64,000 nucleotides of DNA from Candidatus Palauibacter sp. (GTDB lineage Bacteria > Gemmatimonadota > Gemmatimonadetes > Palauibacterales > Palauibacteraceae). Location of the stretch: the NCBI RefSeq assembly GCF_965237495.1, contig NZ_OZ250143.1, positions 515,918 through 579,917 of the forward strand. Reading direction: 5' to 3'. Numbering within the stretch: position 1 is the stretch's first letter; each line of letters begins with the position of its first letter. Of the stretch, positions 1 to 64,000 are shown piece after piece. The notes below the pieces were generated by a model. That model saw only the letters and a list, made by a program, of their open reading frames with translations. It did not search any database and was not told where the DNA came from. Made by a program: the position numbers and the translations under genes.

Positions 1-292
1 ACCGATTGGCCCCGCGCGGGGCGAGGGCGATGACTGCTTACCTGCTCAGAACCTTTCGCTGTGGCGATCGTAAGCCATCGCTCAAGGAATTGGTCCCGGG
101 TCATACCCCGGCCATCGTCACGCAAAATGAACAGCTCAGCGCTCCGATAATAGTCGACCTCCACCCGGGTGGCGTACGCATCGTGAGCGTTCTTGAACAG
201 CTCGCTGATTGCGGTGGGGATCCCCGCGATTTGCTGTCTGCCCAGCATGTCCAGGGTTCTGGCCCGAGCCTTGAACGTCGCTTCCATGGCAG

Positions 293-1393
293 TCAGAGGA
301 GTCCGGCGTCCGCTAGGTGCTCGTTCATATGGTGGCCGAAGACGGTCGCAAGCCTGACGGGCACTGCATTCCCGATCTGGCGGGCCATCGAGCTAAGGCT
401 TCCGTCGAACTCGTAATCCATCGGGAACGTCTGCAGGCAGGCGGCTTCGCGAACGCTGATCGCGCGGTCCTGCTGGGGGTGGCCGAAGCGGCCGTTCGAG
501 TAGCTGATGCAGCGCGTCGTCAACCCCGATGCGGGGCGGTCCCAGGACATGCGGCCGTAGACATCACTGTACCCGTTGGACCGGCGGTGGCACTCAAGCC
601 GGAGACCGTCGGGCCAGTCGCGGTTACCCCCTCCCTCAGGCGTCGCGCGGATACGCCGAAGGTTGCGTTCGGAAAGCCTGGCGGCACGGTGATCCGGCAC
701 ATCTGGGTGCGTCTGCCCTGCGGCGATCTCTGGAAGTTCCTCGATCCAGTCCCGCACGGTGTCGTACTTGGGGTTGTCGGTCTCGGGGCCGTGGGACTTG
801 GGAGGCAGTTCCAGTGGCCCGTGTCGGCTCGCAAGCAACAGCAGTCTGCGACGGCTCTGTGGGACTCCGTACTTCTTGAGCGACACGGCCCCGTACGCTG
901 GCTCGCAATAGCCAGCCTCCCGGAGTCCGCGCACGAATCCGCTTAGCGGCTCGGCGTCGCGCCTTGGGTTCTGGATTCCCGGTACGTTCTCGACGAAGAC
1001 GATGTCCGGCTCGCATCGCCGAATGAACCGCAGGAACTCCAGCAGCAACGGGACCCGGTCATCCTTGTCTGGTTCGGGGCGGGATGTGTTCTGTTTGGTG
1101 AACGGCTGGCACGGCGCACATCCGCAGAACAAGACCGGCTGGGATCTCTGAGTTCGGACGAGGCCGTGGACCATATCCACGTTCGTCTCTCGGATGTCGG
1201 CGTGCTCGAAATGAGCGGACGGAAAATTCTTCTCGAAGGTGCTCTTGGCGTCGGCGTCGGCATCGAGGGCGAACACCACCTCCAACCCGGCGTTCTGGAA
1301 GCCCCGGCTGGCCCCGCCGCAACCCGAGAAGAAGTCGAATACCTTGACTCCGGGGAGGGAATCGACCTCCAAGCTCTCGCTGCATGAGTTCAT
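293..1393 (-). CDS. DNA (cytosine-5)-methyltransferase; solitary, Dcm-like
   Basis: Motif I FDFFSGCGGASRGF (FxGxG AdoMet site), PC catalytic motif GCAPCQPFT, ENVPG motif IV and QSRRRLLLLASR motif VIII. The ORF-track frame extends to 1654, but the conserved core begins at the internal ATG at 1393 (MNSCSES...). Confidence 0.85.
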   Translation of the reverse strand: MNSCSESLEVDSLPGVKVFDFFSGCGGASRGFQNAGLEVVFALDADADAKSTFEKNFPSAHFEHADIRETNVDMVHGLVRTQRSQPVLFCGCAPCQPFTKQNTSRPEPDKDDRVPLLLEFLRFIRRCEPDIVFVENVPGIQNPRRDAEPLSGFVRGLREAGYCEPAYGAVSLKKYGVPQSRRRLLLLASRHGPLELPPKSHGPETDNPKYDTVRDWIEELPEIAAGQTHPDVPDHRAARLSERNLRRIRATPEGGGNRDWPDGLRLECHRRSNGYSDVYGRMSWDRPASGLTTRCISYSNGRFGHPQQDRAISVREAACLQTFPMDYEFDGSLSSMARQIGNAVPVRLATVFGHHMNEHLADAGLL

Positions 1394-1599
1394 TTCGGGG
1401 TGGCATCTCCGCTGGACCGTGGCGGATTGCCGGAGATGAAAGACGCCGAGATGGGCTTGCGGTCGAACTCCAACCGGAACCGCCACCAACTCCAACCCTG
1501 CCCCGAACTTCCCCTGCCCGAACCCGCCGTTGCCTCGCACCGTGACGGTAAGTCCGCCCGCACGCGGGGTCAACCGGAACTCCGAATCGCGGTCGCTGG

Positions 1600-3321
1600 T
1601 TGGCGGATTGCCTTGCGGGGCGTTCTGCGGCAAACTCCGTGCCATGCAACGCAACGTATGGAGCCCAGCGAGTTCCTGTCGTTCGATTCCGCCGGACCGG
1701 GCGCGGTAGACTGGTGCGTACGCCGTTCCACATCCGGTGGGCGCCAGCGAACGCCCCGGAGGAGGGTTCCCCGCCGCCGCCGGAGCAGGCCCGGTTCCAG
1801 GAGCTCCTGCGCGAGTTGTTCCAGTTCGACTGCGCGGATCTGGATTTCGGCATCTACCGGGTCATGAACCACAAGCGGGAGGTCATCGACCGCTACATCG
1901 ATCGGGAGCTGCCGGGCGCCATCGAGGAAGCCGTGAGCCAGGGGGGGCTCGAGACCGAGGCGAGGCGCGCCGACACCTTCGAGGAAACGCGAGCCAGCGT
2001 GATCGAGGTCTTCGGGGAAGATGTGCTCGCACCCGACGGAACGCTACTCCAGTATGAGGAGACCCCGCTCGGACAGAAGTACATGCTGTGGCGTGCGCGG
2101 GCCCGCCACTCCGAGTCCGCCGGGGACGTGCGGCGCGACATCTACAACCACCTGTACGCCTTCTTCAGCCGGTACTACCAGGACGGCGATTTCGTTCCGA
2201 AGCGGCGCTACTCGTGGGAGCACCCCTACGTCGTCCCCTACAAGGGCGAGGAAGTTCATTTCCACTGGGCCAACCGCGACCAGTACTACGTGAAGGCGGC
2301 GGAGCACTTCAAGGATTACACCTACCGGACTCCATCGGGAATCTCCGTCCGCTTCTTCCTGCGCTCAGCGCACGTCGAGCGGGACGACGTTAAGGGCAAG
2401 AAACGGCTCTTTTTCCCCCTGCCGAACGCTGCGGTCTGGGACGGGGATCGCCGATTGCTGGACCTGCCGTTCGATTATCGCCCGCTGACTTCGGCCGAGG
2501 CGAAGCACTTCGGAAGGAAGGGACAGCAGGAAGCCATTCTGGAGCGCGCCGAAGCGACCGTTGCCGACGCGCTCGCCGCGATGCCGGAGGCGGCGCTGGC
2601 GCTGCTCGACAAGACAGCGGTGAGTGAAGACGACGCCGCGCCGACCCTGTTCGCGCACCACGCACAGCGATTTGCTCGAAAGGTTACGTCGGACTACTTC
2701 ATTCACCGTGATCTGAAGGCGTTCCTCGGCCGGGAGCTGGACTACTATCTCAAGTCGGAGGTTCTGGGTCTCGGCACGCTCGAAGCTGGGGGCGAGACGA
2801 GGGCCGACGCCTGGCTGGACAAGATGCGCGTTATCCGCGAGGTGGGCGGAAACATCATCGACTTCCTCGCTCAGATCGAAGGCTTCCAGAAGATGCTCTG
2901 GGAGAAGCGGAAGTTCGTCGTGGCCGTGCAGTACTGCGTGGCCGTCCGACTGCTTCCCGAGGAGCTTCGGTCCCGCGTCCTGGAGTGCGACGCGCAATGG
3001 GACGAGTGGTGCTCCCTGGGCTGCATCGTGGACGACGACTCCCTGTTCGCAGCGGGTGAAGATCCGATTGCCCGCGGCGACTTCTTGGAACGCAATCCGG
3101 GGATTCTCCTCGACACCCGACACTTCGACTTGGCATTTGTTGACGATCTGCTGGTGGCGCTCGACGACATCGACGAGAAGACGGACGGCGTGGTCGTAAA
3201 GAGCGAGAACTGGCAGGCGCTGGATCTGCTGGAGGAGCGGTACGGGGGACAAGTTGATTGCATTTACATTGACCCACCGTACAACACGGGCAACGATGGC
3301 TTCATCTATAAGGACCAATAC
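1600..3321 (+). pseudogene. mod: Type III-like N6/N4 DNA methyltransferase (mod), N-terminal fragment; interrupted by IS3-family insertion after ...DPPYNTGNDGFIYKDQY
   Basis: A beta-class MTase motif IV, CIYIDPPYNTGNDGF, lies at the very 3' end of the fragment. The reading frame runs into the IS inverted repeat and reaches a stop at 3349-3351. It resumes in-frame at 4660, and the YQHSSWASM segment there matches the region after DPPY in Type III Mod proteins. An N-terminal extension of ~450 aa before DPPY has no recognisable family. The true start is uncertain; 1600 is the first ATG. Confidence 0.75.
3318..3321. repeat. Target-site duplication ATAC (left copy) of IS3-family element; right copy at 4656-4659
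   Basis: Identical 4-mers directly abut both IS termini. Confidence 0.7.
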
Positions 3322-3439
3322 TGGAGCTGTCCCGCTTTCACGGACGGTTAGTTTCTGTGGTTGATCGTCTCCGGTGTTGCTCCTTTCAGTCCCTCTCAGG
3401 CGCTCGGGAGAGGTTCCGGGTGTACGCCTCCGGTGCGCC

Positions 3440-4288
3440 TCAGGCCGCATGGTTCCTCTCGTAGTTGGCCGGCGACTCGTAGCCGAGGGCGGAGTGAAGC
3501 CTGCGCGTGTTGTAGAAGCCTTCGATGAAGCCGAAGACCTCTCGCCGTGCCTCGGCCGCGGTGCGGAACGAGCGCCGCCAGATCAGCTCGCACTCCAGCG
3601 TCGCGAAGAAGCTCTCGCACATGGCGTTGTCGTAGGCGTCGCCCACCGAGCCCATGGACCGCGCGATGCCCGACGCGCGGCAGCGCTCCCCGAAGGCGAG
3701 CGAGGTGTACTGCGAGCCTCGATCCGAGTGATGAACGACGCGCCCTTCGGGGCGGCGCCGCGCGAGGGCCATCGCCAGCGCGGCCTCGACCAGCTCGGTC
3801 CGCATGTGCGTCGCCATGGCCCAGCCGACGACGCGGCGGCTCCAGACATCGAGCACGACGGCCAGATACAGCCAACCCGCCCATGTGGGCACGTACGTGA
3901 TGTCGGCCACCCACAGCCGGTCGGGCCCCGAGGCCGAGAAGTCCCGCCTCACCAGGTCCGGCGCGGGCCGGGCCTCGGTGTCCATCTTCGTCGTCGCCGT
4001 CTTGAAGCGCCTCCTGGTCGCGCCCTCGATCCCCATCGCCCTCATCAGCCGCCCCACGCGCTTCTGGCCCACCCGCTCGCCCTCGGCCCTGAGAACCGCG
4101 TGGATCCGCGGACGACCGTACGTCTCGCCGCTGCCGGTCCAGATGGCCTGGATCTTGTCTTGAAGTTCGTCGTCCCGCCGCGCCCGCGCCGAGGCAGGAC
4201 GCTTCAGCCAGGCGTAGTAGCCGCTGGGGGAGAGACCCAGCACCCGGCACATGGCCGCCAGAGGAAACTCGGCCCGGTGCGCCTTCAT
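3440..4288 (-). CDS. IS3-family transposase OrfB (DDE integrase core)
   Basis: Integrase-core motifs LWVADITYV, HSDRGSQYTS and NAMCESFFATLECE. It sits in the -1 frame relative to orfA, and that frame stays open upstream of the first Met. Confidence 0.9.
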   Translation of the reverse strand: MKAHRAEFPLAAMCRVLGLSPSGYYAWLKRPASARARRDDELQDKIQAIWTGSGETYGRPRIHAVLRAEGERVGQKRVGRLMRAMGIEGATRRRFKTATTKMDTEARPAPDLVRRDFSASGPDRLWVADITYVPTWAGWLYLAVVLDVWSRRVVGWAMATHMRTELVEAALAMALARRRPEGRVVHHSDRGSQYTSLAFGERCRASGIARSMGSVGDAYDNAMCESFFATLECELIWRRSFRTAAEARREVFGFIEGFYNTRRLHSALGYESPANYERNHAA

Positions 4289-4599
4289 GAACGCGTACCC
4301 CCGCCGGGGATCGCTCCGCTCTCCCTCGCGAACCAGGCCGCGGCTCTTTTTAGGATGTCACGCTCCATCCGGAGCCGCTTGTTCTCCCGCTTCAGACGCG
4401 ACATCTCCTTCCCCGTCTCCGTCGTCAGACCGTCTCTCCGCTCTCCCTCGTCCAGCTCCCCCTGTCTGACCCAGTTGCGGATCGTCTGCTCCGAGGGCTC
4501 GAACTCCCGCGCCAGCGACCCCGCGCTACGACCGGCACGCGCGAGTTCCACCAGCCGCTCGCGGTACTCCGGCGGATACCGCCCCGCTCTTCCCGCCAC
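4285..4599 (-). CDS. IS3-family transposase OrfA (HTH plus leucine zipper)
   Basis: YPPEYRERLVELARAG...SLAREFEPSEQTIRNWVRQ HTH followed by an LKRENKRLRMERDILKRAAAWF zipper. A GTG start at 4599 is preceded by AGGAGG with a 6-nt spacer. The ORF-track start at 4725 lies outside the IS. A CTAAAAAGAG (A AAA G) slippery run sits near 4345-4353. Confidence 0.8.
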   Translation of the reverse strand: MAGRAGRYPPEYRERLVELARAGRSAGSLAREFEPSEQTIRNWVRQGELDEGERRDGLTTETGKEMSRLKRENKRLRMERDILKRAAAWFARESGAIPGGGTRS

Positions 4600-4659
4600 G
4601 ATACACCTCCTTGGTTCCCCAATGGAAAGGTGTCCGTGAAAGCGGGGCAACTCCAATAC

Positions 4660-6225
4660 CAGCACTCGAGCTGGGCGTCGATGGTCAGCCAGGCGGTCAA
4701 CCGTTCCGTGGCTTACGGTTCGCATCGCTCCGCCATCTTCGCGTCGATCGACGAGGGAGAACAGCCGATCTTTCGTTTTCTCCTCGATGCCAGTTGGGGT
4801 TCACACAATCATGTGGCGGACATGGTGTGGGCCTCGGGCCGCAAGAACGACTCGCGGCTCATCTCGGTATCGCACGAATACATCTTGGTGTACGCCCGTG
4901 ATCGCGAATCCCTCCGTACTCATGGGATCCGTTGGCGACAGCGGAAACCCGGCCTCGACGACATCTACGCCTGCCACAAGAGGCTAAAGCGGCGGCACGG
5001 TGACGACTACGCTGCGATCGAGCGTGACCTGAAGGAGTGGTTCCGCAGCCTACCGGGCTCCCATCCGGCCCGAAGGCAGAAACACTACAACCGCGTGGAC
5101 GCACGCGGCGTTTATTTCCCCGACAACATTTCGTGGCCGGGGACCGGCGGTCCGCGGTACGACGTGATCCATCCCGTGACGGAAAAGCCGACAAAGGTGC
5201 CAGCGGCAGGGTGGCGACTCAAAGAGGAAACGATGAAGCGGTGGATTGCGGAGGATCGGATCCATTTCGGCGAGGATGAACACAGCGTGCCCAAACGGAA
5301 GTCGTATCTGCGCGAGCACGAGCACGAGGTACCGTATAGCGTGTTCTACCAGGATGGCCGCGCCGCCACGAAGCGGCTACGTGCCGTGTTGGGTACGGAC
5401 GACGTGAGCTACCCGAAGGACGAGACCGTCATAGCGGAGTGCATTGAAATGGCGGCGGGCGCGGGAAGCACGATTCTCGACTACTTCGCCGGATCTGGTA
5501 CGACCGGCCATGCCGCGATCAACCTCAATCGTGAGGACGGGGGACGACGCAAGTTCATTCTGGTGGAGATGGGACACCGGTTCGACACCGAGATCATGCC
5601 GCGGCTCAAGAAGGTGGCGTTCTCCCCGGAGTGGCGGAACGGGGCCGCGAAGCGGGAGGCCACGGCGGAGGAGTCCGAGCGCGGCCCGCGGATCATCAAG
5701 TACTTCCGTCTGGAGAGCTACGAGGACGCGCTGAACAACATCGAGTTCGAGGAGGTGGAGGAGAGCCTGTTCGAGCTGGAGGACTACCTGCTGCGCTACA
5801 TGCTCCAGTGGGAGACCAAGGCGAGCGCGACCCTGCTCAACGTCGCGGCGTTCGCGCGGCCGTTCGACTACAAGCTGCGGCTGGGCGGGAACGGTGATGG
5901 CGCGGACGAGACCGTGGATCTCGCCGAGACGTTCAACTACCTGCTCGGCCTAAAGGTGCATGCGCGCCGGACATACGACGACGACGGGCGCCGCTATCTG
6001 GTCTACGCGGGGGAGACGTGGGACGGCAGCTCTGCGGTTATCATCTGGCGCGACACGGAGGGATGGACGGCGGAGGACCGGGAGCGGGACCGGGATTTCG
6101 TGGCGAGGCACGACATGACGGCGGGTGCCGACGAGATCTGGATGAACGGGGACTCCATGGTAAAGGACGCGCGGCCGCTGGACGCGCTATTCAAACAGCG
6201 CATGTTCGCGTCCGCAGACGGCTGA
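4660..6225 (+). pseudogene. mod: Type III-like DNA methyltransferase (mod), C-terminal fragment with AdoMet motif I
   Basis: YQHSSWASMV follows the DPPY motif once the IS is excised. Motif I is TILDYFAGSGTTGHAAINL. The stop TGA at 6223-6225 overlaps the res ATG. Confidence 0.75.
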
Positions 6226-9200
6226 TGACCCCCGGCCGCCCCGGCACCATGCTCCGCCGCCTCGAGGCGGAACTCCTGCTGTTGGGCTGGGCGAACCGGC
6301 AGTTCGGGTTCGAGACCAACCAAGCGCTCTTTGACGCCTTGAAGGATGCTCACGAGGGGTACGAGGACGGCCGCAGCCATGTCGCGCGCATGCTTCTGAG
6401 CCGGGAGCGCCTGATGGTTCCCGCGGACGACCTGGCCCGCTACGACGACAACGTGCGCCGCCATCTCGACTCCATAAACAAGGGACGGCGCGAGCCCATC
6501 ACCCTGCGGTATTTCCAGCAACTCGCGGCGCTGTACGCGGAACTCTTCTTGGCCCGGCGCGCTGCGTCCCCCGAAGCCCTCGCACGGCAGCTCCACCGGT
6601 ACGTCCGGGAGAAGGTCCACGGCCTGGGCACCTCCTACCCGGTGCGGGAGATCACTCCGGACGACCTGAACAAGCTCGCGTTCTGGATGGCGACGGGGAG
6701 CGGCAAGACGCTCATCATGCACCTCAACTACCTCCAGTTCCTGCACTACGGCGGGGCGGAGGGCCTGGACAACATCATCCTCATCACGCCCAACGAGGGG
6801 CTGAGCGCCCAGCACATGGAGGAAATGACCACGTCCGGCATCCCGTCGGCGCGTCTCGGCGAGGCCGGGCTGCTGGCGGGCGGCCGCTGCACCGTGCGGG
6901 TGACCGAGATCACCAAGCTTGTCGACAAGCGCCGCGGAAAGGGGACGGGTGTCAGCATCGAGGTCGAGGCGTTCGGCGACCGCAACCTCGTGTTCGTGGA
7001 CGAGGGCCACCGGGGCGCGAGCGGGGAGGCGTGGCGAGCGGTGCGCGACGCCGTGGCCGCGCGCGGCTTCACCTTCGAGTACAGCGCCACCTTCGGGCAG
7101 GCGCTGGCGGCGGCGCGCGACAACCAACTCACCCTCGACTACGGCAAGTCGATCCTCTTCGACTATTCGTACCCGTATTTTCACCGGGACGGGTTCGGCA
7201 AGGACTTCCGCGTCCTCAACGTGTCCGGCAAGGACCCGCCGCCAGAGCTGGCCGACCACCTCCTTTTCGGCAACCTCCTCTCCTTCTACGAGCAGCTCCG
7301 CGCCTATCGCGAGAACGCCGCCGAGCTGCGCGCCTACAATCTGGAGCAGCCGCTGTGGGTGTTCGTCGGCAAGAGTGTGAACGCGGTCTATAGACGTCGC
7401 GGGCGTGACACGAGCGACGTGCTCGCCGTGCAACTCTTCCTCCACCGCGTGCTCAACGAGCCCGACTGGGCGCGGGAGACGATCGGGAAGCTGCTGCGCG
7501 GCGAGTCGGGGCTGTACGCGGCGTGGAACGTGGACCTGTTTGCGGACCGCTTCAACGAGTTGGCGAAGCTCGGGGAGTCCCCGGATCGGATCTACGCCGA
7601 CATCCTCCGCACCGTGTTCCACGCCGATGGCCCCGGCGGGCTGCGCCTGTGCGACATCCGGGGCGCGCCCGGCGAACTCGGCCTCAAGGCGTCCGGGTCG
7701 GACGACTACTTCGGCCTCACCTACATCGGAGACACGGCGAAGTTCAAGCGGCTGGCACGGGAGGCAGAGGCGGGGATCATCTTCGAGGAGGACGCGGTCG
7801 GCGGCTCGATGTTCGGCCGGGTCAACGAGGCCGGGGCCACGGTCAACGTCCTCATCGGCGCCAAGAAGTTCGTCGAGGGCTGGAACTCATGGCGCGTGTC
7901 GAACATGGGCCTCATGAAGGTGGGACAGGCGGAGGGCTCCGAGATCATCCAGCTCTTCGGCCGCGGCGTGCGGCTCAAGGGCAGGGGGATGTCCCTCAAG
8001 CGGAGCACCTATCTGGAGGGTCCGCACCCGGACAAGGTGGGGCTCCTGGAGACGCTCAACATCTTCGCCGTGCGCGCCGACTACATGAAGAAGTTCCGGA
8101 CCTATCTGGAGCGCGAGGGACTCGAGGCGCGGGACAGCGTGACGCTGCGCGTGCCAGTCCGGGCCAACGAGGAGTTCCTGGGCCGGGGGCTCGTGGTTCC
8201 GGCCCTCCCGGAAGGAACCGACTTCGAGACGGAGGCGAACTTCGCGCTCGGTGCCGGCGCCGGGCTTCCGGTGCAGATCGACCGCGCCACGCGGGCCTCC
8301 TCGTGGGAGAGCGGTGCCCGCGGTCAGTCGGCGACGGAGGGAACGGCCGGGCACAGCCGTCCCGCCTCGGAGCTGCCGCTGGCGCTGGTGGATTGGGAAA
8401 GGGCGTACCTCGACCTCATGGAACACCGGCGGCAGAAGGGGATGCGGCCGCTGGCCGTCCCCGGGCCCGACGCGCTTCGGTCGCTCGTCGAGAGCGGGGC
8501 CGCCACGGTGTCGGCCGACGAGCATGTGTTCGAGCCCCGCAACTGGCACGACCGGGAGGACCTGCAAGCGATCGTGCACGCGGTGCTCCGGCGAACCGCG
8601 GACCGGTGCTGGCAGACCGAGCGGCGGACGTGGGAGGCCGAGCGCATGAAGTACCGCGAGGTGGACGCCGCCGATCCCAACCTTCTGCTGAACGTCGACC
8701 CCGAGGCGGCCAGCGCCTGGCCCGGCGGCCCCCAGCCTCACTATGTGGTTAGCGTCCCGCACGCCGACGCCGGTCTTCGCAACGAGCTCGTGGAACTCAT
8801 CGAACAGCGGGGCAAGCTCTACGAGCAGGAACTCGGCCCGCTCGCCCGCATCCACTTCGACCGCCACCTGTACCAGCCGCTGCTGATCGAGTCCTCGAAC
8901 GCCGACGTGAGGATCTCCCCGCCGCCGCTCAACGAGAGCGAAAAGCGGTTCGTCCGCGATCTCCGCGATTGGTGGGTGGACCGGGGCAGCGCCCTTCACC
9001 CCGGTGCGGAACTGTTTCTGCTCCGAAACCAGGGCCGGGGCTGCGGCGTGGGCTTCTCACTCGAGGGCCGCGGCTTCTACCCGGATTTCATCCTGTGGCT
9101 CATCGAGGGAGGCCACCAACGCGTCGTGTTCGTCGAACCGCACGGCATGCTCCACGCCCGCGCCTACGCCGAGGACGAAAAGGCCCGCCTACACGAGCGC

Positions 9201-9413
9201 CTATCCGCCCTCTCCGACGCTATCGCCGAGCGCAGCGGCGTCCCTGCGGGCACCGTGTCTCTCGACGCCTTCATCGTGTCCGCCACCCCCCACGCCGAAC
9301 TCCGCCCCCACTACGACGACGGCTCCTGGAGCCCCGAGGACTTCGCCAGCAAGAACATCCTCTTCCCGGACCCACGCCGCCGCTACATGGAGACCCTCCT
9401 CGCCCGTCCATAG
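6225..9413 (+). CDS. res: Type III-like restriction subunit (res): SF2 helicase domain plus C-terminal nuclease-like domain
   Basis: Walker A AFWMATGSGKTLIM, motif II LVFVDEGHRGAS and motif VI QLFGRGVRLKG. C-terminal YPDFILWL...VVFVEPHG block. ATG at 6225 overlaps the mod stop, which implies translational coupling. The ORF-track start at 6018 would overlap mod and is probably a spurious upstream extension. Confidence 0.75.
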   Translation: MTPGRPGTMLRRLEAELLLLGWANRQFGFETNQALFDALKDAHEGYEDGRSHVARMLLSRERLMVPADDLARYDDNVRRHLDSINKGRREPITLRYFQQLAALYAELFLARRAASPEALARQLHRYVREKVHGLGTSYPVREITPDDLNKLAFWMATGSGKTLIMHLNYLQFLHYGGAEGLDNIILITPNEGLSAQHMEEMTTSGIPSARLGEAGLLAGGRCTVRVTEITKLVDKRRGKGTGVSIEVEAFGDRNLVFVDEGHRGASGEAWRAVRDAVAARGFTFEYSATFGQALAAARDNQLTLDYGKSILFDYSYPYFHRDGFGKDFRVLNVSGKDPPPELADHLLFGNLLSFYEQLRAYRENAAELRAYNLEQPLWVFVGKSVNAVYRRRGRDTSDVLAVQLFLHRVLNEPDWARETIGKLLRGESGLYAAWNVDLFADRFNELAKLGESPDRIYADILRTVFHADGPGGLRLCDIRGAPGELGLKASGSDDYFGLTYIGDTAKFKRLAREAEAGIIFEEDAVGGSMFGRVNEAGATVNVLIGAKKFVEGWNSWRVSNMGLMKVGQAEGSEIIQLFGRGVRLKGRGMSLKRSTYLEGPHPDKVGLLETLNIFAVRADYMKKFRTYLEREGLEARDSVTLRVPVRANEEFLGRGLVVPALPEGTDFETEANFALGAGAGLPVQIDRATRASSWESGARGQSATEGTAGHSRPASELPLALVDWERAYLDLMEHRRQKGMRPLAVPGPDALRSLVESGAATVSADEHVFEPRNWHDREDLQAIVHAVLRRTADRCWQTERRTWEAERMKYREVDAADPNLLLNVDPEAASAWPGGPQPHYVVSVPHADAGLRNELVELIEQRGKLYEQELGPLARIHFDRHLYQPLLIESSNADVRISPPPLNESEKRFVRDLRDWWVDRGSALHPGAELFLLRNQGRGCGVGFSLEGRGFYPDFILWLIEGGHQRVVFVEPHGMLHARAYAEDEKARLHERLSALSDAIAERSGVPAGTVSLDAFIVSATPHAELRPHYDDGSWSPEDFASKNILFPDPRRRYMETLLARP

Positions 9414-9454
9414 TTCGGCCCGGCACGGCGCATGGCGGCGCTCAAGGCATCCCG

Positions 9455-9877
9455 TCACGAGATTCGCCAGAGCCGCAAAGTCGAGATGGCCCCGGCTCTC
9501 GCGGTGCGACGTACATATCGTTCGTCCGCCGTGACGAACACGCCCTCGAGCCCGAGCGCCGCGGAATGGTACGCCGCGTCGTAGAATGCGACTCCGTACG
9601 TCACACACAGAGACACGGCACGGCTTCTCCAGTGGGAGTCCAGCCGCGCCTCGGTAAGGCCGAAGTCGGCCAGCGATGCCAGAAGCTCGCCAGCATCATC
9701 GGGAAACCGCCTCGCCAGCGTGTTGCCCACCTCGTAGATCCAGAGCTGTGGAACGACCAGATCAAGGGTCCCGGCCACCGCTTCGTCACGCAACGCGAGC
9801 GCCGCGTCTGTATCCTGCTCGTCGTCGCCCGGAAGAACCCACTTGAGAAGAACCGACGCGTCGGGCGTTACGATCAC
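9455..9877 (-). CDS. vapC: PIN-domain toxin (VapC-like)
   Basis: PIN signature VIVTPDASVLL...DTDAALAL...VVPQLWIYEVGN...FYDAAYHSAA...VFVTADERY. GTG start at 9877 forms a GTGA overlap with the antitoxin stop. Confidence 0.7.
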   Translation of the reverse strand: MIVTPDASVLLKWVLPGDDEQDTDAALALRDEAVAGTLDLVVPQLWIYEVGNTLARRFPDDAGELLASLADFGLTEARLDSHWRSRAVSLCVTYGVAFYDAAYHSAALGLEGVFVTADERYVRRTARAGAISTLRLWRIS

Positions 9878-10107
9878 GGCAGCCGTTGCTCCCGCTCTTC
9901 CCGTATCCACCGGACGATCTGGTCGGTCTCGACTGCGGGCAACCGCGCGCGCAGTGCGTCCATCCGGGCGGAGGCGTCTCGCCTCCTGGAAGCACGCGAC
10001 CACTCCCGGATCGCGGCGTTGACGGCGCGGCTGCGCGTACCGCGCGGCAGCCTCTCGATGACCCGCCACGAGTCATCGTCCAGCATGATGTTGACCCTTC
10101 GCGCCAT
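9874..10107 (-). CDS. vapB: Ribbon-helix-helix (CopG-like) antitoxin
   Basis: MARRVNIMLDDDSWRVIERLPRGTRSRAVNAAIREW RHH fold. Located immediately upstream of the PIN gene with a 4-nt overlap. Confidence 0.65.
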   Translation of the reverse strand: MARRVNIMLDDDSWRVIERLPRGTRSRAVNAAIREWSRASRRRDASARMDALRARLPAVETDQIVRWIREEREQRLP

Positions 10108-10212
10108 GTCGTTCTCCTCCCAGTGTCCCTGCGGTGTGTAATGGTTACACACCGCAGAGCCCTTGGCAAGCCACGGTGCGGATCCCTCGCTACCTGGCCT
10201 TCGTCGGGAAGC

Positions 10213-12078
10213 TCAGGCCTCGCGGGCGGCGGCGGCCGCGCGGCGCATCGCCTTCTTCCGCTCGTTCGGGTCCAGGAGGCGCTTGCGGAGGCGGATGGCG
10301 TCGGGTGTGACCTCGATCAGCTCGTCGTCGTTGATGAACTCGAGCGCCAGTTCCAGCGTCAGTACGCGCGGCGGTTCCAGGCGGACGTGCTCATCCGCGG
10401 CGGCGGCGCGCATGTTCGTGAGCTTCTTGCCCTTCGACACGTTGACCTCGAGGTCGCCCGGGCGGACGTGCTCCCCCACGAGCATCCCGCTGTAGACTTC
10501 GACGCCCGGCCCGATCAGCATCTCGGCCCGCTCCTGCAGATTGAAGAGGGCGAAGGCCACCGACGTCCCGGGGCGGTCGGCGACGAGCACCCCCTTCCGC
10601 CGGTGTTCGAGATGGCCGGCACGGGGTCCGTACTCGAGGAACCGGTGGTGCAGCTGGCCCTCGCCGCGCGTATCGGTGAGGAACTCGGAGCGGTATCCGA
10701 ACAGGCCCCGCGAAGGGAGTTTGAAGTCGAGCCGAACGGGCCCCTGGTCCGTCGGCCGCATCGACAGGAGTTCCGCACGCCGGCTCCCCATCTTCTCCAT
10801 CACCACGCCGACCATCTGAGCGGGGACTTCGATCACGGCCTCCTCGTACGGTTCGAGGATCTCGCCGCCGGGACCCTGGCGCAGGATGACGCGGGGGCGC
10901 GAGACGGAGAACTCGTATCCCTCGCGCCGTATCGTCTCCATGAGGATGGTGAGGTGCAGTTCCCCGCGGCCCGAAACGGCGAAGGTGTCGGGCGATTCCG
11001 TGGGCTCGACGCGGAGGGCGACATTCCGCTCCAGTTCGCGGAAGAGGCGCTCGCGGAGCTGTCGGGTGGTGACGTACTTCCCCGTCCGACCGGCGAACGG
11101 CGCGTCGTTGACCCGGAAGTCGACCGCCAGGGTGGGCCGCTCGACCGCGATCCCCCGCAGCCGCTCCCGGTGGTCCGGGTCGGCCACCGTCTGGCCGATT
11201 TCCACCCCCTCGAGTCCCGCCAGCGCCACGATCTCTCCGGCGCTCGCGCGCGGCTTCTCGATCCGTTTCAGCCCCTCGAAGCCGTAGATCCGAACTACGC
11301 GGGACGGGATCGCCTCGTCGGCCGCGACCGGCCCCGGCTCTCCGAGCGGAAGCAGAACGACGCGATCCCCCTCGGCGACCGCGCCCCGCTCGATGCGGCC
11401 GATGGCGATGCGGCCGACGTAGGCGGAGTGATCCAGCGTCGAAGCCAGCATCTGGAACGGTCCCGCGGCATCGCCCGTGGGAGGAGGGACCGCCGAGACG
11501 ATCGTCTCGAACAGCGGCTCCAGATCTCCGCCGCGCGCCTCGATGTCCCGCGCCGCCCACCCCTCACGTCCGCTCGCGTACAGGAAGGGCGCGTCGAGCT
11601 GGGCCTCGGTGGCCTCCAGCTCCATAAACAGCTCCAGCACGTCGTCGTGCACCTCCGCCGCGCGCTGCTCGGGCCGGTCGACCTTGTTGATCACGCCGAT
11701 GGGCGCGAGCCCGAGTGCGAGCGCCTTCCGCGTCACGAAACGCGTCTGCGGCATGGGGCCCTCGACCGCGTCCACCAGCAGGAGCACCCCGTCCACCATC
11801 CGCAGGATGCGCTCGACCTCGCCCCCGAAATCCGCGTGGCCCGGCGTGTCGACGATGTTGATGCGGGTCTCGCCCCAGCGCACCGCCGTGTTCTTGGACA
11901 GGATCGTGATCCCGCGCTCCCGCTCTAGCGGGTTGGAATCCATGACGCGGTCCTCCATCCGCTCGTGCGACTGGAAGGCGCCCGCCTGCCGCAGCATGTG
12001 ATCGACGAGCGTCGTCTTTCCGTGATCGACGTGGGCGATGATCGCGATGTTACGGATGTCCCGTCTCTGGGGCGTCAA
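10213..12078 (-). CDS. typA: Translational GTPase TypA/BipA
   Basis: IRNIAIIAHVDHGKTTLVD G1 motif, DTPGHADF and NKVDRP, with EF-G-like domains. Length is 621 aa. Confidence 0.95.
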   Translation of the reverse strand: MTPQRRDIRNIAIIAHVDHGKTTLVDHMLRQAGAFQSHERMEDRVMDSNPLERERGITILSKNTAVRWGETRINIVDTPGHADFGGEVERILRMVDGVLLLVDAVEGPMPQTRFVTRKALALGLAPIGVINKVDRPEQRAAEVHDDVLELFMELEATEAQLDAPFLYASGREGWAARDIEARGGDLEPLFETIVSAVPPPTGDAAGPFQMLASTLDHSAYVGRIAIGRIERGAVAEGDRVVLLPLGEPGPVAADEAIPSRVVRIYGFEGLKRIEKPRASAGEIVALAGLEGVEIGQTVADPDHRERLRGIAVERPTLAVDFRVNDAPFAGRTGKYVTTRQLRERLFRELERNVALRVEPTESPDTFAVSGRGELHLTILMETIRREGYEFSVSRPRVILRQGPGGEILEPYEEAVIEVPAQMVGVVMEKMGSRRAELLSMRPTDQGPVRLDFKLPSRGLFGYRSEFLTDTRGEGQLHHRFLEYGPRAGHLEHRRKGVLVADRPGTSVAFALFNLQERAEMLIGPGVEVYSGMLVGEHVRPGDLEVNVSKGKKLTNMRAAAADEHVRLEPPRVLTLELALEFINDDELIEVTPDAIRLRKRLLDPNERKKAMRRAAAAAREA

Positions 12079-12292
12079 ACGGGCCTCGATCTCCTCGTGG
12101 TCCTGCTCGTGGTCCTGCTCGCGGTCGTCGTGGGGCAGGGGATCCTACGCCGCCGGCTCCGAACCACAAAGCCGGGCCGGGGGAAGGGCCGCGCCTGCTG
12201 TGCGTGGCTGCGTGGGGTTTGCTAGGTTACCCCGGCACCATGGTGCGGCTGGCGGGTATGAAACTTGGTCTTACGGTCCTCGCGTTCCACGC

Positions 12293-12937
12293 ATGGAGAA
12301 TACGCTGGCTTTCATGAAGCTGAAGACCCGCACGACGCTCCTCACCGCCGCCCTGCTCGCCGCCGGCTGCGCGGACACGACGCGGCCCGAAGCCGTGTAC
12401 ATGGGCACGCTCAACGTCGTCGTGGCGGACGATGGCGTCGGGGCTCCGGGCTCCTTCGAAGGACGGCTGAGCGCGGACTTCCGGGTCTCGATCTCCCGGG
12501 ACGGGAGCGACTGGGTCCACCTGGGCGTGCCGACGCAGGTCGATCTCGCACTCCAGGACGCCGGGGGAGCCCTCAACCTGCACCCGCCCATCGACGTTCC
12601 CGCGGGAACGTATCCGTACCTGAGAATCGTCGGCGGCTGGGGCCTGGCGCGCATCGAGGGCGGTGCGGAGGTCGGGGGTCGCAGCTTCCCCGATCCCGTG
12701 CACCTGCGGGTCGGGGAGGAACGGCTCGCGATCGAGACCCGCCTGCCGATGGCGATCTTCGTCGCGCCGGGAGGGCACATGACGCTCCGGATCGACCTCA
12801 ACAGCGAGGCGTGGGTCTCGCCGGAGAATCTCGAGGCGGGCCGCGTTCCGCAGACCGATGTCGAGACCGCCCTCACCGGCCGAGCGCACGACAGGTTGCC
12901 GGCGCTCGGCGCCCCGCCTCCGAACCGACAGGCGTAG
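12293..12937 (+). CDS. Hypothetical lipoprotein
   Basis: MENTLAFMKLKTRTTLLTAALLAAGC signal peptide with lipobox. The ORF-track start at 12038 is an upstream extension. Confidence 0.55.
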   Translation: MENTLAFMKLKTRTTLLTAALLAAGCADTTRPEAVYMGTLNVVVADDGVGAPGSFEGRLSADFRVSISRDGSDWVHLGVPTQVDLALQDAGGALNLHPPIDVPAGTYPYLRIVGGWGLARIEGGAEVGGRSFPDPVHLRVGEERLAIETRLPMAIFVAPGGHMTLRIDLNSEAWVSPENLEAGRVPQTDVETALTGRAHDRLPALGAPPPNRQA

Positions 12938-12941
12938 CCGC

Positions 12942-13493
12942 TTGTCGCGACTGGTGGCGGTAGCCGGACTGGCGATCGCCTTCGTGTGGGTCTCGCTCTG
13001 GCTCCGCTTCCGGGAGGTGACGCCCGCACCGCCCCCGGAGCCGGCGGATCTCCGCGTTTGGGACTATGTCGGCTGTCACCGGCTCCAGTTCGACAGCTGG
13101 GTCGCGGACGAGGACGGCGAAGCGCCCGACGGCGAGCCCCCGGTGGTGCGATCCCTCATGCTGTTCGCCGACTCGGTGGACGAGTACGGGAGGGAGATGA
13201 ACGCCTACCGCGCCGTGCCGCTGGAAGCCGACCTGGACCGCTCGCGACTGGAGACGCGCTGGTTCACCCGGGCCGACACCCTGTGGCTCGTGTGGTCGAG
13301 CCCCGAAGTGCGGGGCGCGGTAGCGCTGCGGGCGGCCCGCGGGGGGATGGCCGGACGGGCGGTGGCGCGGCTGCGGGGGCCAGCGGTCGGCACGAACGCG
13401 GCGGGCGGCGGCTCGGTGCAGGCTCCGGTCTCGGCCTGGGAAGTGAACTGCCACTCGCTCCGCCCCGACCGGATCGGCCCCGTCGAGCGCTAA
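12942..13493 (+). CDS. Hypothetical membrane-anchored protein
   Basis: The ORF opens right after the preceding stop, with TTG 12942 or GTG 12954 as candidate starts. One N-terminal TM segment, LVAVAGLAIAFVWVSLW. No recognisable domain. Confidence 0.35.
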   Translation: MSRLVAVAGLAIAFVWVSLWLRFREVTPAPPPEPADLRVWDYVGCHRLQFDSWVADEDGEAPDGEPPVVRSLMLFADSVDEYGREMNAYRAVPLEADLDRSRLETRWFTRADTLWLVWSSPEVRGAVALRAARGGMAGRAVARLRGPAVGTNAAGGGSVQAPVSAWEVNCHSLRPDRIGPVER

Positions 13494-13535
13494 GAGCGAT
13501 GACGGGCGAGCATCCGCTGGCGAGGCATGACACTG

Positions 13536-14897
13536 TCAAGCTGCGCATTCTCGGTCGCTTTCCGGGTTGGCCACCCGCAGGGACGGCCGCCAGAAACGCA
13601 ACGTGGGGAATCCAAAGGCGTCCGTCTCGTACGAAAACAACAGGCCGCCGTCCACCGCCCCGAAGCCATCCGTGAAGTTCGCGGCCGCAAGGATGCGACC
13701 CGCGCCGGGATCCAACACCTCGATACGCTGCTCGTAGAGCGAGCAATTCTCGCGGCGCGTGTACTCTCCCGCCTCGGGGTGCAATCCCGGCGGGGTCTCC
13801 ACAAGGCAGTCCGCCCAGTTGGCCGCCGCCACCGAGATCATTACCCACAGCCGATCTCGGGAATCGCTCGTCATGTATCTGATCCCCGGCGAGCCGGGCT
13901 GGTCGGGGTGCAACTCCCTGCGCGGGGAGTTCGGCGGGAACCATTCGACCTCCCGGACCAGCGAGCGCAGGCGCGTCCCCGCCGCCGCGTCCCACAGATC
14001 GATCCGGTATTCCTCCGGCGACACCGACCAGACCTCGCCGCTGCGGGCGGCGGGCGTGATCGATCGAAAGGGTGACGGGGCGCCGGGCACCCCGACCGGC
14101 ACCTCGTCGAACGAGCGGACCACGTCACCCTCACCATTCATGAGGTGGAGGACGTACCCCACCCGGTCCGCGGCGTACATCGTGGCGTTGATCACATACG
14201 AGGAATCGTCGAGAACGACGGCGTCGTTCTCGAGTGTACCCGGCGAAAGGGGGTTCGTGTGCAACACCTCGAAGTCCGTCGCATCCAGCACGGTTCGGCG
14301 CCTGTTCAAGGCGTCAAAGACGTGCAGGCGGTCTCCGTGGGCGCGCACCCACCGAATCCACCGGTACTCGCCCGGCCCCTCGCCACCTCGTCCCACCCAG
14401 CGGCCGCCGGGGACATCCGCGGAGGCCACCAAGAAACGCTCGGGCCGTAGTTGCTCCGTGATCGCGAGGCGCCCGCCGGGCAGAGCCTCCACGTCGTAGG
14501 CGTTGGACACCCAGTTCTCGTCGTCCCACCCGCCGCCCCTGAACACCGGGCCGGGCTCCAGCTCGATCTCGCACGGCGGCTGCGGATCCTCCCGCAGCAC
14601 CGTGGGCTGCTGGGCCTGCACCGCCCGGGACGTAGCCACCAGAAGCGCGACGGCCAATAGCGTTCGGCAAGCGGCCTCAACGGCCGTCTGGGAGCGGCCG
14701 TGCAGGGCTACATGTCCCGGCGGCGAGGGGAGCGCGGACGACGCTCCGCGGGGGCCTTCACGGCGCAAGGTGTGAACCGGCACCGGCGGCGACCGCAGCG
14801 AGGAATTCCGGAGTGGCGAGGTGCCGGAGCGGAATGTGGACGGCAACGGTTCCCTGGGTGCATCCCCGAACTTGGATGGCCATGCGTTCGGTCGCAA
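13536..14897 (-). CDS. Secreted beta-propeller-like protein; start uncertain
   Basis: Signal-peptide-like LLAVALLVATSRAVQAQQ. Repetitive W/G-rich blades over 453 aa. The first ATG at 14897 would overlap the upstream gene by 140 nt, so an internal non-ATG start near 14650-14710 is likely. Confidence 0.5.
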   Translation of the reverse strand: MRPNAWPSKFGDAPREPLPSTFRSGTSPLRNSSLRSPPVPVHTLRREGPRGASSALPSPPGHVALHGRSQTAVEAACRTLLAVALLVATSRAVQAQQPTVLREDPQPPCEIELEPGPVFRGGGWDDENWVSNAYDVEALPGGRLAITEQLRPERFLVASADVPGGRWVGRGGEGPGEYRWIRWVRAHGDRLHVFDALNRRRTVLDATDFEVLHTNPLSPGTLENDAVVLDDSSYVINATMYAADRVGYVLHLMNGEGDVVRSFDEVPVGVPGAPSPFRSITPAARSGEVWSVSPEEYRIDLWDAAAGTRLRSLVREVEWFPPNSPRRELHPDQPGSPGIRYMTSDSRDRLWVMISVAAANWADCLVETPPGLHPEAGEYTRRENCSLYEQRIEVLDPGAGRILAAANFTDGFGAVDGGLLFSYETDAFGFPTLRFWRPSLRVANPESDRECAA

Positions 14898-15306
14898 AGT
14901 AAAACGGCGACTTCTCGGGCTGGCCGCGGATGATTCGGTACACCTCCAAGGCGTCGCCGGCCGACACCGCCGCCAAGACTGTCTTCAGCACACCTGCGTC
15001 GTACAGGATCCCGTCGATGCCGCCGCCCCGGCACCCGGGGGGGTGCTTCTCCGTGCAGCCCTTCGGGTATGGAACGCGCGGGTGTACTCCGTCTTTCCGC
15101 TTGTAGTACCCGTCGTTGTGGACAGGAGTCACTGCGGTATGGCACTCAGACAGATCATCGGGGTCTGGATTGCAATAGAAGGTGAGACAGTCCACACAGG
15201 AATCTTCGTCCTGCGCCGCCACCGGTTTGGGATCGACCGCCCCCGCCAACAGGACGGCTCCGACAAGCAGGAACGTGAAGTGATGAAGGGATTTGAGGTT
15301 AAACAC
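14758..15306 (-). CDS. Secreted Cys-rich hypothetical protein
   Basis: Signal peptide MFNLKSLHHFTFLLVGAVLLAGAV. Cys cluster DSCVDCLTFYCNPDPDDLSECH. GTG start at 15306 with a GGGAGG SD 5 nt upstream. Confidence 0.5.
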   Translation of the reverse strand: MFNLKSLHHFTFLLVGAVLLAGAVDPKPVAAQDEDSCVDCLTFYCNPDPDDLSECHTAVTPVHNDGYYKRKDGVHPRVPYPKGCTEKHPPGCRGGGIDGILYDAGVLKTVLAAVSAGDALEVYRIIRGQPEKSPFYFATERMAIQVRGCTQGTVAVHIPLRHLATPEFLAAVAAGAGSHLAP

Positions 15307-15330
15307 GTTGGCCTCCCGGGTCTTGAGGGG

Positions 15331-15408
15331 GGGACTCGCTCCCGGGACTCGCTCCCGGGACTCGCTCCCGGGACTCGCTCCCGGGACTCGCTCCCGGGAC
15401 TCGCTCCC
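15331..15408. repeat. Perfect tandem repeat, 6 copies of 13-bp unit GGGACTCGCTCCC
   Basis: Counted directly from the sequence: six contiguous identical units. The array lies 25 nt upstream of the GTG start of the 14758-15306 gene. Each unit has GGGA/TCCC complementary ends. Confidence 0.9.
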
Positions 15409-15616
15409 ACAATTACGCGTGTTCTTTGGCGGTCCGCAAGAGGCGTCCCGCTCTCACTGCGTCGTACTGTCGCACGTCCTCTTACGGTCCATGTACGGTA
15501 TGAATCCGGCGAACAAGATCCGGGAGACGAACCGGCGGACTCGCTTCGGCCCGACCGGATCACTCCCACCGACCGGTAGGCAGCCCCGACCGGTGGGCTG
15601 CCGTCGGTCCCGGGGC

Positions 15617-16060
15617 CTAGAGGAACGAGGGGTCGAACCCGTCCGAGGTCTCTCGCCGCTCCTCCGGCCGGACGAGGGTGAGGATCGCCCCCTGGGGTGC
15701 CACGAGATACCGGGTGCCCTCGAACGTGATCTCGACCGCCGCTTTCCGGAAGAAGAGGGCGTAGTCGCCCGGCCGTGCCTGCATGGGAAGGTAGCGCGCC
15801 TCGGTTGCGCCGATCTTCCACGGTTCATCGCCCAGTTCCGCGGGCGGCCCCACCGGCGTGCCGGGTCCGACCGCCACCACCGTGCCCGCCTGCACGGCCT
15901 GCTTGTCGATCGCGGTGGGAGGAAGATAGAGACCGACGTTGGTGCGCTCCTCGCCCTCCAGCGGTTCGATGAGCACACGGTCGCCGACGACGATGAGTCT
16001 CTTCTCGCTCAAGGCTTCCTTCCTGCAGGCGTTACTTCGGGGCTGGGGGTGACGGCGCAT
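15617..16060 (-). CDS. GroES/Cpn10-family protein
   Basis: KRLIVVGDRVLIEP...AGTVVAVGPG...GDYALFFRKAAVEITFEGTRYLVAPQGAILTLV aligns with the GroES fold, including mobile-loop and roof elements. ATG at 16060. Confidence 0.6.
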   Translation of the reverse strand: MRRHPQPRSNACRKEALSEKRLIVVGDRVLIEPLEGEERTNVGLYLPPTAIDKQAVQAGTVVAVGPGTPVGPPAELGDEPWKIGATEARYLPMQARPGDYALFFRKAAVEITFEGTRYLVAPQGAILTLVRPEERRETSDGFDPSFL

Positions 16061-16112
16061 CGTCACGATCCCCGCCGGACGATAGGGTGCCCCGGCATCC
16101 CCGGACAGGCTC

Positions 16113-17237
16113 TCAGCCGGTCGAGGTCCCGTCGGTCGCGTCGGGTTCGAGGCGCGAACGCTCCCCCTCGATGAAGCTCTCGGCGCTTTCCGGGACGAAC
16201 AGGTTGTCGGCGATGCGGGCGATCTCCTCCGCCTCCCGCCACCGGGCCTCGAGTTCCTTGAGTTCTCCCTCGAGCGCCTCGCGCTCGGCCTGCTCGTGCG
16301 TAGCCATCTCGATCGCCAGCCGCACATCCACCTTGAGGCCCGCCAGCGTCCCGGGCAGGGGTTTCGAGAGTGCCTCGATTTTCTTTGCCGAGAGGCCTGG
16401 CCGCCGGCGCCCGGAGAAGTCGCGCTGCGCGAGATCGGCAGCTTGTGGGAGAAACGCCTCGGGGTGGCCGGCCTCCTCGATTCGGGCCACCGCCGCGCGG
16501 ACCGTCTTGCGCCCGCCACCGCTCCGGTTCGCGTGTGCCATGAGTTGCCCGGCCAGGCCGATGGCCTCGCTGCCGTGAACGATCATCGTATGTCGCCGGT
16601 CCTTCTGCTTACGTGTCCTCAGCGACTTGTCCCAGCCCGGGATGTGATCGACGCTGAGATCCCATCCCGAGGCGTCGGCGCTCGGGACCAGGCGTGACGT
16701 GTAGAGGTGTTTTCGCTGGATCCGGATCGGGTCTTCGACCTCGTTCCTGAGACGGAGGATCACGCGATCTTGATACCACTGCTGGATCAGGCTCGGGATG
16801 CTCGAGAAGGCCGCAATCAGCGAGAAGCCCGTCACCATGCTCCCGGCGACAAAGGCCCCGGTCGCGGTCGCGCCCGCGCCGGTGATGAGCATGGCCCGGC
16901 GGCGTCGGCGGCCGAACTGGTCGCCGTAGCGCCATGCCGCGAACTCCTGGCGGACAGGGTCTCCCACGCGTACGAGTTCGAGCCCCTCTTTCAGCTTGGC
17001 GAGCCCGATGTTGTCCGTGGCGACCCGCATGCGGGTCGTCTCGAAGGCGCGCTCGCAGGCCTCGATCGCCTCCCACCGTGTCTCCAGCGGCGAGAGGTTC
17101 CAGCGCTCGCAGCGCCGGCAGACGACCCAGAGCCGTCCCTTGGCTCCGTCGAAGGCGAGGCGGTGCCCGACCGGGAACTCCTCGATGGCCTCGTTCCGGT
17201 CGAGGTCACCGTGGCAGAAGATGCAGGTCGTGTACAC
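16113..17237 (-). CDS. Zinc-ribbon membrane protein of unknown function (paralog 2 of tandem pair)
   Basis: N-terminal CIFCHG...CRRCERW 4-Cys ribbon, one TM segment and a C-terminal coiled coil, EREALEGELKELEARWREAEEIARIADN. GTG start lies immediately after the stop of paralog 1 (TGAGTG). Confidence 0.6.
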   Translation of the reverse strand: MYTTCIFCHGDLDRNEAIEEFPVGHRLAFDGAKGRLWVVCRRCERWNLSPLETRWEAIEACERAFETTRMRVATDNIGLAKLKEGLELVRVGDPVRQEFAAWRYGDQFGRRRRRAMLITGAGATATGAFVAGSMVTGFSLIAAFSSIPSLIQQWYQDRVILRLRNEVEDPIRIQRKHLYTSRLVPSADASGWDLSVDHIPGWDKSLRTRKQKDRRHTMIVHGSEAIGLAGQLMAHANRSGGGRKTVRAAVARIEEAGHPEAFLPQAADLAQRDFSGRRRPGLSAKKIEALSKPLPGTLAGLKVDVRLAIEMATHEQAEREALEGELKELEARWREAEEIARIADNLFVPESAESFIEGERSRLEPDATDGTSTG

Positions 17238-18329
17238 TCAGACGTTCCGCGACGGGTTCATGGGGTCGACGTCGATGCGCTCGTGCTCGCCGGCGATGAA
17301 GCCGTCAACGCTCTCGGGGACGAGCAGGTTGTCGGCGATGCGTGCGATCTCCTCGGCTTCGCGCCACCGCGCTTCGAGTTCCTTGAGTTCTCCCTCGAGG
17401 GCCTCTCGCTCGGCCTCCTCGTGCGTCGCCATTTCGATCGCCAACCGCGTGCTCTCGCTCATGCCCGCAAGCGTACCGGGCAGAGGTTTCCGCATCCGTT
17501 CGATTTTTCTTGCGGGCGGGTGGTCCTTGGCGGATCGCTGGAAGGCATGCAACGCCATGTCCGCCGCTTCGGGAAGAAACCCCTCGGGGTGGCCAGCGTG
17601 TTCGATCCGGCTCACCGCCCTGCGGATCGCGCTCTCCCTGCCCCCGCGACGGTTGGCTTGTGCCATCAACTGACCCGCGAGCCCGATCGCCTCGCGTCCG
17701 TGGATGATCATCGTCTCCCGCTTGTCCCCCCCGCTCCAGCCCGGAAGGTGATCGACGCGCAGCCCCCATCCACCGCCCTCGCGATCGGGCACGAGACGAG
17801 AGGTGTAAAGGTGTTTCCGGAGGACCCGAACCGGCGCTCCACCCTGATTCCGAGTCCGGAGGACAACGCGCTTGAGGTACCAGGTCTTCGTCAGCCTGGT
17901 CGTCAACCAGAGTGAGCCCAGGGAGAGTACGCCTCCCACAACGAGAGCCCCCGCGGCCGTCGCGGCCGCGCCGGTGATGAGCATGGCCCGCTTGCGGCGC
18001 CGACCGAACTGGTCTCCGTAGCGCCACGCGGCGAACTCCTGCCGGACGGGGTCGCCGACGCGCACGAGTTCGAGGCCCTCCTTGAGCTTCGCGAGGCCGA
18101 TGTTGTCGGAGGCGACCCGCATGCGGGTGGTCTCGAAGGCGCGTTCGCAGGCCTCGATCGCTTCCCACCGCGTCTCCAGCGGCGAGAGGTTCCAGCGCTC
18201 GCAGCGCCGACACACGACCCAGAGGCGTCCCCGCGAGCCGTCGAATGCGAGGCGGCGACCGACCGGGAACTCCTCGATGGCCTCGTTCCGGTAGAGGTCG
18301 CCGTGGCAGAAGATGCACGTCGTATACAT
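17238..18329 (-). CDS. Zinc-ribbon membrane protein of unknown function (paralog 1 of tandem pair)
   Basis: Same architecture as 16113-17237 and ~70% identical by eye. ATG at 18329 (MYTTCIFCHGDL). Confidence 0.6.
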   Translation of the reverse strand: MYTTCIFCHGDLYRNEAIEEFPVGRRLAFDGSRGRLWVVCRRCERWNLSPLETRWEAIEACERAFETTRMRVASDNIGLAKLKEGLELVRVGDPVRQEFAAWRYGDQFGRRRKRAMLITGAAATAAGALVVGGVLSLGSLWLTTRLTKTWYLKRVVLRTRNQGGAPVRVLRKHLYTSRLVPDREGGGWGLRVDHLPGWSGGDKRETMIIHGREAIGLAGQLMAQANRRGGRESAIRRAVSRIEHAGHPEGFLPEAADMALHAFQRSAKDHPPARKIERMRKPLPGTLAGMSESTRLAIEMATHEEAEREALEGELKELEARWREAEEIARIADNLLVPESVDGFIAGEHERIDVDPMNPSRNV

Positions 18330-18516
18330 TCGTCTCTCGATCCTCACCGCTGGACGCGTCGGCTGCGTAGCCGACGGCCCCCGCGTCGCCGTCCAATGTC
18401 GCTACGTGGCCCGGCCGGGGATACCCGCCACGGGCGTCACTTCATCGTCCGGCCCCGCAGTGATGGCCGCTCGGCTGTCTTCCCTCCGGCTGCGGGTTTC
18501 ATATGCAGAGTTGCGA

Positions 18517-18535
18517 TATAAAGAACATCTTTATA
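18517..18535. promoter_or_regulatory. Perfect 19-bp palindrome TATAAAGA-aca-TCTTTATA in AT-rich divergent promoter region; candidate PadR operator
   Basis: 8-bp arms are exact reverse complements. The site lies in the only AT-rich stretch between the padR start (18583, +) and the paralog operon start (18329, -). Confidence 0.5.
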
Positions 18536-18582
18536 GCCTGCAGGTGAAGTGGTGAGAAACCCGCGATTCGTAACCCCTTCAT

Positions 18583-18921
18583 GTGAGGCGCAGCGTGCAG
18601 GCGAACCTGTCGAAGCGAATCAACGAGCTACTGGTGCTCGCCGTTCTGGAGCGCGGGCCCGCCCACGGTTATCAGATCGCGCTCTCGGTGGAGGAGCGCA
18701 GTGGCGGCGCGTTCTCCTTCCAGCACGGTACGCTGTACCCGATCCTGCACCGGCTGGAAGCGAAGGGGCAGGTCCGGGGGTCTTGGGACGGGGAAGGGCG
18801 ACGGCGGAAGACGTATGAGATCACCGGCGCCGGACGGGGCGAACTCACGGACGGAGCGGAAGAGCTGGAGCGGCAGTTTCGAACGCTTCTCGAGGTCCTG
18901 GGGGGGACCCATGCGGCGTAA
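18583..18921 (+). CDS. PadR-family transcriptional regulator
   Basis: LVLAVLERGPAHGYQIALSVEERSGGAFSFQHGTLYPILHRLEAKGQV winged-helix PadR signature. Confidence 0.85.
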   Translation: MRRSVQANLSKRINELLVLAVLERGPAHGYQIALSVEERSGGAFSFQHGTLYPILHRLEAKGQVRGSWDGEGRRRKTYEITGAGRGELTDGAEELERQFRTLLEVLGGTHAA

Positions 18922-19714
18922 GCACCCGTTGGAGGCGGTCGAGCGCGATCTCAGGGTGTCGCCGCGGCGGCGTCTCGAGCTGATCGAGGAGCTGGGTGCG
19001 GACGCGGAGGCGCTCCAGGACGAGCTGCAGCGTCGGGGTCACCGCCCGGCTCAGGCCCGCCGGGCCGCGCTTCGGCGACTCGTCCCGACCGAGGAGGCGC
19101 TCGGGGAGCTTGAAGCGCAGCACGCGCCCCCTCTTGGCCGCTGGGTGCGGACCGCCGGGTGGCTCGACCGGGTGGAGCGTCTCGGCGTCGGGGCGGCCGC
19201 AGTCGTGGCCGGTGCGGCGGCGCTGGTTGTGGTTTGGTGGCACGCCCCCGCGAGCCCCACCCCCATTCTGGCCTGGCCCCAGGTGGCCGTGGTCGCGCTT
19301 CTCGCCGCCAACTGGACCCGGGCAGCCAAGCGCCTATGGATCGACGGAGACCTGCGACCGGCATTCCGTCAGCAACTGTGGCATCGGCAGATCGGCCTCG
19401 TCGTCGCGGCGATCGCCCTCGGGGCACTGGGGGCCGCCTGGGAGGGGTACAGCACGTTGGGCGCGCTCGAAGCCGAAGCCGCTGTGAGACGCCCAGCGGT
19501 GTGGGACGCCGTTCGCCGGAGCGTCTCCTTCGCCGCGCTCGGTCTAGGCGCTGCGATCTTCGGGCTCTTCGGCTGGCTCGCGATCACCCCACGTCTCATC
19601 ACCGACGAGATGATCGAGCGTCGCATTTCGATGTTCTTCACCCGTCCGCCGCTCACACTGACCTCATCCGGACTCGCCTCAACCAGACTCACATCAACCA
19701 AAGGGAGGGAATGA
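18911..19714 (+). CDS. PadR-associated membrane protein
   Basis: ATG at 18911 overlaps the padR stop. Several TM segments. This is the typical second gene of PadR operons. Confidence 0.5.
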   Translation: MRRKHPLEAVERDLRVSPRRRLELIEELGADAEALQDELQRRGHRPAQARRAALRRLVPTEEALGELEAQHAPPLGRWVRTAGWLDRVERLGVGAAAVVAGAAALVVVWWHAPASPTPILAWPQVAVVALLAANWTRAAKRLWIDGDLRPAFRQQLWHRQIGLVVAAIALGALGAAWEGYSTLGALEAEAAVRRPAVWDAVRRSVSFAALGLGAAIFGLFGWLAITPRLITDEMIERRISMFFTRPPLTLTSSGLASTRLTSTKGRE

Positions 19715-20085
19715 TGTCCTTCATCTCATCGCTCGGAGTCATCCAGTATCCGCTCTGGATCGTCCTTGCTCTGGTGCTGTTTCAGATCGGCCGCGCAACG
19801 ACCGACCTGGTTCGCCGCGAAGCCGCGGTCGACGGGCTGCGCATCCATTCAATTCTCATTCTGGGGGCCCTCGCGGCGTGCGTCGGCGTCCTCGGGTCGC
19901 TGGTCGGGGTGTGGATGGCGGCCGACTTCATCTCCCGGGCGGGTGACGTAAGCCCGGCGTTGGTCTGGAGCGGCATCCAGGTGGCACTGGGTTCCTCGAT
20001 CGTCGGCTTCCTCATCCTGGGCCTCGCGTCCGTCGCCTGGCTCGCTCTCCAATACACCGCGGCGCGCCGACAATCGGCCATCTAG
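19711..20085 (+). CDS. Small membrane protein
   Basis: GGGAGGG SD then ATG at 19711. Three predicted TM helices. Confidence 0.4.
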   Translation: MMSFISSLGVIQYPLWIVLALVLFQIGRATTDLVRREAAVDGLRIHSILILGALAACVGVLGSLVGVWMAADFISRAGDVSPALVWSGIQVALGSSIVGFLILGLASVAWLALQYTAARRQSAI

Positions 20086-20235
20086 AGGAGCCCGGAGCGC
20101 CCAACGCGGCGGCACCCGTTGCACCGGCCCGGCGGCCCGTTCTAGACTGATTCCCCCCGGCCGATGGGCGGCCGGATGAGTCCCGTTCTGGAGCTCCGCC
20201 GGCGCTCTTGCCGGCACAGGATCAGGAGTGGCCGC

Positions 20236-20703
<468 letters not shown>

Positions 20704-20727
20704 GCGGCCAGGGGAGGGACGAGAGAT

Positions 20728-23091
20728 ATGGCGACGGCTGAGAAATACGTAGGCGGCGGGGTCCCCAGGAAAGAGGATCCCAAGCTCCTCACCGGGCAGG
20801 GCCAGTTCGTGGAAGGCCTCACGCTGCCCGGCATGCTTCACATGGCACTCGTGCGCAGCCCGTTCGGATCGGCGCGCATCAACTCGGTGGATGTGTCCGC
20901 CGCCAGCGCCGCGGACGGCGTGGTGGCCGCGTTCAGCGGGGCGGACCTGGCCGGAGAATGGGCGGCCGGGCTGCCCATGGCGTGGCCCGTGACGGACGAC
21001 ATCCGGATCCCCGACCACTGGCCCGTGGCGCAGGATGTCGCGCGCTACGTGGGCGACGCGGTCGCGGTCGTGGTGGCGACCAGCCGCAACTCGGCGCTCG
21101 ACGCGGCGGAACTGGTGGAGGTCGACTACGAGGTGATGCAGGCGGTCGTGGACGTGGAGGCGGCGCTGGCCGACGACGCGCCCCGCGTGCACGAGTCGTT
21201 CGACGACAACAAGAGTTACACCTGGACCCTGACCAACGGCGACGTGGACGCGGCGTTCGCCAAGGCCGACGTCGTGGTCAAGGAGCGCTACACGCAGCCC
21301 CGGCTGATCCCGAACGCGATGGAGCCGCGCGCGGTCGTCGTCCAGTCGGTGCCCGCGGCGGGCGACTACACCGTCTGGTCGACCACGCAGATCCCGCACG
21401 TGGCGAAGGTGTTGTTCGCGCTCACGCTGGGGATTCCGGAGTCGCAGATGCGCGTGATCGCGCCGGATGTGGGCGGCGGCTTCGGCTCGAAGCTCAACGT
21501 GTACGCGGAGGAAGCGCTCTGCATCGCCCTCGCGCGCAGGCTCCGCAGACCGGTCAAGTGGGTGGCGAGCCGGAGCGAGGGGTATGTGGCCACGATCCAC
21601 GGCCGGGACCAGGTGCAGGAGATCGAGATCGCGGCGACCTCGGACGGCAGGATTCTGGGGTACCGGGTGAACATCCTCGCGGCCATGGGCGCCTATCTGC
21701 AGCTCGTGGCGCCGGGGGTCCCGCTTCTCGGGGCCTTCCTCTACTGCGGCTGCTACGGCGGGGAGGCGTACCACTTCGAGTGCACGGGCGTTTTCACGAA
21801 CACGACGCCGACGGACGCCTACCGCGGCGCGGGCCGGCCCGAGGCCACCTACGCGATCGAGCGGGCGATGGACGTGCTCGCCCGCGAGGTCGGGGTCGAC
21901 CCGACCGAGATCCGGCGGCGGAACTTCCTCCCGGCGGGCGACATGGTCCAGAGCCCGGGCGGCCTCGCCTTCGACTCGGCGAACTACGAGCCCGCGCTGG
22001 ACCGTGCCCTGGAACTGCTGGACTACGACGGGTTCCGCCGCGACCAGGCGGAGCGCAGGGAGAGCGGGGCGGGCAAGCAGATCGGCGTCGGGTTCTCCTC
22101 CTACGTGGAGATCTGCGGGCTCGCCCCCTCGCAGGTGCTGGCTTCGCTGAAATACGCGGCGGGCGGCTGGGACGCGGCCACGGTGCGCATGCTGCCGACC
22201 GGGAAAGCGGAGGTCGTGACGGGCAGCTCGCCGCACGGGCAGGGGCACGTGACCTCATGGTCCCAGATCGCGGCGGACGCGCTCGGGATTCCGTACGAGG
22301 ATGTCACGGTGCTGCACGGCGATACACATGTCGCGCCCCACGGGATGAACACATACGGAAGCCGCAGTCTCGCGGTGGCCGGGGTCGCGGTCTACAAGGC
22401 CTGCGGCCGGGTCGTCGACAAAGCGCGGCTCCTGGCGGCGCACCTGCTCGAGGTCGCGCCCGAGGATCTCGACTACGAGGCGGGGACCTTCTCCGTGAAG
22501 GGGGTTCCGGACCGCACGAAGTCGATGCCCGAACTCGCCTTCGCGGCGTGGACCGCCCACAGCCTGCCGGAGGGCTCGGAGCCCGGGCTCGAAGCGGGCT
22601 GTGTGTACGATCCGCCGAACTTCACCTTCCCGTTCGGTACGCACGTCGCCGTGGTCGAGGTGGACACCGACACGGGAGCCGTGGAGCTCGTCCGCTACAT
22701 CGCGGTCGACGACTGCGGGCCGGTGATCAACCCGGTGATCGTGGACGGACAGGTACACGGCGGCGTGGCGCAGGGGATCGCGGCCGCGCTGTACGAGGAG
22801 GCGACCTACGCCGAAGACGGGACGCTCGAGACCTCCTCCATGATCAACTATCTCGTGCCGTCGGCGGCCGAGTTCCCGTTCTTCGAGACGGACCGGACGG
22901 TGACGCCCAGTACCTCGAACCCGATGGGGGTGAAGGGGATCGGCGAGGCGGGGACGATCGGTTCCGCGCCGGCGGTCATCAACGCGGTCGTGGACGCGCT
23001 CGCGCACCTCGGCGTGACGGACGTCCCGATGCCGGCGACTCCGGAACGAGTATGGCGAGCCATTCAGGCGACGCAGGGAGGTGAGGCATGA
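20728..23091 (+). CDS. coxL: Molybdopterin-binding large subunit, form-II CoxL-like (xanthine dehydrogenase / aldehyde oxidase family)
   Basis: Active-site loop reads AYRGAGRPEA, the form-II variant, not the form-I VAYRCSFR. 787 aa. S-L-M gene order. Confidence 0.9.
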   Translation: MATAEKYVGGGVPRKEDPKLLTGQGQFVEGLTLPGMLHMALVRSPFGSARINSVDVSAASAADGVVAAFSGADLAGEWAAGLPMAWPVTDDIRIPDHWPVAQDVARYVGDAVAVVVATSRNSALDAAELVEVDYEVMQAVVDVEAALADDAPRVHESFDDNKSYTWTLTNGDVDAAFAKADVVVKERYTQPRLIPNAMEPRAVVVQSVPAAGDYTVWSTTQIPHVAKVLFALTLGIPESQMRVIAPDVGGGFGSKLNVYAEEALCIALARRLRRPVKWVASRSEGYVATIHGRDQVQEIEIAATSDGRILGYRVNILAAMGAYLQLVAPGVPLLGAFLYCGCYGGEAYHFECTGVFTNTTPTDAYRGAGRPEATYAIERAMDVLAREVGVDPTEIRRRNFLPAGDMVQSPGGLAFDSANYEPALDRALELLDYDGFRRDQAERRESGAGKQIGVGFSSYVEICGLAPSQVLASLKYAAGGWDAATVRMLPTGKAEVVTGSSPHGQGHVTSWSQIAADALGIPYEDVTVLHGDTHVAPHGMNTYGSRSLAVAGVAVYKACGRVVDKARLLAAHLLEVAPEDLDYEAGTFSVKGVPDRTKSMPELAFAAWTAHSLPEGSEPGLEAGCVYDPPNFTFPFGTHVAVVEVDTDTGAVELVRYIAVDDCGPVINPVIVDGQVHGGVAQGIAAALYEEATYAEDGTLETSSMINYLVPSAAEFPFFETDRTVTPSTSNPMGVKGIGEAGTIGSAPAVINAVVDALAHLGVTDVPMPATPERVWRAIQATQGGEA

Positions 23092-23951
23092 TTCCGGCTT
23101 CCTTCGAATACGAGCGCGCGGGGTCCCTCGACGAGGCGCTGAGTCTTCTCGCCCAGGGAGGGGAAGACGCGCGGCCGCTGGCCGGCGGACATTCACTGCT
23201 GCCGCTGATGCGGCTGCGGCTGGCGCGGCCGACGCTGCTGGTGGACATCGGCGGTCTGGACGAGCTGCGGGGGGTGCACTCGGATGGCGACGCGGTCTCG
23301 ATCGGCGCGCTGACGACGCATCACGAGCTTGCGGGCGCCTCGGAGCTGACGGGCGGCTGTGGGCTCATCGCCAAGGTGGCGCAGGGGATCGGCGACCCGC
23401 AGGTGCGGCATCGAGGCACCATCGGCGGCTCCGTCGCGCACGCGGATCCGGCCTCGGACCTGCCCACGGCGCTGCTCGCGCTCGACGCGGAGATCTCGGT
23501 GGCGGGGAGCGGCGGCACGCGCTGGGTCGCCGCGGCCGACTTCTTCGTCGGGCCGTTCATGCCGGCCATGGACTCCGGTGAGATCGTGACCGGGATCCGG
23601 GTGCCGCGAAAGGACGGCTGGGGCAGCGCGTACCACAAGTTCCAGCGGCGCGCGCAGGACTGGGCGATCGTCGGGGTCGCCGCGGTCGTGCACTGGAGCG
23701 ACGGGATCGCGGGGGCCGCGATCGGCCTCACGAACATGGGCGGCACGCCGCTACGGGCGCATGCGGTCGAGGCCGCCCTCGCCGGCGCCTCCGAGAAGGC
23801 CGAGATCATGGCGGCGGCCTCGAAGGTGTCGGAACTCGAGACGCCGCCAGCGGACGAGAACGCGAGTTCGGAGTTCCGCCTGCACCTCGCGGAAGTGCTG
23901 ATCCGGCGCGCCCTCGCGGAGGCGGCGGGCTGCCCCGGGATGAAACATTAG
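23088..23951 (+). CDS. coxM: FAD-binding medium subunit (CoxM-like)
   Basis: AGGHSLLPLMRLRLARP FAD-binding motif. ATGA overlap with the coxL stop. Confidence 0.9.
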   Translation: MIPASFEYERAGSLDEALSLLAQGGEDARPLAGGHSLLPLMRLRLARPTLLVDIGGLDELRGVHSDGDAVSIGALTTHHELAGASELTGGCGLIAKVAQGIGDPQVRHRGTIGGSVAHADPASDLPTALLALDAEISVAGSGGTRWVAAADFFVGPFMPAMDSGEIVTGIRVPRKDGWGSAYHKFQRRAQDWAIVGVAAVVHWSDGIAGAAIGLTNMGGTPLRAHAVEAALAGASEKAEIMAAASKVSELETPPADENASSEFRLHLAEVLIRRALAEAAGCPGMKH

Positions 23952-24183
23952 CCCGGCTCTCTACACACTGCGCGCGTGGGCGGTCCGTCGCGGGGGATCG
24001 TGACGCAGGTCCCCCGAATTGGGGATTGCCAGGACTTGCTCGGGCGATAGACGTGCGTAGGCACGCACTTTGCCGGTCTCATTCGCTCATCCCCTCCGAC
24101 AGGGAGAGGCACCGCGGAAGACCGGGAAGACCTGTAGCCCACCGACATCAGGACGCGCGACGTTCCGCGCCAGAACTCAGACG

Positions 24184-24290
24184 AACATCTATCTGACTCC
24201 GCCGCATGCTCGAGGTTTCAGGCCCCACTGGGACACGCATGATGTATTCGTGCTGCAGGTGGAAGGGTCAAAGCGGTGGCGTCTCTACGA
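24184..24290 (+). pseudogene. Remnant of a cupin-4/JmjC-like oxygenase gene (~36 codons)
   Basis: [38 protein letters not shown] matches the conserved cupin-4 core. Similarity is lost immediately up- and downstream. Confidence 0.35.
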
Positions 24291-24420
24291 CGGTGGACGG
24301 CTTGCCCCGCACGTCCCGGCACCTTGCCGAGCGGTGGGGCAAAGAACTGGACGCGGTACTCCGCGCACTCAACCCGGAAATCAACCCGCACGGCGGCGCG
24401 ATCGTCACTAAGGAGCCAAC

Positions 24421-25779
24421 ATCAAAAAGACAACTGTCAGCCGCCGGAACTTTCTCGTCCGGGGTAGTGGTGCCTTGGTCTCTCTCTCCTTGGGCACTGG
24501 CTGCTCGGACAACGGGATGGGTCCGGTCGTCAGTGTGCCCCCTGCGCCCCCGCCCGCGCCTCCCCCCGCGCCAACGCCACCGCCGCCGCCACCGCCGCCG
24601 CCCGAAGATCGGGTCGACGTGATCGTGGTGGGCGCCGGTCTGTCCGGGCTCGTCGCCGCATACGAGTTGGTCCGGGCGGGGCACGATGTCCGGGTTCTGG
24701 AAGCAAGAAACGCAGCCGGGGGCCGGGCGCAGACACTTCGCGAGCCCTTCGACGACGGGCTCATCGCCGAAGCTGGCCCTGCCCGAATCCCACCCGACCA
24801 TGATCGAACGCTCGGCTACATCGACCACTTCGGCATCGAGACATCTCCCTTCTATACGCAGGAAGGTGAGTACCTCATCGTTCCCGAGCAGGGCGACCGC
24901 TACCGGGAGACGCCGGGCGTGTTCCTCGGTGGGGGACGGGACACGTGGCTCAAGATTCCGGCTGGGACCGATGCCCTGCCGATGGCGTTCGCCGAAGCGC
25001 TCGGAGACCGTGTGCGGTACGGCTCGCCGGTGACGAGGGTGGTCCGGGATGAGGCCGGTGTGGTGGCCACCTACGGAACCGGCGACGCCGCGGAGGAGCT
25101 GAAGGGCAGCCACCTCATCTGCACCGTCCCCCTCCCCGTCATCGACAAGATCGTGTTCGACCCCATCCTCTCGGAAGCGAAGCGAGCGGCCTTCGAAGCC
25201 ACTTCCTACCAGGACGTCACTCGGGTCTACGTCCAGTATGCGGAACGAAATTGGGAGGGCGACGGCTTGAACGGATGGGGGCTGTCGTTAGTGGGGGGGT
25301 TCTGGGAGTTCTGGCATCCCACCTGGAATCAGCCGGGGCCTCGGGGAATTCTGATGTCCTACATGTACGGAGACATGGCGCGCACGGTCGCGGCGATGGA
25401 GCCCGGCATCATCGTGCCCGACTTCATCGATCGCTTTGATGGCTTCTTCCCCGGCTCGCGCGAGGTCGCGGAGCGCGGAACCCACTTCGCGTGGGAGCAC
25501 CAGCCTTGGATTGGGGCGGCCTACACCCAGCACGATCCCCCGTTCGCGGAGCACCCGGAACTGGCATCACCCGAGGGCCCCATTCACTTCGCTGGCGAGC
25601 ACGCCTCGGGGGAGCGGGGGTGGATGCAGGGAGCCCTCCAGTCGGGCCTGCGGGCTGCCTCGGAGATCGATGCGACGGTGACGGGGGAGCGCTCCGGCGC
25701 GGCCGTGGCAATCTCGCGGCGGCGGATGGTGCGCCGTTTCGCGGCTGGCCTCCATGCGCCGGAATGGTTGGCGGCGTGA
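24421..25779 (+). CDS. Flavin-containing amine oxidase; Tat-signal lipoprotein with poly-Pro linker; ATC at predicted start position
   Basis: Rossmann motif [17 protein letters not shown]...[11 protein letters not shown]. Tat motif [22 protein letters not shown] with lipobox. A perfect AAGGAG SD sits 5 nt before ATC at 24421. There is no ATG, GTG or TTG in frame before TTG at 24475, and a start at 24475 would exclude the RR motif. Confidence 0.7.
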
Positions 25780-26351
25780 CGCCATTCTGGCCATTTCCTG
25801 CGGGTAGCGGCCTTTCGCTCCACCACACGGGTATCCCCACTGATATTGAGGGCGCGGCAAGGCTGGCGCATGATGAGCCGTTCGAGTTTGAGAAGTGGGC
25901 CGTTACACGGATACCGAGGCTCTTGCCGAACATGGTGCAGGTCGGCGATGGCGGTATCGACGGCGTGGGGAGATTGCTCACGAAGCCCGCCAACGTGGAT
26001 TCCGACCTCGCCATCGCCCAGGTGAAGGGCGGGATGTGGAAGGCGGGCGACTTCCGCGACTTCACGGGCCGAATACCGATTCTCCCGGCAGCCACCGGAA
26101 CTTACATCACGCTCCACCCGGTTACCTCGCGCGCGGCCCACGCGGAAGCCGCACGATTGGGCGTGCTTCGTATGGACGGTGCAGCGCAGACATATCCGAG
26201 GGCGCAGTTGTGGTCCATCGTGGACTGCTTCGAGAACCGACCGCCCCGGCTGCCGCCGCTAGCCAACCCGTATACTGGGCAGGCGATGCAGCAGGAATTG
26301 CTCCAGCTCTTCCAAGCACACACGGGGGGGGAAGTTGTAGCCTGGGTATAG
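25764..26351 (+). CDS. Mrr_cat-like restriction-endonuclease-domain protein (small, possibly truncated)
   Basis: [15 protein letters not shown]...[14 protein letters not shown]...LAIAQVKGG matches the Mrr catalytic-domain pattern D-GIDG ... Q-K. ATG at 25764 overlaps the amine oxidase stop. Confidence 0.45.
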
Positions 26352-26421
26352 GTCCCTTGTTTTGCGGGGCGCCTGATCGACCGCTAGTCCCAAGACAAGC
26401 GTGATTCGGGCGGGACATCTA

Positions 26422-28199
26422 CCAAAGAGTACCGGAAAGGCCTATCCTGATTGTAGTTATCGGATTCGGGCGGTGGACGCCCGGTCCCAACCAGGAGGCC
26501 TTTCCGGTGAAGAGAATATCGCATCGCAAGAGCAGGAGGAACAGTGCCCGTCGGAAGCGGAAGGTTCGGGCGCGGCACTGTAAGGCGGGACGCCGGCGGG
26601 CGCGGGCGAAGCCCGTGTTCTCGGCGGGCGCGGTCCACTACGAGATCGGGGCGCGGACGAGCGCGATGAGCTTCGGGGGCATCGGCGCCGTGCGGCGGCT
26701 GGTGTCGAGGCTGGGGCTGGCGCGGGGGATCGACGCCCGGCTGAACCTCTTGAAGAGACGCCTGCCGTACCACGAGTCGGACCACGTGCTGAACATCGCG
26801 TACAACCTGCTGTGCGGGCGCGCGCGGCTGGAGGATCTGAACGGCCCGCGCCACGACGCGGCGTACATGGACGCGCTGGGCGCGGCGCTGATCCCGAGTC
26901 CGACGGCGGCGGGCGACTTCACGCGGCGCTTCTCCGAGTCCGACGTGATCGAGCTGATGGAGTGCATCAACGCGGTCAGGCCGCGGCTGTGGCGGGGCCG
27001 GGGCCGGGATCTGCTGGGGCCGGTGGCCTACGTGGACGTGGACGGGACGCTGGCGCCCACGCTGGGCCGCAAGAAGGCGGGCATGGACCAGTCCTACAAG
27101 AAGGTGTGGGGCTACCACCCGCTGGTCGTGTCGCTGGCCAACACGTGCGAGGTGCTCTACGTGGTGAACCGGCCGGGCAACGCGGTGAGCCACCGGGGCG
27201 CGGCGGCGTGGATCGACAAGGCGATCGACCTTGTCTCGCCGCATGTTCCCGGGGTGTGCGTGCGCGGGGACACGGACTTCTCGCTGACCGTCAACTTCGA
27301 CCGCTGGAGCGAGCGGGCGGACTTCCTCTTCGGCTACGACGCCCAGCCGGCCATGGTCAAGCGCGCCGAGGCGCTGGAGGCCGGCGCGTGGCCGCGCCTG
27401 GAGCGCGGGCCGCGCCATGTGTCCCCGACGGGGGCGACGCGGAGCAGGCGGCCCGACGAGAAGGGACGGATCGTGCGCGAGCGGGGTTACCTCAACAAGC
27501 GGCTGAACCACGAGGACGTGGCCGAGTACGACTACCGGCCGACCAAGTGCCGCAAGACGTACCGGATGGTGGTCGTGCGAAAGAACACCGGCAAAATGAA
27601 GGGCGAGCTGTGCCTGGTGGACGAGATCCGCCACTTCTTTTACATCACCACCCGGAGGGACCTGAGCGCGGCGGAGGTCGTCCGGCTGGCCAACGCGCGC
27701 TGCGACCAGGAGAACGTGATCGAGCAGCTCAAGAACGGGGTGAACGCGCTGCGGGTGCCCGTGTACGACCTGGTGAGCAACTGGGCCTACATGGTGATGG
27801 CGGCGCTGGCGTGGAACCTCAAGAGCTGGCTCGCCATGATGATGCACCTGAAGGCCGACCGCCGGAAGTACATCGCCATGGAGTTCCGGCGCTTCGTCCG
27901 CGAGATGATCCTCGTGCCCTGCCAGGTCATCCGCCGGTCGCGGCGCACCACGCTCAGGATCATCGGCTGGCAACCCACCACCGACCGGCTGTTCAGCGTC
28001 TGGCGCACGATCGAGAGGACCGGCTTCGGCTGACGCCGCCCCCGGTTCTCCCGCTCGTCCCACGCCTCCACCCGGATCCGCGGGGACCGGTGTCTCCCGC
28101 CGCCAAATCACGCTCCCCCAAGCCCCGCCCGCCGAGCGAAGAACCCCGCATCCCCGCCCCGGAACCACCCAGAAACGGCTTTCCGGCAGGCTCTTCGGC
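26422..28199 (+). mobile_element. IS1380-family insertion sequence (approximate ends)
   Basis: Imperfect terminal inverted repeats, CAAAGAGTACCGGAAAGGCC at the left end and CCGAAGAGCCTGCCGGAAAGCC as the reverse complement of the right end. A subterminal direct repeat GATTCGGGCGG lies at 26402 and 26462. No clear target duplication was found, so the ends are tentative. Confidence 0.55.
26507..28033 (+). CDS. IS1380-family DDE transposase
   Basis: N-terminal block GGIGAVRRLVSRLGLARGIDARLNLLKRRLPYHESDHVLNIAYNLLCGRARLEDLNGPRHDAAYMDALGA and C-terminal CDQENVIEQLKNGV match IS1380 transposases. The true start may be the internal ATG (MSFGG) near 26663. Confidence 0.8.
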   Translation: MKRISHRKSRRNSARRKRKVRARHCKAGRRRARAKPVFSAGAVHYEIGARTSAMSFGGIGAVRRLVSRLGLARGIDARLNLLKRRLPYHESDHVLNIAYNLLCGRARLEDLNGPRHDAAYMDALGAALIPSPTAAGDFTRRFSESDVIELMECINAVRPRLWRGRGRDLLGPVAYVDVDGTLAPTLGRKKAGMDQSYKKVWGYHPLVVSLANTCEVLYVVNRPGNAVSHRGAAAWIDKAIDLVSPHVPGVCVRGDTDFSLTVNFDRWSERADFLFGYDAQPAMVKRAEALEAGAWPRLERGPRHVSPTGATRSRRPDEKGRIVRERGYLNKRLNHEDVAEYDYRPTKCRKTYRMVVVRKNTGKMKGELCLVDEIRHFFYITTRRDLSAAEVVRLANARCDQENVIEQLKNGVNALRVPVYDLVSNWAYMVMAALAWNLKSWLAMMMHLKADRRKYIAMEFRRFVREMILVPCQVIRRSRRTTLRIIGWQPTTDRLFSVWRTIERTGFG

Positions 28200-28241
28200 C
28201 CATAATCCGCCACCCGAGGTCATAGTGATACCTTGGGAGCC

Positions 28242-29981
28242 CTACTCGCTTGTTTTAGGGCAGTTGCCTCCGCTCACTCCGGCCGGGCGGGGCGCGACCG
28301 CGGCGCCCTCCCAGTCGGGGTCGGCGGCGCCGATCCAGGTGCCCGTCACGGCGTCGTACTGAAGGCCGTGGATGCGCCCGAACGCGCCCGGCCGCGGGGT
28401 GGCCGTGATGTCGAACCCCATGTCGCGGAACGCCTCGACCGACGCCTCCGACCAGCCGTCCTCCGGCCCCGCCTCCACCGCGAAGCCGGCGAGTCCCTCG
28501 GGTCCCATGTCCGGGTGCACGCGCGGGGCCGCGAGGGCGGCCGGGAGCGCGAGACCGTCGTCGATGACCCGCGTCACCGCCTGGACGACCGCCGAGACGA
28601 TCCGGATGCCCCCCGCGGCTCCGAGCACGAGGAGCGGTTCGCCGTCGTCGAGCACCATCAAGGGGGTGATCCCGGAGCGGGCGCGCTCCCCCGGCTCGCT
28701 GATCCCGAGGTAGCCGCCCAGCGTCACCGCGTAGAGGAAGCCGAGTCCGGGCGTCGCGACCTTCGCGCCCATGCCGGGGCCGATCGTCTGCGTGAGGGCG
28801 ACCGCCATCCCGTTCCCGTCGGCCGCCGACAGGTGCGTCGTGTGACCCTCATCCGGCGGCAGCCACAGATCACGATCTCCCGCGGCGAGCGCGAGGCTGA
28901 GGGGGGACATCGCCGCCCCGGACCGCGAGCCCGATTCCATGGTGGCCGCGGAGGGCACCCGCACCTGCTGGGCCAGTTCGCGCGCGAAGGCCTTGGACGT
29001 TACGCGTACGGCCGAGGAGTCGGAACTGTCCCGCCGGTATTCCGTCATCGCGAGGGCCAGCGACTGGGCGATGACCGAGGCCCACGCCTCGTCGCTCATG
29101 CTGTCGGGATCGAAGACCTCCGCGATGTGGAGGGCGAGGATCGCGATGGCTCCCGACGCCGGGATGTCCGAACCGACCATCTCGAAGCCCCGGTAGGAAC
29201 CCCGCACGATCCGGGAGTCCTCGGCCCGGTACGTGTCCAGCGCCTCGAGGGTCAGGAAGCCGCCATTGGCCGCCATGTCCGCGGCGATGCGGTCGGCGAT
29301 CCCGCCGCGGTAGAAGGCGTCGCCCCCGCCCAGTGAAATCGCCCTCAGCGTCGCGGCCATGTCGGACTGCACGAGCCGCTCCCCAGGGCCGTAGGGCGAT
29401 CCGTCAGGCTTCAGGTAGTAGCGCCGCGCGCCCTCGGATTCGGCGACCTGCGCCCGCGAGCCGGCCTGACGGCGGGCTTCACCCGGCAGCAGCCGGAAAC
29501 CGTGCTCCGCGTAGTCGATCGCCGGGGCCATGACCGTGGTCAGCGGCAGCGAGCCGTACTCCTCATGCAGCCGCATGAGCCCCGCGACGGTTCCCGGCAC
29601 GCCGACCGTGGCGTATCCGTACGCGGCGCTCGGCGCCGTGGCGGGGTCGTATCCGAGCGGGACCGAGGTCGTTCCGTCGATGCCGGCGACCTCGCCGTCC
29701 GGGGTCCGGATGAGGATCTGGTTCCGCCCCCCGATGCTGTTCATGCTCGGTTCGACCACGGAGATCGCGAAGGCCGCGGCGACGGCGGCATCGGCGGCGT
29801 TGCCCCCGAGTTCCAGCATGCGTGCGCCGGCGGCCGCCGCCAACGGCTGCGCGGCGGCGACGACCCCGTCCCCGGATCGCGCCACCTGGGCCGCGCTCTG
29901 CGCCATCAGGACGACCGGCAGCGTCGCGAACGCGAGTACGGTGACGACGGTCGCGGTGTACACCCGGATGCGTGGTTTCAT
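28242..29981 (-). CDS. ggt: Gamma-glutamyltranspeptidase, secreted
   Basis: Signal peptide, then catalytic-Thr region GHTTHLSAADGNGMAVALTQTIG, and ITPLMVLDDGEPLLVLGAAGG. 579 aa. Confidence 0.9.
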   Translation of the reverse strand: MKPRIRVYTATVVTVLAFATLPVVLMAQSAAQVARSGDGVVAAAQPLAAAAGARMLELGGNAADAAVAAAFAISVVEPSMNSIGGRNQILIRTPDGEVAGIDGTTSVPLGYDPATAPSAAYGYATVGVPGTVAGLMRLHEEYGSLPLTTVMAPAIDYAEHGFRLLPGEARRQAGSRAQVAESEGARRYYLKPDGSPYGPGERLVQSDMAATLRAISLGGGDAFYRGGIADRIAADMAANGGFLTLEALDTYRAEDSRIVRGSYRGFEMVGSDIPASGAIAILALHIAEVFDPDSMSDEAWASVIAQSLALAMTEYRRDSSDSSAVRVTSKAFARELAQQVRVPSAATMESGSRSGAAMSPLSLALAAGDRDLWLPPDEGHTTHLSAADGNGMAVALTQTIGPGMGAKVATPGLGFLYAVTLGGYLGISEPGERARSGITPLMVLDDGEPLLVLGAAGGIRIVSAVVQAVTRVIDDGLALPAALAAPRVHPDMGPEGLAGFAVEAGPEDGWSEASVEAFRDMGFDITATPRPGAFGRIHGLQYDAVTGTWIGAADPDWEGAAVAPRPAGVSGGNCPKTSE

Positions 29982-30143
29982 CTCTCCTCCGTCGCTCCAC
30001 CTCTCGAATCACGCGGCCCCGTTGCCAACGGTCACGAGCCGGGGGCGCAAACTTGCGGTCGATCCGGCTCGTGACTAGTGTCCGGCCCCCGTTGACAAAA
30101 ACGTTAAACCTTCCTGACAACTTCCTCACGACTGCGGGAGATC

Positions 30144-30869
30144 ATGATGGTCGCGAAATCGGGAGCCGCCCCGGCCGCCCTCGCCGGCGACCCGGGCATG
30201 GAGGCGACGCCGAAGGCCGGGAGGGCGCCGGAACCGCCGGGGACCGAGCAGAAGATCTTCGACGCGGCGCTCGAGGTGTTCGCCCGCAAGGGGCGGGATG
30301 GCGCGCGGCTCCAGGAGATCGCGGACCGCGCGGCGATCAATCGCGCCCTGCTGCACTACTACTTCCGCACCAAGGAGCAGCTGTACGAGGCCGTATTCGC
30401 GCACGGCTGCCGCCAGTTCATGACCGGGTTGAGCCAGTCGCTGCGGGCGGAGCAGGGGTTCGAGGACAGCCTGCGCGCGTTCGTGTACGGATACATCGAA
30501 TACATCTACGAACATCAGGACATGGCCCGCCTCATGCTGAGCGAGTGTCTGTGCGGCGGCGGGGTGCTCGAGCGACACCTGACCACCGCGATGGAGGCAC
30601 GTGAGGAAGTGCCGGGGCTCCTTCTGGAGGACAGGATGCGGACGGCAATGGCCGCGGGGGAGATCCGGGAGGTCGACCTGCGGCACACGCTGCTCACGAT
30701 CGTTTCCGCGTGCCTGTTTCCGTTCGTCGCGCTGCCGACGGTGCGACTCTTCCATTCGCGGGCCGTGGAGAACTTCGATCGGTTCCTGCAGGAGCGGAAG
30801 GCGCACATCGTCGACCTCCTGCTCGGGGGGCTGCGCCCGGCCCCCGCCCGGGAGGAGGCGCGCGCATGA
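30144..30869 (+). CDS. TetR/AcrR-family transcriptional regulator
   Basis: HTH region EQKIFDAALEVFARKGRDGARLQEIADRAAINRALLHYYF. First gene of the efflux operon. A TTGACA -35-like hexamer sits at 30091-30096. Confidence 0.85.
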   Translation: MMVAKSGAAPAALAGDPGMEATPKAGRAPEPPGTEQKIFDAALEVFARKGRDGARLQEIADRAAINRALLHYYFRTKEQLYEAVFAHGCRQFMTGLSQSLRAEQGFEDSLRAFVYGYIEYIYEHQDMARLMLSECLCGGGVLERHLTTAMEAREEVPGLLLEDRMRTAMAAGEIREVDLRHTLLTIVSACLFPFVALPTVRLFHSRAVENFDRFLQERKAHIVDLLLGGLRPAPAREEARA

Positions 30870-32410
30870 GAACGTTCCTGCGGCGCGGCGCCGGACTGCT
30901 CCTGCTGGCGACGGCGAGCGCCTGTTCGCTCGCTCCGGCGCCCCGCATGCCCGCCACGGTGGTGGAGATGCCCGAGGCCTACGATGTAGAGGCTCCGCCC
31001 GCCGAGGTCGAACCCGAAGCGCTCGCCTGGTGGCGCGCGTTCGACGATCCGACGCTGGACCGCCTGATCGAGACCGCCCTCACCCGGAACCTCGACCTGC
31101 GGGAGGCGATCGCGCGGCTCGAGGAACTGCGGCATCGCTACCGGATCGCGCGGGCGCCGCTCTTCCCGGCGCTGAGCCTGAGCGGAGACGCCAACCGGTC
31201 GAGCACCCCGGCGAATACCGGACTCGGCTCCCAGTTCGGCGGCGACGACGACGGAGCGGGCGACGGGGATGGCGGGTTCCCGGGGCTGGGGTTCGCCTTC
31301 CCCGACCGCTTCGAGTTCACCACCTATTCCGCCTCGCTCGGCTTCTCGTACGAACTCGACTTCTGGGGGCGTCTGCGGAACGAGTCGGGTGCCGCCGTGC
31401 GGGATTTCCTCGCCTCGCGAGGGGATGCCGAAACGGTGCGTCTCACGGTCATCGGCTCGACGATCTCGACGTATCTCGAGGTCGTCTCCACGCGCGCCCA
31501 GCTCGCCATCGCCGAGGACAACGTGGACCTGCTGAGGGAACGCGCGGAACTCACCCGGGAGCGATATCAGGCCGGCCTCACGAACACCTTCGAACTGTAC
31601 GCGATCCGGCAGCAGTACCGGACCGCCGAATCGAATCTTCCGGGGCTGCGCACGGCGTTGGACGACGCGGAGGGCCGTCTCGCGCTTATCCTGGGACGCT
31701 ACGCGGGGACGATCGATGACCTGCTGCCGGCCGGCCTCGCGCCGGCGATCGACCCGACGCCGATCCCCGCCGGGCTGCCGATGTCGCTGCTCGAGGCGCG
31801 GCCCGACGTGATGGCCGCCTTCGAGCGCGTCGAGGCGGCCCGCCTGCGCGTGGGGGCGCGCCGCGCGGACCTGCTCCCGTCCATCTCCCTGAACGCTTCG
31901 GGGGGCTTCCAGTCGGCCGAGGCGGAGAACCTGTTCTACGTCGACCAGTGGTTCGGGAACCTGATCGGCGGCATCGTCGCGCCGATCTTCCAGGGGGGCC
32001 GGCTGCGGGCGAACCTCGGTGCGGCCGGGGCGCAGTACGACCAGGCCCTCATCGCCTACGCGCGCACGGTGCTCGGCGCCTACCGGGAAGTGCGGACGAG
32101 CCTGCGGCAGTTCGAGAACGAACGGGAACGCTACGCGCAGGTGATGGAACAGGTCGCGGATGCCCGAGCGTCGCTCGAGAACCAGCTCGAGCGCTACCAG
32201 AGCGGGGTCGGGGACTACGTCGAGTACCTGGATGCGAGGGTCAACCTGAACGGGGCCGAGACGACGCGGGTGCTCGCCGAACGCGGGTTCGGCGAGGCGC
32301 GGCTCGCCGTCCACCGCGCCCTGGGCGGCGCGTGGGTGGCGGAGGATGTCGAAGAAGTCGACATGAGCGACAACGAGGGCGGAGCGCAGACGCTCCCCGA
32401 TCTAAGATAG
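30866..32410 (+). CDS. RND efflux outer-membrane factor lipoprotein (NodT/TolC family)
   Basis: Lipoprotein signal LLLLATASAC. Two OEP repeats. ATGA overlap with tetR. Confidence 0.85.
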   Translation: MRTFLRRGAGLLLLATASACSLAPAPRMPATVVEMPEAYDVEAPPAEVEPEALAWWRAFDDPTLDRLIETALTRNLDLREAIARLEELRHRYRIARAPLFPALSLSGDANRSSTPANTGLGSQFGGDDDGAGDGDGGFPGLGFAFPDRFEFTTYSASLGFSYELDFWGRLRNESGAAVRDFLASRGDAETVRLTVIGSTISTYLEVVSTRAQLAIAEDNVDLLRERAELTRERYQAGLTNTFELYAIRQQYRTAESNLPGLRTALDDAEGRLALILGRYAGTIDDLLPAGLAPAIDPTPIPAGLPMSLLEARPDVMAAFERVEAARLRVGARRADLLPSISLNASGGFQSAEAENLFYVDQWFGNLIGGIVAPIFQGGRLRANLGAAGAQYDQALIAYARTVLGAYREVRTSLRQFENERERYAQVMEQVADARASLENQLERYQSGVGDYVEYLDARVNLNGAETTRVLAERGFGEARLAVHRALGGAWVAEDVEEVDMSDNEGGAQTLPDLR

Positions 32411-32419
32411 GGCGGAGAG

Positions 32420-33766
32420 ATGGAAGACGGAACGCGACAGACGCTGTACTGGGCCGAGGAGGCGGAGGCACCCGCCTCGCGGCCGGGATTGCTGAAGCGG
32501 CTGGGACAGGGGGCGATCGTCATCGGTGTGGGGGTGCTCGGTTTCGCGCTCCTGTTCGGGATGCGCGCCGAGCCGGCGGAGGTGGAACCGCCGCGGGTGA
32601 TCCCCACGGTGAGCACGGTGCCCGCCCGCGTGACGCAGGGGGCGATCAAGGTGCGGGGCGGCGGCACCGTGCGGCCCAGCGCCGAAGTCACGATCGCGCC
32701 GCAGGTCGGCGGACGCGTGATCTGGGCGTCGCCCGCCCTCGTCAGCGGTGGGCGCTTCCTCGAGGGCGAGCCGCTCCTGCGCGTGGATCCGGCGGACTAC
32801 GAGAATGCCGTGGAGGCGGCGGACGCGGATGTCGCCCAGCGCGAGGTGGCCCTCCTGGAGGCCGAGGAGAACGCGCGGCTGGCGCTCGATGAATGGGCGC
32901 GGCTCGCCGCCCGCGAGAACCTCGATCCGACGCCGCCCAACGCGCTCGTCACGCGGCAACCGCAACTGGGTGCGGCGAGGGCCGCCCTCAGGAGCGCCGC
33001 GGCGAGGCTGGACGACACGCGGCTGGCACTTGAACGGACGTGGATCCGGGCGCCGTTCAACGGGATCGTGCGCGAGGAGACGGTGGACCTCGGGCAGTTC
33101 GTCGCGGCCGGGCAGTCGGTCGGCCGCCTGTACGCGACGGACGAGGTGGAGATCGTCGTGCCGCTGAGCGACAACGAGGCGGCGCTGATCGAGCGCCTGT
33201 GGAGCGCGCGGGCGGGAGAGGCCGAAACCCGGATCCCGGTCGGAATCACCTCGGAGTACGGGGGGGTCGAGTACGCATGGTCCGGATACGTGGACCGCGC
33301 GGAAGCGGCGCTCGACGAGCAGACGCGCACCGTCGACGTGGTGGTCCGGGTTCCCGAGCCGTTCACGCCCATCGAGGATGAGCCTCACCGGCCTCCGCTC
33401 CTGATCGGCAGCTACGCGACCGTGGACATCGAAGGGACGAGCTTCGAGGAGTACGCCGTCGTCCCCGCCGGCGCCGTGCGCGACGGCGACGTGCTGTGGA
33501 CGGTGCAGGACGACACGCTGCTCGTCATGACGCCGGTCGAGCCGATCCAGGAGGTGGATGACGAGGCGATGGTGCTCGGATCGATCGCCGACGGGACTCC
33601 GGTCATCGTATCGATGCTCGTCTTCGTCACCGATGGCATGACCGTGCAGCCGGTGCAGTTCCTCGAGAGCGCGCAGAGCTGGGACGCGGCACCCGCGGGC
33701 GCCACCGAACCCGAAGGCACCGCCGATCCCGAGGGCACCGCCGATCGCGAAGGAGTCGGCTCATGA
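32420..33766 (+). CDS. RND efflux membrane fusion protein (periplasmic adaptor)
   Basis: N-terminal TM segment, then coiled-coil hairpin, lipoyl and beta-barrel segments typical of the HlyD/AcrA family. Confidence 0.85.
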   Translation: MEDGTRQTLYWAEEAEAPASRPGLLKRLGQGAIVIGVGVLGFALLFGMRAEPAEVEPPRVIPTVSTVPARVTQGAIKVRGGGTVRPSAEVTIAPQVGGRVIWASPALVSGGRFLEGEPLLRVDPADYENAVEAADADVAQREVALLEAEENARLALDEWARLAARENLDPTPPNALVTRQPQLGAARAALRSAAARLDDTRLALERTWIRAPFNGIVREETVDLGQFVAAGQSVGRLYATDEVEIVVPLSDNEAALIERLWSARAGEAETRIPVGITSEYGGVEYAWSGYVDRAEAALDEQTRTVDVVVRVPEPFTPIEDEPHRPPLLIGSYATVDIEGTSFEEYAVVPAGAVRDGDVLWTVQDDTLLVMTPVEPIQEVDDEAMVLGSIADGTPVIVSMLVFVTDGMTVQPVQFLESAQSWDAAPAGATEPEGTADPEGTADREGVGS

Positions 33767-36700
33767 GGGGCGCCATCGCATGGATGGCCAACCACGGCGT
33801 CGCCGCCAACCTGCTCATGGTGCTCATCATCGTGGCGGGCATCGTGAGCCTCGTGAACCTGCCGCAGGAGACCTTCCCTGAGATCTCTCTGGACACGATC
33901 CAGATCCGGGTCCAGTACCCCGGCGCCTCTCCCGACGAAGTCGAGCAGGCGATCGTGCAGCGGATCGAGGAGCGCATCTCCGGTATTCAGGGCATCGACC
34001 GCATCACGGGCGCGGCCTCGCAGAACGTGGGGGTCGTGATGGCCGAACTCGCGCTCGGCACGGACCAGTCTCGAACGTTGGACGAGATCAAGTCCGCCGT
34101 CGACCGGATCACGAGTTTCCCCCTCGATGCGGAGGAGCCCGAGGTCGTCGCGCTCACCGCCGAGAGTGGCGTCGTGGACATCGCGATCTTCGGGGATGCC
34201 CCCGAGCGGACCCTCAAGGAGATCGCGAACCGGGTCAAGGACGACCTCACCTCGCTGCCGACGATCTCCCTCGTGCGCGTCTCCGGCGTCCGGCAGTACG
34301 AGATCTCCATCGAAGTCTCGAAGGATGCCCTGCGCGCGCACGGTCTCACGCTCGACGAAGTCTCGGCGGCCGTACGTCGCGGCAGTCTCGACCTGCCCGG
34401 CGGGAGCGTCGAGACCGATCGCGAGGAAATCCTCGTTCACATCCGGGGACAGAACTACACCCGGTCGGACTTCGCGGACATCATCGTGCGGGCGAGCGTC
34501 GACGGCTCGATGCTCCGCCTCGATGACATCGCCGACATCCAGGATGGATTCGAGAACAACGACCTCATCAACGCCTACAACGGGGAGCCGACGGCCTTCG
34601 TCAAGGTCATGAGGACGGGGGACGAGCGCGTCCTGGAGATCGTCGATGTCGTCGAACGCTACCTGCAGGATGAACTGGCCGGCTCGCTGCCGCGGGGCGT
34701 CGAGTACAGCATCTGGCGCAGCGAAGCCGAATACCTGCAGAGCCGGATCGACCTCCTCATCAAGAACGGCCGGCTCGGTCTGATTCTCGTCCTCGTGGCG
34801 CTGGCCCTCTTCCTCGACCTGCGCCTCGCGTTCTGGACGGCGGTCGGGATCGGCCTCTCCTTCGCGGGCGTGTTCGCGGTGATGGGGTGGTTCGGCATCT
34901 CCATCAACATGATGGCGCTGTTCGGCTTCATCCTCGCGATCGGGATCGTGGTGGACGACGCGATCGTGGTGGGGGAGAACATCTTCGCGGAACGCGAAAA
35001 GGGGACGCCCGGGCTGCGGGCGGCCATACGGGGCACGCGGCGCGTGTCCGTGCCGGTGATTTTCGCCGTGCTCACGACCGTGGCGGCGTTCACCCCGCTG
35101 CTCTTCGTTCCCGGGAGCCTCGGGAAGTTCCTCTACGTGATCCCCGCCATCGTGATCTCGGTGCTCGTGCTGTCGCTCGTCGAGGTCCTGTTCATCCTCC
35201 CGTATCACCTCTCGCACCTGCCGGCGCCGGGCGCGCACCGTGCGAAGAAGGGACTGCTGGGACCGGTGTACCGCCTCCAGGCGCTCGTGCAGACGCGGCT
35301 GCAGCGCTTCATCGATGGCCCGCTGGAGCGCTCGGTACGATTCGCGGTACGGCGCCCGGGGCTGATTGTGCTGGGGGCCCTCTCCTCCCTGTTGCTCGTG
35401 GCGGGACTCGTCGCGGGACGCCACCTGCGGTTCAGCCTCCTCCCCGTGATCGAGGGCGAGGAGGTCGTCGCCTACATCGAGATGGCCGAGGGGACGACGA
35501 GCGAGCGCACATTGGAAGTCGCCAGCTACGTGGAGCGCGAGGGATACGCGGCGGTCGCGGAACTCGAGGCGGGGCTGCCGGAGGACGAACCGCCGCTGAT
35601 CGAGGCGACCTTCACGAGCGTCGGGGAGCGGCCTTCGATGGCGGGAGGGCCCAGCATGAGCGCGGAGGCCAGCTTCATCCAGTCGAACATCGCCGAAGTC
35701 AGCCTGCGATTGTCCGACCCGGAGATCCGCAGCGTGCCGGCCATTGAAGTGGAGCGGGCGTGGAGGGAGCGCGTGGGCCCCGTCGCCGGCACCCGCGAAC
35801 TCACCTTCAGTTCCGTCCTCATCGACCTCGGGTCGCCCGTGCAGGTGGAGCTGTCGCATCCCGACACGGCGATGCTGAACTCGGCCGTTCCCGAACTGGT
35901 CTCCCGCCTGACGCGCATCGCCGGGGTGACGGAGGTCCGCGACGACCAGAGCCGGGGCAAGCGGGAGCTGGAGCTGGAACTCAAGCCCGCCGCGCGAACG
36001 CTCGGGATCACGCTCGATGACCTCGCGCGCCAGGTGCGCGGAGCCTTCTTCGGGAACGAGGTCTATCGACTGCAGCGCGGCCGCGACGAGGTGCGCGTGT
36101 ACGTCCGGCTTCCCGACTCGGAACGGAACACGCTCGCCGACCTGCGGGACTACCGGATCAGGACGCCGACGGGCGGCGAGGCGCCGCTGTCGGAGGTCGC
36201 GGATGTCTCGTTCGGCGTGGCCTCATCGACGATCAACCGGATCGATGGACGCCGCATCGCGACGGTCACGGCGGATGTGGACGCCGCCGTCATCACGGGT
36301 CAGGAAGTCAACACGGAGATCACGTCGGCGATCCTGCCGGAGCTTCAGACCCGGTTCCCGGGCCTGCGCTACGGGTTCGGCGGGGAGCAGAGACAGCAGA
36401 CCCTGGCGTTCGAGGGGCTCGCGCGCGGCTTCGCGCTCGCCCTGCTCGCGATCTACGCGCTCCTCGCCATCCCGTTCCGGTCTTACGTGCAGCCGCTCGT
36501 CATCATGGCCTCGATTCCGCTGGGGCTCGTCGGCGCGGCGCTCGGGCATCTCATCATGGGACTCGATATCGGCATGCTCTCCATGTTCGGCATCGTGGGC
36601 CTTTCGGGCGTGGTCGTGAACGACTCGCTCGTCCTCATCGATTTCATCAACGAACGGCAGCGCGCGGGACTCCCCATGGCGGAGGCCATCGTGCAGGGGG

Positions 36701-36996
36701 CCAAGGTCCGCTTCCGCCCGATCATGCTGACCTCCGTGACCACGTTCCTGGGGGTGTCGCCGATCATCCTCGAGCGCAGCACGCAGGCGCAGTTCCTCTC
36801 CCCGATGGCGGTGAGTCTGGGCTTCGGGATCCTGTTCGCGACCTTCATCATCATGCTCGCCGTGCCGGCGCTGGCGATGATGAACCACACGCTCACGCTC
36901 CGGGTAAGGCGGGCGATCGGGCGCGGCGGCCGGCGTGAGCCGGAACTCGGTCTGGCCACGGGCGGGCTCGAACCCCCGCCGCCGCTGCATCCCTGA
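33763..36996 (+). CDS. RND efflux permease (AcrB/HAE1 family)
   Basis: 1077 aa with 12 TM segments, two large periplasmic loops and conserved AcrB motifs such as GIVVDDAIVVGENI. Confidence 0.95.
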   Translation: MRGAIAWMANHGVAANLLMVLIIVAGIVSLVNLPQETFPEISLDTIQIRVQYPGASPDEVEQAIVQRIEERISGIQGIDRITGAASQNVGVVMAELALGTDQSRTLDEIKSAVDRITSFPLDAEEPEVVALTAESGVVDIAIFGDAPERTLKEIANRVKDDLTSLPTISLVRVSGVRQYEISIEVSKDALRAHGLTLDEVSAAVRRGSLDLPGGSVETDREEILVHIRGQNYTRSDFADIIVRASVDGSMLRLDDIADIQDGFENNDLINAYNGEPTAFVKVMRTGDERVLEIVDVVERYLQDELAGSLPRGVEYSIWRSEAEYLQSRIDLLIKNGRLGLILVLVALALFLDLRLAFWTAVGIGLSFAGVFAVMGWFGISINMMALFGFILAIGIVVDDAIVVGENIFAEREKGTPGLRAAIRGTRRVSVPVIFAVLTTVAAFTPLLFVPGSLGKFLYVIPAIVISVLVLSLVEVLFILPYHLSHLPAPGAHRAKKGLLGPVYRLQALVQTRLQRFIDGPLERSVRFAVRRPGLIVLGALSSLLLVAGLVAGRHLRFSLLPVIEGEEVVAYIEMAEGTTSERTLEVASYVEREGYAAVAELEAGLPEDEPPLIEATFTSVGERPSMAGGPSMSAEASFIQSNIAEVSLRLSDPEIRSVPAIEVERAWRERVGPVAGTRELTFSSVLIDLGSPVQVELSHPDTAMLNSAVPELVSRLTRIAGVTEVRDDQSRGKRELELELKPAARTLGITLDDLARQVRGAFFGNEVYRLQRGRDEVRVYVRLPDSERNTLADLRDYRIRTPTGGEAPLSEVADVSFGVASSTINRIDGRRIATVTADVDAAVITGQEVNTEITSAILPELQTRFPGLRYGFGGEQRQQTLAFEGLARGFALALLAIYALLAIPFRSYVQPLVIMASIPLGLVGAALGHLIMGLDIGMLSMFGIVGLSGVVVNDSLVLIDFINERQRAGLPMAEAIVQGAKVRFRPIMLTSVTTFLGVSPIILERSTQAQFLSPMAVSLGFGILFATFIIMLAVPALAMMNHTLTLRVRRAIGRGGRREPELGLATGGLEPPPPLHP

Positions 36997-37003
36997 GGCC
37001 GGC

Positions 37004-37612
37004 GTGGAACTCGCGCGCGCGGGCGGTCCATTGCGGGAGCTGAACGTCGAATGGCAGGACTTCGACGTGACGCGGGAGGCGCGCGAGGCGCTCAAGCTGC
37101 AGCGCGCGCAGTGCCTGTGGCTGACGGGGCTGCCGGCGTCCGGGAAGTCCACGATCGCGAACCTGCTCGAGAGGCGGCTCACGGCGGAGGGCCGCCACAC
37201 CTATCTCCTGGACGGCGACAACCTCCGCCACGGCCTCAACCGGGACCTGGGGTTCGCGGAAACGGACCGGGAGGAGAACATCCGGCGCGTGGCCGAGGTA
37301 GCGCGTCTGATGGTCGATGCCGGCCTGATCGTGATCGTCGCGCTCATCAGTCCGTTCCGGGCGGGGCGGGACTACGCGCGCAACCTGTTCGAACCCGGCG
37401 AGTTCCAGGAGATCTTCGTGGACGCCTCGCCGGCCACCTGCGCGGCACGGGACCCCAAGGGGCTCTACGCCCGGGCGCGGCGGGGAGAGATCCGGAACCT
37501 GACCGGCGTGGACGGCCCCTACGAACGGCCCGAGCGGCCCGAACTCCGGCTGGATACCGAGGAGCGTTCGCCGGAGGCGTGCGTCGAACTCGTCGTGGCC
37601 GAGTTCACGTAG
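37004..37612 (+). CDS. cysC: Adenylylsulfate (APS) kinase
   Basis: P-loop LWLTGLPASGKSTIA, LLDGDNLRHGLNRDLGF and ENIRRVAEVARLMVDAGLIVIVALISP. GTG at 37004 lies just after the RND stop. Confidence 0.85.
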   Translation: MELARAGGPLRELNVEWQDFDVTREAREALKLQRAQCLWLTGLPASGKSTIANLLERRLTAEGRHTYLLDGDNLRHGLNRDLGFAETDREENIRRVAEVARLMVDAGLIVIVALISPFRAGRDYARNLFEPGEFQEIFVDASPATCAARDPKGLYARARRGEIRNLTGVDGPYERPERPELRLDTEERSPEACVELVVAEFT

Positions 37613-38102
37613 GGCTTCGGCCCGGTCCGGGAGAAGTCAGGCTTCTCACGCGGGCGCAGGCGGCCAGATCCTCGTTCGGGGCGCTGGCCTCGGCGGGGAG
37701 GCGGTTCTCGAGAGCCAAGAACACGGGCCCGGTCCAGTCGCGCGGGCTCGGGTCGAACCGGAAGCGGGCGCGGCTGACGACCTCTACGGCCCACACGTCC
37801 GGCCCCTCGCGCTCGACGAAGACACCGACGACTTCGCCCTGGTCCGCTTCGAGGGCCATCTCCTCCGGGGCCTCGATCTCGGGCTCGTAGCTGTGGGCGA
37901 GCACGAAGCCGTTCCCCACGTTCTCCCGCTCGATGACGAGCCCGGCGTAGCGGACGGCCTCCACGACGCCCTCCCACAGCGCCTCGTATTCGAGCCGGTA
38001 GCAGCGGGCGAGGCCGGTCCCCCGGTACTCCAGTACGCTCCCCGTCGCGAGACACCCCGCCGCGACCAGTCCAGCGAGCGGCGCCGCGACGGCCAGCCGC
38101 AT
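37605..38102 (-). CDS. Hypothetical lipoprotein
   Basis: MRLAVAAPLAGLVAAGC lipobox signal. Confidence 0.5.
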   Translation of the reverse strand: MRLAVAAPLAGLVAAGCLATGSVLEYRGTGLARCYRLEYEALWEGVVEAVRYAGLVIERENVGNGFVLAHSYEPEIEAPEEMALEADQGEVVGVFVEREGPDVWAVEVVSRARFRFDPSPRDWTGPVFLALENRLPAEASAPNEDLAACARVRSLTSPGPGRSPT

Positions 38103-39472
38103 CAGTCCGCGCCGACCCACACCGTCTTCACGTTGACGAACTCGCGGATCGCGTGGGGGCCGAGTTCGCGCCCGTATCCGGAGCGCTTCACGCCTCCGAA
38201 GGGGACGCGGGGGTCCGAGGCGGACATGCCGTTGATAAAGACGGCGCCGGCCTCCAGTTCCCGCACGGCGCGCGCCCGCTCGTCGGGATCGTTCGTCCAG
38301 ATCGCGGAACAGAGGCCGAACTCCGTCGCGTTGGCGCGCTCGATGGCCTCGTCCAGATCCTCGACGGGGAAGACGCTCGCGACCGGTCCGAAGATCTCGT
38401 CATCGGTGGCCGGGGAGCCGTCCGGCACATCCACGAGGACGGTCGGATCGTAGAACCACCCGCGGCGCTCCGGTACGCCGCCGCCCGCGGCGACCCGGGC
38501 GCCCGCCGCCACCGTGGCCTCCACCTGGCGCGCGACCTTGTCCCGCAGGTCCCGCCGCGCGAGCGGTCCGATCGCGACCTCGGGGTCCCGGGGGTCGCCG
38601 ACCTTGAGCGCCGAGACGCGCTCGATCAGGCGCGCCGCGAACTCGTCGGCGATCGAACGCTGGACGAGCATCCGTTTGGCGGCGATGCAGGACTGGCCGT
38701 TGTTCCACATGCGAGCGTCGACCGCGGTGGCGACGGCCCGCTCGAGGTCGGCGCTCTCCATGACGATGAAGGGATCACTGCCGCCGAGTTCGAGCACGGT
38801 CGTCTTGATGCGGCGGCCCGCCTCGGCCGCGAGCGACGAGCCGGCGGCGACGGAGCCGGTGAGGGAGGCTGCCTGGACGATGGGGTCGTCGAGCAGGCGC
38901 GGGATGTCCTCGATCTCGGCGAAGAGGTTCTGGAACACGCCCTCGGGGAAGCCGGCGCGCGCGAACAGGCCCTCGAGGGCGATGGCGCACTGCGGGACGT
39001 TCGGCGAATGCTTGAGCAGGAAGACGTTGCCCGCCATCAGCGTCGGGACCGCGGAGCGCATCGCCTGCCAGAAGGGGAAGTTCCAGGGCATGATCCCGAG
39101 GACGGCTCCCAGGGGGTGGTACTCGACCCAGCAGCTCGTGCCGGTGGACTCGAAGGGTTCGGATTCGAGTTGGGCGGGGCCGTGCTCCGCGTAGTAGCGG
39201 CACACCCAGGCGCACTTTTCCGCTTCGGCTACCGCGCTGGCGAGCGGCTTCCCCATCTCGCGGGTCATGAGGAGGCCGTACGCGTCCTGCCCGCGCTCGA
39301 CGAGATCCGCGAGGGCGAGCAGCCGCCGCGCCCGCTCGTCCAGCGACACCCGCTTCCACGCGTCGAAGCCGCGCCGGGCCCGGTCGAGAGCCGCATCGAT
39401 CCCGGCCGCGTCGAGGGCCGGGAACGAGGCAAGCTGTTCCTCTGTCGCAGGATCTATACTCTCGAAGGGCAT
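38102..39472 (-). CDS. NAD(P)-dependent succinate-semialdehyde dehydrogenase (aldehyde dehydrogenase family)
   Basis: ALDH glutamate and cysteine active-site motifs, LELGGSDP and NNGQSCIAAKR. Confidence 0.85.
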   Translation of the reverse strand: MPFESIDPATEEQLASFPALDAAGIDAALDRARRGFDAWKRVSLDERARRLLALADLVERGQDAYGLLMTREMGKPLASAVAEAEKCAWVCRYYAEHGPAQLESEPFESTGTSCWVEYHPLGAVLGIMPWNFPFWQAMRSAVPTLMAGNVFLLKHSPNVPQCAIALEGLFARAGFPEGVFQNLFAEIEDIPRLLDDPIVQAASLTGSVAAGSSLAAEAGRRIKTTVLELGGSDPFIVMESADLERAVATAVDARMWNNGQSCIAAKRMLVQRSIADEFAARLIERVSALKVGDPRDPEVAIGPLARRDLRDKVARQVEATVAAGARVAAGGGVPERRGWFYDPTVLVDVPDGSPATDDEIFGPVASVFPVEDLDEAIERANATEFGLCSAIWTNDPDERARAVRELEAGAVFINGMSASDPRVPFGGVKRSGYGRELGPHAIREFVNVKTVWVGAD

Positions 39473-39567
39473 CTCATCCTCCCTCGCGGAACGTTACCAT
39501 GGGGCGCATCGTCCGGTTTCCGTGCGCCAGTCGCAAGCCCCGGCCGACCTCCGCGCAGGAGCGCCCC

Positions 39568-40371
39568 GTGACCGAAGCCGAAATCGCCCGCGCGCTCCTC
39601 TCCGCCCGCGACGGGCGCCACGCGACGACGCCGCCGACCCGGCACGGCGCCGGGTTCGGCCTCGACGAGGCGTATCGGGTCGGCGCGGCGCTCGACCGTC
39701 GCCTCCGCGAGCGCGGATACCGGCGGGCGGGCTGCAAGGTGGGCTTCACGAACAAGGCGATCTGGTCCCGGTTCGGGATGGAGGAGCCCATCGTGGCCCC
39801 CGTCTACGACCGGACCATCCACGCCGCGGCGCCAACCGCCCGGGTATCGCTCGCCGCCTTCTGCGCACCGCGCATCGAGGTGGAGGTCGTCTTCGGGGTC
39901 GATCCGGACGGCGGGATTGCGGGGGCCGAGGGACCGGCCCGGCCGGCCTGGGTCGCGCTCGGGTTCGAGATCGTCGACTGCCACTATCCCGACTGGCACC
40001 TCACGCCCGCGGACTCGGTGGCGGATTTCGGACTGCACGGGGCGCTCGTCATCGGCCCCCGCATCGAACGGGCGGCGCCGCGCTTCGAGGAGCAGGTCGC
40101 CCGCCTCGACCGGCTCGAGGTCTCGCTCCTGCGGGACGAACGTCCGTCGGCCCGGGGGCGAGGGCGCGACGTGCTCGGCCACCCGCTCGCGGCGCTGGAC
40201 TTCGTTCCCCGGCTCCTGCCGCGCTTCGATGGCGCCGGGATGCCCGCTTCGGGCGGCGTCGTGAGCACGGGGACGATGACCGCGCTCGAACCGCTCGCCG
40301 CGGGGGAGCGCTGGCGGGTCGAGGCGTGCGGCGTGGACCTCCCCGGCCTCGAGCTCGTCCTGACCGACTGA
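39568..40371 (+). CDS. 2-keto-4-pentenoate hydratase / 4-oxalocrotonate decarboxylase (MhpD) family protein
   Basis: GCKVGFTNKAIWSRFG and later motifs of the hydratase-decarboxylase family. GTG 39568 is the preferred start; ATG 39499 is the alternative. Confidence 0.6.
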   Translation: MTEAEIARALLSARDGRHATTPPTRHGAGFGLDEAYRVGAALDRRLRERGYRRAGCKVGFTNKAIWSRFGMEEPIVAPVYDRTIHAAAPTARVSLAAFCAPRIEVEVVFGVDPDGGIAGAEGPARPAWVALGFEIVDCHYPDWHLTPADSVADFGLHGALVIGPRIERAAPRFEEQVARLDRLEVSLLRDERPSARGRGRDVLGHPLAALDFVPRLLPRFDGAGMPASGGVVSTGTMTALEPLAAGERWRVEACGVDLPGLELVLTD

Positions 40372-40434
40372 GCGGCCTTGCCCGGCCCCTCACGACAGGG
40401 GAACATAGCAGCGCCATGTGACCCAGGAGCTTGC

Positions 40435-42012
40435 ATGCCAGAGTCCACGCCGACAGAGGCCGGCCCGGTCCGCTGGGCGAAGGTCATCGATCAGACGCGC
40501 TGTATCGGCTGTCACGCCTGCACGACGGCGTGCAAGTCCGAGAACGAGGTGCCGCTCGGCGTCACGCGCACGTACGTGAAATACGCCGACGTCGGGACGT
40601 TTCCCGCCACCCGGCGCGCGTACCAGGTCACGCGCTGCAACCAGTGCGACGATGCGCCGTGTACGACGGCGTGCCCCACGCAGGCCATGTTCCGGCGCCC
40701 CGACGGGATCGTCGACTTCGACAAGTCGATCTGCATCGGCTGCAAGGCCTGCATCGCCGCCTGCCCCTACGACGCCATCTTCATCAACCCGGAGGACCAC
40801 TCGGCGGAGAAGTGCAACTTCTGCGCGCACCGCATCGACATGGGGCTGGAGCCGGCCTGCGTCACCGTGTGCCCGACCGAGGCGATCATCGTCGGCGACC
40901 TCGACGACCCCGAGTCGAAGGTGTCGCAGTACGTGGGACGCGATCCGGTGAGCGTCCGGCGGCCCGAGAAGGAGACGCACCCGAAGCTGTTCTACAAGGG
41001 GGCGCACCAGGCGACGCTCGATCCGCTGGCCGCCATGCGGCCGGACGGCGGATTGTACATGTGGAGTGAACAGCCCCGTGGTCCGCACGAGATCGGGTCG
41101 GGCCAGCCGTACCCGATGGAGGCGGACGGCCGCCACGGTCCCAATTCCTCGGCCGCGGCCATCCTCTCGTACGATGTGTCGCACACCGTGCCCTGGGACT
41201 GGCGCGTGAGCCTGTACACGCTCACCAAGGGGGTCTCGGCCGGCGTGTACCTCGCGGCGCTGCTCCTTTGCCTGCTCGGCGGCCTCGCCTGGCAGGGCGC
41301 GGAATGGCTCAGGCTCACGCCTCTCCTGGGGCTGTTCGCGCTCGCCGTCACGGGCGGGCTCCTGATCTGGGATCTCGAGCACCCCGAGCGCTTTCTCATG
41401 ATCTTCACGCGGCCCCACATGAAGAGCTGGCTCGTCCGGGGGGCGTTCGTGATCGCGGGCTACGGGCTGGCCCTCACCGCGCACCTCGCGGCGGGGCTGA
41501 TCGGCGGCGATGGAGGGGTGGCGGCGACCCGCTGGCTGGCGTGGGCGGGGGCGCCCCTGGCGGCCATGACCGCGGTCTATACGGCCTACCTCTTCGCGCA
41601 GGCCAAGGCGCGCGATCTGTGGCAGAATCCGCTCCTGCCGCCGCACTTCCTCGTACAGGCCGTGCTGGCCGGCGGCGCGGCCCTGATGCTCGTCCCGTCG
41701 CTCGGCGGGTCCGCCGCGCTGGGCCGGCTGGTCGGGCTGTCCGCCGCCGCGCACCTCCTGCTCCTGCTCTCCGAACTTACGCTCACGCACGCGACGGCCC
41801 ACGCCGCCCTCGCCGCCCGGAACATGGTGCGCGGCCGCTACGCCCCCTGGTTCTGGAGCGGCGCCCTGCTCGTGGCGCTGGCCGCCGCCCTGACGGTGAT
41901 CCCCCTCGGCGGCGCCTGGGTGGCGCCGGCCGCCGGCATCGCCGCCCTCGCGGGCCTGCTCGCGCACGAGCACGCCTACGTTCAGGCCGGCCAGTCCGTG
42001 CCCCTCGCATGA
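40435..42012 (+). CDS. Fused 4Fe-4S ferredoxin-type subunit and NrfD/PsrC-like membrane anchor of a molybdopterin oxidoreductase
   Basis: Four Cys clusters (CIGCHACTTAC, CNQCDDAPCTTAC, CIGCKACIAAC, CNFCAHR...CVTVCP), then ~8 TM helices in the same polypeptide. Confidence 0.8.
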   Translation: MPESTPTEAGPVRWAKVIDQTRCIGCHACTTACKSENEVPLGVTRTYVKYADVGTFPATRRAYQVTRCNQCDDAPCTTACPTQAMFRRPDGIVDFDKSICIGCKACIAACPYDAIFINPEDHSAEKCNFCAHRIDMGLEPACVTVCPTEAIIVGDLDDPESKVSQYVGRDPVSVRRPEKETHPKLFYKGAHQATLDPLAAMRPDGGLYMWSEQPRGPHEIGSGQPYPMEADGRHGPNSSAAAILSYDVSHTVPWDWRVSLYTLTKGVSAGVYLAALLLCLLGGLAWQGAEWLRLTPLLGLFALAVTGGLLIWDLEHPERFLMIFTRPHMKSWLVRGAFVIAGYGLALTAHLAAGLIGGDGGVAATRWLAWAGAPLAAMTAVYTAYLFAQAKARDLWQNPLLPPHFLVQAVLAGGAALMLVPSLGGSAALGRLVGLSAAAHLLLLLSELTLTHATAHAALAARNMVRGRYAPWFWSGALLVALAAALTVIPLGGAWVAPAAGIAALAGLLAHEHAYVQAGQSVPLA

Positions 42013-45000
42013 GCACCTCCCGCGGCCCCGGTCCCGACGGCTCCGGCGCCGGGCCGAACGGGGCCGGCCCCGACGGCGTCTCGCGCCGACTCGACGAACT
42101 CAACGAGCGGGTGAGCGCGGCGCGACACGAGACCGAGCGCCGCGGCGAGACCTTCTATCCCGGTCCCAGCCGCACGCACCTCGCCGCCTTCCCGCCCCGC
42201 GAACGGTGGGACGACTGGGTCGAACTCGACTCGAAGGCATGGCCGAAGCGGCGCGAGCGGCGCTACATGCTCGTGCCGACGACGTGCTTCAACTGCGAGT
42301 CGGCGTGCGGACTCCTCGCCTACGTCGATCGCGACACGCTCCAGGTGCGGAAGTTCGAGGGGAACCCCGAGCACCCCGGCTCCCGGGGCCGGAACTGCGC
42401 CAAGGGCCCGGCCACGCTGAACCAGATCGTCGACCCCGACCGTGTCCTCTACCCCCTCAAGCGGGCCGGCGCGCGCGGCGAAGGAAAGTGGGTGCGGGTC
42501 TCGTGGGAGGAAGCCCTCACCGACATCGCGAACCGCATCCGCACGGCCCTCGACGAGGGACGTCATCGCGAGATCATGTACCACGTGGGACGACCGGGCG
42601 AGGACGGGTTCACCGAACGCCTGCTCGCCGCGTGGGGCATCGACGGGCACAACTCGCACACGAACATCTGCTCCTCGAGCGCCCGCGCCGGCTACCAGTT
42701 CTGGCTCGGCATGGACCGCCCCAGCCCCGACCACGCCCGCGCCGACGTCATCCTCCTGGTGAGTGCCCATCTCGAGGCCGGCCACTACTTCAACCCCCAC
42801 GCCCAGCGCATCATGGACGGGATCAAGAAGGGCGCGCGCCTCATCGTGTTCGATACGCGTCTGTCGAACACCGCCACGCACGCCGACCACTGGCTCCCCA
42901 CGCAGCCCGGCTCCGAGGCGGCCGTCCTGCTCGCGATCGCGAACCACTTGATCACGACAGGGGCCTGGGACCGGGAATTCGTCCGCCGCTGGTTCAACTG
43001 GGAGGAGTACCTGGCGGCCGAGAAACCGGAGCTGCCGCGGACGTTCGAATCGTTCGAGAGCGCGCTGCGCGAACTCTACGAGGACTGCACCTTCGAGTGG
43101 GCCGCTGAGGAATCGGGGATCGACGCCGCTCAACTGCGCGAAGTGGCGGAAATCGTGGCCCGGGCGGGTTCGCGGCTGTCCACCCACACCTGGCGTAGCG
43201 CCGCCTCGGGCAACGAAGGCGGCTGGCAGGTGGCCCGGACCCTCTTCTTCCTGAACGCCCTCACCGGATCCGTGGCGACGCCGGGCGGGACCTATCCGAG
43301 CACGTGGAACAAGTTCATCCCGAAACCGATCCGGATGCCCCGTCACCCGGAACACTGGAACGAACTCACGTGGCCCGAGGAGTATCCGCTCTCGATGTAC
43401 GAGGTCTCCTTCCTCCTCCCACATTTCCTCAAGGAGGGCCGGGGGAAGCTCGACGTGTACTTCACGCGCGTCTACAACCCGGTGTGGACGAACCCGGACG
43501 GATTCTCCTGGATCGAAGCCCTCACGGACGAGACGAAGGTCGGTCTCCACGTCGCCCTCACACCGACCTGGAACGAGTCGGCCTACTTCGCGGACTACGT
43601 CCTCCCCATGGGCCACGGCCCCGAGCGCCACGACCTGCACTCCTACGAGACCCACGACGGCCAGTGGATCGCCTTCCGGCAGCCCGTCCTCCGTTCCGCG
43701 CGGCAGCGTCTCGGCGAGCAGGTGGCGGACACCCGCCACACCAACCCCGGGGAGGTCTGGGAGGAGAACGAGTTCTGGCTCGAACTCTCGTGGCGCATAG
43801 ACCCGGACGGGAGCCGCGGCATTCGCGAGTTCGTGGAGTCGAAGGAAACCCCCGGCCAGCGGCTCACCGTGGACGAATACTACGGCTGGATATTCGACCA
43901 CTCCGTCCCCGGTCTCCCGGAGGCGGCGGAGGCCGAGGGGCTCTCGCCACTGGAGTACATGCGACGCTTCGGCGCCTTCGAGGTGGCGCGCGATATCGGC
44001 CCCCTGTACGAGGAACAGGTATTGCCTGAGGAATTCCTGGACCCTCGGGAAGACGAGTTCGGCCGCATCTATACGCGCGCCCCGAGTCCCGCAGCGGTCA
44101 ATCTGGCGCCGATGGGCGTCCCCGACGACGACCCGGAGGGACGCCGCCCGGTGGGCGTGCGCGTGCCCGATGGCTCCATCCGCCGCGGCTTCCCGACCCC
44201 GAGCGGGAAGCTCGAGTTCTACTCGCCCACCCTCGTGCGCTGGGGCTGGCCCGAGTACGCGGTCCCCGCCTACATCCGGAGCCACGTGCATCCGGCCGAG
44301 ATGGCGCCGGACCAGATGTGCCTCATCTCCACCTTCCGGCTCCCGGTGCAGATTCACACCCGTTCGGCCAACAGCAAGTGGCTGGATGAGATCGCGCACA
44401 CGAACCCGCTCTGGCTCCACCGCACGGACGCGGCGCGGATGGGGGTGAGGACGGGGGACCTCGTGCGGGTCGAGACGGAGATCGGCCACTTCGTCCTCAA
44501 GGCGTGGGTCACGGAGGGGATCAAGCCGGGCGTCGTCGCGTGCAGCCACCACATGGGACGCTGGAAGCTGGCGGACGGTGCCGGGACGAAAGAGCCGGGG
44601 CGGGCCGGGCGCGGCGAGCGCGAGGGCGTCCTCGGCCAGCGGCAACTCATGGCGACCGTTGCGATGGATGAGGACTCGGCGGGCGGCTGGAACCTGTCGC
44701 GGAAGCGGGGCGCGGGGCCGTACAAGACCGACGACCCGGACACCTCGCGCATCTGGTGGACGGACGTGGGGGTGCACCAGAATCTCACCTTTCCCGTCCA
44801 TCCCGACCCGGTGTCCGGGATGCACTGCTGGCACCAGGCGGTTCGCGTCGTGAAGGCGTCCCGCCGCGACCGTCACGGCGACATCCACGTCGACACGGCG
44901 AAGGCCCACGACGTGTACCGGAACTGGCTGAAGAAGACCCGGGGCGCCCGGCGGCATTCGCCGGACGGAACCCGGCGACCCCACTGGCTGATCCGCCCCC

Positions 45001-45044
45001 TCCGCCCCGTGCGCGACGCGTACGACCTGCCCGACCAGGCGTAG
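42009..45044 (+). CDS. Molybdopterin oxidoreductase catalytic subunit (Psr/Phs/Soe-like); no obvious Tat signal
   Basis: N-terminal CFNCESACGL FeS cluster and molybdopterin-binding domains. 1011 aa. ATGA overlap with the upstream gene. No twin-arginine plus hydrophobic region at the N-terminus. Confidence 0.85.
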   Translation: MSTSRGPGPDGSGAGPNGAGPDGVSRRLDELNERVSAARHETERRGETFYPGPSRTHLAAFPPRERWDDWVELDSKAWPKRRERRYMLVPTTCFNCESACGLLAYVDRDTLQVRKFEGNPEHPGSRGRNCAKGPATLNQIVDPDRVLYPLKRAGARGEGKWVRVSWEEALTDIANRIRTALDEGRHREIMYHVGRPGEDGFTERLLAAWGIDGHNSHTNICSSSARAGYQFWLGMDRPSPDHARADVILLVSAHLEAGHYFNPHAQRIMDGIKKGARLIVFDTRLSNTATHADHWLPTQPGSEAAVLLAIANHLITTGAWDREFVRRWFNWEEYLAAEKPELPRTFESFESALRELYEDCTFEWAAEESGIDAAQLREVAEIVARAGSRLSTHTWRSAASGNEGGWQVARTLFFLNALTGSVATPGGTYPSTWNKFIPKPIRMPRHPEHWNELTWPEEYPLSMYEVSFLLPHFLKEGRGKLDVYFTRVYNPVWTNPDGFSWIEALTDETKVGLHVALTPTWNESAYFADYVLPMGHGPERHDLHSYETHDGQWIAFRQPVLRSARQRLGEQVADTRHTNPGEVWEENEFWLELSWRIDPDGSRGIREFVESKETPGQRLTVDEYYGWIFDHSVPGLPEAAEAEGLSPLEYMRRFGAFEVARDIGPLYEEQVLPEEFLDPREDEFGRIYTRAPSPAAVNLAPMGVPDDDPEGRRPVGVRVPDGSIRRGFPTPSGKLEFYSPTLVRWGWPEYAVPAYIRSHVHPAEMAPDQMCLISTFRLPVQIHTRSANSKWLDEIAHTNPLWLHRTDAARMGVRTGDLVRVETEIGHFVLKAWVTEGIKPGVVACSHHMGRWKLADGAGTKEPGRAGRGEREGVLGQRQLMATVAMDEDSAGGWNLSRKRGAGPYKTDDPDTSRIWWTDVGVHQNLTFPVHPDPVSGMHCWHQAVRVVKASRRDRHGDIHVDTAKAHDVYRNWLKKTRGARRHSPDGTRRPHWLIRPLRPVRDAYDLPDQA

Positions 45045-45052
45045 ACCCGGCG

Positions 45053-45937
45053 ATGGAACTGTTCCGCGCGCTCGGCGCCCTGCTCGACGCTCCCTGTTCG
45101 GAGAACCGGCTCCTCGGCCACCTCCTCGAACTCGGTCCGGTGCCGGACGAACCGACGCACAACGACCTCTTTCTGTTCCAGCTCTACCCCTACGCCTCGG
45201 CCTTTCTGGGGGACGACGGCCGCCTGGGCGGGGAGGCGCAGGATCGGGTGGCCGGCTTCTGGCGCGCGCTCGGGGCCGATCCGCCCGCCGACCCCGACCA
45301 TCTGGGGGCGCTGCTGGGAGGCTACTCCCGACTCGTCGAGGCCCAACTCGGAGCGAGCGGGAAGGCCGCCGCGGCCTGGCGCGACGCGCGGCACGCCTTC
45401 CTGTGGGAGCACCTGCTGTCGTGGGTCCTGCCCTTCCTCACCAAGCTGCGGCAGATCGCGCCTCCGTTCTACCGGAGCTGGGCCGACACGCTCGAGACGG
45501 TCCTCTCCCGGGAGTCCGCGCTCCTCGGTCCGCCCACGCGGCGGCCGCTCGCCCTCCGCGAGGCGAGCCCCGTGCCCGACCCGCGGAGCGCGGAGGCCGA
45601 CCGCTTCCTCTTGGCGCTGCTGAGTCCGGCGCGCAGCGGACTCGTCCTCACCCGCGCCGACCTCGCGCGGGCGGCGCGCGGCCTGGGTCTCGGACTCCGC
45701 GTGGGCGAGCGCGCCTACATCCTCCGGTCCATGCTGGCGCAGGGCCCCCGGGCGACCCTCGGCTGGCTCGCACGGGAGGCGCGGGAGTGGGCGCGTCTCC
45801 ACGATCGCACGGGGAGCACGGCGCCGGAGGTGGCCGATTTCTGGACCCACCGCGCGACCGCGACGAGTCGTCTCCTCACCGATCTCGCGGCAGACATCCC
45901 GGACATGCCCGATGTCACGGATACCGCATGTGACTGA
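45053..45937 (+). CDS. TorD/DmsD-like molybdoenzyme maturation chaperone
   Basis: The assignment rests on position (immediately after the catalytic subunit), size and helical composition. Sequence-level support is weak. Confidence 0.45.
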   Translation: MELFRALGALLDAPCSENRLLGHLLELGPVPDEPTHNDLFLFQLYPYASAFLGDDGRLGGEAQDRVAGFWRALGADPPADPDHLGALLGGYSRLVEAQLGASGKAAAAWRDARHAFLWEHLLSWVLPFLTKLRQIAPPFYRSWADTLETVLSRESALLGPPTRRPLALREASPVPDPRSAEADRFLLALLSPARSGLVLTRADLARAARGLGLGLRVGERAYILRSMLAQGPRATLGWLAREAREWARLHDRTGSTAPEVADFWTHRATATSRLLTDLAADIPDMPDVTDTACD

Positions 45938-47138
45938 GCCCGCCGCGAAGCCGCCCCTCGATGCGGCGCGCTTCCGCGCCATCTTCCTGCTCCTGCTCGT
46001 CGTCGGCATCAGTCTCCTGTTCCTGGAGACGATCCGGACCTTCCTGACGGCGCTCTTCCTGGGGGCGATTCTCAGCGGCCTCCTCTATCCGGCCTACCGG
46101 ACGCTGTGCCGGTGGTTCGGAGGCAGAGAGGGCCTGGCCTCCGCCGCCGCACTAGGTGTGTTCGTCATCATCCTCCTCGGTCCGATCGCGACCTTCCTCG
46201 GCATCGTCACGAACCAGGCGGTGCACGTCTCGCAGTCGGCGGGCCCCTGGATCGAGGACATGCAGACCCGGCTCGCCGAGCCCGGAGGGTTCGATGAGCT
46301 CCTCGACCGCGTCCCCTTCGTCGAGTCACTGCGGCCGTACCGGGAGCAGCTCGTCCAGAAGCTGGGCGAGGTCGCGGCCACCGCGGGCGGCTTCGTGGTC
46401 GCGAGGCTCACCGATATTACGAAGGAGATCGCGCGGCTCGTCTTCCTGCTCTTCGTGATGCTGTACGCCATGTTCTACTTCCTCAAGGACGGACGCGGCG
46501 TGCTGCGCAAGGTCCTCTATTACCTCCCCCTGTCCGACGAAGACGAGAAGCGGATGCTCGACCGGTTCGTCTCCGTGACGCGGGCGATGGTCAAGGGGAC
46601 CTTCCTCATCGGGATCGTGCAGGGCAGCCTCGCCGGCCTCGCCTTCTGGGTCGTGGGGATCCCGTCGGCGGCGTTCTGGGGCACGGTCATGGCGGTGCTG
46701 TCGATCGTGCCCGGCATCGGGTCCGGGCTCGTGTGGCTGCCGGCGGCGATCTACCTGCTCGCCATCGACCGGATCGGGGCCGGGATTGGGCTGCTGCTCT
46801 GGTGCGGCCTCGTGGTGGGGATGCTCGACAACCTCATGCGCCCCTGGCTCGTGGGACGCGACACCCGCATGCCCGACCTCATGATCCTCCTCGGCACGCT
46901 CGGCGGGCTGTTCGCGTTCGGGATGGCCGGCGTGCTCATCGGCCCCATCGTGGCGGCGCTCTTCATCACGGTGTGGGAGCTGTACGGCGAGTCCTTCCGC
47001 GACATCCTGCCCGCGACGGCGTTCGGCGGCTCGGCGGGCTCGCAACCCGAACCCGCGGAGGATGCGCCCGAACCCGCCGCGGACGTGGCCGCCGTAGACG
47101 CGCCGGTCGCCCCCGAGACGGCCCCGCCGGAGGATTAG
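45912..47138 (+). CDS. AI-2E family transporter (PerM/UPF0118)
   Basis: Eight TM segments with conserved AI-2E motifs. Confidence 0.8.
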   Translation: MSRIPHVTEPAAKPPLDAARFRAIFLLLLVVGISLLFLETIRTFLTALFLGAILSGLLYPAYRTLCRWFGGREGLASAAALGVFVIILLGPIATFLGIVTNQAVHVSQSAGPWIEDMQTRLAEPGGFDELLDRVPFVESLRPYREQLVQKLGEVAATAGGFVVARLTDITKEIARLVFLLFVMLYAMFYFLKDGRGVLRKVLYYLPLSDEDEKRMLDRFVSVTRAMVKGTFLIGIVQGSLAGLAFWVVGIPSAAFWGTVMAVLSIVPGIGSGLVWLPAAIYLLAIDRIGAGIGLLLWCGLVVGMLDNLMRPWLVGRDTRMPDLMILLGTLGGLFAFGMAGVLIGPIVAALFITVWELYGESFRDILPATAFGGSAGSQPEPAEDAPEPAADVAAVDAPVAPETAPPED

Positions 47139-47169
47139 CCCCATCGACCGCCCCGCGTCGAGAGTTGGC

Positions 47170-48549
47170 GTGCTGGACCGGCTGCGGGACGGCGGCGCGG
47201 CGCTCTCCCGCTTCACGGAGCGCTGGACGCCGGACGCGTGGGTGATCCTCATGTCGCTGACCGTGGTCGCGCTCATCCTCGCGGTCACGGGAGGGGGCGC
47301 CACGATCCCGGAGGCGGGGCTCGCCTGGGGCGCGGGCGTGTGGACGCTGCTCGAACTCGCGATGCAGTTCTCCATCGCCATGGTAGCCGCCCACGCGTGC
47401 GCCTCGTCGCCCCCGATGTACCGGCTGCTCGATCGCCTGGCGCGCTGCCCGAACCCCGAGCGTCCCGTCCAGGCCGTCGCCCTCGCCGCCGGGTTCTCCA
47501 TGGTGGCCGGGTATCTCAACTGGGCGTTCGGGCTCGTCGGTTCCGCGCTCTTCGTCCCGTTCATCCTCAAGCGCAACCCGCGCGCCGACGTGCGCCTCGT
47601 CATCGCCGCGGCCTACATGGGCATCGGGACCGTGTGGCAGAGCGGCCTCTCCAGCTCCGCCCCGCTCATCCTCGCCACCCCCGGCAACCCCCTGCTCGAG
47701 CCCGGGGCCGGCGCCCCCATCGTGGACCGTCTCTATCCCGTCACCGAGACCCTTTTCAACCCGTTCAACCTCGGGTACGCCGTCGTCATGCTGCTCGTCG
47801 GGCTCGTGGCCGCCATGGCGCTCCACCCCCACCGCGACGTCGTCACCCTCACCGAGGCGGAGGTCGACGAAATCCTCCCCGCGCCCACGCCACGCCTTGA
47901 GGCCGCGACCACGCCCGCCGAGCGGCTCGACCGCTTCCGCGGCTGGTCGCTCCTCGCCGCGATCCTGTTGGCCTATCCGCTCGTGTACTCGATCGTCACG
48001 CGGGGCTTCGGGGCGAGCTGGACGATCAACGCGTACAACACCGTGTTTCTCGTCCTCGCGCTCGTGCTGCACGGCCGTCCCACCTCGTTCCTGCGCGCCT
48101 GCCGCGACGGGGTGGGCGCCGCGTCGGGGATCATCCTGCAGTTCCCGTTCTACGCCGGCATCTTCGGCCTCATCCAGAACACGAACCTCGGAGGCTGGCT
48201 CGGCGAGCAGTTCGCCGCCGTCGCCACGACCCGGCTCTATCCGCTCGTCGTCTACTTCTATTCGGGACTCATGAGCCTGTTCATCCCCTCGGCCGGCTCC
48301 AAGTGGATGATCGAGGCGCCGTACGTCGTCCCCGCCGGCGAGGCGCTCGACGTCTCCGTCATGACGACCCTGCTCGCGTACGCGTACGGGGACTCGGCCT
48401 TCAACCTCATCCATCCGTTCTGGGCGCTCCCGATCCTCGCCGTGACGCGCCGCCGCTTCGGGGAGGTACTCGGGTATGCCTTCCTCATCTGGCTCGCGAC
48501 GGTCCTCCTCGGCATCGGGACGATGCTCGTCATCCCCACCACCTGGTGA
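47170..48549 (+). CDS. Short-chain fatty acid transporter (AtoE family)
   Basis: 459 aa polytopic membrane protein. Conserved AtoE blocks such as NPFNLGY and FNLIHPFWALPIL. Confidence 0.7.
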   Translation: MLDRLRDGGAALSRFTERWTPDAWVILMSLTVVALILAVTGGGATIPEAGLAWGAGVWTLLELAMQFSIAMVAAHACASSPPMYRLLDRLARCPNPERPVQAVALAAGFSMVAGYLNWAFGLVGSALFVPFILKRNPRADVRLVIAAAYMGIGTVWQSGLSSSAPLILATPGNPLLEPGAGAPIVDRLYPVTETLFNPFNLGYAVVMLLVGLVAAMALHPHRDVVTLTEAEVDEILPAPTPRLEAATTPAERLDRFRGWSLLAAILLAYPLVYSIVTRGFGASWTINAYNTVFLVLALVLHGRPTSFLRACRDGVGAASGIILQFPFYAGIFGLIQNTNLGGWLGEQFAAVATTRLYPLVVYFYSGLMSLFIPSAGSKWMIEAPYVVPAGEALDVSVMTTLLAYAYGDSAFNLIHPFWALPILAVTRRRFGEVLGYAFLIWLATVLLGIGTMLVIPTTW

Positions 48550-48553
48550 CGCC

Positions 48554-49051
48554 ATGAAGACGCTCCTCATCCTCCGGCACGCCAAGTCGTCGTGGGACGA
48601 CGCCGGGCTGCGCGACCACGACCGGCCGCTGAACCGGCGCGGGAACCGCGATGCCCCGCGCATGGGACGGCTGATCGCGGAGCAGGATCTCGTGCCCGAG
48701 CGCATCGTGAGTTCGACCGCCGAGCGCGCGCGCACGACCGCGGAACTCGCGGCCGCCGAGTGGGACAGCGAGGTGGAAGTCGAGACCACCCGCGCCCTCT
48801 ATCTCGCGTCTCCCCACGCCTACGTCGACGTCGTGGAGGACATGGGGGGAGCGACGGAGCGCCTGATGGTGGTCGGGCACAACCCGGGCATCTCCGCGCT
48901 CGCCATGCACCTCACGGGTGAGGTCGACTTCATGCCGACCGCCGCGCTCGCCGCCGTGGAACTGGACATCGACGACTGGTCCGCGCTGGGTTCCGCGGCA
49001 GAGGGCCGCCTGATCGCTTTCTGGAGGCCGAAGGCGCTCCCGCCCGACTGA
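48554..49051 (+). CDS. sixA: Histidine phosphatase family protein (SixA-like)
   Basis: LLILRHAKS catalytic RHG-type motif and VVGHNPG. Confidence 0.8.
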   Translation: MKTLLILRHAKSSWDDAGLRDHDRPLNRRGNRDAPRMGRLIAEQDLVPERIVSSTAERARTTAELAAAEWDSEVEVETTRALYLASPHAYVDVVEDMGGATERLMVVGHNPGISALAMHLTGEVDFMPTAALAAVELDIDDWSALGSAAEGRLIAFWRPKALPPD

Positions 49052-49167
49052 GACGCGGCCGGAAGCGCGGCCCCAAACGCGGCGGAGGATCCCTTCCCCG
49101 TTCCAGAGGCTCCGGCATAGCTTCCGAGATGTCCCGCAACGTGCCGACCCGAGCGGAGGATGCCCCG

Positions 49168-50664
49168 ATGACCCGACCTTCGATCTACTTCCGGGCCGCC
49201 GCGGCGGCGCTCGTCTTCCTGTTCTTCCTGCCTCTACTGACCGGCGTTCCCGGAGCCGACGGCGTGCGGGCCGCAGCCCAGGAGAAGGCCGCGCAGGATC
49301 CCGGGGTCGGCGAGGCCCTGCACCTGCTCGACGTGTGGATGGACGCCGCGCAGGCGTATGAAGGGATCCCCGGCGCCTCCCTCGCCGTCGTGCACGACCA
49401 GGAGCTGGTGTGGGCGAAGGGGTACGGCTACGCGCATGTGGAGCGGAAGGAGCCGGCCACCCCGTCGACGATGTATTCGATCTGCTCGATCTCGAAGCTC
49501 TTCACCTCGGTCGGCGTCCTGCAGCTGCGGGACCAGGGGAAGGTGAGGCTGGACGATCCGGTGGCGAAGCACCTGGACTGGTTCACGATCAAGGACGGCT
49601 TCCCCGAGGCGGGACCCGTCACGATCGAAGGTCTCCTCACTCATTCTTCGGGTCTGCCGCGCGAGGCCGCGGCCCCGTATTGGACCGGCCCCGAGTATCC
49701 CTTCCCGACGCACGAGGAGATCGTCGATCGGCTTCCGTCACAGGCGATGCTCTACCCGCCCCGGACCTACTTCCAGTACTCGAACCTCGCGCTCACCCTG
49801 GCGGGGGAGATCGTCGTCGCCGCGTCGGGACACTCGTTCGACGACTACGTGCGCGCGAACATCCTCGACCCGCTCGGGATGTCGAGCACGTTCACGGATC
49901 TCGACGATCGCTTCCGTGGGAACCGCCTGGCGAGTGGGTACACGGCGCGGGGGCGCGACGGGAAGCGCGGGCTCGTGCCCGACTACCGGGTGCGCGGCAT
50001 CAGCCCGGCCGCCGGGTTCATCTCGACCGTGGAAGACCTGGGGCGCTTCGCCTCATGGCAGTTCCGCGTCCTCGACGGCGACGACTCGCTACTCGACCGC
50101 AACACGCTGCGCGAGATGCACCGCGTGCACTGGCTCGAGCCGGACGGGGAGACCACCTACGGGCTCGGCTTCTCCGTGTGGAAGTCCGACGGCGACACCT
50201 TCGTGGGCCACGGGGGCTCGTGCCCCGGCTATCGGAGCCAACTCCTGCTGCGCCCGCGGGACCGGATCGCTACGACGTTCATGACGAACGGGTCGGGGGT
50301 GAACGCCCGCAGCTTCGCCCAGACGGCGTTCGACATCGTGGCCCCGGCGCTTCGGCGCGCGGCGAAGGGCGAGGCGGGCAAGGCCGCCGACGGGGCATTA
50401 CAGCGCTACACCGGCGCCTACCAGCGTCCGCTGGGCGGCGAGAGCGCCGTCCTCGTGTGGGACGGCGACCTGCACGTGCTGTCGCTCCCGTCCGGCAACC
50501 CGCTCGACGCGATGGAGCGACTCCGCCGCATCGAGGGCGACACCTTCCGCCGCGTACGGGACAACGGCGACCTGGGCGAGGCGTTCATCTTCGAGGAGAT
50601 GCCGGACGGCGCGATGCGCATGTGGCGCAACAACAACTTCAGCGTGCGACCGGCCGGGTTGTGA
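49168..50664 (+). CDS. Serine hydrolase, class-C beta-lactamase-related, secreted
   Basis: Signal peptide, then the SxxK motif in CSISKLF and YxN-type downstream motifs. Confidence 0.8.
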   Translation: MTRPSIYFRAAAAALVFLFFLPLLTGVPGADGVRAAAQEKAAQDPGVGEALHLLDVWMDAAQAYEGIPGASLAVVHDQELVWAKGYGYAHVERKEPATPSTMYSICSISKLFTSVGVLQLRDQGKVRLDDPVAKHLDWFTIKDGFPEAGPVTIEGLLTHSSGLPREAAAPYWTGPEYPFPTHEEIVDRLPSQAMLYPPRTYFQYSNLALTLAGEIVVAASGHSFDDYVRANILDPLGMSSTFTDLDDRFRGNRLASGYTARGRDGKRGLVPDYRVRGISPAAGFISTVEDLGRFASWQFRVLDGDDSLLDRNTLREMHRVHWLEPDGETTYGLGFSVWKSDGDTFVGHGGSCPGYRSQLLLRPRDRIATTFMTNGSGVNARSFAQTAFDIVAPALRRAAKGEAGKAADGALQRYTGAYQRPLGGESAVLVWDGDLHVLSLPSGNPLDAMERLRRIEGDTFRRVRDNGDLGEAFIFEEMPDGAMRMWRNNNFSVRPAGL

Positions 50665-50987
50665 GAGCGCGGGCCACCAGGGGGGGGCGGTGACCGTGTC
50701 CGGGACTACCTGAGACGCCCTCCTATGTCGCCGCCACATAACAAAGTGCGGACTACTTCGCGCGTGCCGGGCAACGTCACTTTGTAGTGAGCCTTGGTTA
50801 ACGTTCGCCGCACCAGCGGGTGCAGGATTTCTCCGTGTCCCAGAATCGGACGCAACCGAACACGGCTGTCACCCGTATCCTCATTGTTCCCGGGCAGCTG
50901 CAAGGTACACTGCTGGTCGCTGCAGGATGTGACCCGGCAGGGGAGGGGCAGGCGCTCGCGCACGGCTCGTATCCAGTCTGACAGCCC

Positions 50988-52058
50988 TCAATCCCCCTGC
51001 AACCGGCTGTCGATCGTCGCCCAATCGTCGTACAGGGTCTCCGCGACCGCCGGATAGCCGGCATCGTACATCCCGTTGTCGGAATCGAGCCGGAGTTCTC
51101 GCGTCTCGGTTCCGCCCGTCTCGCTGGGCAAGAACTCCCAGACTCCTACTTGGCTGGCGGGAAGCGAGATATCTCCAGCTTCGAGATCGCTTCGCTGGTC
51201 GTCGGACAGATCCGACATGCGACAGATGTTGGCCAACGCGGAAAGGATCCAGTCGCTGTGGACCGTGACAATTACGCGGATGCCGGCCGCCACGATCCGC
51301 GCGAGTTCGGTCGTGAGCTGGACCTGCATTGCGGGGTGCATATGGGCTTCCGGTTCCTCGATAATCAGTGTGGAGCCGGGCCTGGCCTTATGACGGAGAT
51401 ATAGCACGAGCGGTATAATCTCCGTCACCATCGACGCCGTCCGTGTTAGGGGAAGATCTTCCTCCCATCTGACAGGTCGATAGTGGACCGATGGGGGGCC
51501 GGCATCTCCATCCTCCACGCGGACCGATCCGCGAAGGACGGCCTGCTCTACATGATGCGCGAGAGCGTCTCCGTTCTCCCAGCCCGAGGGTTCGGCTGTC
51601 AAATCAACAAACATATCTCTGACATAGTCACTCAGGACACCGGACATGGGAGCGGTCAGGCGCTCTCTCGGTCCGCGTGTCGCCCTCTCAAGCAGCAAAT
51701 TGATGATCGCTTGCTGAACTTCGACTCCCACAGAACGAAGTACAGGCAAATAGTTCGCCGGCCGGGAGATGGGTCCCACCGTACCGGGCTGGGCCAAATC
51801 GGCGAGCACGAGCTCCAGAGCTCTGGGATTGATGGGACTACGGTCGATCGACTGTTCAGGTGCACGCCGCCAAAAGAAACCGGGTCGTCGCGCACGGAGC
51901 CAATAGGGTCCGCCCCGCTCGAGCCGAATCGGTGCATCCTCTTGAACCGACAGCTCCCAGAAAGGCTTATCGTGCACAATCTTGAAACCATAGCGAAACT
52001 GTGGCGGGTCCCGCGGGGTCCCGGGGGGGCTATGACTCAGCGCAATCGCAGCTTCGGA
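50988..52058 (-). pseudogene. AAA_21-family ATPase (OLD/Gabija-like ATPase class), C-terminal fragment; gene split by IS1182 insertion
   Basis: Walker B/D-loop block LIIEEPEAHMHPAMQ. The reading frame is continuous with the N-terminal fragment once the 1655-bp IS is removed (...LVRK|SEAAIALS...). Confidence 0.7.
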
Positions 52059-53713
52059 GCTAGGAGCCTGCGCCGCAGGAGCGCGGCGGAAGCCATCGGA
52101 TGCCGCCCGCGGGGTCTCGCGAGCCGAAGTGTCGGTCGTTTTCCGGACGGGAACGCGTTGTAGGCGGGGAGACGGCCCGGCGGGCGGCGTTCGGGCGGGG
52201 CCGCGGACCTCTTTTTGTGCCCCGGGGGACGCTTGACACGGATTTTCGGCCCCTCACGCTGCCTGAAGGACGTGGAGGCGCCTCATGTTGAGCGCCAGGC
52301 ACACGAGGTCCCACTCGCCGCGCACCTTCTCCAAGCCCCGGAGGCTGAACCTCCGGAACCCCATCGCCTCCTTGACCCAGCCCATGGGCGCCTCCGCGAT
52401 CCACTTGCGCTTGGCGTACACCGCCCGGCCCTCCGGAGCCGCCAGCTTCTTCGCCATGCGCGCCCTCGCCGGCTGCTTCTCCGGGTCGGGCTTGCCGGCC
52501 CCCTTGCCCTCCCGGCCCAGCGCTACGTAGCCGTCGATCCCCCGCGCCTCCAGAGCCGCCAGATCCTCCTCGTTACAGTAGCCCGCGTCGGCCAGCACCT
52601 GGCCGGGCGTCTCCCCGCACCGCCCGGACACCTCGTCCACCCGTTCCACCAACTGCCCCTGGTCGCTCGCGTTGTCCGTCACCGCCGTCCCCACCACCAG
52701 TTGGCTCTCCCCGTCCACCACCGCCTGCGCGTTGTAGCACTGCTGGTAGCCTTCCGTGCTCGTCCGCATGATCCGGCTCTCCGGATCCGTGAAGTTCGTC
52801 TGATCCTTCGCCTCCGGCTCCCCGTACGCATGCTTGTACGGCGGCCCCCCCTTCGGGTTGCGGTCCCACTCCGGCTTCCGGCCCCGCGCGTCGTCCCGCT
52901 CCCGGGCCTCCGCCTCCAGGCGAGCCTTCGCCGCCCGGATCGCCGCCAGACGGTCCTCCCGGCGCTTCAACTCCTCGGGCAACTCGTCGCCCCGAACGTC
53001 CTCCCCGTGGCGCTCGTCCTCCTCCGCGTCGATCGCCTCGGCCGCCGCCAGAAGATCCGCGATCTCCGCCTCCAGGCGGGCCTCTTCCGGCCCCATCCGC
53101 CCATAGCTCATCGCCTTCCGCTTGCTCGCGTTCGCGCGAACCTTCGTCCCGTCCACCGCCACCCGGCCCAGCCCCGCCAGCCCCAGTTCCCGTGCCAGGC
53201 GCACCACCTCCGCGAACAACGCCCCGAACGCCTTCAGGTTCTTCTTCCGGAACTCGCACAACGTCCGGTGCGCCGGAAAGTTCCCCGCCGCCAGCATCCT
53301 GAGCGCCACGTCCTCCTCCAGACGCCGCGCCAGCTTCCTCGACGAGAACACCCCCGTCGCGTACCCGTACACCAGCACCTTCACCATCATCCGAGGATCG
53401 TACGGGCTCCGCCGCCGCCCATCCCCTTCGTACCGCGCGTAGAACGGCGACAGGTCCGCCGCGTCCACCAGATCGCTCACATGATGCGCCAAGTGCCCCG
53501 CCGGTACCCACTCCCGAAGATCCTGCGGCAGCAGCAGCTGCTGGTCCGGATCGTACGGCCGGAACCTCGTCCTCATCCTCTCCGGATCGTACGGTAGGGA
53601 CCTCGTCCCCATCGCCACCTCCCCGCGCCGAACGTGAACCGGTCACAGCCCGGCATCACCATAACCATCCGGCACGCGCCGCACCATCGGCTTCTACGGC
53701 GCAGGCTCCTAGC
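52059..53713 (-). mobile_element. IS1182-family (IS5 superfamily) insertion sequence, 1655 bp, 17-bp perfect terminal inverted repeats, no target duplication
   Basis: GCTAGGAGCCTGCGCCG at 52059-52075 and its exact reverse complement at 53697-53713. Flanking codons rejoin in frame with no duplication. Confidence 0.85.
52254..53618 (-). CDS. IS1182-family transposase
   Basis: N-terminal FRPYDPDQQLLLPQDLREWVPAGHLAHHVSDLVD...SPYDPRMMVKVLVYGYATGVFSSRKLAR signature and a C-terminal DDE region. Confidence 0.9.
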   Translation of the reverse strand: MAMGTRSLPYDPERMRTRFRPYDPDQQLLLPQDLREWVPAGHLAHHVSDLVDAADLSPFYARYEGDGRRRSPYDPRMMVKVLVYGYATGVFSSRKLARRLEEDVALRMLAAGNFPAHRTLCEFRKKNLKAFGALFAEVVRLARELGLAGLGRVAVDGTKVRANASKRKAMSYGRMGPEEARLEAEIADLLAAAEAIDAEEDERHGEDVRGDELPEELKRREDRLAAIRAAKARLEAEARERDDARGRKPEWDRNPKGGPPYKHAYGEPEAKDQTNFTDPESRIMRTSTEGYQQCYNAQAVVDGESQLVVGTAVTDNASDQGQLVERVDEVSGRCGETPGQVLADAGYCNEEDLAALEARGIDGYVALGREGKGAGKPDPEKQPARARMAKKLAAPEGRAVYAKRKWIAEAPMGWVKEAMGFRRFSLRGLEKVRGEWDLVCLALNMRRLHVLQAA

Positions 53714-54142
53714 CTTGCGAACTAGGCCAACGAGCGTTTCAGAGCCGAAGATCCGCTGCAACTCATGAGCGAGCGCGTGGCCCGTGTCCGACACCTTGAG
53801 CGCTTCTCGCGCGAGAACCGCCACCTCTTCAGGGCAAGGGATCTCGCCATCTCCCTCGTCGTCGGCCAAGTGTTCCTCAAGCCACTCCACCAAATCGACA
53901 AGTTCAGGGGTCTCGCGTGCCAGTTCATAAAATGCCGCCGTTGCCGGCCGGCGGCTCCGGCGAAACGCCAGACGCCGCCAAAAGTACTGATGAAGGGCGT
54001 AGACGAGCCGTGCCAGATAGGATTTGCCCGAGCCGCTCGGGCCAACGAAGACCGTCAGCGGACGCAACTCCACATCGCCCTTCGCGATAGGCCCGAAGTT
54101 CTCGACTTGAAGCCGGAGATAACCGGTGTCGTGGCCGCCCAT
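53714..54142 (-). pseudogene. AAA_21-family ATPase, N-terminal fragment with Walker A
   Basis: LRLQVENFGPIAKGDVELRPLTVFVGPSGSGKSYLARL. ATG at 54142. The ORF-track reading continues into the IS inverted repeat (KARSLRRR...). Confidence 0.7.
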
Positions 54143-54230
54143 TCGGTGTCTGGGCCTCCTCCGTTGCCTTGTTTCCAGGGGAACAACACAAACACCCGAC
54201 CGTGGCCGGAGCACGATCCACATCACCAAC

Positions 54231-54923
54231 CTAATGCGCCCCGCGCCCCTTTGCCGGTTCGGGAATTGCAGGGGTCAGCCTGAATGACCCGGTGTAGACG
54301 AGGTCGTCGAGCGGGGAGTCGTCGCCGCTCCCCGAGTTCGCGGCCACGTGCAGCACGATGGGCGTCTCCGTCTCGGGGGCGCGCCACTCGAACGTCCATT
54401 CCGCGACGTCGTCGACCGGTCTTGTCCCGGCCCGCGTGTGCTGGACGTATTCCGTGTCGGCGTCCTCCGCCCGCACCACGGTGACCCTGTCGTCGAGCGT
54501 CCGGATCTCGCCGGCCCCGGTACCGCGGCGCTGCCCGTCATCGAAGCGGAACGACGCCTGGAAGCCGGCCGAGCGCATGTCGAAGCTCTCGAGGCGGATC
54601 GTCACGGGATGGCGCTGGCCCGGACGGTAGCCGTCCCCGAGGCCGAGCACCTGCAGCGTGGAGCCCGGCTCGTTGAGGGGCGCGCCGATGTGACAGGCGG
54701 CGCAGGTCGGCTCCCCGAAGCCGCCGGTGTGTCCCGGGGGCGGCCCCTCGATGTGTGCCTCGGTGTGTGCCTCGACGTGCGGCCCCGGCCCCGGGTTCGC
54801 GGCGGGGCCCGCAGCAGCCGTCGCCATCGCGAAGAGGCCCGCGGCGCACAGAGTGGCCGCGGGCCCCGGGGATGAAGCGATCGTCCTCACGGCGCGCCCC
54901 GCGGCGCCCGCCGCAAGGGACAC
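54231..54923 (-). CDS. Secreted protein with single CxxCH heme-binding motif
   Basis: Signal peptide, then GEPTCAACHIGAPLNE. Confidence 0.45.
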   Translation of the reverse strand: MSLAAGAAGRAVRTIASSPGPAATLCAAGLFAMATAAAGPAANPGPGPHVEAHTEAHIEGPPPGHTGGFGEPTCAACHIGAPLNEPGSTLQVLGLGDGYRPGQRHPVTIRLESFDMRSAGFQASFRFDDGQRRGTGAGEIRTLDDRVTVVRAEDADTEYVQHTRAGTRPVDDVAEWTFEWRAPETETPIVLHVAANSGSGDDSPLDDLVYTGSFRLTPAIPEPAKGRGAH

Positions 54924-54933
54924 ACCCCACGCA

Positions 54934-55992
54934 TCAGCGCGAGCGCGGCGACACCACCGCCCGCCCGACCGTATTCACGTCGGCCCCGAACCAGATCGAG
55001 TCCGTGGCCGAATCGTAGTACATGTGCCGGATCGTGCCTCCCCCGCTCGGCACGTCGAGCATGCCCACGAACTCCTCCGTGTCCGTGTCGAAGCCCACGA
55101 ACCGGTTCGGCTGGATCCCCGTCTCGACCAGCCACACCACGTCGTACTTGTCGATCGCCATCCCGTAGGGCCGAGACTCCTCACCCGCCGGCAGGTCGTA
55201 CTCCCGCTGGAATCCGCCCGCCTCGACCACCAGACCGATCTTCCCGCGGCTGTAGTCGACGTACCAGATCCGGTCCTGCGAGTCGATCACGAGCCGGCGC
55301 GGCCGCGCGCCCTCCGGCAGGTCGTAGCCGATGAGCTCGAACGAGGACGGCTCCACCATGCCGATCAGGTTCGTGTTGAAGTGGGCGATCCAGGGCCGGT
55401 TCTCGGAGTCCAGCTTGACCCCGTACGGGCGGCTCGAGCCCATCCCGCGGCGCGTCTCGACCTCGGGCGCCTCCACCAGGCGCACTTCCCTCGAATCCCT
55501 GTCGAGGAAGCCGATCAGGTTCCCCTGCTGTACAGAGAACCAGATGTCGCCGTTGTCGTCCCAGATCAGCGTGTGCGGATCCCGCGCCCGCTCGTCGGGC
55601 ATCATGATCTTGTCGATCTCGCCCGTGGCCGGGTCGATGATCCCGATGTGGTTCGCCCGGTTGCCGGCGTAGTAGACCATCCCGTCGTCGTCGACGATCA
55701 GGTTGTGCGGTCCCGTGCCGTCGTCCATGTCGTAGCGCTTGAACTCGCCGCTGGCCGGATCCAGCACCGCGGCGTAGTGGGCGGCCTGTCCCACGAACCA
55801 GACGCGCCCGTCCGGTCCGACGAACGGGTCGCGCGGACGGCTCTCGGGGTAGGGGACCGTCCATTCCTCGATGGTGAGAACATCGCTGGCCGCCATGTGG
55901 TCCTGGGCCGCCGCTTCCGCGGAGCCGACGATGCTCGCCAGGATCACCAGTCCCGCCGCCGCCCGCGCGGCGACCCGAATTCGATGGATCAT
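54934..55992 (-). CDS. Vgb-family (streptogramin lyase-like) beta-propeller protein, secreted
   Basis: Repeated blades with GPHNLIVDDDGMVYYAGNRANHIGIIDPATGE-type motifs and a signal peptide. Confidence 0.7.
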   Translation of the reverse strand: MIHRIRVAARAAAGLVILASIVGSAEAAAQDHMAASDVLTIEEWTVPYPESRPRDPFVGPDGRVWFVGQAAHYAAVLDPASGEFKRYDMDDGTGPHNLIVDDDGMVYYAGNRANHIGIIDPATGEIDKIMMPDERARDPHTLIWDDNGDIWFSVQQGNLIGFLDRDSREVRLVEAPEVETRRGMGSSRPYGVKLDSENRPWIAHFNTNLIGMVEPSSFELIGYDLPEGARPRRLVIDSQDRIWYVDYSRGKIGLVVEAGGFQREYDLPAGEESRPYGMAIDKYDVVWLVETGIQPNRFVGFDTDTEEFVGMLDVPSGGGTIRHMYYDSATDSIWFGADVNTVGRAVVSPRSR

Positions 55993-56070
55993 CTCCGTTC
56001 CTCCTCGATCGCTGTCCGCTGAAGCCGCCGACCGTTCGTTTCCGGCCGGCCTCGCACGCTATCTCGCACG

Positions 56071-57516
56071 CTATTCAGAAGACCCCCGATCTCGCGAATC
56101 CGTTGATTTCCGGGCCGTCCGGGCGGCCCTGGCCACTCCGGCCGTCCGCGGCCGGGCCGCCCTGGCCCGGGCCGCCCTGGCCCGAACCGCGCGCACCCTG
56201 GGGGTCAGATAGACATTGGCGGTCAGACGCCCAAAGAGGAAGCCCGTGAACGCGGCCGTGGCACCGACCCAGCCCAGCCCCCAGCCGACGACCACGAACA
56301 CGACGGCCACGGCCGCGATCTCCGCCGCGGTCGCGACGATGATCGGACCCGTCGTCCGGTTCCGGATCAGCGTCCCCCTGTGCAGCGACAGGATGACCCC
56401 GAGGAAGGGGACGGGGGTCAGGACCCGCGCCGCGGGAATCGCGAAGTCGGCCAGCCCCGGGGTGAGCCCCGACACGTGGACGAACCAGAAGTGGGAAAGG
56501 GGCGTGAACGCGATGAGCGCGAGGATGCCCGAGAGCGCCGCCCCGAGCCCGATCGCGAAGCGGCGGATCTGTGCATAACCCTCGCTGCCTCGGCCCAGGA
56601 GTGCGATCACGGCGTCCTGGAAGCTCAGCCCCACGGAGCGGAAGAGGAAGCCCAGCGAGTGCACCACGGGGAACACGGCCAGCGACTCGACCGGGGAGGC
56701 GGCGCGGCCCATGAAGAACGTCAGCATGGGCTGAATGCCGATCCCGATGAGCGAGGTGAGCGCCAGGGGCACGTAGAAGCGCCCGATGTCCGAGAAGCGA
56801 AGCTCCGCTCCCTCGGCCGGCCCGGCGGCCGGGTCCGCCGTCGAGACGCCCACCCGCCCGATCTCCGCGATGTCGTGCGGGTCGGCCGAGACCGTCGGGG
56901 GGTCGACCGCGCTCGCCGCCCGGTCGGTCGGGCCGAGCAGGGCACCGATCGCGCCCCGGGCCATCCAGCGGGCCACGACCGCTTCGGCGACCACGCCGAA
57001 GGAGAGCGCCGAGGCGCCGACCGAGGCGCCGGGAAGGTCGGTGGAGACGGCGAGCACGATCGCGGCCGTCGACATCGCGATCAGGCGCAGCACCGTACCG
57101 CCCGCTACGAGGCGCGTGCGCCCCGACCGGATGAGCACCCCCTGCCAGAAGCGCCGGTAGCCGATCGCCGCCGGCCAGGGCAGGAAGCACCACAGCGCCC
57201 CGTAGGTCAGGCCCGCGAGATCCTCCGGCAGACCGAGAACGCCGATCATGAGCCCGCGATGCACCGGCGGCACGAGCACGAGGAGGAGCAGAAGCGTCGA
57301 GAAGGCGTTCAGCCCGTGCGCGAATGTCCGCAGCCGCCGGTACGAGACCGCGTCCTCCACGAGCGCGGTCGAGGCGCTGAGCAGCATGATGACCGGCGCC
57401 TCGATCAGCACCGCCATCGCGATCGCGACACCGTACGCCGCCAGCCCCAGCGTGGGTCCGGCAGCCGCGCCACGACCGCCGCCAGATAGGGTCCCTCCAC
57501 CGCCATCATCAACCAT
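56071..57516 (-). CDS. MATE/MOP-superfamily transporter; N-terminus in another frame (57405-57599), so an apparent frameshift
   Basis: 12 TM MOP-type topology. The first ~55 codons, MPSDSRAVAAKDLSARGIFAFWAPLAAT..., are read in a different frame ending at 57405. A single missing nucleotide near 57440-57450 would fuse the two frames. Confidence 0.6.
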   Translation of the reverse strand: MVDDGGGGTLSGGGRGAAAGPTLGLAAYGVAIAMAVLIEAPVIMLLSASTALVEDAVSYRRLRTFAHGLNAFSTLLLLLVLVPPVHRGLMIGVLGLPEDLAGLTYGALWCFLPWPAAIGYRRFWQGVLIRSGRTRLVAGGTVLRLIAMSTAAIVLAVSTDLPGASVGASALSFGVVAEAVVARWMARGAIGALLGPTDRAASAVDPPTVSADPHDIAEIGRVGVSTADPAAGPAEGAELRFSDIGRFYVPLALTSLIGIGIQPMLTFFMGRAASPVESLAVFPVVHSLGFLFRSVGLSFQDAVIALLGRGSEGYAQIRRFAIGLGAALSGILALIAFTPLSHFWFVHVSGLTPGLADFAIPAARVLTPVPFLGVILSLHRGTLIRNRTTGPIIVATAAEIAAVAVVFVVVGWGLGWVGATAAFTGFLFGRLTANVYLTPRVRAVRARAARARAARPRTAGVARAARTARKSTDSRDRGSSE

Positions 57517-57607
57517 GTGGCGGCGAGCGGCGCCCAGAACGCGAAGATCCCGCGGGCGGACAGGTCCTTCGCGGCGACGGCCCGGGAGTCGGAAGGCACG
57601 GAGCGGC

Positions 57608-58048
57608 TCAGTCCTCGAAGAGACCCGCCAGCAACTCCAGACAGGCGATCCAGCCCTGCCGGTGACCCTCCGCCGCTTCCGCGGCCGGGAATCCCTCGTG
57701 CGTGACGACGACCCGCGTCGAGCCGTCCTCCGCCAGGAATTCTACGGTCACCCCCGTCTCACCGACCGAGTGCTCCCCCTCCCAGTCCCACGTATAGACG
57801 AGCCGGTTCGGAGCGTCGACCTTCCGGTACACGCCGAAGGCCGTGTGGGCCACCCCGTCCTCGTCCTCCATTCCGATCTTCCAGGCGCCGCCCGCCGCGA
57901 GGGCGACCCTCGATTCCGCCACCTTCGCTCCGGGAGGAGCGGACCATCGAGCGATCTCCTCCGGCTCGGTCCACGCACGGAACACCGTATCCGGCGGGGC
58001 CGGGATCACCTTTGAGAGGCGGACTCTCGTGTCCGCGTCGGCGGTCAT
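57608..58048 (-). CDS. SRPBCC-superfamily protein (AHSA1/START-like)
   Basis: 146 aa. Composition and fold signatures are typical of the AHSA1-domain family. Confidence 0.65.
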   Translation of the reverse strand: MTADADTRVRLSKVIPAPPDTVFRAWTEPEEIARWSAPPGAKVAESRVALAAGGAWKIGMEDEDGVAHTAFGVYRKVDAPNRLVYTWDWEGEHSVGETGVTVEFLAEDGSTRVVVTHEGFPAAEAAEGHRQGWIACLELLAGLFED

Positions 58049-58173
58049 GCGTTTTCTCCTCTCTCACGGGCTCTGGCGCGAGCCGGCGGGAACAAGTCTG
58101 TTTTCGGTCCGTGATGGTTCCCAACCCGTCGGGCAAGGACCACCCGTGAAAACGTGCCTTCGGTGATAGTCGC

Positions 58174-58755
58174 GTGAATCCGGTGAAGCTCGTCATCCCC
58201 GCCGTTGCCGCCGCCCTGCTGCTCCCTTCGCTCGCGGAGGCCCAGGGGCCCGGCTCACCGCAGGAGAGGTTCGCCCTCTTCACCTCCTGCGGTCCCATGA
58301 ACGTGGAGGTCTTCGTAACCAACAGCGGCGGGCCGGGCAGGATCACCCGGGAGTCCGTCGCGGCGACCACGACGAACCGGCTGCGGGCGGCCCGAATCTA
58401 CGCCCCGGCCGACCAGCCTGCCTGGTCTCTGCTCCGTGTGACCGTCTTCATCGGCACTCAGGCAGTTCCCGGAAGAGCGGCCCAGACGGTGTACATCATC
58501 CGCCTCCGGTTCATGAAGCTCGTCTACGACCAGCTCAGCGATCCCCAGCTCGCCGCGAACCCCGGACGCCTCTCCTCCGACTCGCTCGGCGCCGCGCTCC
58601 AGTGGATCCACTGGGCGCCGACGTGGGAATCCCCGCGCCCCGCCATCGGCTTCTACGGCGGACGTCGCGACGACGTCATCACGAGCAAAATAGGCACGAT
58701 GCTGGAAGAGTTCGTCGCCGAATACCTGCGCGTCAACGGGGAGTCCTGCCCGTAG
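58174..58755 (+). CDS. Secreted hypothetical protein
   Basis: Signal peptide MNPVKLVIPAVAAALLLPSLAEAQ. No recognisable domain. Confidence 0.45.
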   Translation: MNPVKLVIPAVAAALLLPSLAEAQGPGSPQERFALFTSCGPMNVEVFVTNSGGPGRITRESVAATTTNRLRAARIYAPADQPAWSLLRVTVFIGTQAVPGRAAQTVYIIRLRFMKLVYDQLSDPQLAANPGRLSSDSLGAALQWIHWAPTWESPRPAIGFYGGRRDDVITSKIGTMLEEFVAEYLRVNGESCP

Positions 58756-58767
58756 CGGGCTGCCGCT

Positions 58768-59343
58768 TCATTGGGACCCGCCGGGGGACCCGCCGGCCTT
58801 GAGCAGGCGGGCGAGCGCATCCTCCATTGCGGTCCGGACCTCGCCGCCCCAGGCGGTCAGAAGCACCGTCTCGAGCGCGTCGTCGCGGGCCAGCGCCTCG
58901 GCCACCGTCTCGACCGCGATCCGGCAGGCGGGCCCCACCGGGTATCCGAACGTCCCGCAACTGATGGCCGGGAAGGCGACGGTTCGAAGCCCGATCCCGA
59001 TCGCGAGCCGGAGCGACTCCTGATAGCAGGAGGCGAGCAGCCCCCTCTCCCCCCGGCCTCCACCCTGCCACACCGGCCCCACCGCGTGGATCAGGTAGCG
59101 GGCCGGGAGCCGGAAGCCCGGCGTGATGCGAGCTTCGCCCGTCGGACAGCGCACACCCGGGTGCGCCTCCGGCAGCGCCCGGCAGGCCCGCAGAAGCTCG
59201 GGCCCGGCGGCCTTGTGGATCGCCCCGTCCACGCCGCCGCCCCCCGCCAGTTGCTCGTTGGCCGCGTTCACGATCGCGTCCACACGTATCGTCGTGAGGT
59301 CGCCGCCCCAGATCCTGAGGCGAGACTCGATCAACTCGATCAC
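58768..59343 (-). CDS. Macro-domain protein (O-acetyl-ADP-ribose deacetylase, YmdB-like)
   Basis: DAIVNAANEQLAGGGGVDGAIHKAAG and AFPAISCGTFGYP macro-domain motifs. Confidence 0.85.
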   Translation of the reverse strand: MIELIESRLRIWGGDLTTIRVDAIVNAANEQLAGGGGVDGAIHKAAGPELLRACRALPEAHPGVRCPTGEARITPGFRLPARYLIHAVGPVWQGGGRGERGLLASCYQESLRLAIGIGLRTVAFPAISCGTFGYPVGPACRIAVETVAEALARDDALETVLLTAWGGEVRTAMEDALARLLKAGGSPGGSQ

Positions 59344-59444
59344 CGCACCCCCTTTGCCGCCGACACTCCGTGGTCCTTAGGTTTCCGATTCCGAGACGCG
59401 TTCCGGAGCCGGGCACCCGTGTACCCATTCCGAGAGGATGGCTG

Positions 59445-61013
59445 TTGCGCAAGCTTCGCATAGGGATTGTGGATCTGGTCGCCAAGGGGCCGACGAAGGC
59501 GCTCTACGCGAAGGTCATGCACGCGAACCTCGCGAGCATCATGCCTCAGGTGCTCGCCGTGTGGTGCGAGGAGGCCGGCCACGACGTGAGCCTCGTCTGC
59601 TACACCGGCCTCGAGGACCTCGTCGACGACCTCCCGGAGGATATCGACCTCCTCTTCGTCGGCGCCTTCTCCCAGGGGGCCCAGCTCGCCTATGCGATCA
59701 GCGAGATGTTCCGCCGGCGCGGTGCCGTCACCTGCGTCGGCGGGCCGCACGCGCGCTGCTATCCGCAGGATGCGCAGAAGTACTTCGACTACGTGTTCGG
59801 CTTCACCGACAAGGCCACGCTGAACGAAGTGCTGGACGACTGCCAGCCGCACCGCCCGCTGGGCCGCCACGTGACGGCCGAGATGCAGCCACTCTCCCTG
59901 CCTGGAGTACGGGCGCGCTGGAAGTACATCGAACCGACGCTCGAGAAGGCGCCGCTGATCAAGATAGTCCCCATGATCGGCAGTCTCGGGTGCCCCTACA
60001 CATGCAGCTTCTGCATCGATTCGGTCGTTCCCTACCAGCCGCTCGACTTCGACGAGATGCGCGACGACCTCCGCTTCATCGCGCGCAAGATGAAGAAGCC
60101 GATGGTCGGCTGGCACGACCCAAACTTCGGCGTCCGCTTCGACGACCATCTGGGCGCGATCGAGGAAGCCGTTCCGCCGGGAACCATCCAGTTCATCGCC
60201 GAGAGCAGCCTGTCGCTCCTCGCCGAGCCGCGCCTCAAGCGTCTGGCGAAGAACGGGTTCCGCGCCATCCTCCCCGGCATCGAGTCCTGGTACATGCTCG
60301 GGAACAAGTCGAAGTCGCGGAACCGCCACGGCATGGAGAAGGTCAGGCAGGTGTCGGAGCACTCGAACCTCATCACGAGTTACATCCCCTATCTCCAGAC
60401 CAACTTCGTGATGGGGCTGGACTGCGACGAAGGTCCCGATCCCTTCGAGTTCACGAAGAGGTTCCTCGACGCGTCGCCCGCGGCTTTCCCCGCCTACTCG
60501 CTGCTCACGTCGTTCGGGCAGGCGGCGCCGCTGAACCTCGAGTACCAGAAGGAGGGACGGCTCCTCGGCTTCCCGTTCCACTTCCTCAACAACCATCACG
60601 CGATGAACCTGAAGCCGAAGAACTACGAGTGGATCGAGTTCTACGATCACGTGATCGATCTCTCGAAATACTCCTTCTCGAAGCGCGCCATCTGGCGACG
60701 GCTCAAGGCCAACAGAGGCGGCATCCCGCGCATCATGAACGTCGTGCGCGCGATCTCCTCCGAGGGGAAGGGGCGGATCGAGTACTTCAGCACCGTGCGT
60801 GAGAAGCTCGCGACGGACACGAAGTTCAGGGACTACTTCGAGGGAGAGTCGCAGGTGCTGCCGCAGTTCTTCATCGACCGGGTGAAGAACGACCTCGGTC
60901 CGCTGTGGGAGTTCCTGCCCGAGGGCGGGCTCGAACACGATCGCAACGCCTACCTCAAGAGCACCGGCGGCGTGCCGCGGGAGCAGGCGCGGGCCGGGGC
61001 GCTCGCCCACTAG
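59445..61013 (+). CDS. B12-binding-domain radical SAM protein
   Basis: CX3CX2C in GCPYTCSFC. N-terminal Rossmann-like B12-binding region. TTG 59445 with a GAGAGGA SD 6 nt upstream is the preferred start. The ORF-track GTG at 59370 is the alternative. Confidence 0.75.
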   Translation: MRKLRIGIVDLVAKGPTKALYAKVMHANLASIMPQVLAVWCEEAGHDVSLVCYTGLEDLVDDLPEDIDLLFVGAFSQGAQLAYAISEMFRRRGAVTCVGGPHARCYPQDAQKYFDYVFGFTDKATLNEVLDDCQPHRPLGRHVTAEMQPLSLPGVRARWKYIEPTLEKAPLIKIVPMIGSLGCPYTCSFCIDSVVPYQPLDFDEMRDDLRFIARKMKKPMVGWHDPNFGVRFDDHLGAIEEAVPPGTIQFIAESSLSLLAEPRLKRLAKNGFRAILPGIESWYMLGNKSKSRNRHGMEKVRQVSEHSNLITSYIPYLQTNFVMGLDCDEGPDPFEFTKRFLDASPAAFPAYSLLTSFGQAAPLNLEYQKEGRLLGFPFHFLNNHHAMNLKPKNYEWIEFYDHVIDLSKYSFSKRAIWRRLKANRGGIPRIMNVVRAISSEGKGRIEYFSTVREKLATDTKFRDYFEGESQVLPQFFIDRVKNDLGPLWEFLPEGGLEHDRNAYLKSTGGVPREQARAGALAH

Positions 61014-61299
61014 GACGAGGGGCCGCTGCGACGGGCGGCTCGATCGGGCCGCCCCGGGGTAGGTCGACACGCCATGTCACGCGCATTCGTCAACGAAGAC
61101 GCGGCTCACGAACCCGAGCCGCGCTACACGCTCCCCCCGCGTGAGTCGCCACGGTTCGACGCGGCCGCGGCCCGAGCCCTTCTCGAAGGCGCCCACATCG
61201 GAAACACGCAGAGCGCCGAGGCCGCGACGGGCTACACGTGGGGCGATCCCGTCCTGATCCCGCACATCGAGGATCTCATCTGCGAAGCGGAGGGGCTCG

Positions 61300-61621
61300 G
61301 TGACGAGCGGATGGCTCGCCTCGTGGGGCGCGGCCTGCGGCGACGACGGCGGCGAAGTCACGGGTCCCCGCGAGACGCCGAACCAGAGTCCCGTCGCGGT
61401 CGGCGAGATCGAGGCGCAGACCGCTTTCCTCGGCGATACCGTCGCGGTGGACGTGTCGAGTGCGTTCCGGGATCCCGACGGCGACCCCCTCACCTTCATG
61501 GCCGCCTCCTCGGACCCGTCGGTCGTCGGCACCTCCGTTTCGGGGAGTCGGGTCTGGCGTGTCGCGGGGCAGCGCGACCGTGACCGTGACGGCGCGCGAC
61601 CCTGACGGCGCGCGACCCTGA
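61300..61621 (+). pseudogene. Degenerate 5' region and first repeat of the surface-protein gene, with a frame change near 61550 and a 16-bp tandem duplication
   Basis: The first repeat reads in frame 1 up to SVSGS, and in frame 2 from SRGSATVTVTARDPDG onward. The tandem GGCGCGCGACCCTGAC x2 at 61588-61619 introduces a TGA. Deleting one copy rejoins this region to the downstream frame. Confidence 0.45.
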
Positions 61622-61673
61622 CGGCGCCGAGGCCCGCCAGAGTTTCAGCGTCGAGGTTCCGAACCGGGGTCCG

Positions 61674-64000
61674 ATGGCCGTGGGGCAGATCCAGCCGCGG
61701 ACGATATTCCTCGGCGGGACCGCGACGGTGGACGCGTCCCCGGCCTTCAGCGATCCGGACGGCGACGAACTCAGCTTCGCCGCGGCCTCGTCGGACACGG
61801 CATCGGTGCTGGCGTCGGTCTCGGGCAGCGAAGTAACGCTGGAGGCGTTGAAGCGCGGGACCGCGATGGTGACGGTGACCGCGCGGGATGCGGACAGCCT
61901 CGAGGCCACCCTGAGCTTTGAAGTCACGGTCCCCAACCGGCCGCCAGCCGCCGTGGGCGAGATCGAGGCGCAGACGATATTCCTCGGCGAGACGGCGACG
62001 GTGGACGCGTCCCGGGCCTTCAGCGATCCGGACGGCGACGAGCTCAGCTTCGCCGCGGCCTCGTCGGACCCGGCATCGGTGCTGGCGTCGGTCTCGGGTA
62101 GCGAAGTAACGCTGGAAGCGCTGAAGCGCGGGACCGCGATGGTGACGGTGACCGCGCGGGATGCGGACAGCCTCGAGGCCACCCTGAGCTTTGAAGTCAC
62201 CGTCCCCAACCGGCCGCCAGCCGTCGTGGGCGAGATCGAGGTGCAGACGATATTCCTCGGCGGGACCGCGACGGTGGACGCGTCCGCCGCTTTCGGCGAT
62301 CCCGATGGCGACCCGCTCACCTTCGAGGCATCCTCGTCGGACACGGCTGTGGTCCGCGCCTCGTCTTCGGGCAGCGAGATGACGCTGGAAGGCCTGGGCC
62401 GCGGTGACGCGACGGTGAGCGTGACAGCCCGCGACACGCACGGCGGCGAGGTCGACCAGAGTTTCGAGGTGGCGGTGCCCAATCGGCCGCCCGCGGCGAC
62501 CGGCGAACTCCCGCCGCAAACACTGCTTCCCGGCGAGACGGTCACGGTGGACGTATCCACGGCGTTCAGTGATCCGGACGGAGATTCGCTCGCCTTCGAG
62601 GCGACCTCCTCGAACTTGGGGGTGCTCGGCGTCTCTCTCGCCGACCGCGTCGGCGAGGTCACGCTCGAAGGCGTGGCGCGGGGAACGGCAACCGTGTCAG
62701 TCACGGCGCGCGACCCGGACGGCGCCGAGGCTGGCCAACGCTTCGAGGTCACGGTCCGGAACCGGAATCCCGTGGTCGTGAGCGACCTTCCTCCCCGGAC
62801 GTTGCTCCCGGGCCAAACTGTGACGGTCGATGTGGCGGGGGTGTTCCGCGATCCCGATGGCGACCCGCTCACCTTCGAGGCATCGTCGTCGGATACGGAA
62901 GTGGCCGCTGTCTCCGCCATCGCCAGCGAGGTGACGGTGCGGGGCGTCTCGAAGGGCACCGCGACGGTAACGGTGACGGCCCGGGACGACCACGGAGGCG
63001 ACGTGCGGCAGAGCTTCAGCGTAAAAGTCCCGAACGGGCGGCCGGTCATCAGCGGAGCGATTCCGGCGCAGACCGTGGAGGAGGGCGCGACGACGACCGT
63101 GGATGTCGCTTCCTACTTCAGCGATCCGGACGGCGATGCCCTCGATTTCGGCGCTTCGTCGTCCAACGCAGCGGTGGCCGATGTGTCCACGTCAGGGAGC
63201 GGCGTGACCATCGAAGGGGTGACCGCCGGGTCCGCGTCCGTCACGGTCGCCGCGCGAGATCCGGACGGCGGCGAGGCACGTCAGAGCTTCGGCGTGACGG
63301 TGAGGCCGCCGCCCCCACCCAACCAGAGGCCGGTGGTGTCGAGCGCGATCCCGGCGCAGACCGTGCGGGAGAACGTGAGCGTCTCGGTGGATCTGGACGG
63401 CCACTTCCGCGACCCGGAAGGCGGCGCGCTGGACTACGGCGCGGCGAGTTCCAACGAAGGCGTGGCGACGGCGGACATTTCCGGCAGCGACGTGGTGGTG
63501 GGAGGGGTGCGTGAGGGGACGGCCACGGTGACGGTGACGGCGACGGATCCCGGAGGCCTGAGCGCCGACCAGGAGTTCGGCGTGACGGTGAGGCCGCCGC
63601 CCCCACCCAACCAGAGGCCGGTGGTGTCGAGCGCGATCCCGGCGCAGACCGTGCGGGAGAACGCGAGCGTCTCGGTGGATCTGGACGGCCACTTCCGCGA
63701 CCCGGAAGGCGGCGCGCTGGACTACGGCGCGACGAGTTCCGACGAAGGCGTGGCGACGGCGGACATTTCCGGCAGCGACGTGGTGGTGGGAGGGGTGCGT
63801 GAGGGGACGGCCACGGTGACGGTGACGGCGACGGATCCCGGAGGCCTGAGCGCCGACCAGGAGTTCGGCGTGACGGTGAGGCCGCCGCCCCCACCCAACC
63901 AGAGGCCGGTGGTGTCGAGCGCGATCCCGGCGCAGACCGTGCGGGAGAACGCGAGCATCTCGGTGGATCTGGACGGCCACTTCCGCGATCCGGAAGGCGG
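61674..64000 (+). CDS. Very large repeat-rich surface protein with tandem cadherin-like/Ig-like (dystroglycan-type) domains; partial, continues beyond the window
   Basis: At least 9 tandem ~91-99 aa repeats with the pattern ...P.QT...G.T.TVD.S.AF.DPDGD.L.F.A.SSD..V..VS.SGS.VT.......G.ATVTVTA.D.DG......F.V.V.N..P. The open frame from 61620 runs to the window edge. The ORF track does not report it because no stop codon falls within the window. Confidence 0.7.
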   Translation, partial: MAVGQIQPRTIFLGGTATVDASPAFSDPDGDELSFAAASSDTASVLASVSGSEVTLEALKRGTAMVTVTARDADSLEATLSFEVTVPNRPPAAVGEIEAQTIFLGETATVDASRAFSDPDGDELSFAAASSDPASVLASVSGSEVTLEALKRGTAMVTVTARDADSLEATLSFEVTVPNRPPAVVGEIEVQTIFLGGTATVDASAAFGDPDGDPLTFEASSSDTAVVRASSSGSEMTLEGLGRGDATVSVTARDTHGGEVDQSFEVAVPNRPPAATGELPPQTLLPGETVTVDVSTAFSDPDGDSLAFEATSSNLGVLGVSLADRVGEVTLEGVARGTATVSVTARDPDGAEAGQRFEVTVRNRNPVVVSDLPPRTLLPGQTVTVDVAGVFRDPDGDPLTFEASSSDTEVAAVSAIASEVTVRGVSKGTATVTVTARDDHGGDVRQSFSVKVPNGRPVISGAIPAQTVEEGATTTVDVASYFSDPDGDALDFGASSSNAAVADVSTSGSGVTIEGVTAGSASVTVAARDPDGGEARQSFGVTVRPPPPPNQRPVVSSAIPAQTVRENVSVSVDLDGHFRDPEGGALDYGAASSNEGVATADISGSDVVVGGVREGTATVTVTATDPGGLSADQEFGVTVRPPPPPNQRPVVSSAIPAQTVRENASVSVDLDGHFRDPEGGALDYGATSSDEGVATADISGSDVVVGGVREGTATVTVTATDPGGLSADQEFGVTVRPPPPPNQRPVVSSAIPAQTVRENASISVDLDGHFRDPEG

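Follow-up and report, generated by a model that had tools for sequence, protein, structure and literature searches.

We found that positions 1714-9413 of the window, i.e. the 64-kb stretch of DNA analysed here, very probably hold a Type III-family mod-res cassette silenced by the insertion of an IS3-family element in mod. The window comes from the chromosome of a marine member of the Gemmatimonadota, Candidatus Palauibacter sp., and is rich in GC (68.8%). On the plus strand, a 5' fragment of mod (1714..3321, codons 1-536), with an N-terminal domain (~aa 21-495) and motif IV DPPY (520-523), is followed beyond the element by a 3' fragment (4660..6225, codons 537-1057), with the TRD (~aa 560-800), motif I FAGSGTT (812) and a conserved C-terminal domain, and then by res (6225..9413, 1,062 aa). 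This interruption is a real but ordinary event, and the gene family is very common and already catalogued.

An IS3-family element in mod

The insertion sequence is 1,334 bp long and lies on the minus strand at 3322..4655. Its left inverted repeat (TGGAGCTGTCCCGCTTTCACGGAC, 3322-3345) pairs with a partner at 4632-4655 over 24 bp with 2 mismatches, and matches of such quality occurred 0 times in 100 shuffles. Several features place the element in the IS3 family. It has TG...CA inverted repeats, an orfA (4285-4599, minus strand, HTH_Tnp_1) and an orfB (3440-4288, minus strand) encoding a DDE transposase (rve and HTH_21; NF033516, IS3 family transposase, 9e-107). The two orfs overlap and are arranged in 0/-1 frames with a slippery A-run, an A5G site at 4346-4351 (CCTAAAAAGAG) connecting them by a -1 shift (frame 2 to frame 1). 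Its length and its target duplication also fall within the ranges of the family (1.2-1.6 kb and 3-5 bp, respectively). The element looks intact, is present as a single copy within the 64-kb window and, by its size and its 4-bp duplication, is what we take to be probably a member of the IS407 group.

Two copies of ATAC flank the element (3318..3321 on the left and 4656..4659 on the right) as a 4-bp target-site duplication. By removing 3322-4659, ...IYKDQY was fused in frame to QHSSW..., and joining 1600-3321 to 4660-6225 in silico, a check that had been proposed beforehand, gave 3,288 nt with one stop, which is terminal. A search for an uninterrupted allele in related genomes, proposed likewise, was successful. 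First, L030 (Logan SRR33343631) is an uninterrupted relative with 86-88% nucleotide identity on both flanks, in which the empty site reads ...AAAGATCAATACCAGCATTCGAGC... / ...GATCAATACCAGCATTCG..., with one ATAC. Second, P0121, a Mod homologue of 1,058 aa, is intact and 88% identical over its full length. Third, L032, a 4.13-Mb Palauibacter-like chromosome, carries an intact 1,058-aa mod with the same neighbours as in the window. Because of these three uninterrupted relatives, the empty site can be considered as proven. Thus, the original prediction that an IS3 element bisects mod precisely, exactly between KDQY and QHSSW with a 4-bp ATAC duplication, agrees with the repeats, the duplication, the transposase match and the in-frame rejoining.

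It had also been predicted that excision of the element would restore a single ORF of 1095 codons. The single ORF with its terminal stop stood, but its length did not, given that TTG 1600 is probably not the start of mod. GTG 1714 appears likelier and gives 1,057 aa, because GC3 shifts from 0.58 at 1600-1713, a non-coding value, to 0.88 from 1714 on, because gene calls (L029) start mod at GTG 1714, and because homologues are 1,040-1,060 aa long. With this numbering, the insertion point lies after Tyr536 (codon 536/537), 13 residues past the catalytic DPPY, and the element splits the N-terminal domain and DPPY from the TRD, the AdoMet-binding motif and the C-terminal domain. It also separates the remaining operon from the mod promoter region by 1.3 kb of IS sequence in antisense orientation.

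The only other assembly with this insertion is represented by the L029/L031 contigs. Since these are identical to the window across positions 1-15000, they come from the same strain, and we dropped them as independent evidence for the insertion. The insertion appears to be recent, since the element is intact, mod and res carry no secondary lesions over 6.4 kb, and the Res motifs are conserved.

By analogy with Type III biology, a Mod dimer would read and methylate its site and recruit Res, which in turn would use ATP for communication between sites and cut unmethylated DNA. In this genome, an intact IS3-family element has transposed into mod at codon 536/537, duplicating ATAC. In the scenario that we propose, no functional Mod would be made; Res would be left without its recognition subunit and the system would be r-m-, silent and harmless. 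The mutants obtained in the genetics of P1/P15 were r-m- or r-m+ only, Mod directs and stabilises Res, and Mod mutants that are methylation-dead yet still bind DNA are lethal (PMC3874151). Since Mod gives recognition and stabilises Res in P1/P15, its destruction leading to r-m-, we infer that the system in this genome is silent and r-m-. The expectation that loss of Mod silences the system without lethality is in agreement with these genetic data.

Mod, Res and the Type III assignment

In Mod, motif IV precedes motif I, that is the beta-class order read in the original prediction. The methyltransferase core matches EcoP15I Mod (6.6e-53), as well as H. pylori and Mbo45V Type III Mods, and the protein is matched by 13 PADLOC MTase_III models, the best being PDLC03646 (1,057 positions, 1e-163). 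Comparisons of this kind show that Mod is a beta-class DPPY-type methyltransferase homologous to EcoP15I Mod, and the modification is presumably N6-adenine. Among 41 homologues, aa ~560-800 are hypervariable, with a column conservation of 0.24-0.41 vs 0.6-0.8 elsewhere, and the orthologous loci L009 and L032 have the flanks in common with the window mod but not this region. The mod genes of P1/P15 (PMC3874151) and of Haemophilus (PMC1557822) have a central variable TRD with conserved flanks. Such variability between conserved flanks is the classical pattern of a Type III TRD, to which aa ~560-800 can be assigned from the alignment.

Mod had been described as unusually large, a description that did not survive our searches. 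In a 90%-clustered database, we found more than 4,900 Mod-like and more than 7,700 Res-like proteins, nearly all of 1,000-1,080 aa. By searching the first 490 residues of Mod alone against 1.84 billion representatives, we recovered at least 2,451 50%-identity clusters at E<=1e-3, with 835 at E<=1e-30, and the domain was always located at the N-terminus of ~1,000-1,080-aa proteins or evident fragments thereof. With this ~1,050-aa architecture and with PADLOC/REBASE-derived models of 1,057 and 1,154 positions, the size is standard. Conserved stretches of the N-terminal domain include FQFDxxDLDFGIYRIMN, PYNGEEVHxHWANxDQYYVK, TSDFFIHKDL and FLAQIExFQKxLWEKRKF. The 475-aa domain had no Pfam match at E<=1 and no PDB match at E<=10. 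We considered GDF...GEEVH within it as a PD-(D/E)xK motif and rejected it, with the Asp in a low-confidence loop and nothing in support.

Res carries the SF2 motifs I (GSGKT), II (DEGH), III (SAT), V (EGWNSW) and VI (QLFGRGVR), so that III and V can be added to the three that had been anticipated. It matches ResIII (7.7e-10) and the PADLOC REase_III model PDLC03654 (7e-136), and shares 100% identity with WP_423928027.1 (Candidatus Palauibacter sp.), encoded on a 4.29-Mb contig. Being full length with all conserved motifs, res is intact, as first described, and its start overlaps with the mod stop in the TGATG at 6223-6227, as was also read before. Close to the C-terminus, a conserved YPDF-x15-VEPHG motif forms a PD...ExH with an invariant His, at the position where the nuclease motif of Type III Res has a Lys (ExK). 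A second Type III REase model, PDLC03651, aligned weakly (E=0.0025) and exactly over this PD...ExH stretch. Searches of Res against solved structures, EcoP15I Res included, gave no meaningful match, whether the query was the single sequence or a profile of the full length or of the C-terminal domain. Since the predicted model of Res is poor (pLDDT 67), fold searches gave generic SF2 matches alone.

Together, a beta-class Mod homologous to known Mods, an SF2 helicase-like ATPase as Res, adjacent co-oriented genes with mod (1714-6225 minus the IS) upstream of res (6225-9413), and a central TRD that differs from allele to allele between conserved flanks support the prediction of a Type III-like R-M operon. 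We therefore file 1714-9413 under the Type III family as a predicted mod-res cassette, in which the nuclease assignment of PD...ExH is putative.

Neighbouring genes and turnover of the locus

The GC content is ~64.5% in the first 10 kb of the window vs 69%, and GC3 is lower there too, in line with what an acquired island would show. The cassette sits in a variable defence island adjoining typA/bipA (10213..12078, minus strand), a housekeeping gene at which the island ends on the right and which is syntenic with L009, L027, L028 and L032. The remainder of the window contains housekeeping genes, i.e. typA itself and genes for xanthine-dehydrogenase-like, RND efflux, molybdopterin oxidoreductase and aldehyde dehydrogenase proteins; no tRNA gene was found in the 64-kb window. 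Between res and typA, and outside the R-M system, gene calls from L029 place a VapBC-like pair (9455..10107, minus strand) made of a 140-aa PIN toxin (9455-9877, PIN 1.4e-7) and a 77-aa upstream gene (9874-10107).

On the other side of the cassette, a C5-cytosine DNA methyltransferase is encoded on the minus strand (293..1645, span up to 1654; 450 aa from ATG 1645; PF00145 3e-51, TIGR00675 2e-36). An alternative start at ATG 1393 would give ~366 aa, and the L032 orthologue is called at 369 aa. The catalytic motifs are complete (FxGxG, PCQ, ENV, QxRxR and GNAVP). This gene had been taken for a solitary methylase, but a GHKL ATPase gene begins on the same strand 5 nt past its stop. The window holds only the 5' end of the latter (1..287, minus strand, 95 codons; HATPase_c_3 7e-9), with a Bergerat-fold N-box, before the gene runs off the left edge. 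Because L029/L031 are identical to the window over 1-15000, the operon can be read from them beyond this edge: the complete ATPase is 989 aa long (HATPase_c_3 + HEF_HK + HATPase_c), and the next gene encodes a Response_reg_2 protein of 537 aa, with domain scores in the operon of 2e-28 (PF19191), 3e-12 (PF13589) and 3e-28 (PF19192). Further left are an IS256-family transposase, a hypothetical gene and an SNF2-like helicase. Hence, the methylase heads an operon and is not an orphan; the other role suggested for it, protection against a second activity, fits the evidence better.

An association of C5-methyltransferase, HEF_HK and Response_reg_2 genes linked to R-M systems has been described computationally (Bellieny-Rabelo et al. 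2021, PMC8011034), and the genes found here, adjacent HATPase_c_3+HEF_HK and Response_reg_2 genes linked to a C5-methyltransferase, resemble that paraMORC-type module by their same three domains, their adjacent co-oriented arrangement and their position near R-M genes. PADLOC gave no system-level match for the GHKL and Response_reg_2 proteins, with a weak REase_II similarity alone. The trio is missing from L001-L028 and L030 and lies beside mod in L032, and homology to L009, L027 and L030 begins only at window position ~1595-1602. It is a separate module, a neighbour rather than a part of the Type III cassette.

By scanning one genome per species, we identified 28 loci with the same mod-res pair in Gemmatimonadota, Gammaproteobacteria, Bacteroidota/Rhodothermales, Chloroflexota, Acidobacteriota and others. 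The order of both genes is kept, across several phyla, in all loci with downstream sequence. Four of the related loci are orthologous and adjacent to typA. In L009, mod is intact with a different TRD and res is intact and 92% identical; in L027, mod is broken at codon ~171 by a different IS3-family element and res is intact (90%); in L028, the first ~229 mod codons remain, res is lost and three transposase genes lie around; in L032, the intact mod has another TRD and res is broken up by a single frameshift, possibly an error of the long reads. Elsewhere, an IS4-like transposase lies within the TRD of L016, L023 and L020 have deletions, a Fic-domain gene is located between mod and res in L001 and L022, with an additional ATPase in L001, an MNT/HEPN pair occupies that position in L020, and cassette copies are in tandem in L002. 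As judged from these loci, the mod-res locus turns over quickly, through exchange of the TRD, insertion of IS elements and of Fic/HEPN genes, and deletions.

A bias of inactivation towards mod, for which three IS insertions in mod and none in res could be counted, was dropped, given the small numbers and the presence of lesions in res as well. Indeed, truncated or frameshifted res copies were found in L001, L020, L032 and P0047-P0051; in MAGs built from long reads, a frameshift may be erroneous. Since both genes carry lesions, we make no claim of selection specifically against mod. For the same reason, selection against a costly defense locus explains the lesions of mod and res in the relatives no better than neutral decay or IS expansion.

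Alternative readings and known systems

The family of large Mods with PD...ExH Res partners could instead be a mechanistically distinct methylase-helicase defence, whose N-terminal domain provides an extra activity or a sensor and whose Res is unlike EcoP15I Res. The high conservation of this domain, its constant fusion to a large Mod without a Pfam or PDB relative found, the invariant ExH replacing ExK, and a Res with one strong PADLOC Type III REase model only and no solved-structure match would fit with such a system. We nevertheless consider it unlikely, since the Mod core is unambiguously that of a Type III Mod and since the Type III plan is followed by the order of both genes, by their stop/start overlap, by the hypervariable TRD and by the layout of the Res motifs (I, II, III, V, VI and a near-C-terminal PD), with PDLC03651 aligned, if weakly, exactly where the nuclease would be. 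A broader version of this idea, possible though doubtful in our view, is that the large-Mod family, which comprises at least 2,451 50%-identity clusters and invariably has the PD...ExH Res as its partner, might form a mechanistically distinct Type III-like branch in which the N-terminal domain adds a function (sensing, Res coupling or a second catalysis) and in which typA-adjacent lesions reflect a fitness cost. If so, the independent lesions next to typA in Palauibacter relatives (two different IS insertions and one deletion) would reflect a real cost of carriage.

Other readings concern the insertion itself. That it is present in part of the population only, or is an assembly artefact, with a functional mod allele coexisting, is quite improbable: although the source is a metagenome-assembled genome, and the second contig with the insertion has ~3.6x coverage and comes from the same strain, the same IS junctions are found in two separate public assemblies, and a chimeric assembly would not produce a clean target-site duplication with complete inverted repeats. 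It is hardly credible that the insertion works as a switch, be it reversible or regulatory, in the manner of phase-variable mod genes, or that Res and the C-terminal Mod fragment retain some activity. Precise excision is rare for IS3-family elements, the C-terminal fragment is devoid of catalytic motif IV and of the entire N-terminal domain, an r+m- state would be lethal (PMC3874151), and a sigma-70-specific promoter scan predicted no site; these points have to be set against the facts that phase variation is a classic feature of Type III mod genes (PMC1557822), that an ORF at 4630-6225 could begin at a GTG within the IS end, and that EcoP1 res has its own promoter inside mod (PMC3874151).

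A Type III-family cassette silenced by an IS3-family insertion is thus the reading that we retain. It represents a textbook knockout of a defence gene by a mobile element, and its main use is to correct the annotation: the two mod halves should become one pseudogene, res a Type III restriction subunit and not a "DEAD/DEAH box helicase", and the C5-methylase a member of a three-gene module. Its wider value lies in drawing attention to an abundant Type III-like family in which half of the methylase is without a domain model or structure and the nuclease motif is atypical, and to a fast turnover at this typA-adjacent mod-res locus in marine and sponge-associated Gemmatimonadota.

Like the Type III phasevarion mods of Haemophilus, Neisseria and Helicobacter, which undergo "domain movement" of the TRD, the mods of the window, L009 and L032 combine conserved N- and C-terminal parts with a non-homologous central TRD. 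In contrast to them, the window mod is without simple-sequence repeats and is inactivated by an IS, not by slipped-strand switching. Compared to the prototype Type III systems EcoP15I/EcoP1I (structure 4ZCF), Mod is 1,057 aa long instead of 644 aa and has both an additional N-terminal domain of 475 aa and a conserved domain at the C-terminus. Res does not match EcoP15I Res in sequence and carries PD...ExH instead of PD...ExK. The closest likeness is to the PADLOC/REBASE-derived Type III subfamily PDLC03646 (1,057 positions)/PDLC03654 (1,154 positions), which matches both proteins over nearly their full length (1e-163 and 7e-136, respectively) and of which, to our knowledge, no member has been characterised biochemically. 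The window cassette belongs to this subfamily, and the interruption by the IS is its sole difference.

The C5-methyltransferase operon and the region upstream of mod

On the minus strand, the C5-MTase gene is followed by a gene encoding a 989-aa GHKL ATPase (HATPase_c_3 + HEF_HK + HATPase_c), which occupies window 1-287 and continues in L031 11359-15928, a contig of the same strain that extends further left. After it, also on the minus strand and within the same L031 interval, we found a gene for a 537-aa Response_reg_2 protein whose C-terminal ~340 aa had no match in Pfam and may act as an effector. Beyond this gene on the left, L031 carries an IS256-family transposase, a 387-aa gene and a SNF2-like helicase.

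The regions upstream of mod in the window and in L030, a relative with an uninterrupted mod, are unrelated except for 107 nt with 84% identity (window 1313-1419; L030 6994-7100). In the window this stretch covers the alternative start of the C5-MTase (MNSCSE, 1393); in L030 it covers the point where an unrelated gene of 1,670 aa begins. It may mark a recombination junction or else be a 5' region common to both.

Neighbouring and accessory genes, and tandem cassettes

Between res and typA, a VapBC-like pair is found on the minus strand (window 9455-10107), consisting of a 140-aa PIN protein and a 77-aa gene upstream of it. In some relatives, accessory genes sit between mod and res: Fic-domain proteins (HPFxDGNGR) in L001 (4620-7425) and L022 (14484-15500), with an extra AAA ATPase in L001, and an MNT/HEPN-like pair in L020 (2563-3232). 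In a Longimicrobiales chromosome (L002 397-23012), two full res, one full mod and several partial mod copies stand in tandem, which suggests cassette duplication or TRD shuffling.

Tandem paralogues and a second insertion sequence in the window

Two tandem paralogous genes of 374 and 369 aa (window 16113-17237 and 17238-18347, minus strand) share ~75% nucleotide identity, and neither had a match in Pfam. Their region is the sole stretch where the same-strain contig L029 diverges from the window, with all 185 differences falling within 15-17 kb and none elsewhere. A second insertion sequence (window ~52059-53714, minus strand), whose 454-aa DDE_Tnp_1/DUF772 transposase is IS5/IS1182-like, is 91% identical in nucleotides to a copy beside typA in the Palauibacter-like chromosome L032 (15946-17601).

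The Res nuclease motif

Res carries YPDF...VEPHG at aa 952-974 (window 9078-9146), a motif that is invariant in the Res family, with YPNF in one homologue. In contrast to the PD-(D/E)xK consensus, which has a Lys at the corresponding place, the motif of this family has a His.

Follow-up and report, generated by a model that had tools for sequence, protein, structure and literature searches.

An IS3-family element interrupts mod in a probable long-form Type III-like restriction–modification pair of Candidatus Palauibacter sp.

The mod gene of the Candidatus Palauibacter genome is interrupted by an IS3-family element 14 codons past the DPPY motif, and the long N-terminal extension of its product is real, with no named domain or solved structural relative. 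We analyzed a 64,000-nucleotide stretch of this genome (the window), in which mod is followed by res. The pair probably belongs to a two-gene, long-form Type III-like restriction–modification (R-M) family, as a member inactivated by the IS, and its N-terminal module probably serves as a constant scaffold or in coupling to Res. The comparisons below place the pair in a distinct variant clade and not among EcoP15I-like systems, because the N-terminus is absent from classical Mods and Res has no phmmer similarity to PDB chains. A first-pass annotation made from the letters of the window had proposed a variant of this kind, and the proposal stood in part: the N-terminus is missing from the EcoP15I, H. 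pylori and Mbo45V Mods. Long-form Mod and Res are already filed as Type III in PADLOC (PDLC03646 and PDLC03654). The features are listed in Table 1.

Table 1. Positions of mod, res and the interrupting element in the window, with domains and motifs of restored Mod
Feature	Position	Strand	Description and basis
mod 5′ fragment	1714..3321	+	Codons 1-536 of restored Mod; ORF list and translation
Family-specific N-terminal module	1714..3153	+	aa 1 to about 480; profile and PDB negatives, AF2, conservation
Motif A	1795..1878	+	aa 28-55, FQxLLRELFQFDxxDLDFGIYRIMNxKR; conservation
Motif B	2161..2319	+	aa 150-202, FFSRYYxDGDF..RRY....Y.IPYxGEE....WAN.DQYYVK..E....Y; conservation, AF2
Motifs C and D	2686..2916	+	aa 325-401, TSDYFIHRDLxxFLxRELDYYLKSEV ... 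FLAQIEGFQKMLWEKRKF; conservation
Motif IV (DPPY)	3271..3282	+	aa 520-523; sequence, Pfam N6_N4_Mtase
Target-site duplication ATAC, left copy	3318..3321	.	4 bp; sequence
IS3-family insertion sequence	3322..4655	-	1334 bp; terminal inverted repeats, sequence, blastn
IS orfB	3440..4288	-	282 aa, HTH_21 and rve DDE transposase core; NCBIfam transpos_IS3 9e-107, Pfam rve 2e-26
IS orfA	4285..4599	-	104 aa, HTH_Tnp_1; Pfam, NCBIfam transpos_IS3 positions 1-84, gene call in locus L087
Target-site duplication ATAC, right copy	4656..4659	.	4 bp; sequence
mod 3′ fragment	4660..6225	+	Codons 537-1057 plus stop; deletion of 3322-4659 joins it in frame to the 5′ fragment
Variable target-recognition domain (TRD)	4732..5421	+	aa about 561-790; mean pairwise identity 0.25 in the family
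Motif I (FAGSG), AdoMet binding	5485..5499	+	aa 812-816; sequence
Conserved C-terminal domain	5599..6222	+	aa about 850-1057; column conservation, PADLOC profiles
res	6225..9413	+	1062 aa; ATG overlaps the mod stop (TGATG); Pfam, PADLOC, homolog alignment

The IS3-family element and the restored mod gene

IS3 elements are about 1.2-1.5 kb long and carry TG...CA inverted repeats, overlapping orfA (HTH) and orfB (DDE rve), and a 3-5-bp duplication. The element in the window has this size, the inverted repeats, the orfA/orfB content and a duplication of ATAC. Its terminal inverted repeats, TGGAGCTGTCCCGCTTTCACGGAC and TGGAGTTGCCCCGCTTTCACGGAC, are imperfect (24/27 nt complementary, 89%) and begin TG...CA. 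The element is present as a single copy within the window (one blastn match).

The unrestored mod reading frame enters the element and stops at 3351, yielding a 545-aa product to which the annotated protein P0001 is 100% identical. Public assemblies annotate mod as the same two pieces, of 545 aa and 514 aa. After in silico deletion of 3322-4659, a restored Mod of 1057 aa is read from GTG 1714, or of 1095 aa from TTG 1600. This restoration is exact: the protein is 88% identical, with no gaps, to an intact 1058-aa homolog (P0121) across the junction between IYKDQY and QHSSW. The first-pass annotation does not mention the interruption; its figure of about 1095 aa is reached only once the element is deleted and does not describe a contiguous ORF.

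The + strand ORF from 1600 codes for the peptide FQELLRELFQFDCADLDFGIYRVMNHKR... Its TTG start overlaps the dcm ORF, which is read divergently, and adds about 38 codons too many relative to GTG 1714. GTG 1714 is the PGAP start of P0001 and is backed by homologs P0121 and P0006 (first residues MRTPFHIRW / MITPFHIKW). These homologs begin at the same place, and a true start far downstream, near DPPY, was not found. The count of more than 550 residues before DPPY, made earlier, agrees with the 557 residues from TTG 1600 but falls to 519 from the better-supported GTG. Between 1714 and 3321, the ORF list and translation revealed no stop or frameshift. A frameshifted or decayed stretch after the element (WASMVSQAVNRSVAYGS) was ruled out, since the identical sequence occurs in intact P0121. 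Of 296 highly conserved positions, restored Mod departs from the family at no more than 12 (the family median is 7), which suggests that the insertion into mod is recent.

The N-terminal module is family-specific and highly conserved

Searches of the N-terminal 500 aa against Pfam and NCBIfam (E up to 10) returned no family and one spurious GerPC match (0.23). The earlier failure to assign this region was thus borne out, with aa 1 to about 480 unmatched in both collections. In PADLOC, also at E up to 10, two MTase_III profiles were the only matches (PDLC03646, 4.6e-75). The 816-position PADLOC Type III Mod profile PDLC03638 also covers the distal half of this extension (aa about 318-500). PDB sequence searches (phmmer; 112-sequence profile) detected no homology before Mod residue about 473-494, where homology to solved Mods begins at their residues about 88-98; relative to classical Mods, the protein is extended by a net of about 390-480 aa. 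End-to-end alignment of the N-terminus with ordinary Mods, named earlier as a point that would count against a variant, was obtained with the catalogued 'Type III MTase' profile but not with EcoP15I-type Mods.

The AF2 model of aa 1-536 (pLDDT 70.9) predicted a helical bundle, a beta-rich subdomain and a long-helix subdomain in the module. In Foldseek searches, the best PDB match of this model was CorA (E 0.55), which is not credible, and the best BFVD match reached an E of 0.08. Full-length AF2 modelling of an intact homolog (pLDDT 75.8, pTM 0.67) brought no gain in confidence for the most conserved block, aa 165-198.

Conservation of the N-terminal module is similar to that of the catalytic core, with column conservation of 0.52-0.83 in the N-domain versus 0.20-0.43 in the TRD. 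Sixty-four residues within the first 520 are invariant across Gemmatimonadota, Enterobacteria, Firmicutes and haloarchaea. In family form, the motifs of the module read DLDFGIYR, FFSRYYxDGDF...IPYNGEE...WANxDQYYVK, DYFIHxDL...ELDFYLKxEV and FLAQIExFQKxLWEKxKF. Residues L43, D44, F45, G46, Y48 and R49 of Motif A are invariant from bacteria to haloarchaea. Motif B is the most conserved block in the whole of Mod (mean column identity 0.83), and its AF2 confidence is low (pLDDT 35-46). N177 in this motif, conserved in 94% of the family, is K in the window copy; the family invariants in the first 520 aa are all kept by the window Mod, apart from near-invariant substitutions such as N177K.

Mod carries a Type III methyltransferase core with an exchangeable TRD

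Mod aa about 481-850 correspond to the classical Type III Mod core (Pfam N6_N4_Mtase, 1.4e-21). In phmmer searches against PDB chains, Mod matched EcoP15I Mod (7.8e-53), H. pylori Mod (1.9e-29) and Mbo45V (6.4e-23). The top Foldseek match of the full-length model was EcoP15I Mod (8e-23; 610 aligned columns, 616-residue chain), followed by 6k0w and then 7dsu. Both the sequence and the predicted fold indicate that Mod is a beta-class N6-adenine methyltransferase (MTase) of the EcoP15I Mod type, with motif IV before motif I.

Intact Mod has four parts: the N-terminal module, the MTase core, a hypervariable TRD between the motifs and a conserved C-terminal domain. At the sequence level, the C-terminal domain is common only to the PDLC03646 (long) and PDLC03638 (816-position) profiles. 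The first-pass annotation had put about 230 residues after the AdoMet motif, close to the 245 that follow FAGSG. Type III Mods normally have about 200 residues past motif I; by alignment, this motif lies near residue 440 of the 644-aa EcoP15I Mod. The TRD is exchanged independently of the remaining Mod: in a close Palauibacter relative (L001), the N-domain is 88% and Res 92% identical, and the TRD is unrelated.

Res is the only conserved partner of mod

Once the element is deleted, mod and res are adjacent and translationally coupled via the TGATG overlap. Res contains the SF2 helicase motifs GSGKT (aa 158-162) and DEGH (aa 259-262), and its sole Pfam match is the generic ResIII helicase domain (8.6e-10). 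At the C-terminus it has a PD-(D/E)xK-like motif, YPDF...FVEPHG (D954, E971, H973), with a conserved upstream E929. These helicase and nuclease motifs are invariant or near-invariant among 67 homologs. In 63 of the 67 sequences, His replaces the canonical Lys of the nuclease-like motif, and no nuclease family was matched. A phmmer search of Res against all PDB chains, including EcoP15I Res (4ZCF), found nothing below E=0.1. PADLOC assigned Res to REase_III (PDLC03654, 1e-135), and a second REase_III profile matched faintly (0.0031).

Res lies downstream of mod in every related locus with enough DNA, in the same mod-then-res order, and the Res proteins of these loci are 48-92% identical to the window Res over the full length. 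Across 80 related loci, res was the sole conserved neighbor of mod, and any other ORF family occurred in at most 17 of the 80. The neighborhood check suggested in the first-pass annotation found conservation for Res and not for further genes. In pairwise identities, the N-domain followed Res (Spearman 0.94) and the C-domain (0.87), and the TRD was uncorrelated with Res (0.03).

The pair lies in an island of lower GC (0.64-0.65 versus about 0.68-0.72), beside other defence-type genes. A link of mod-res to the neighboring cluster of dcm, HATPase_c_3/HEF_HK, Response_reg_2 and SNF2 genes was rejected, none of them being co-conserved in the 80 related loci.

The long-form family is widespread

The N-domain was found at the N-terminus of proteins of about 1000-1090 aa in every case (2442 cluster representatives at E<=1e-3). 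Mods with this domain are present in at least 527 species genomes of many phyla, and the long branch spans Gemmatimonadota, Klebsiella and E. coli plasmids, and haloarchaea. The window Mod matched the PADLOC MTase_III profile PDLC03646 (1057 positions) at 1.3e-163. This profile and PDLC03654 match a relative pair on an E. coli plasmid end to end. The window pair shares the Mod architecture and the paired downstream Res of the family (Res length about 1040-1120 aa), and its mod is not intact, owing to the IS. Phage carriage of the long-form system was seen just as a degraded relic in Thermus phage phiLo. Literature searches with accession numbers and key terms retrieved no study or experimentally characterised member of the long family, and no published biochemistry for the long branch or the E. 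coli plasmid pair. This very common branch holds about 480 conserved residues without a Pfam domain or solved structure, and pipelines label it ordinary 'Type III'.

Proposed function and alternative explanations

Classical Type III enzymes hemimethylate a short asymmetric site and perform ATP-dependent cleavage at two inverse unmodified sites, and their Res needs Mod. By analogy, a Mod dimer would read a short asymmetric site through the TRD and hemimethylate adenine. Res, dependent on Mod for target recognition, would spend ATP to communicate between unmodified sites and then cut. Hemimethylation and two-site ATP-dependent cleavage are extrapolated here from Type III enzymes, and we also infer that Res depends on Mod and that the N-terminal module has a docking role. 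The IS in mod would silence both methylation and restriction without harm to the cell, because Res presumably needs Mod. In the Palauibacter genome, this is a horizontally acquired R-M pair whose methylase was lost to an IS, with restriction probably silenced as well and a barrier to DNA entry removed.

The N-terminal module does not appear to be a specificity element; it evolves in lock-step with Res and the Mod C-domain while TRDs are swapped. Its most likely role would be in Mod-Res assembly or coupling, where it could offer a docking platform or regulate the motor and nuclease of Res. The co-variation of the N-domain and Res could also reflect the shared descent of a linked module and not contact. 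Its many invariant D, E, K, R and Y residues could equally mark an unrecognised active site or a DNA-binding surface. The extra helicase gene of distant relatives hints at a mechanism that is maybe not purely Type III.

It is conceivable, though clearly less probable than the scaffold reading, that the module has a novel fold and an activity or sensing role of its own; it might, for instance, gate the Res motor and nuclease, bind DNA ends, or recruit SNF2 or UvrD helicases as accessories. If so, 'long Type III' systems would form an R-M class set apart by mechanism, and not a set of enlarged EcoP15I-like enzymes.

We consider it unlikely that the module is an extra enzymatic or nucleic-acid-binding domain (a divergent nuclease, an NTP-binding or a DNA-clamping domain) that makes Mod bifunctional, with a non-Type III mechanism. 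Many of its invariant residues are charged or aromatic (D44, Y48, R49, D159, R164, E179, E180, K194 and E197, and further D327, E341, E349, E389, K398 and K400), block 151-200 is the best conserved in Mod, and the lack of a structural relative in Foldseek searches leaves room for a new fold or function. However, the module contains no known catalytic motif and matched only MTase_III profiles in PADLOC and nothing in Pfam or NCBIfam; the spacing of E179/E180 ... K194 is unlike PD-(D/E)xK, and Res already supplies a conserved ATPase and nuclease motif.

Still lower is the chance that mod-res forms the center of a larger system assisted by an SNF2/DrmD-like or UvrD-like helicase, with this third part at another place in the genome, perhaps the SNF2 gene some 9 kb upstream. 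On plasmids of E. coli/Klebsiella, Priestia and Athalassotoga, distant relatives whose N-domains are 29-37% identical do have a helicase gene directly upstream in the same orientation, either SNF2 (PADLOC DrmD, 2.5e-196) or UvrD-like; locus L037 has a UvrD-like gene right after res, and the genome of the window has a 1034-aa SNF2 gene upstream of the neighboring dcm cluster. On the other hand, the 80 closer loci have no helicase family in common with mod-res, and the type of accessory helicase varies by lineage, which argues for an optional add-on. The SNF2 gene itself is on the other strand, behind dcm, the HATPase gene, the Response_reg_2 gene and a transposase, and its N-terminal part matches just one other locus, weakly.

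The first-pass annotation had raised the possibility of a BREX-like or other multi-gene defence methylase, an idea that the results contradict as far as sequence tools reach. A PglX-like, DISARM-like or MANTIS-like methylase of a multi-gene non-RM system is very improbable, and speaking for it are general points only: a large Mod, an unassigned N-terminus and a lower-GC island with defence-type genes. All PADLOC matches of Mod were to MTase_III and MTase_II families and all those of Res to REase_III, with no match to PglX, other Brx, DrmMI or Gao_RL profiles, and the suggested profile search for DUF1156 and PglX matched neither. Among the 80 related loci, no PglZ, BrxC, DrmA/B or AAA+ partner is conserved nearby. 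Foldseek of the N-domain model against PDB gave no match with E below 0.5, and PglX/BrxX was absent among the matches listed. BREX, DISARM, MANTIS, Hma and DUF1156 assignments were ruled out by the profile results and the MTase class. Finally, an artefact of annotation or assembly behind the long N-terminus, with a true start near DPPY or an upstream gene fused to mod, can practically be dismissed: the overlong TTG 1600 start is in its favor, but the same N-terminus is contiguous with the methylase in hundreds of full-length homologs, which measure 1010-1090 aa and come from RefSeq plasmids as well as from many phyla, and the frame is uninterrupted from 1714 to 3321.

Comparison with known systems

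BREX PglX/BrxX and MANTIS (Gao_RL) MtsC are also large defence methylases with asymmetric-site hemimethylation and extra N- and C-terminal domains, and MANTIS prefers inverted site pairs. They differ in MTase class, PglX being gamma (Eco57I-type, NPPY/W) and MtsC alpha, whereas the window Mod is beta. BREX is a multi-gene system with PglZ/BrxC, and MANTIS has the AAA+ protein MtsA, MtsB and the PLD nuclease MtsD. In the window pair, motif IV precedes motif I, Res has a PD..E motif and not PLD, and AAA+ partners are absent. Neither PglX/BrxX nor MtsC has profile or fold similarity to the N-terminal module. DISARM class 1 consists of DrmD (SNF2), DrmMI, DrmA, DrmB (DUF1998) and DrmC (PLD); Mod had no DrmMI match in PADLOC, and DrmA, DrmB and DrmC neighbors were not found.

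Classical Type III systems (EcoP15I / EcoPI; Mod 644 aa, Res about 970 aa, PDB 4ZCF) have the same two-gene mod-res operon and a variable central TRD. Their Res joins an SF2 ATPase, which the window Res also has, to a C-terminal PD-(D/E)xK endonuclease, for which the PD..EPH motif of the window Res is a putative counterpart. EcoP15I Mod, H. pylori Mod (6K0W) and Mbo45V Mod (7DSU) share the beta-class core and are the best sequence and fold matches. In contrast, classical Mods have about 90-120 residues before DPPY versus 519 in the window Mod, of which about 390-480 have no counterpart, and the C-terminal ~200 aa of the window Mod are also unmatched by classical Mod profiles. The window Res has no phmmer-detectable similarity to EcoP15I Res and carries His in place of the nuclease-motif Lys.

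Mods of the PDLC03638 type (~816 aa) have two regions in common with the window Mod: the C-terminal domain and aa about 318-500, which include the FIHxDL...FLAQIE...LWEKRKF helices. They lack the first ~300 residues, including motifs A and B, the best-conserved part of the long family. The long form itself is represented by the PADLOC/REBASE-derived profiles MTase_III PDLC03646 and REase_III PDLC03654 (1154 positions). Its E. coli representative on plasmid pEC316_2, WP_004197497 (1046 aa) with WP_004197500 (1120 aa), has the same end-to-end architecture and gene order as the window pair, and its likewise long Res combines the GSGKT and DEGH motifs with a nuclease motif at the C-terminus. The proteins of the two pairs are just about 30-36% identical; the enterobacterial version has an additional upstream SNF2 (DrmD-like) gene, and the window copy is disrupted by the IS.

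Interruption of mod by an insertion element

The first-pass annotation had started the long methylase (Mod, ~1095 aa) at TTG 1600. The plus-strand ORF with this start encodes the peptide quoted there, but its frame stops at 3351, inside an insertion element, after ...DPPYNTGNDGFIYKDQYWSCPAFTDG. A second plus-strand ORF (4630-6225) picks up with ...LQYQHSSWASMV... and holds the remainder of the N6_N4 methyltransferase. The element is bounded by 27-nt inverted repeats (TGGAGCTGTCCCGCTTTCACGGAC / TGGAGTTGCCCCGCTTTCACGGAC, 89% complementary), sits between the two copies (3318-3321 and 4656-4659) of a direct 4-bp duplication, ATAC, and occurs once in the window. Removal of 3322-4659 in silico fused the two mod pieces in frame. 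The public annotation of the same Candidatus Palauibacter sp. genome carries the identical split, with 545-aa and 514-aa products around two transposase genes. In this genome mod is a pseudogene, and the insertion should have abolished both methylation and restriction there.

P0001, the PGAP product of the 5' piece, starts at GTG 1714, and at the corresponding point the homologous Mods P0006 and P0121 (72-88% identical) open with MITPFHIKW and MRTPFHIRW. The start at TTG 1600 is therefore placed some 38 codons too early; it also overlaps the divergent dcm ORF. Mod restored from GTG 1714 has 1057 aa and aligned with the intact P0121 (1058 aa) at 88% identity with zero gaps, also across the junction between IYKDQY and QHSSWASMVSQAVNRSVAYGS; the insertion was therefore a clean, simple event. 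The long N-terminal extension noted earlier is real, within a gene that is split and starts further downstream than was proposed.

Of the 296 positions conserved in 90% or more of the family, 12 deviate in the restored Mod (family median, 7), and so few deviations argue for a recent insertion. Among the 12 is N177K (window 2242-2244), at an Asn found in 94% of the family and within its most conserved motif, which reads IPYNGEE in the family and VPYKGEE in the window copy. This could be early decay after inactivation by the element or a lineage variant. In two Candidatus Multivorans loci (L020 and L050) the homologous mod is also split, with kilobases separating the N-terminal and C-terminal parts; the long mod may have been disrupted by insertion repeatedly.

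Features of the locus and of the restored Mod (aa, residues of Mod)
Feature	Position	Strand	Remarks
HATPase_c_3/HEF_HK protein, 989 aa	1-287 (5' end; rest in L087)	minus	same strand as dcm
C5 cytosine methyltransferase (dcm)	293-1645	minus	divergent from mod; Pfam DNA_methylase 3e-51
Response_reg_2 (537 aa), Transposase_mut, unknown (387 aa), SNF2 helicase (1034 aa)	within L087 1-9932	minus	next genes on dcm strand
Insertion element, 1334 bp	3322-4655		between the two mod ORFs
orfA	within 3322-4655	minus	HTH_Tnp_1
orfB	within 3322-4655	minus	HTH_21 + rve; NCBIfam transpos_IS3 9e-107
res, 1062 aa	6225-9413		ATG start overlaps mod stop (TGATG)
PIN-domain gene (140 aa) and 77-aa upstream partner	9455-10107	minus	VapBC-like; directly after res
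BipA/TypA, housekeeping GTPase	10213-12078	minus	next after PIN-domain pair
Helical bundle	aa 23-154		AF2 model
Beta-rich subdomain	aa 172-256		AF2 model
Helical subdomain with 45-residue helix	aa 260-397		AF2 model
Small alpha/beta region	aa 402-496		AF2 model; runs into MTase

A conserved N-terminal module

Neither Pfam nor NCBIfam matched the N-terminal module (N-module, aa 1 to ~480) at thresholds up to E=10, and sequence searches of PDB, run with one sequence and with a profile of 112 sequences, gave no match either. For an AF2 model of aa 1-536 (pLDDT 70.9), Foldseek found nothing credible in PDB or BFVD (best E 0.55 and 0.08). The first-pass annotation, which could not place this region in a family, was borne out on this point.

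Mean column identity was 0.52-0.83 in the N-module and 0.20-0.43 in the target-recognition domain (TRD, aa ~561-790). The maximum of the whole Mod lay at aa 151-200, on par with the AdoMet-binding region. In the first 520 aa, 64 positions were invariant across Gemmatimonadota, Enterobacteria, Thermotogota, Bacteroidota, Bacillota and haloarchaea, and grouped into the motifs DLDFGxYR, FFxRYYxxGDF..R.Y....Y.IPYxGEE....WA...QYY.K..E, DYFIH..L..FL..EL..Y.K.E and FLAQ.E.F...L..K.KF. The most conserved block, aa 165-198, was of low confidence in both AF2 predictions; this combination would be expected of an interface element ordered only within a complex. A second PADLOC Type III Mod profile, PDLC03638 (816 positions), also recognises aa ~318-500, so the part exclusive to the long family is roughly the first 315 residues.

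With aa 1-479 as query, a phmmer search of the full library gave 2442 cluster representatives with E<=1e-3, of which 816 had E<=1e-30; among the matches listed, the domain was always N-terminal and complete proteins had ~1000-1090 aa. A pattern scan, with one genome taken per species, placed it in at least 527 species of many phyla.

Type III core and Res partner

DPPY lies at aa 520 and FAGSG at aa 812. Similarity to the solved Mods of EcoP15I (7.8e-53), H. pylori (1.9e-29) and Mbo45V (6.4e-23) spans query ~473-494 to ~842 and begins at residues ~88-98 of the H. pylori and Mbo45V proteins. With an AF2 model of the intact homolog (pLDDT 75.8, pTM 0.67), the best Foldseek match in PDB was EcoP15I Mod (8e-23, 610 columns of a 616-residue chain), followed by the other two solved Type III Mods and then by generic beta-class MTases. 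In its central part, Mod has a genuine Type III Mod core. Some 200 residues past motif I are normal for Type III Mods; at the sequence level, however, the last ~200 aa matched only two PADLOC Mod profiles, the long one and that of 816 positions.

In Res, the helicase motifs GSGKT and DEGH are invariant, and SAT and a QxxGRGxR-type motif are also present. A conserved C-terminal block (...FYPDFILW...Q(R)IVFVEPHG) contains the nuclease-like motif YPDF...FVEPHG (window 9081-9143, aa 953-973), with His in 63 of 67 homologs and Lys in 3 at the site that is Lys in PD-(D/E)xK enzymes. From Pfam, the sole match was the generic ResIII helicase domain; the PADLOC REase_III profile PDLC03654 matched at 1e-135, and phmmer found no PDB relative, EcoP15I Res included.

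Co-variation with Res

We compared pairwise identities by Spearman correlation across 59 Mod-Res pairs. The N-module correlated with Res at 0.94 and with the Mod C-terminal domain (aa ~850-1057) at 0.87, whereas the TRD gave 0.03 with Res and 0.06 with the N-module. Mean pairwise identity was 0.55 for both the N-module and Res. In the closest Palauibacter relative (L001), the N-module is 88% identical, Res 92% identical and the C-terminal domain nearly identical, while the TRD is unrelated. Because the N-module tracks Res and the TRD does not, the N-module behaves as part of a constant chassis inside which specificity modules are shuffled. This fits a structural or coupling role, co-variation alone being no proof of physical contact.

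Gene neighbourhood

Full-length Mod homologs have 1010-1075 aa, and every related locus with sufficient downstream DNA carries a full-length Res homolog (48-92% identity). With mod and res masked, every other ORF family was confined to 17 or fewer of the 80 loci; a nucleotidyltransferase toxin-antitoxin-type gene was the most frequent. In L015, L018, L021, L023, L027, L037, L038 and L002, 1.5-5 kb of unrelated genes lie between mod and res, including Fic-like ('THPWITF'), nucleotidyltransferase TA-type, AAA ATPase and DUF262-like ORFs; Type I hsd operons often hold similar internal cargo. One Longimicrobiales chromosome carries two paralogous long-form Mods ~24 kb apart (L006 and L011), and the Res homolog nearest the second lies ~6 kb upstream of mod, not downstream.

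Haloarchaeal replicons carry remote relatives (29-37% N-domain identity), as do E. coli/Klebsiella, Priestia, Athalassotoga and Hymenobacter plasmids. Several of these relatives have an additional helicase gene directly upstream, SNF2 (PADLOC DrmD 2.5e-196) or UvrD-like. Such a third gene, SNF2 or UvrD/GajB-like, adjoins the pair in L081 (E. coli pEC316_2), L082 (Athalassotoga pATS1), L084 (Hymenobacter pHsw1), L085 (Priestia plasmid) and L037; it is conserved neither among closer relatives nor in the window. These loci point to long Type III-like systems assisted by a helicase, variants that are common on Klebsiella/E. coli IncF plasmids. A PLD-family gene lies near the Athalassotoga pair. 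Thermus phage phiLo (178 kb; L088, MH673673.1 15376-20582) encodes a protein homologous to Res (44% identity over aa 26-809) and short pieces of the long Mod: one ORF of 188 aa holds the N-terminal motif A, another of 115 aa the C-terminal tail. Next to them lie a putative transposase and a small methylase unrelated to Mod. The region looks like a degraded or remodelled phage copy of the system.

In the window's own genome (record L087), PADLOC recognised no system in the dcm/HATPase/SNF2 cluster, giving generic DrmD-like matches on SNF2 only, and conservation of these genes does not follow that of the Mod-Res pair. They may make up a methylation-linked defence cluster of their own, so far undescribed, on the same island. 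GC content is 0.64-0.65 at window 1-6000 (dcm/mod/IS) and 50001-52000 against ~0.68-0.72 elsewhere, consistent with horizontally acquired DNA.

Comparison with known systems

The mechanism is most likely Type III-like overall: Mod would hemimethylate sites as directed by the TRD, Res would perform Mod-dependent, ATP-driven cleavage, and the N-module would most likely serve as a constant scaffold for assembly or coupling. Structural and biochemical studies could reasonably take up the uncharacterised N-module in an intact relative. Our literature search, of incomplete coverage and thus no proof of absence, found no description of the long-form family.

BREX, DISARM and MANTIS were excluded by profile searches, MTase class and missing partner genes; the BREX-like multi-gene system suggested earlier fails likewise, Res being the only conserved partner in the 80 loci. 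The suggestion of a variant system holds in that the proteins form a distinct clade with an N-module of no family, but the pair is a two-gene, catalogued Type III-like R-M system. Gene organisation and Mod features are those of Type III; Res agrees in part, with the ATPase present, the nuclease motif atypical and homology to EcoP15I Res undetectable. Of the 1057 positions of the long PADLOC MTase_III profile PDLC03646, 1-1044 align with a Mod from an E. coli plasmid, and PDLC03654 covers the Res of that plasmid in the same way. The window system belongs fully to this long-form family, to which PADLOC already gives the label Type III.

Follow-up and report, generated by a model that had tools for sequence, protein, structure and literature searches.

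A slippage-prone tandem repeat that may sequester the Shine-Dalgarno sequence in leaders of Candidatus Palauibacter genes for Cys-rich, secreted-looking proteins

Introduction

What can a perfect array of short tandem units do directly in front of a gene? This question is raised by a locus of Candidatus Palauibacter in which six 13-bp units precede a gene with a secreted-looking product. The stretch of DNA that carries it was analyzed at its full length of 64,000 nucleotides and is called the window below. An earlier note on this DNA expected the copy number of the units to change by slippage and thereby to alter promoter or leader spacing, which could create an on/off or graded switch. A 4-bp hairpin in each unit and an iteron-like binding array were considered there as well. 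How short tandem repeats of bacteria act at the RNA level is poorly understood, as stated in a 2025 study of the hmw repeats (PMC12721329).

The reading preferred here, which is given about an even chance of being correct, is that the array is a transcribed, slippage-prone leader repeat that sequesters the Shine-Dalgarno (SD) sequence and is common to a small set of operons for Cys-rich, secreted-looking proteins.

Results

A perfect 13-bp array downstream of a promoter-like motif

Tandem Repeats Finder (TRF) identified the array as a repeat with a period of 13 bp, 6.0 copies, 100% matches and a score of 156, and it was the top short-period array of the 64-kb window. The perfect six-fold repeat described in the earlier note was thus recovered, and the raw sequence agrees with the plus-strand consensus GGGACTCGCTCCC. 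The end of the array had been placed correctly in that note, whereas its start is at 15331 and not at 15328, as three extra G residues lie outside the units. The downstream gene sits on the minus strand, which the note had left unstated, and the sense unit therefore reads GGGAGCGAGTCCC. In sense order the region is TAATTG-t-(GGGAGCGAGTCCC)x6-ccccTCAAGA-CCCGGGAGG-ccaac-GTG (Table 1). The good SD described in the note is present as GGGAGG at 15312-15317 on the minus strand, and the distance from the array end to the GTG start (15306) is 24 nt instead of 25 nt. The 13-mer has no other match in the 64-kb window when up to 2 mismatches are allowed. An independent ENA contig (L001), which encodes an identical protein, also contains 6 units, and five further assemblies, those of a sister lineage, agree with one another on 4 units; therefore the array is not an assembly artefact.

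Table 1. Features of the array locus (window coordinates, sorted by position).
Feature	Position	Strand	Basis
Partner gene, 415 aa (as called on L001) or 361 aa from a later start	13536..14783	-	overlaps 3' end of array gene
Array gene, ORF of 182 aa, GTG start	14758..15306	-	ORF list
Hypervariable patch, mature Cys-rich N-domain of array gene	15032..15210	-	strain alignment, protein alignment
GTG start codon of array gene	15304..15306	-	ORF; orthologues share start position
SD block CCCGGGAGG, sixth CCCGGG core fused to Shine-Dalgarno GGGAGG	15312..15320	-	sequence
Non-conserved spacer ccccTCAAGA	15321..15330	-	sequence; differs between loci
Tandem array, 6 perfect GGGAGCGAGTCCC units, 5 junction palindromes TCCCGGGA	15331..15408	-	TRF, sequence, palindrome count
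Inferred -10 hexamer TAATTG, 18-nt spacer	15410..15415	-	promoter-like motif
Inferred -35 hexamer TTGCGG	15434..15439	-	promoter-like motif
GC-rich hairpin GGCAGCCC-loop-GGGCTGCC directly after stop codon of upstream Cpn10-like gene	15579..15602	-	sequence

In the intergenic region, a generic sigma-70 scan gave no consensus site and a terminator scan gave no terminator. In 16 of 19 leaders, a promoter-like motif, TTGNNN-N16-18-TANNNN, could be identified that ends 2-15 nt ahead of the first CCCGGG, and judged from this position the array would form the extreme 5' end of the mRNA. In the window the array begins 2 nt downstream of the inferred -10 hexamer, and the transcript would therefore start in or at the first unit. 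With the array in this place, a change in copy number cannot alter the spacing between -35 and -10. Of the spacing effects that had been proposed for the array, only a change in the length or folding of the 5' leader is retained.

The GC-rich hairpin behind the upstream gene was reported by TRF as a 17-nt x2 repeat. It is without a T-run, and the terminator scan did not detect it; from its sequence and position, it is a likely transcript end, which would set the array gene apart from the upstream gene. With Rfam 15, no match at the gathering threshold was obtained in the whole window, and the region 15250-15650 gave chance-level matches only (E of at least 0.17).

The product of the array gene starts with the signal-peptide-like sequence MFNLKSLHHFTFLLVGAVLLAGAVDPKPVAA/Q, followed by ~7 Cys in the next ~60 residues (protein read by eye), and thus looks secreted and Cys-rich, in line with the earlier note. 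The protein consists of a Cys-rich, variable N-domain and a conserved C-terminal part of ~90 aa. It has no Pfam or NCBIfam match, and its AlphaFold model was poor (pLDDT 46) and unfit for a structure search. Between strains, identity falls to 72-81% in the patch that covers the mature N-domain, compared with 97-100% on both sides. The partner gene, which is probably co-transcribed with the array gene, is 99% conserved between strains and has no Pfam match.

Several other candidates for the array were rejected. A coding repeat was ruled out: the strains differ by 26 nt, which is not a multiple of 3, and therefore the array is non-coding; moreover, upstream of the GTG the reading frame of the gene is not open. 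The ORFs running across the array (14821-15579 and 15293-16174 on the plus strand, 15129-15821 on the minus strand) are of the spurious kind that is frequent in GC-rich DNA. A CRISPR array, with repeats of 23-50 bp and unique spacers, was ruled out, as the 13-bp units are contiguous and have no spacers. Iterons of a replication origin were also ruled out: the loci are chromosomal, lie before secreted-protein genes, occur several times per genome and have no rep gene near them. The proposal of an iteron-like binding array thus fails in the sense of a replication origin, and a DNA-binding operator array stays a live rival. Avoidance of CCCGGG through restriction-modification was not seen in the window (58 observed versus ~70 expected sites).

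A leader family of Candidatus Palauibacter

A scan for two exact units in one genome per GTDB species yielded 15 loci. Thirteen of these belong to metagenome-assembled genomes of Gemmatimonadota (10 genomes), most of them named Candidatus Palauibacter, and several genomes have more than one array locus. The remaining two flank a single contig break in Paractinoplanes tereljensis, where at least 6 copies of the identical 13-mer follow the stop codon of a gene and the CCCGGGAGG block is missing; this array was treated as an unrelated context. From JGI metagenomes, the two-unit pattern retrieved a single contig, which is unrelated, low in GC and carries a ..CCG variant. In the literature, the 13-mer was found in no relevant paper and matched only in two unrelated vertebrate papers.

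In total, the array module was collected as 21 distinct leaders (about 30 contigs) from Candidatus Palauibacter. The orientation of the units relative to the downstream gene is identical in all Gemmatimonadota loci, and the order of the module is promoter-like motif, units, short non-conserved spacer, CCCGGGAGG and, 4-6 nt further on, the start codon. The downstream genes fall into four families without BLAST similarity among them: family A (the window type, 182 aa), family B (about 167 aa), family C (325-456 aa) and family D (149 aa). All four have hydrophobic, signal-peptide-like N-termini and many Cys. Apart from the family C member L002, which matches Peptidase_M15_3 at its C-terminus, the downstream proteins gave no match in Pfam or NCBIfam. 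Downstream of each family A or B gene lies a partner gene of about 355-415 aa that is far better conserved, and no link was detected between the partner proteins of the two families.

Selecting part of the sample by two exact units inflates the apparent conservation of the 13-mer. A pattern-independent sample was obtained by a protein search with family B and its partner protein (L024-L026 and L027-L033), and every homologue contig from this search carries the module. Distant homologues of the window protein (L021 and L022, 58-61% identity) have no module and use an ordinary GGAGG. The array is best explained as an expanded version of a leader element that is specific to the genus Palauibacter.

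In the order description of the Palauibacterales, one genus is described as mostly host-associated and as more abundant in corals and sponges (PMC10469786). The epithets irciniicola and poriticola, given to Palauibacter species, fit such an association (PMC10469786).

The conserved core is a palindrome and not the 13-mer

At each junction between two units, the 8-nt palindrome TCCCGGGA (RNA form UCCCGGGA) is formed, and this is the conserved core of the module. CCCGGG cores are invariant across the four unrelated gene families. The SD block CCCGGGAGG is identical in 20 of the 21 distinct leaders, the exception being CCGGGAGG in L015. In every leader, the GGGA of its palindrome provides the first four bases of GGGAGG, so that the register is fixed. 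In ~200 kb of Palauibacter DNA, CCCGGGAGG was found before a start codon only after arrays and is thus not a general SD.

Minimal and variant leaders narrow the core down further. The minimal leader L024, gtCCCGGGagcgagtCCCGGGAGGtaggcATG, consists of UCCCGGGA-GCGAG-UCCCGGGAGG, and the SD itself is the 3' arm of a single 8-bp hairpin. The variant unit of L025, GGGCGTGAGTCCC, retains the CCCGGG core and lacks GGAG. L032 and L033 contain three copies of an 11-nt unit, TCCCGGGA plus GAT, in which the palindrome is retained and the loop is GAU instead of GCGAG; across the leaders, GCGAG, GAU and GUGAG were found as loops. From these leaders, together with the restriction of CCCGGGAGG to positions after arrays, it is concluded that the core consists of the palindrome and its SD-fused final copy and not of the 13-mer. 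The spacer that separates the SD block from the last palindrome is unrelated in sequence between loci, and its length stays at 14-25 nt. Measured from centre to centre, the last palindrome and the SD block are 13 nt apart in L024; in the other leaders this distance is 20-30 nt, most often 23 nt, and it is 26 nt in the window.

A perfect palindrome suits a dimeric DNA-binding protein equally well as an RNA stem, and the TCCCGGGA sites could be an operator array that binds a dimeric repressor on the initially transcribed region; the repressor would block the transcription of a secreted-protein regulon, and the copy number would set its occupancy. Ribbon-helix-helix repressors are known to use tandem operators that consist of short palindromes or heptads and vary in number. 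The 8-bp palindromes are perfect and invariant, lie at and just after the inferred start site and occur 1-7 times (35 in L012) before several unrelated genes, as in a regulon; the lack of covariation described below is equally compatible with such sites. However, the fusion of the last site to the SD never departs from a single register, at 4-6 nt from the start codon, and a DNA operator would have no need to respect this. Helical phasing is altered both in L032, where the period is 11 instead of 13 bp, and by the last spacing, which varies over 13-30 bp; the C-to-T variants of L002 retain RNA pairing (as G-U) and break the DNA symmetry. Also, no conserved regulator gene was seen beside the loci examined. 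An operator array is therefore regarded as unlikely. A role at the RNA level is favoured over one at the DNA level, because the last palindrome is fixed to the SD in four unrelated families and changes of loop and period are tolerated.

Copy number differs between closely related strains

The number of units ranges from 1 to 36 across loci. When palindromes upstream of the SD block were counted in the 21 leaders, one was found in 3 leaders, three in 12 and four in 2, and single leaders had five (the window), six, seven and 35. The last of these is L012, with a 36-unit array of 468 bp; in it, 33 units are of the variant ..TCCA, which is unable to form the stem. A variant unit, ..TCCT, was also found in the array of L002.

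The window and L001 have 6 units, compared with 4 in the GTDB species representative (L014) and in contigs of a sister lineage (L017-L020). Over most of a ~6-kb alignment, the window and L018 have 97-100% nucleotide identity, and the difference in units is therefore a polymorphism between closely related strains, which are about 98% identical. As the earlier note had called for, copy number was thus compared between strains, and it is not invariant; the change expected from slippage was seen both in these near-identical strains and across the loci. Differences were also observed between the orthologues L016 and L029 (7 versus 3 palindromes), between the paralogues L007 and L016 of one genome (2 versus 6 units) and between L004 and L008, whose proteins are 85% identical (3 versus 4 palindromes). 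Within each sampled lineage, as represented by consensus contigs, copy number was constant, including three contigs of sample ERZ25074053 that all have 4 units.

In the preferred reading, extra copies beyond the common state of three palindromes may be nearly neutral. A separate alternative is that the array is a functionless minisatellite, a slippage-prone sequence that was inherited with a promoter-leader cassette and is tolerated. L012 tolerates 36 units of which most are unable to pair, copy number has little predicted effect on folding (see below), and an identical 13-mer array occurs in the unrelated Paractinoplanes context. Furthermore, a 55-nt block upstream is common to three leaders of different gene families, which suggests that the cassette spread by descent. 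Against this, the palindrome cores and the SD block stay invariant while spacers, loops and downstream proteins (30-60% identity) diverge, and every leader, the minimal ones included, keeps at least one palindrome upstream of the SD block. That module-free distant homologues of the window gene use an ordinary GGAGG likewise speaks against a mere passenger. The absence of any function is considered improbable.

Predicted folding of the leader RNA

The relevant structure is not the 4-bp hairpin within each unit that had been suggested, but an 8-bp stem formed between neighbouring junction palindromes (UCCCGGGA), together with pairing between a junction and the SD block CCCGGGAGG. The hairpin UCCCGGGA-GCGAG-UCCCGGGA was predicted at -15.3 kcal/mol and its 11-nt variant at -14.0 kcal/mol. 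For the window leader, a rod was predicted in which 8-bp helices alternate with small internal loops. Pairing of the last palindrome (UCCCGGG) with CCCGGGA of the SD block was predicted in the MFE or centroid structure of most leaders; in the window, the spacer and the 3' part of the last unit would then form the ~20-nt loop of this modeled hairpin. When all units were deleted in silico (window, L017 and L015), the probability that the SD is unpaired was 0.67-0.99, compared with about 0.2 with units.

Several results limit how much weight these predictions carry. When 45-75 nt of coding sequence were added to the window mRNA, the SD paired with the coding region and not with the array, and the z-score of the whole-leader fold was only -2.0. 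Covariation was analyzed for 15 proposed pairs in 11 distinct leaders: 13 pairs never vary and 2 have one unpaired cell, no compensatory change was found at any of the 15, and the score was 0. As all proposed pairs are invariant, there is no covariation, and the RNA model is without evolutionary proof.

Copy number itself could be read by such a structure. In this alternative, slippage by one unit decides whether the SD block finds a free palindrome as partner, so that expression is toggled ON or OFF; in its strongest version, an odd number of palindromes hides the SD and an even number frees it, and the Palauibacter regulon would have a heritable, reversible parity switch based on RNA folding. 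Copy number does differ between close strains and paralogues, and the downstream proteins are hypervariable and secreted-looking in a host-associated bacterium. Counts of upstream palindromes are mostly odd (1, 1, 1, twelve times 3, 5, 7 and 35; even only 4, 4 and 6), and for odd counts the last palindrome is often predicted to be paired with the SD block. However, the odd excess is largely one inherited state (3), and the expanded arrays (4, 4, 5, 6, 7 and 35) have no preference. In an in silico series of 0-9 units, SD accessibility alternated slightly from 1 unit upwards (e.g., 0.05 versus 0.16), in a direction that depended on the leader, and at equilibrium the SD was mostly paired at any copy number once at least one unit was present. 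The presence of the first palindrome in the RNA is uncertain, and the contigs within a lineage, including the three from a single sample, do not vary. Toggling by parity, in the general as in the strongest version, is therefore held to be quite improbable. The on/off or graded switch of the earlier note finds no backing either: copy number is constant within lineages, with no sign of fast switching, and its predicted effect on folding is little once a unit is present.

Repeated identical motifs in leaders are typical of RNAs that titrate proteins, such as the targets of CsrA or TRAP. The repeated hairpins or motifs could be a platform for a trans-acting factor, which would be a small RNA, an RNA-binding protein or, at standby or SD-like GGGAG sites, the 30S subunit. 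GGGAG is present in each canonical unit, and a similar proposal was made for the TAACTGA repeats of Beggiatoaceae (PMC4679880). On the other hand, GGA or GGGAG lies in the predicted stem and not in a loop, the units of L025 are without GGAG, and the loop sequence is not conserved. No sequence complementary to the array was found elsewhere in the 64-kb window, and no candidate factor was identified. Such a platform is considered very improbable.

Discussion

A possible mechanism for the leader repeat

If the SD is indeed sequestered by the leader repeat, the functional core would be the 8-nt palindrome UCCCGGGA and not the 13-mer; it would be repeated downstream of the promoter, with the last copy fused to the SD as CCCGGGAGG. 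The array would be transcribed as the extreme 5' end of the mRNA, and adjacent palindromes would pair in vivo to 8-bp GC-rich stems with 3-5-nt loops. Pairing of one palindrome with the SD block would enclose the ribosome-binding site in a stem, and the 5' end would lie buried inside a rod. Translation of the operons for Cys-rich, secreted-looking proteins would then be low or conditional. The array structure may also stabilize the mRNA or serve as a substrate of RNase III.

Since the palindromic stem arms are at the same time direct repeats 13 nt apart, replication slippage would readily add or remove units. A single SD hairpin as in L024 already amounts to 1.6 copies of a tandem repeat and could therefore be expanded in this way. 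Slippage would explain why the copies are perfect and why their number varies among strains, paralogues and genes. It would likewise explain how variant units, ..TCCT in L002 and ..TCCA in L012, have spread through an array.

One 8-nt palindrome thus appears to fill three roles, as hairpin arm, anti-SD and slippage substrate. As the anti-SD palindrome is both a hairpin arm and a direct repeat, the translational operator itself would be expandable by slippage. A single leader module might thereby control a small Palauibacter regulon, made up of operons for hypervariable, secreted-looking, Cys-rich proteins. With this element, a case is added from a lineage of Gemmatimonadota that is uncultured and mostly associated with corals and sponges, and the element marks otherwise unannotated operons for hypervariable, secreted-looking proteins, which are plausible factors of interaction with hosts or competitors. 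The signature CCCGGG ... CCCGGGAGG-start could be used to locate such genes in symbiont genomes. Should the array prove to be no more than an ordinary SD hairpin whose expansion is tolerated, the finding would be a modest one.

Comparison with known systems

In the classical contingency loci of Neisseria, Haemophilus and Helicobacter, simple-sequence repeats lie in the promoter spacer or in the reading frame. The Palauibacter array resembles them as a slippage-prone tandem repeat at the gene of a variable exported protein in a host-associated bacterium. In contrast to these loci, the repeat lies outside both the -35/-10 spacer and the reading frame, between the inferred -10 and the SD of ORF 14758-15306. 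In addition, no hypervariability at the population level was seen among the Palauibacter consensus contigs.

The TAACTGA direct repeats of marine Beggiatoaceae lie upstream of start codons, and a post-transcriptional role was proposed for them from sequence alone (PMC4679880). They are likewise lineage-restricted short direct repeats in leaders, with 2 to 6 copies per set and longer sets in some taxa (PMC4679880). However, they are non-palindromic heptamers that occur in 169 sets per genome without a link to a gene class (PMC4679880). The Palauibacter element is present at few loci per genome, all examined ones precede genes for Cys-rich proteins whose N-termini are signal-peptide-like, and its palindrome is matched to the SD.

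Tandem ribbon-helix-helix operators are exemplified by the met-boxes of MetJ, AGACGTCT in 2-5 copies, and by the heptads of the omega repressor. Short palindromic or heptad sites are arranged head-to-tail, in variable number and near the promoters of several operons, as in Palauibacter. The met-boxes are contiguous, have an 8-bp period and lie over the promoter, whereas the Palauibacter sites have a period of 13 or 11 bp and lie downstream of the -10, with the last one fused to the SD and no cognate repressor found at the loci.

Leader hairpins that sequester the SD are known from the ROSE and fourU RNA thermometers and from the rpoS leader, which is opened by DsrA or RprA. In Palauibacter, an upstream anti-SD segment is likewise complementary to the ribosome-binding site and is predicted to form a stem with it. 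The known elements are single-copy, not tandem and not prone to changes in copy number. Compared with an RNA thermometer, the Palauibacter stem, with 7-8 GC-rich pairs and about -15 kcal/mol, is far too stable.

By analogy, the closest precedent that was studied experimentally would be the 5'-UTR repeat of the hmw genes of Haemophilus influenzae. The (ATCTTTC)n repeat of hmw1A is transcribed, forms a long 5'-UTR hairpin that is processed by RNase III and tunes expression (PMC12721329). RNase III processing, an effect on expression and fast switching were demonstrated for hmw. The unit has 7 nt in hmw and 13 (or 11) nt in Palauibacter; the hmw repeat pairs with a separate G-rich arm, and the junction palindrome of Palauibacter would pair with itself and with the SD block. 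The Palauibacter element is, moreover, common to several unrelated genes. Like the repeats of hmw1A and hmw2A, it is a short tandem repeat that follows the promoter and precedes the start codon of a gene whose surface or secreted product is variable; in both systems, copy number differs between strains, and the Palauibacter array is predicted to fold into a comparable rod.

Variation of the array and its leader

The largest array was found in locus L012 of another assembly (NZ_OZ244149.1, 5674-6141), where 36 units (468 bp) lie directly upstream of a gene of family B, a Cys-rich family unrelated to that of the window. Most of these units (33 of 36) correspond to the variant GGAGCGAGTCCAG, with which the palindrome stem cannot be formed, and canonical units are confined to the final two positions. 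The genome from which L012 was obtained is also the source of L014, a sister-lineage locus of the window gene.

In loci L030 and L031 the leader module is retained ∼400 nt 5' of the partner gene and consists of three palindromes and one decayed unit. No gene was called for the small family-B protein, and ATT is present at the position of the ATG of its relatives. This family-B gene is probably a pseudogene of which the leader has survived.

A conserved block of ∼55 nt, AAACCGGACATGTTACGTGCTACCGAAGCGGACAACTTCATTTGCTCCCTACAC, was identified immediately 5' of the promoter-like motif in the leaders of L013, L015 and L025, which belong to three different gene families in different genomes. Farther 5' of the block no similarity was observed among these three loci, and the block is not present in the window. 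It may mark the border of a promoter-leader cassette or serve as a site for a regulator.

Coordinates of conserved blocks and genes
Feature	Locus	Position	Strand
55-nt block	L013	∼6360-6415	
55-nt block	L015	∼5180-5240	-
55-nt block	L025	∼495-550	
Family-C array-bearing gene	L002	3471-4841	-
Family-C array-bearing gene	L008	1197-2414	-
Tandem paralogous gene, 374 aa	window	16113-17237	-
Tandem paralogous gene, 369 aa	window	17238-18347	-
Large repetitive surface-type protein	window	61590-64000, continues past window end	+

Genes downstream of the arrays

Nucleotide comparison between strains revealed a sharp hypervariable patch within the array gene of the window (15032-15210, - strand). The region encoding the mature Cys-rich N-domain is 72-81% identical between strains, both flanks are 97-100% identical, and the C-terminal 90 aa of the protein are identical or nearly so, a pattern that suggests diversifying selection or recombination. 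Another local dip in identity, to 71-83% relative to the sister-lineage contig L018, extends over 16019-16198, across the point where the 374-aa gene meets its Cpn10-like neighbour.

Because the family-C protein of L002 carries a C-terminal Peptidase_M15_3 domain (zinc D-Ala-D-Ala carboxypeptidase-like), its sequence suggests a secreted cell-wall hydrolase. The family-C protein of L008 gave no Pfam match.

Surroundings of the array and other repeats

In L017, a sister-lineage contig that carries the window gene, a DDE_Tnp_1 (IS5-type) transposase gene (1300-2718) is inserted at a CTAG that directly follows the stop codon of the Cpn10-like gene. The insertion site lies ∼230 nt 5' of the array, and in L014 the sequence 5' of this CTAG differs too.

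The tandem 374-aa and 369-aa paralogues share nearly identical N-termini that are Cys-rich and zinc-ribbon-like (MYTTCIFCHGDL...CRRCERWNL), and neither has a Pfam match. At 12094-12126 of the window (- strand), 2.8 copies of the 12-nt repeat GACCACGAGCAG directly precede, in frame, the called TTG start of a bipA/typA-like GTPase gene. They are part of the leader or, if translation begins at an unrecognised start, encode an N-terminal DHEQ repeat. The 273-bp and 288-bp tandem repeats of the window are due to the gene of the surface-type protein, which contains Big_9, Big_2, He_PIG and cadherin-like domains; the 288-bp copies are 98% identical.

The identical 13-mer in an actinomycete

At least six copies of the identical 13-mer were found in the actinomycete Paractinoplanes tereljensis (L005, 823-900; L009, 8-85), and no SD block accompanies them at either locus. 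This array is located at a contig break, 3' of the stop codon of a gene; other short tandem repeats come after it.

Follow-up and report, generated by a model that had tools for sequence, protein, structure and literature searches.

We analysed a 64-kb stretch of Candidatus Palauibacter DNA (64,000 nucleotides; the window) and lean towards reading the region listed in Table 1 as a genus-level juxtaposition of three independently conserved units: a padR operon, a duplicated and translationally coupled pair of zinc-ribbon genes, and a gene for a divergent Cpn10. Neither the probable PadR operator nor the Cpn10 gene is out of the ordinary for its kind. What appears new from the sequence searches is confined to the level of the protein family to which the zinc-ribbon pair belongs, and this novelty rests on a lack of matches, not on a demonstrated function.

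Table 1. Positions of the genes and candidate control elements in the window
Feature	Position	Strand	Description
GC-rich stem-loop	15579..15602	-	8-bp stem, GGCAGCCC-N8-GGGCTGCC, just 3' of the Cpn10 stop codon
Divergent Cpn10/GroES-family gene	15617..16012	-	131 aa from TTG 16012; alternative ATG 16060
Paralog B	16113..17237	-	374 aa; GTG start immediately 3' of the paralog A stop; coding part without stop codon 16116-17237
Paralog A	17238..18329	-	363 aa; ATG at 18329, stop 17238-17240; coding part without stop codon 17241-18329; N-terminus MYTTC
Second conserved intergenic block	18393..18428	-	GCGGGTATCC-N17-CGACATTGG; candidate paralog-operon promoter, unlike the sigma-70 type
Putative padR promoter	18511..18539	+	-35 TTGCGA 18511-18516; 17-nt palindrome spacer; -10 TAGCCT 18534-18539
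Inverted repeat	18516..18536	.	ATATAAAGA-ACA-TCTTTATAg; core 18517-18535, 8-3-8; probable PadR operator
padR	18583..18921	+	108-112 aa, GTG start 18583 or 18595; single-domain PadR-family winged-helix regulator
Membrane protein, padR-operon gene 2	18911..19714	+	Overlaps the padR stop codon; weak 'permease prefix domain 1' match
Small membrane protein, padR-operon gene 3	19711..20085	+	124 aa; ATGA overlap with the preceding gene

The two adjacent paralogs of the original prediction, joined by a TGAGTG stop-start junction, are borne out by the open reading frames and by the junction itself, which reads GTC TGA GTG TAC. Paralogs A and B share 70% identity in protein and 75.6% in DNA. The ~1.1-kb direct DNA repeats that had been described are there, but they are only 76% identical and the longest identical run between the two copies is 38 nt. 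The best database match of paralog B is 95% identical to it (P0001).

The duplication had been taken to be recent. Comparison of the copies indicates instead that it is old: in an NJ tree the A copies and the B copies form separate orthologous clades in at least eight Ca. Palauibacter genomes, and the two types differ mainly in the middle domain, which is 56% identical between A and B types and ~70% identical within one type. Paralog A falls in the A-type orthologous clade, and paralog B is the B-type, GroES-adjacent copy, which is found in all Palauibacter loci. These loci carry one, two or three paralog copies, two of the 10 being single-copy. The N-domain is 95–97% identical in every comparison, whether of paralogs or of orthologs. 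Because its synonymous differences are alike in both kinds of comparison (0.17–0.28), this near-identity reflects purifying selection and not concerted evolution; on the same values, a recent duplication or gene conversion was rejected.

The family comprises at least 7,995 matches, and a Pfam domain is present in none of the 120 listed. At E≤0.001 there are 2,659 representatives at 50% identity, all of ~330–400 aa, and species-representative genomes hold at least 576 confirmed stretches of the family. The 79 loci returned all belong to Gemmatimonadota or to unnamed MAGs. Every named source is a member of Gemmatimonadota bar one MAG labelled Gammaproteobacteria, and with that exception the family has so far been seen, among the sequences searched, in this phylum only. 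One match comes from an uncultured Gemmatimonas sp. MAG. Several copies per genome are often present.

As originally proposed, the paralogs fall into no known curated family: they have no match in Pfam, NCBIfam, PADLOC, PHROGs or the PDB sequences, and a Foldseek search of the paralog model against PDB and BFVD returned no structural relative. Literature searches gave nothing on the family. Papillomavirus E6 chains match the N-domain profile with E=0.02–0.05; this is a pattern-level similarity only (CxxC-x29-CxxC), and individual stretches each score E≥7. An origin in defence systems, phages or plasmids was considered and rejected, given the missing PADLOC and PHROGs matches, no relative on IMG/VR contigs and no PLSDB plasmid match.

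The AlphaFold2 (AF2) model of paralog B (pLDDT 90.7, pTM 0.82), taken with its secondary-structure map, predicts a layout in which a four-Cys zinc ribbon domain at the N-terminal end is succeeded by poly-Arg, then by a Gly-rich hydrophobic helical hairpin of 40 residues, a variable α/β domain and finally a conserved long acidic helix. The CxxC...CxxC ribbon expected in each paralog is confirmed by an alignment of 127 homologs, in which C5/C8 and C40/C43 are invariant and form a CxxC-x31-CxxC motif. Arg and Trp residues besides the cysteines are also invariant, the C-terminal helix is conserved, and all homologs begin with MY(T/S)TC. Of the coiled coil that had been placed at the C-terminus, the long helix stands, modelled as 44 residues (303–346).

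The hydrophobic anchor of the original prediction is likewise present, but composition, charge and AF2 secondary structure make a helix-turn-helix hairpin more likely than the single TM helix proposed. The median uncharged stretch is 40 residues long, with 19% Gly and positive charge on either side (net +4.6 and +1.8), and the paralog B model places helices at 102–136 and 141–156 in this region. In paralog A the uncharged stretch is shorter (30 aa) and could be a single span. Glycine-zipper two-helix membrane hairpins are represented in Pfam by the Gly-zipper families. The paralogs resemble them in their Gly/Ala-rich segment of ~40 uncharged residues with GxxxG-like spacing; in contrast, the predicted paralog hairpin would serve as an anchor inside the chain, with a large soluble domain on each side. 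No Gly-zipper model is matched by any of the 127 members within the list of the 25 families matched most often at E≤1.

The idea of a family-wide module that includes the GroES-like gene and padR was not upheld. A GroES-like gene adjoins the paralogs in 14 of the 79 loci, which span 57–95% identity, and padR does so in 10, all of them Palauibacter loci and including both single-copy ones. Both adjacencies are confined to the closest clades, and the 65 further loci have neither neighbour. Three loci of sister lineages (L011, L012 and L049) keep the zinc-ribbon and Cpn10 pair and have neither PadR nor the palindrome. The contexts examined for the wider family differ from each other, and clustering of the neighbours in the 79 loci yielded clade-specific synteny only; a conserved neighbourhood for the wider family was therefore discarded. 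Across the genomes compared, the neighbours are a case of lineage-specific synteny.

The padR gene is divergent from the paralog operon, as had been described, and its product is a clear PadR-family member (PF03551, 84.9 bits against a cut-off of 27, E=4e-24). It scores below the cut-off of its closest NCBIfam model, TIGR03433 (padR_acidobact; 81.6 against 101.8 bits), and by that cut-off does not belong to this group. The genes of the padR operon overlap one another, and the two downstream genes are co-conserved with padR in L001–L010. Their products give scores just short of family thresholds: 20.6 bits for the first with NF038403 (cut-off 30) and a borderline 22.0 bits for the second with MotA_ExbB (cut-off 22.9). 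Autoregulated repressors are known among the single-domain PadR proteins of ~110 aa, for example those of the LmrR type. The window protein is like these in its ~110-aa winged-helix PadR domain above the Pfam threshold, in a dyad-symmetric putative operator that overlaps its own promoter, and in the membrane-protein genes downstream; its putative operator, GATATAAAGATnATCTTTATATC, is not known to match a described PadR site.

The segment between padR and the paralog operon, which had been called the only AT-rich one of the region, contains the most AT-rich 40-mer of the 64-kb window (18497–18536, 30% GC; whole window, 68.8% GC). The perfect 19-bp palindrome reported in it is a real inverted repeat, single in the window where none is expected by chance, but it is not perfect: the core TATAAAGA-ACA-TCTTTATA (18517–18535) has 8-nt arms around a non-palindromic 3-nt spacer. 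Its form in the relatives is the consensus given above. A single copy of it is present in every one of 11 relatives with padR (nine genome-scan loci and two near-identical contigs, L082 and L083), in which its flanks diverge, and in none of the 76 loci that do not carry padR, and its behaviour as a functional element is supported.

In the relatives the -10 of padR is TATCAT, and a promoter scan of L001 and L004 found TTGCGA-17-TATCAT on the padR strand as the sole promoter-like site. The scan called no promoter in the window itself, where the -10 TAGCCT is weaker; the sigma-70-like pattern may not be the Gemmatimonadota consensus. The putative PadR site has the dyad symmetry and the location, within the regulator's own promoter, that are typical of the family. 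The palindrome is probably the PadR operator and, since it fills the spacer of a promoter reading toward padR, PadR autoregulation is the supported reading of it. In L004 and L007 the padR ATG lies 7 nt past the -10, which suggests that the padR mRNA is leaderless.

The second intergenic block has a fixed internal spacing and is conserved in nine of the 10 intergenic regions compared (the window and eight relatives), with a variant form in L002. Its distance varies both to the palindrome (52–136 nt) and to the start codon (14–73 nt). We consider it the likelier promoter of the paralogs. That the leader or the intergenic regions, including this block, contain an RNA element of a known kind was rejected: Rfam gave no match at E≤1, and the folds are no better than those of shuffled sequences.

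For the third unit, the Cpn10 fold and the strand of the GroES-fold gene agree with the original prediction (PF00166, 46.7 bits against a cut-off of 21.1), but the gap to paralog B is more likely 100 nt than the 52 nt that had been given. The start at TTG 16012 is likelier than ATG 16060, from which the shorter gap follows, because homologs have 125–135 aa and the closest relative's gene has a called length of 131 aa and a gap of 96 nt. Solved Cpn10 chains in the PDB are similar over the full length, with matches down to E=6e-9, and GLYLPP of the window protein aligns with GGILLPP in the mobile-loop region of chloroplast Cpn20-type chains. The homologs number in the thousands, and all those with an organism name come from Gemmatimonadota. 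Canonical GroES has ~95–100 aa, whereas the window protein has 131 aa, scores below the cut-offs of all 14 NCBIfam GroES models (best 49.4 bits against 96) and belongs to a separate lineage with 70–93% identity among its members. Also, it is not encoded beside groEL: a motif search found no GroEL signature in any frame of the 64-kb window, and in L080 no chaperonin gene adjoins the homolog. Elsewhere the gene adjoins unrelated genes, and it is far more conserved than the paralogs. The terminator scan and folding found no intrinsic terminator between paralog B and the Cpn10 gene. The stem-loop beyond the Cpn10 stop codon has no T-run and folds no better than shuffled sequences (z=−1.1); it is a possible, weak candidate for the end of the transcript.

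These observations bear on three other readings. In the first, which is in line with the original prediction, both divergent units would be controlled by PadR from the one palindrome, and the paralog pair and the Cpn10 gene would belong to a PadR stress regulon. The padR/paralog layout, kept in all 10 Palauibacter loci irrespective of whether one, two or three copies are present, is compatible with genuine regulation of the paralogs; besides, the window has no second site like the palindrome, which lies 52–55 nt from the second block in five loci. However, PadR control of the paralogs is unproven. The palindrome is fixed in the padR promoter and its distance to the paralog-side block is variable, and both the sister lineages that retain the zinc-ribbon and Cpn10 pair and the 65 loci that have neither neighbour argue against a common regulon. 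We regard dual control as a tentative reading that is probably incorrect. Still less likely, in our view very doubtful, is a chaperone-like module in which the zinc-ribbon proteins act as membrane-tethered client or adaptor of the divergent co-chaperonin. The genes lie on the same strand with no terminator-like site called in the 100-nt gap, and their adjacency persists across the identity range of the 14 loci. Two weak independent leads pointed to an Hsp70 substrate-binding domain (Foldseek, 1u00_A, E=0.09; hmmsearch, 4f01, E=2.4), but they were dismissed, as hhalign against the DnaK substrate-binding domain gave 1% probability and the Foldseek TM-scores of 0.09–0.13 are meaningless. The 65 of 79 loci in which the adjacency is missing, and the higher conservation and unrelated neighbours of the Cpn10 gene, also speak against such a module.

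A single-pass topology, in which the zinc domain would be cytoplasmic and a sensor domain periplasmic as in zinc-binding anti-sigma or signal-transducing proteins, ranks between these two and seems unlikely to us. A cytoplasmic zinc ribbon at the N-terminus is found in bacterial membrane proteins such as the zinc-binding anti-sigma factors (ZAS) and TcaA-like zinc-ribbon/TM proteins, and the paralogs share with them an N-terminal Cys4 module followed by basic juxtamembrane residues and a hydrophobic anchor. The variable part follows the hydrophobic segment, and the uncharged stretch of paralog A has only 30 aa, both of which would suit a single pass; the upstream GTATCC-N17-CGAC block may also loosely resemble ECF-sigma promoters. 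Nevertheless, the paralogs match none of these proteins in sequence or fold, and their C-terminal domain and helix are without a known counterpart. The cysteine motif is not the HxxxCxxC of anti-sigma factors, Pfam gave no anti-sigma match, and only lineage-specific neighbours recur in the 79 loci, with no sigma-factor gene among them, whereas ZAS genes adjoin an ECF sigma gene. The anchor is modelled as a Gly-rich helix-turn-helix and not as a single span, its median 40-aa uncharged stretch is followed at once by a positive cluster, and the pTM of 0.82 implies that the domains pack together. Finally, the highly acidic, most conserved C-terminal helix carries no export signal.

According to the preferred three-unit reading, a PadR dimer would bind the conserved repeat and repress its own operon of padR, membrane-protein and small-membrane-protein genes. 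In the two coupled, anciently duplicated family members, the almost invariant N-terminal four-Cys zinc-binding domain and the run of arginines after it would lead into the ~40-residue Gly/Ala-rich hydrophobic helix-turn-helix, which most likely enters the membrane and turns back. Both soluble parts would then be cytoplasmic, and the variable α/β domain is what sets A and B types apart. Our best guess is an adaptor that binds zinc and is attached to the membrane on its cytoplasmic side. As a low-confidence working model, such a tethered adaptor or regulator would engage a conserved partner through its N-domain and C-terminal helix, with the variable domain giving copy specificity, and A and B, made in a fixed ratio, may form mixed oligomers. 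The gene for the divergent Cpn10 lies downstream in the Ca. Palauibacter lineage and its near relatives only. A bolder reading, to which we give very little credence, is an undescribed Gemmatimonadota-specific machine whose fold is without a solved relative and which plays a core role at the inner membrane face (e.g., in envelope, division or proteostasis control), wired in Palauibacter to Cpn10 and to a PadR switch.

Soils, sediments and sponges harbour abundant Gemmatimonadota, whose genetics has barely been studied. The conserved operator and promoter are one of few concrete promoter/operator predictions for the phylum. With thousands of members, a confident predicted structure and no relative in the curated sequence libraries or the PDB and BFVD sets searched, the zinc-ribbon family is a candidate for a cell-biology factor specific to its lineage and, provided that cultured Gemmatimonas strains prove to have a homolog, a clean target for initial functional work in them.

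The best reading of the locus is that three units lie side by side: the padR operon, a Cpn10-family gene and a pair of zinc-ribbon paralogs, of which A is the upstream copy and B lies beside the Cpn10 gene. The window has a GC content of 68.8% and matches MAGs of Candidatus Palauibacter best; this lineage of Gemmatimonadota lives in sponges and marine habitats.

Features of the locus (window positions) and of the AlphaFold2 model (residue numbers)
Feature	Position	Strand	Remarks
Cpn10-family gene	3' end at 15617	minus	PF00166 match above Pfam threshold
Paralog B ORF	16116–17237	minus	374 aa, GTG start
Paralog A ORF	17241–18329	minus	363 aa from the ATG giving MYTTC, a start common to all homologs
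Conserved bipartite block	18393–18428	minus	GCGGGTATCC-N17-CGACATTGG, nearer the paralogs
-35-type hexamer	directly upstream of inverted repeat	padR strand	TTGCGA
-10-type hexamer	17 nt after TTGCGA	padR strand	TATCAT (TAGCCT in window)
padR	18583 or 18595 to 18921	plus	PF03551, 84.9 bits
Membrane-protein gene, second in padR operon	18911–19714	plus	overlaps padR
Membrane-protein gene, third in padR operon	19711–20085	plus	124 aa, overlaps second gene
Three-stranded zinc ribbon	N-terminal, C5/C8 and C40/C43		model
Helix, then three strands	51–67, strands up to 91		model
Two helices	102–136 and 141–156		model, short turn between
Alpha/beta domain	159–288		model, five strands and four helices
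44-residue helix	303–346		model, final helix after

No Pfam, NCBIfam, PADLOC or PHROGs model matches either paralog or the 127 aligned homologs, and neither single-sequence nor profile searches of the PDB sequences returned a match to the paralogs; these searches agree with the original prediction, which knew of no family for them. At least 7,995 related proteins are present in the 90%-identity collection, the best 120 of them unnamed or ‘hypothetical’ and without a Pfam domain. At 50% identity there are 2,659 representatives with E ≤ 0.001, and the best 150 form one length class of about 330–400 aa. Species-representative genomes hold at least 576 family stretches. All named loci returned are from Gemmatimonadota (Palauibacter, Longimicrobiales, Gemmatimonadales and Gemmatimonas); a single database entry carries the label Gammaproteobacteria, possibly because the MAG was mis-binned. 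The viral contigs and plasmids searched contain no relative. Seven related loci from Longimicrobiales and other lineages (L034, L038, L043, L046, L056, L045 and L076) have two or three additional members nearby, at most a few kb away and either tandem or divergent, and multi-copy clusters thus occur in several lineages. That the paralogs represent a large family without detectable relative, whose build can be described, is well supported.

AlphaFold2 left the N-terminal third unmodelled with a 32-sequence alignment; with 127 diverse sequences, the model has a pLDDT of 90.7 and a pTM of 0.82. Among the 127 aligned homologs, conservation is highest over residues 1–111 and along the long helix (consensus LALEMAxHEExERRALEGELxxLExAWREAEEIAAIAD). 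An uncharged stretch (median 40 residues, 19% glycine; only 30 residues in paralog A) forms the hydrophobic part, preceded by approximately five arginines (net charge +4.6) and followed by a basic flank (net +1.8). The original prediction had one TM helix here, but a single membrane span is less likely than a hairpin that leaves the two soluble parts on the cytoplasmic side, which is favoured by the length of the stretch, its charged flanks and the modelled helix–turn–helix.

The stop codon of paralog A abuts the start of paralog B, since the junction reads GTC TGA GTG TAC, confirming the proposed TGAGTG stop–start. The pair had been taken for a recent duplication. The two proteins are 70% identical, and the genes are 75.6% identical across 1,099 nt, with a longest identical run of 38 nt. 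A-type and B-type sequences form separate clades, each with orthologs from most Palauibacter genomes, in a neighbour-joining tree built from every copy in the window and in 14 related loci. L011 and L012, outgroups with one copy each, diverge before the split; the duplication in the window is thus not recent. Relatives carry one copy (L002 and L005, both B-type), two (most loci) or three (L009), so copies have been gained and lost over evolutionary time. The N-domain is 95–97% identical in all paralog and ortholog comparisons. As synonymous differences are similar in paralog and ortholog comparisons (0.17–0.28), this is attributed to purifying selection and not to gene conversion. For the middle domain, identity is 56% between A and B types and ∼70% within a type.

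In L082, one of two near-identical closest relatives, the ortholog of paralog A is short of 2 nt at 7140–7170 (‘gcgaagcaaggagg’), as deduced against the window protein GLAKLKEGLELV and not from a DNA alignment. The gene call covers just 275 aa, owing either to pseudogene formation or to an error in the assembly; paralog B of L082 is 95% identical to that of the window. The first copy in L009 is seemingly split close to its C-terminus.

The Cpn10 gene follows on the same strand, as predicted, but the gap is more likely 100 nt than 52 nt: the most likely start is TTG at 16012 (131 aa), preferred because the gene of the closest relative is called at 131 aa. No terminator-like site was called in this gap. 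The product aligns full-length with solved Cpn10 chains and scores below all NCBIfam GroES cut-offs. Its homologs (125–135 aa, 70–93% identical to each other) are highly conserved, and those with an NCBI annotation are called ‘co-chaperone GroES family protein’ and come from Gemmatimonadota; elsewhere, a homolog adjoins unrelated genes. A motif search found no GroEL signature in the window. The gap separating the Cpn10 gene from the next ORF on the minus strand (14758–15306) contains a perfect tandem repeat of the 13-nt unit GGGACTCGCTCCC (six copies, 15331–15408); the closest relatives L082 and L083 have four, so copy number varies between near-identical genomes.

The predicted neighbours are only partly retained. 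A Cpn10 gene directly follows a family member in 14 of 79 related loci (L001–L012, L049) and lies 4 kb away in one further locus (L036). Ten loci, all Palauibacter, have padR as divergent neighbour, and 65 have neither gene. Clustering of neighbouring ORFs across the 79 loci gives clade-specific synteny only; the other contexts looked at differ, one clade having a GNAT acetyltransferase and ApbE beside the family member and a second one a PALP enzyme. L084 (5001–6670) and L086 (5001–6604) represent a different Gemmatimonadota clade; there, the family member and a GNAT acetyltransferase gene overlap by 4 nt, with ApbE and DoxX genes downstream and a divergent MauG-type cytochrome c peroxidase gene upstream. 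The Cpn10 gene belongs, as a divergent member, to a known family, and its linkage here is lineage-specific synteny.

The original prediction placed paralog expression under PadR. The AT-rich segment noted between the operon and padR is the most AT-rich 40-mer of the window (18497–18536, 30% GC). Its ‘perfect 19-bp palindrome’ is an inverted repeat, TATAAAGA-ACA-TCTTTATA (18517–18535), imperfect in that 8-nt arms flank a 3-nt spacer. It occurs once in the window (shuffles expect zero) and is kept while its flanks diverge in an alignment with nine Palauibacter relatives, most of which have a longer 11-1-11 palindrome, GATATAAAGATnATCTTTATATC. Each of the 11 fetched padR-bearing loci contains the pattern exactly once, and the 76 others lack it. 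TTGCGA-17-TATCAT is the only promoter-like site in the L001 and L004 intergenic regions; the consensus scan made no call on the weaker hexamers of the window. In L004 and L007, the padR ATG lies 7 nt past the -10 hexamer, as would be expected of a leaderless mRNA. Since the hexamers flank it, the repeat fills the spacer of padR's own putative promoter, where a repressor auto-operator is expected. The paralogs may be under PadR control, because padR adjacency is kept across the genus, but this operator geometry does not support it. As a padR operon with a probable auto-operator, this unit is of a familiar, ordinary kind.

The second gene of this operon weakly matches ‘permease prefix domain 1’, which is presumably linked with PadR-type regulators and, according to NCBIfam, heads permeases; the third has a borderline MotA/TolQ/ExbB match (22.0 bits, cut-off 22.9). 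Molybdenum hydroxylase genes of CO or xanthine dehydrogenase type follow (20164–23091; [2Fe-2S] small subunit, Fer2_2, 3e-33; 787-aa large subunit) and also occur in L082.

The bipartite block has fixed internal spacing and lies 52 to 136 nt from the palindrome and 14 to 73 nt from the start codon among loci. Neither an Rfam match nor a notable fold was found for it, and it looks like a separate, candidate non-sigma-70 promoter, which may loosely resemble ECF-sigma promoters.

With low confidence, we infer that the zinc-ribbon proteins may be zinc-binding adaptors or regulators tethered at the cytoplasmic membrane face. A conserved partner would dock on the invariant N-domain and the acidic helix, the variable domain would differentiate the paralogs, and A/B translational coupling hints at mixed oligomers.
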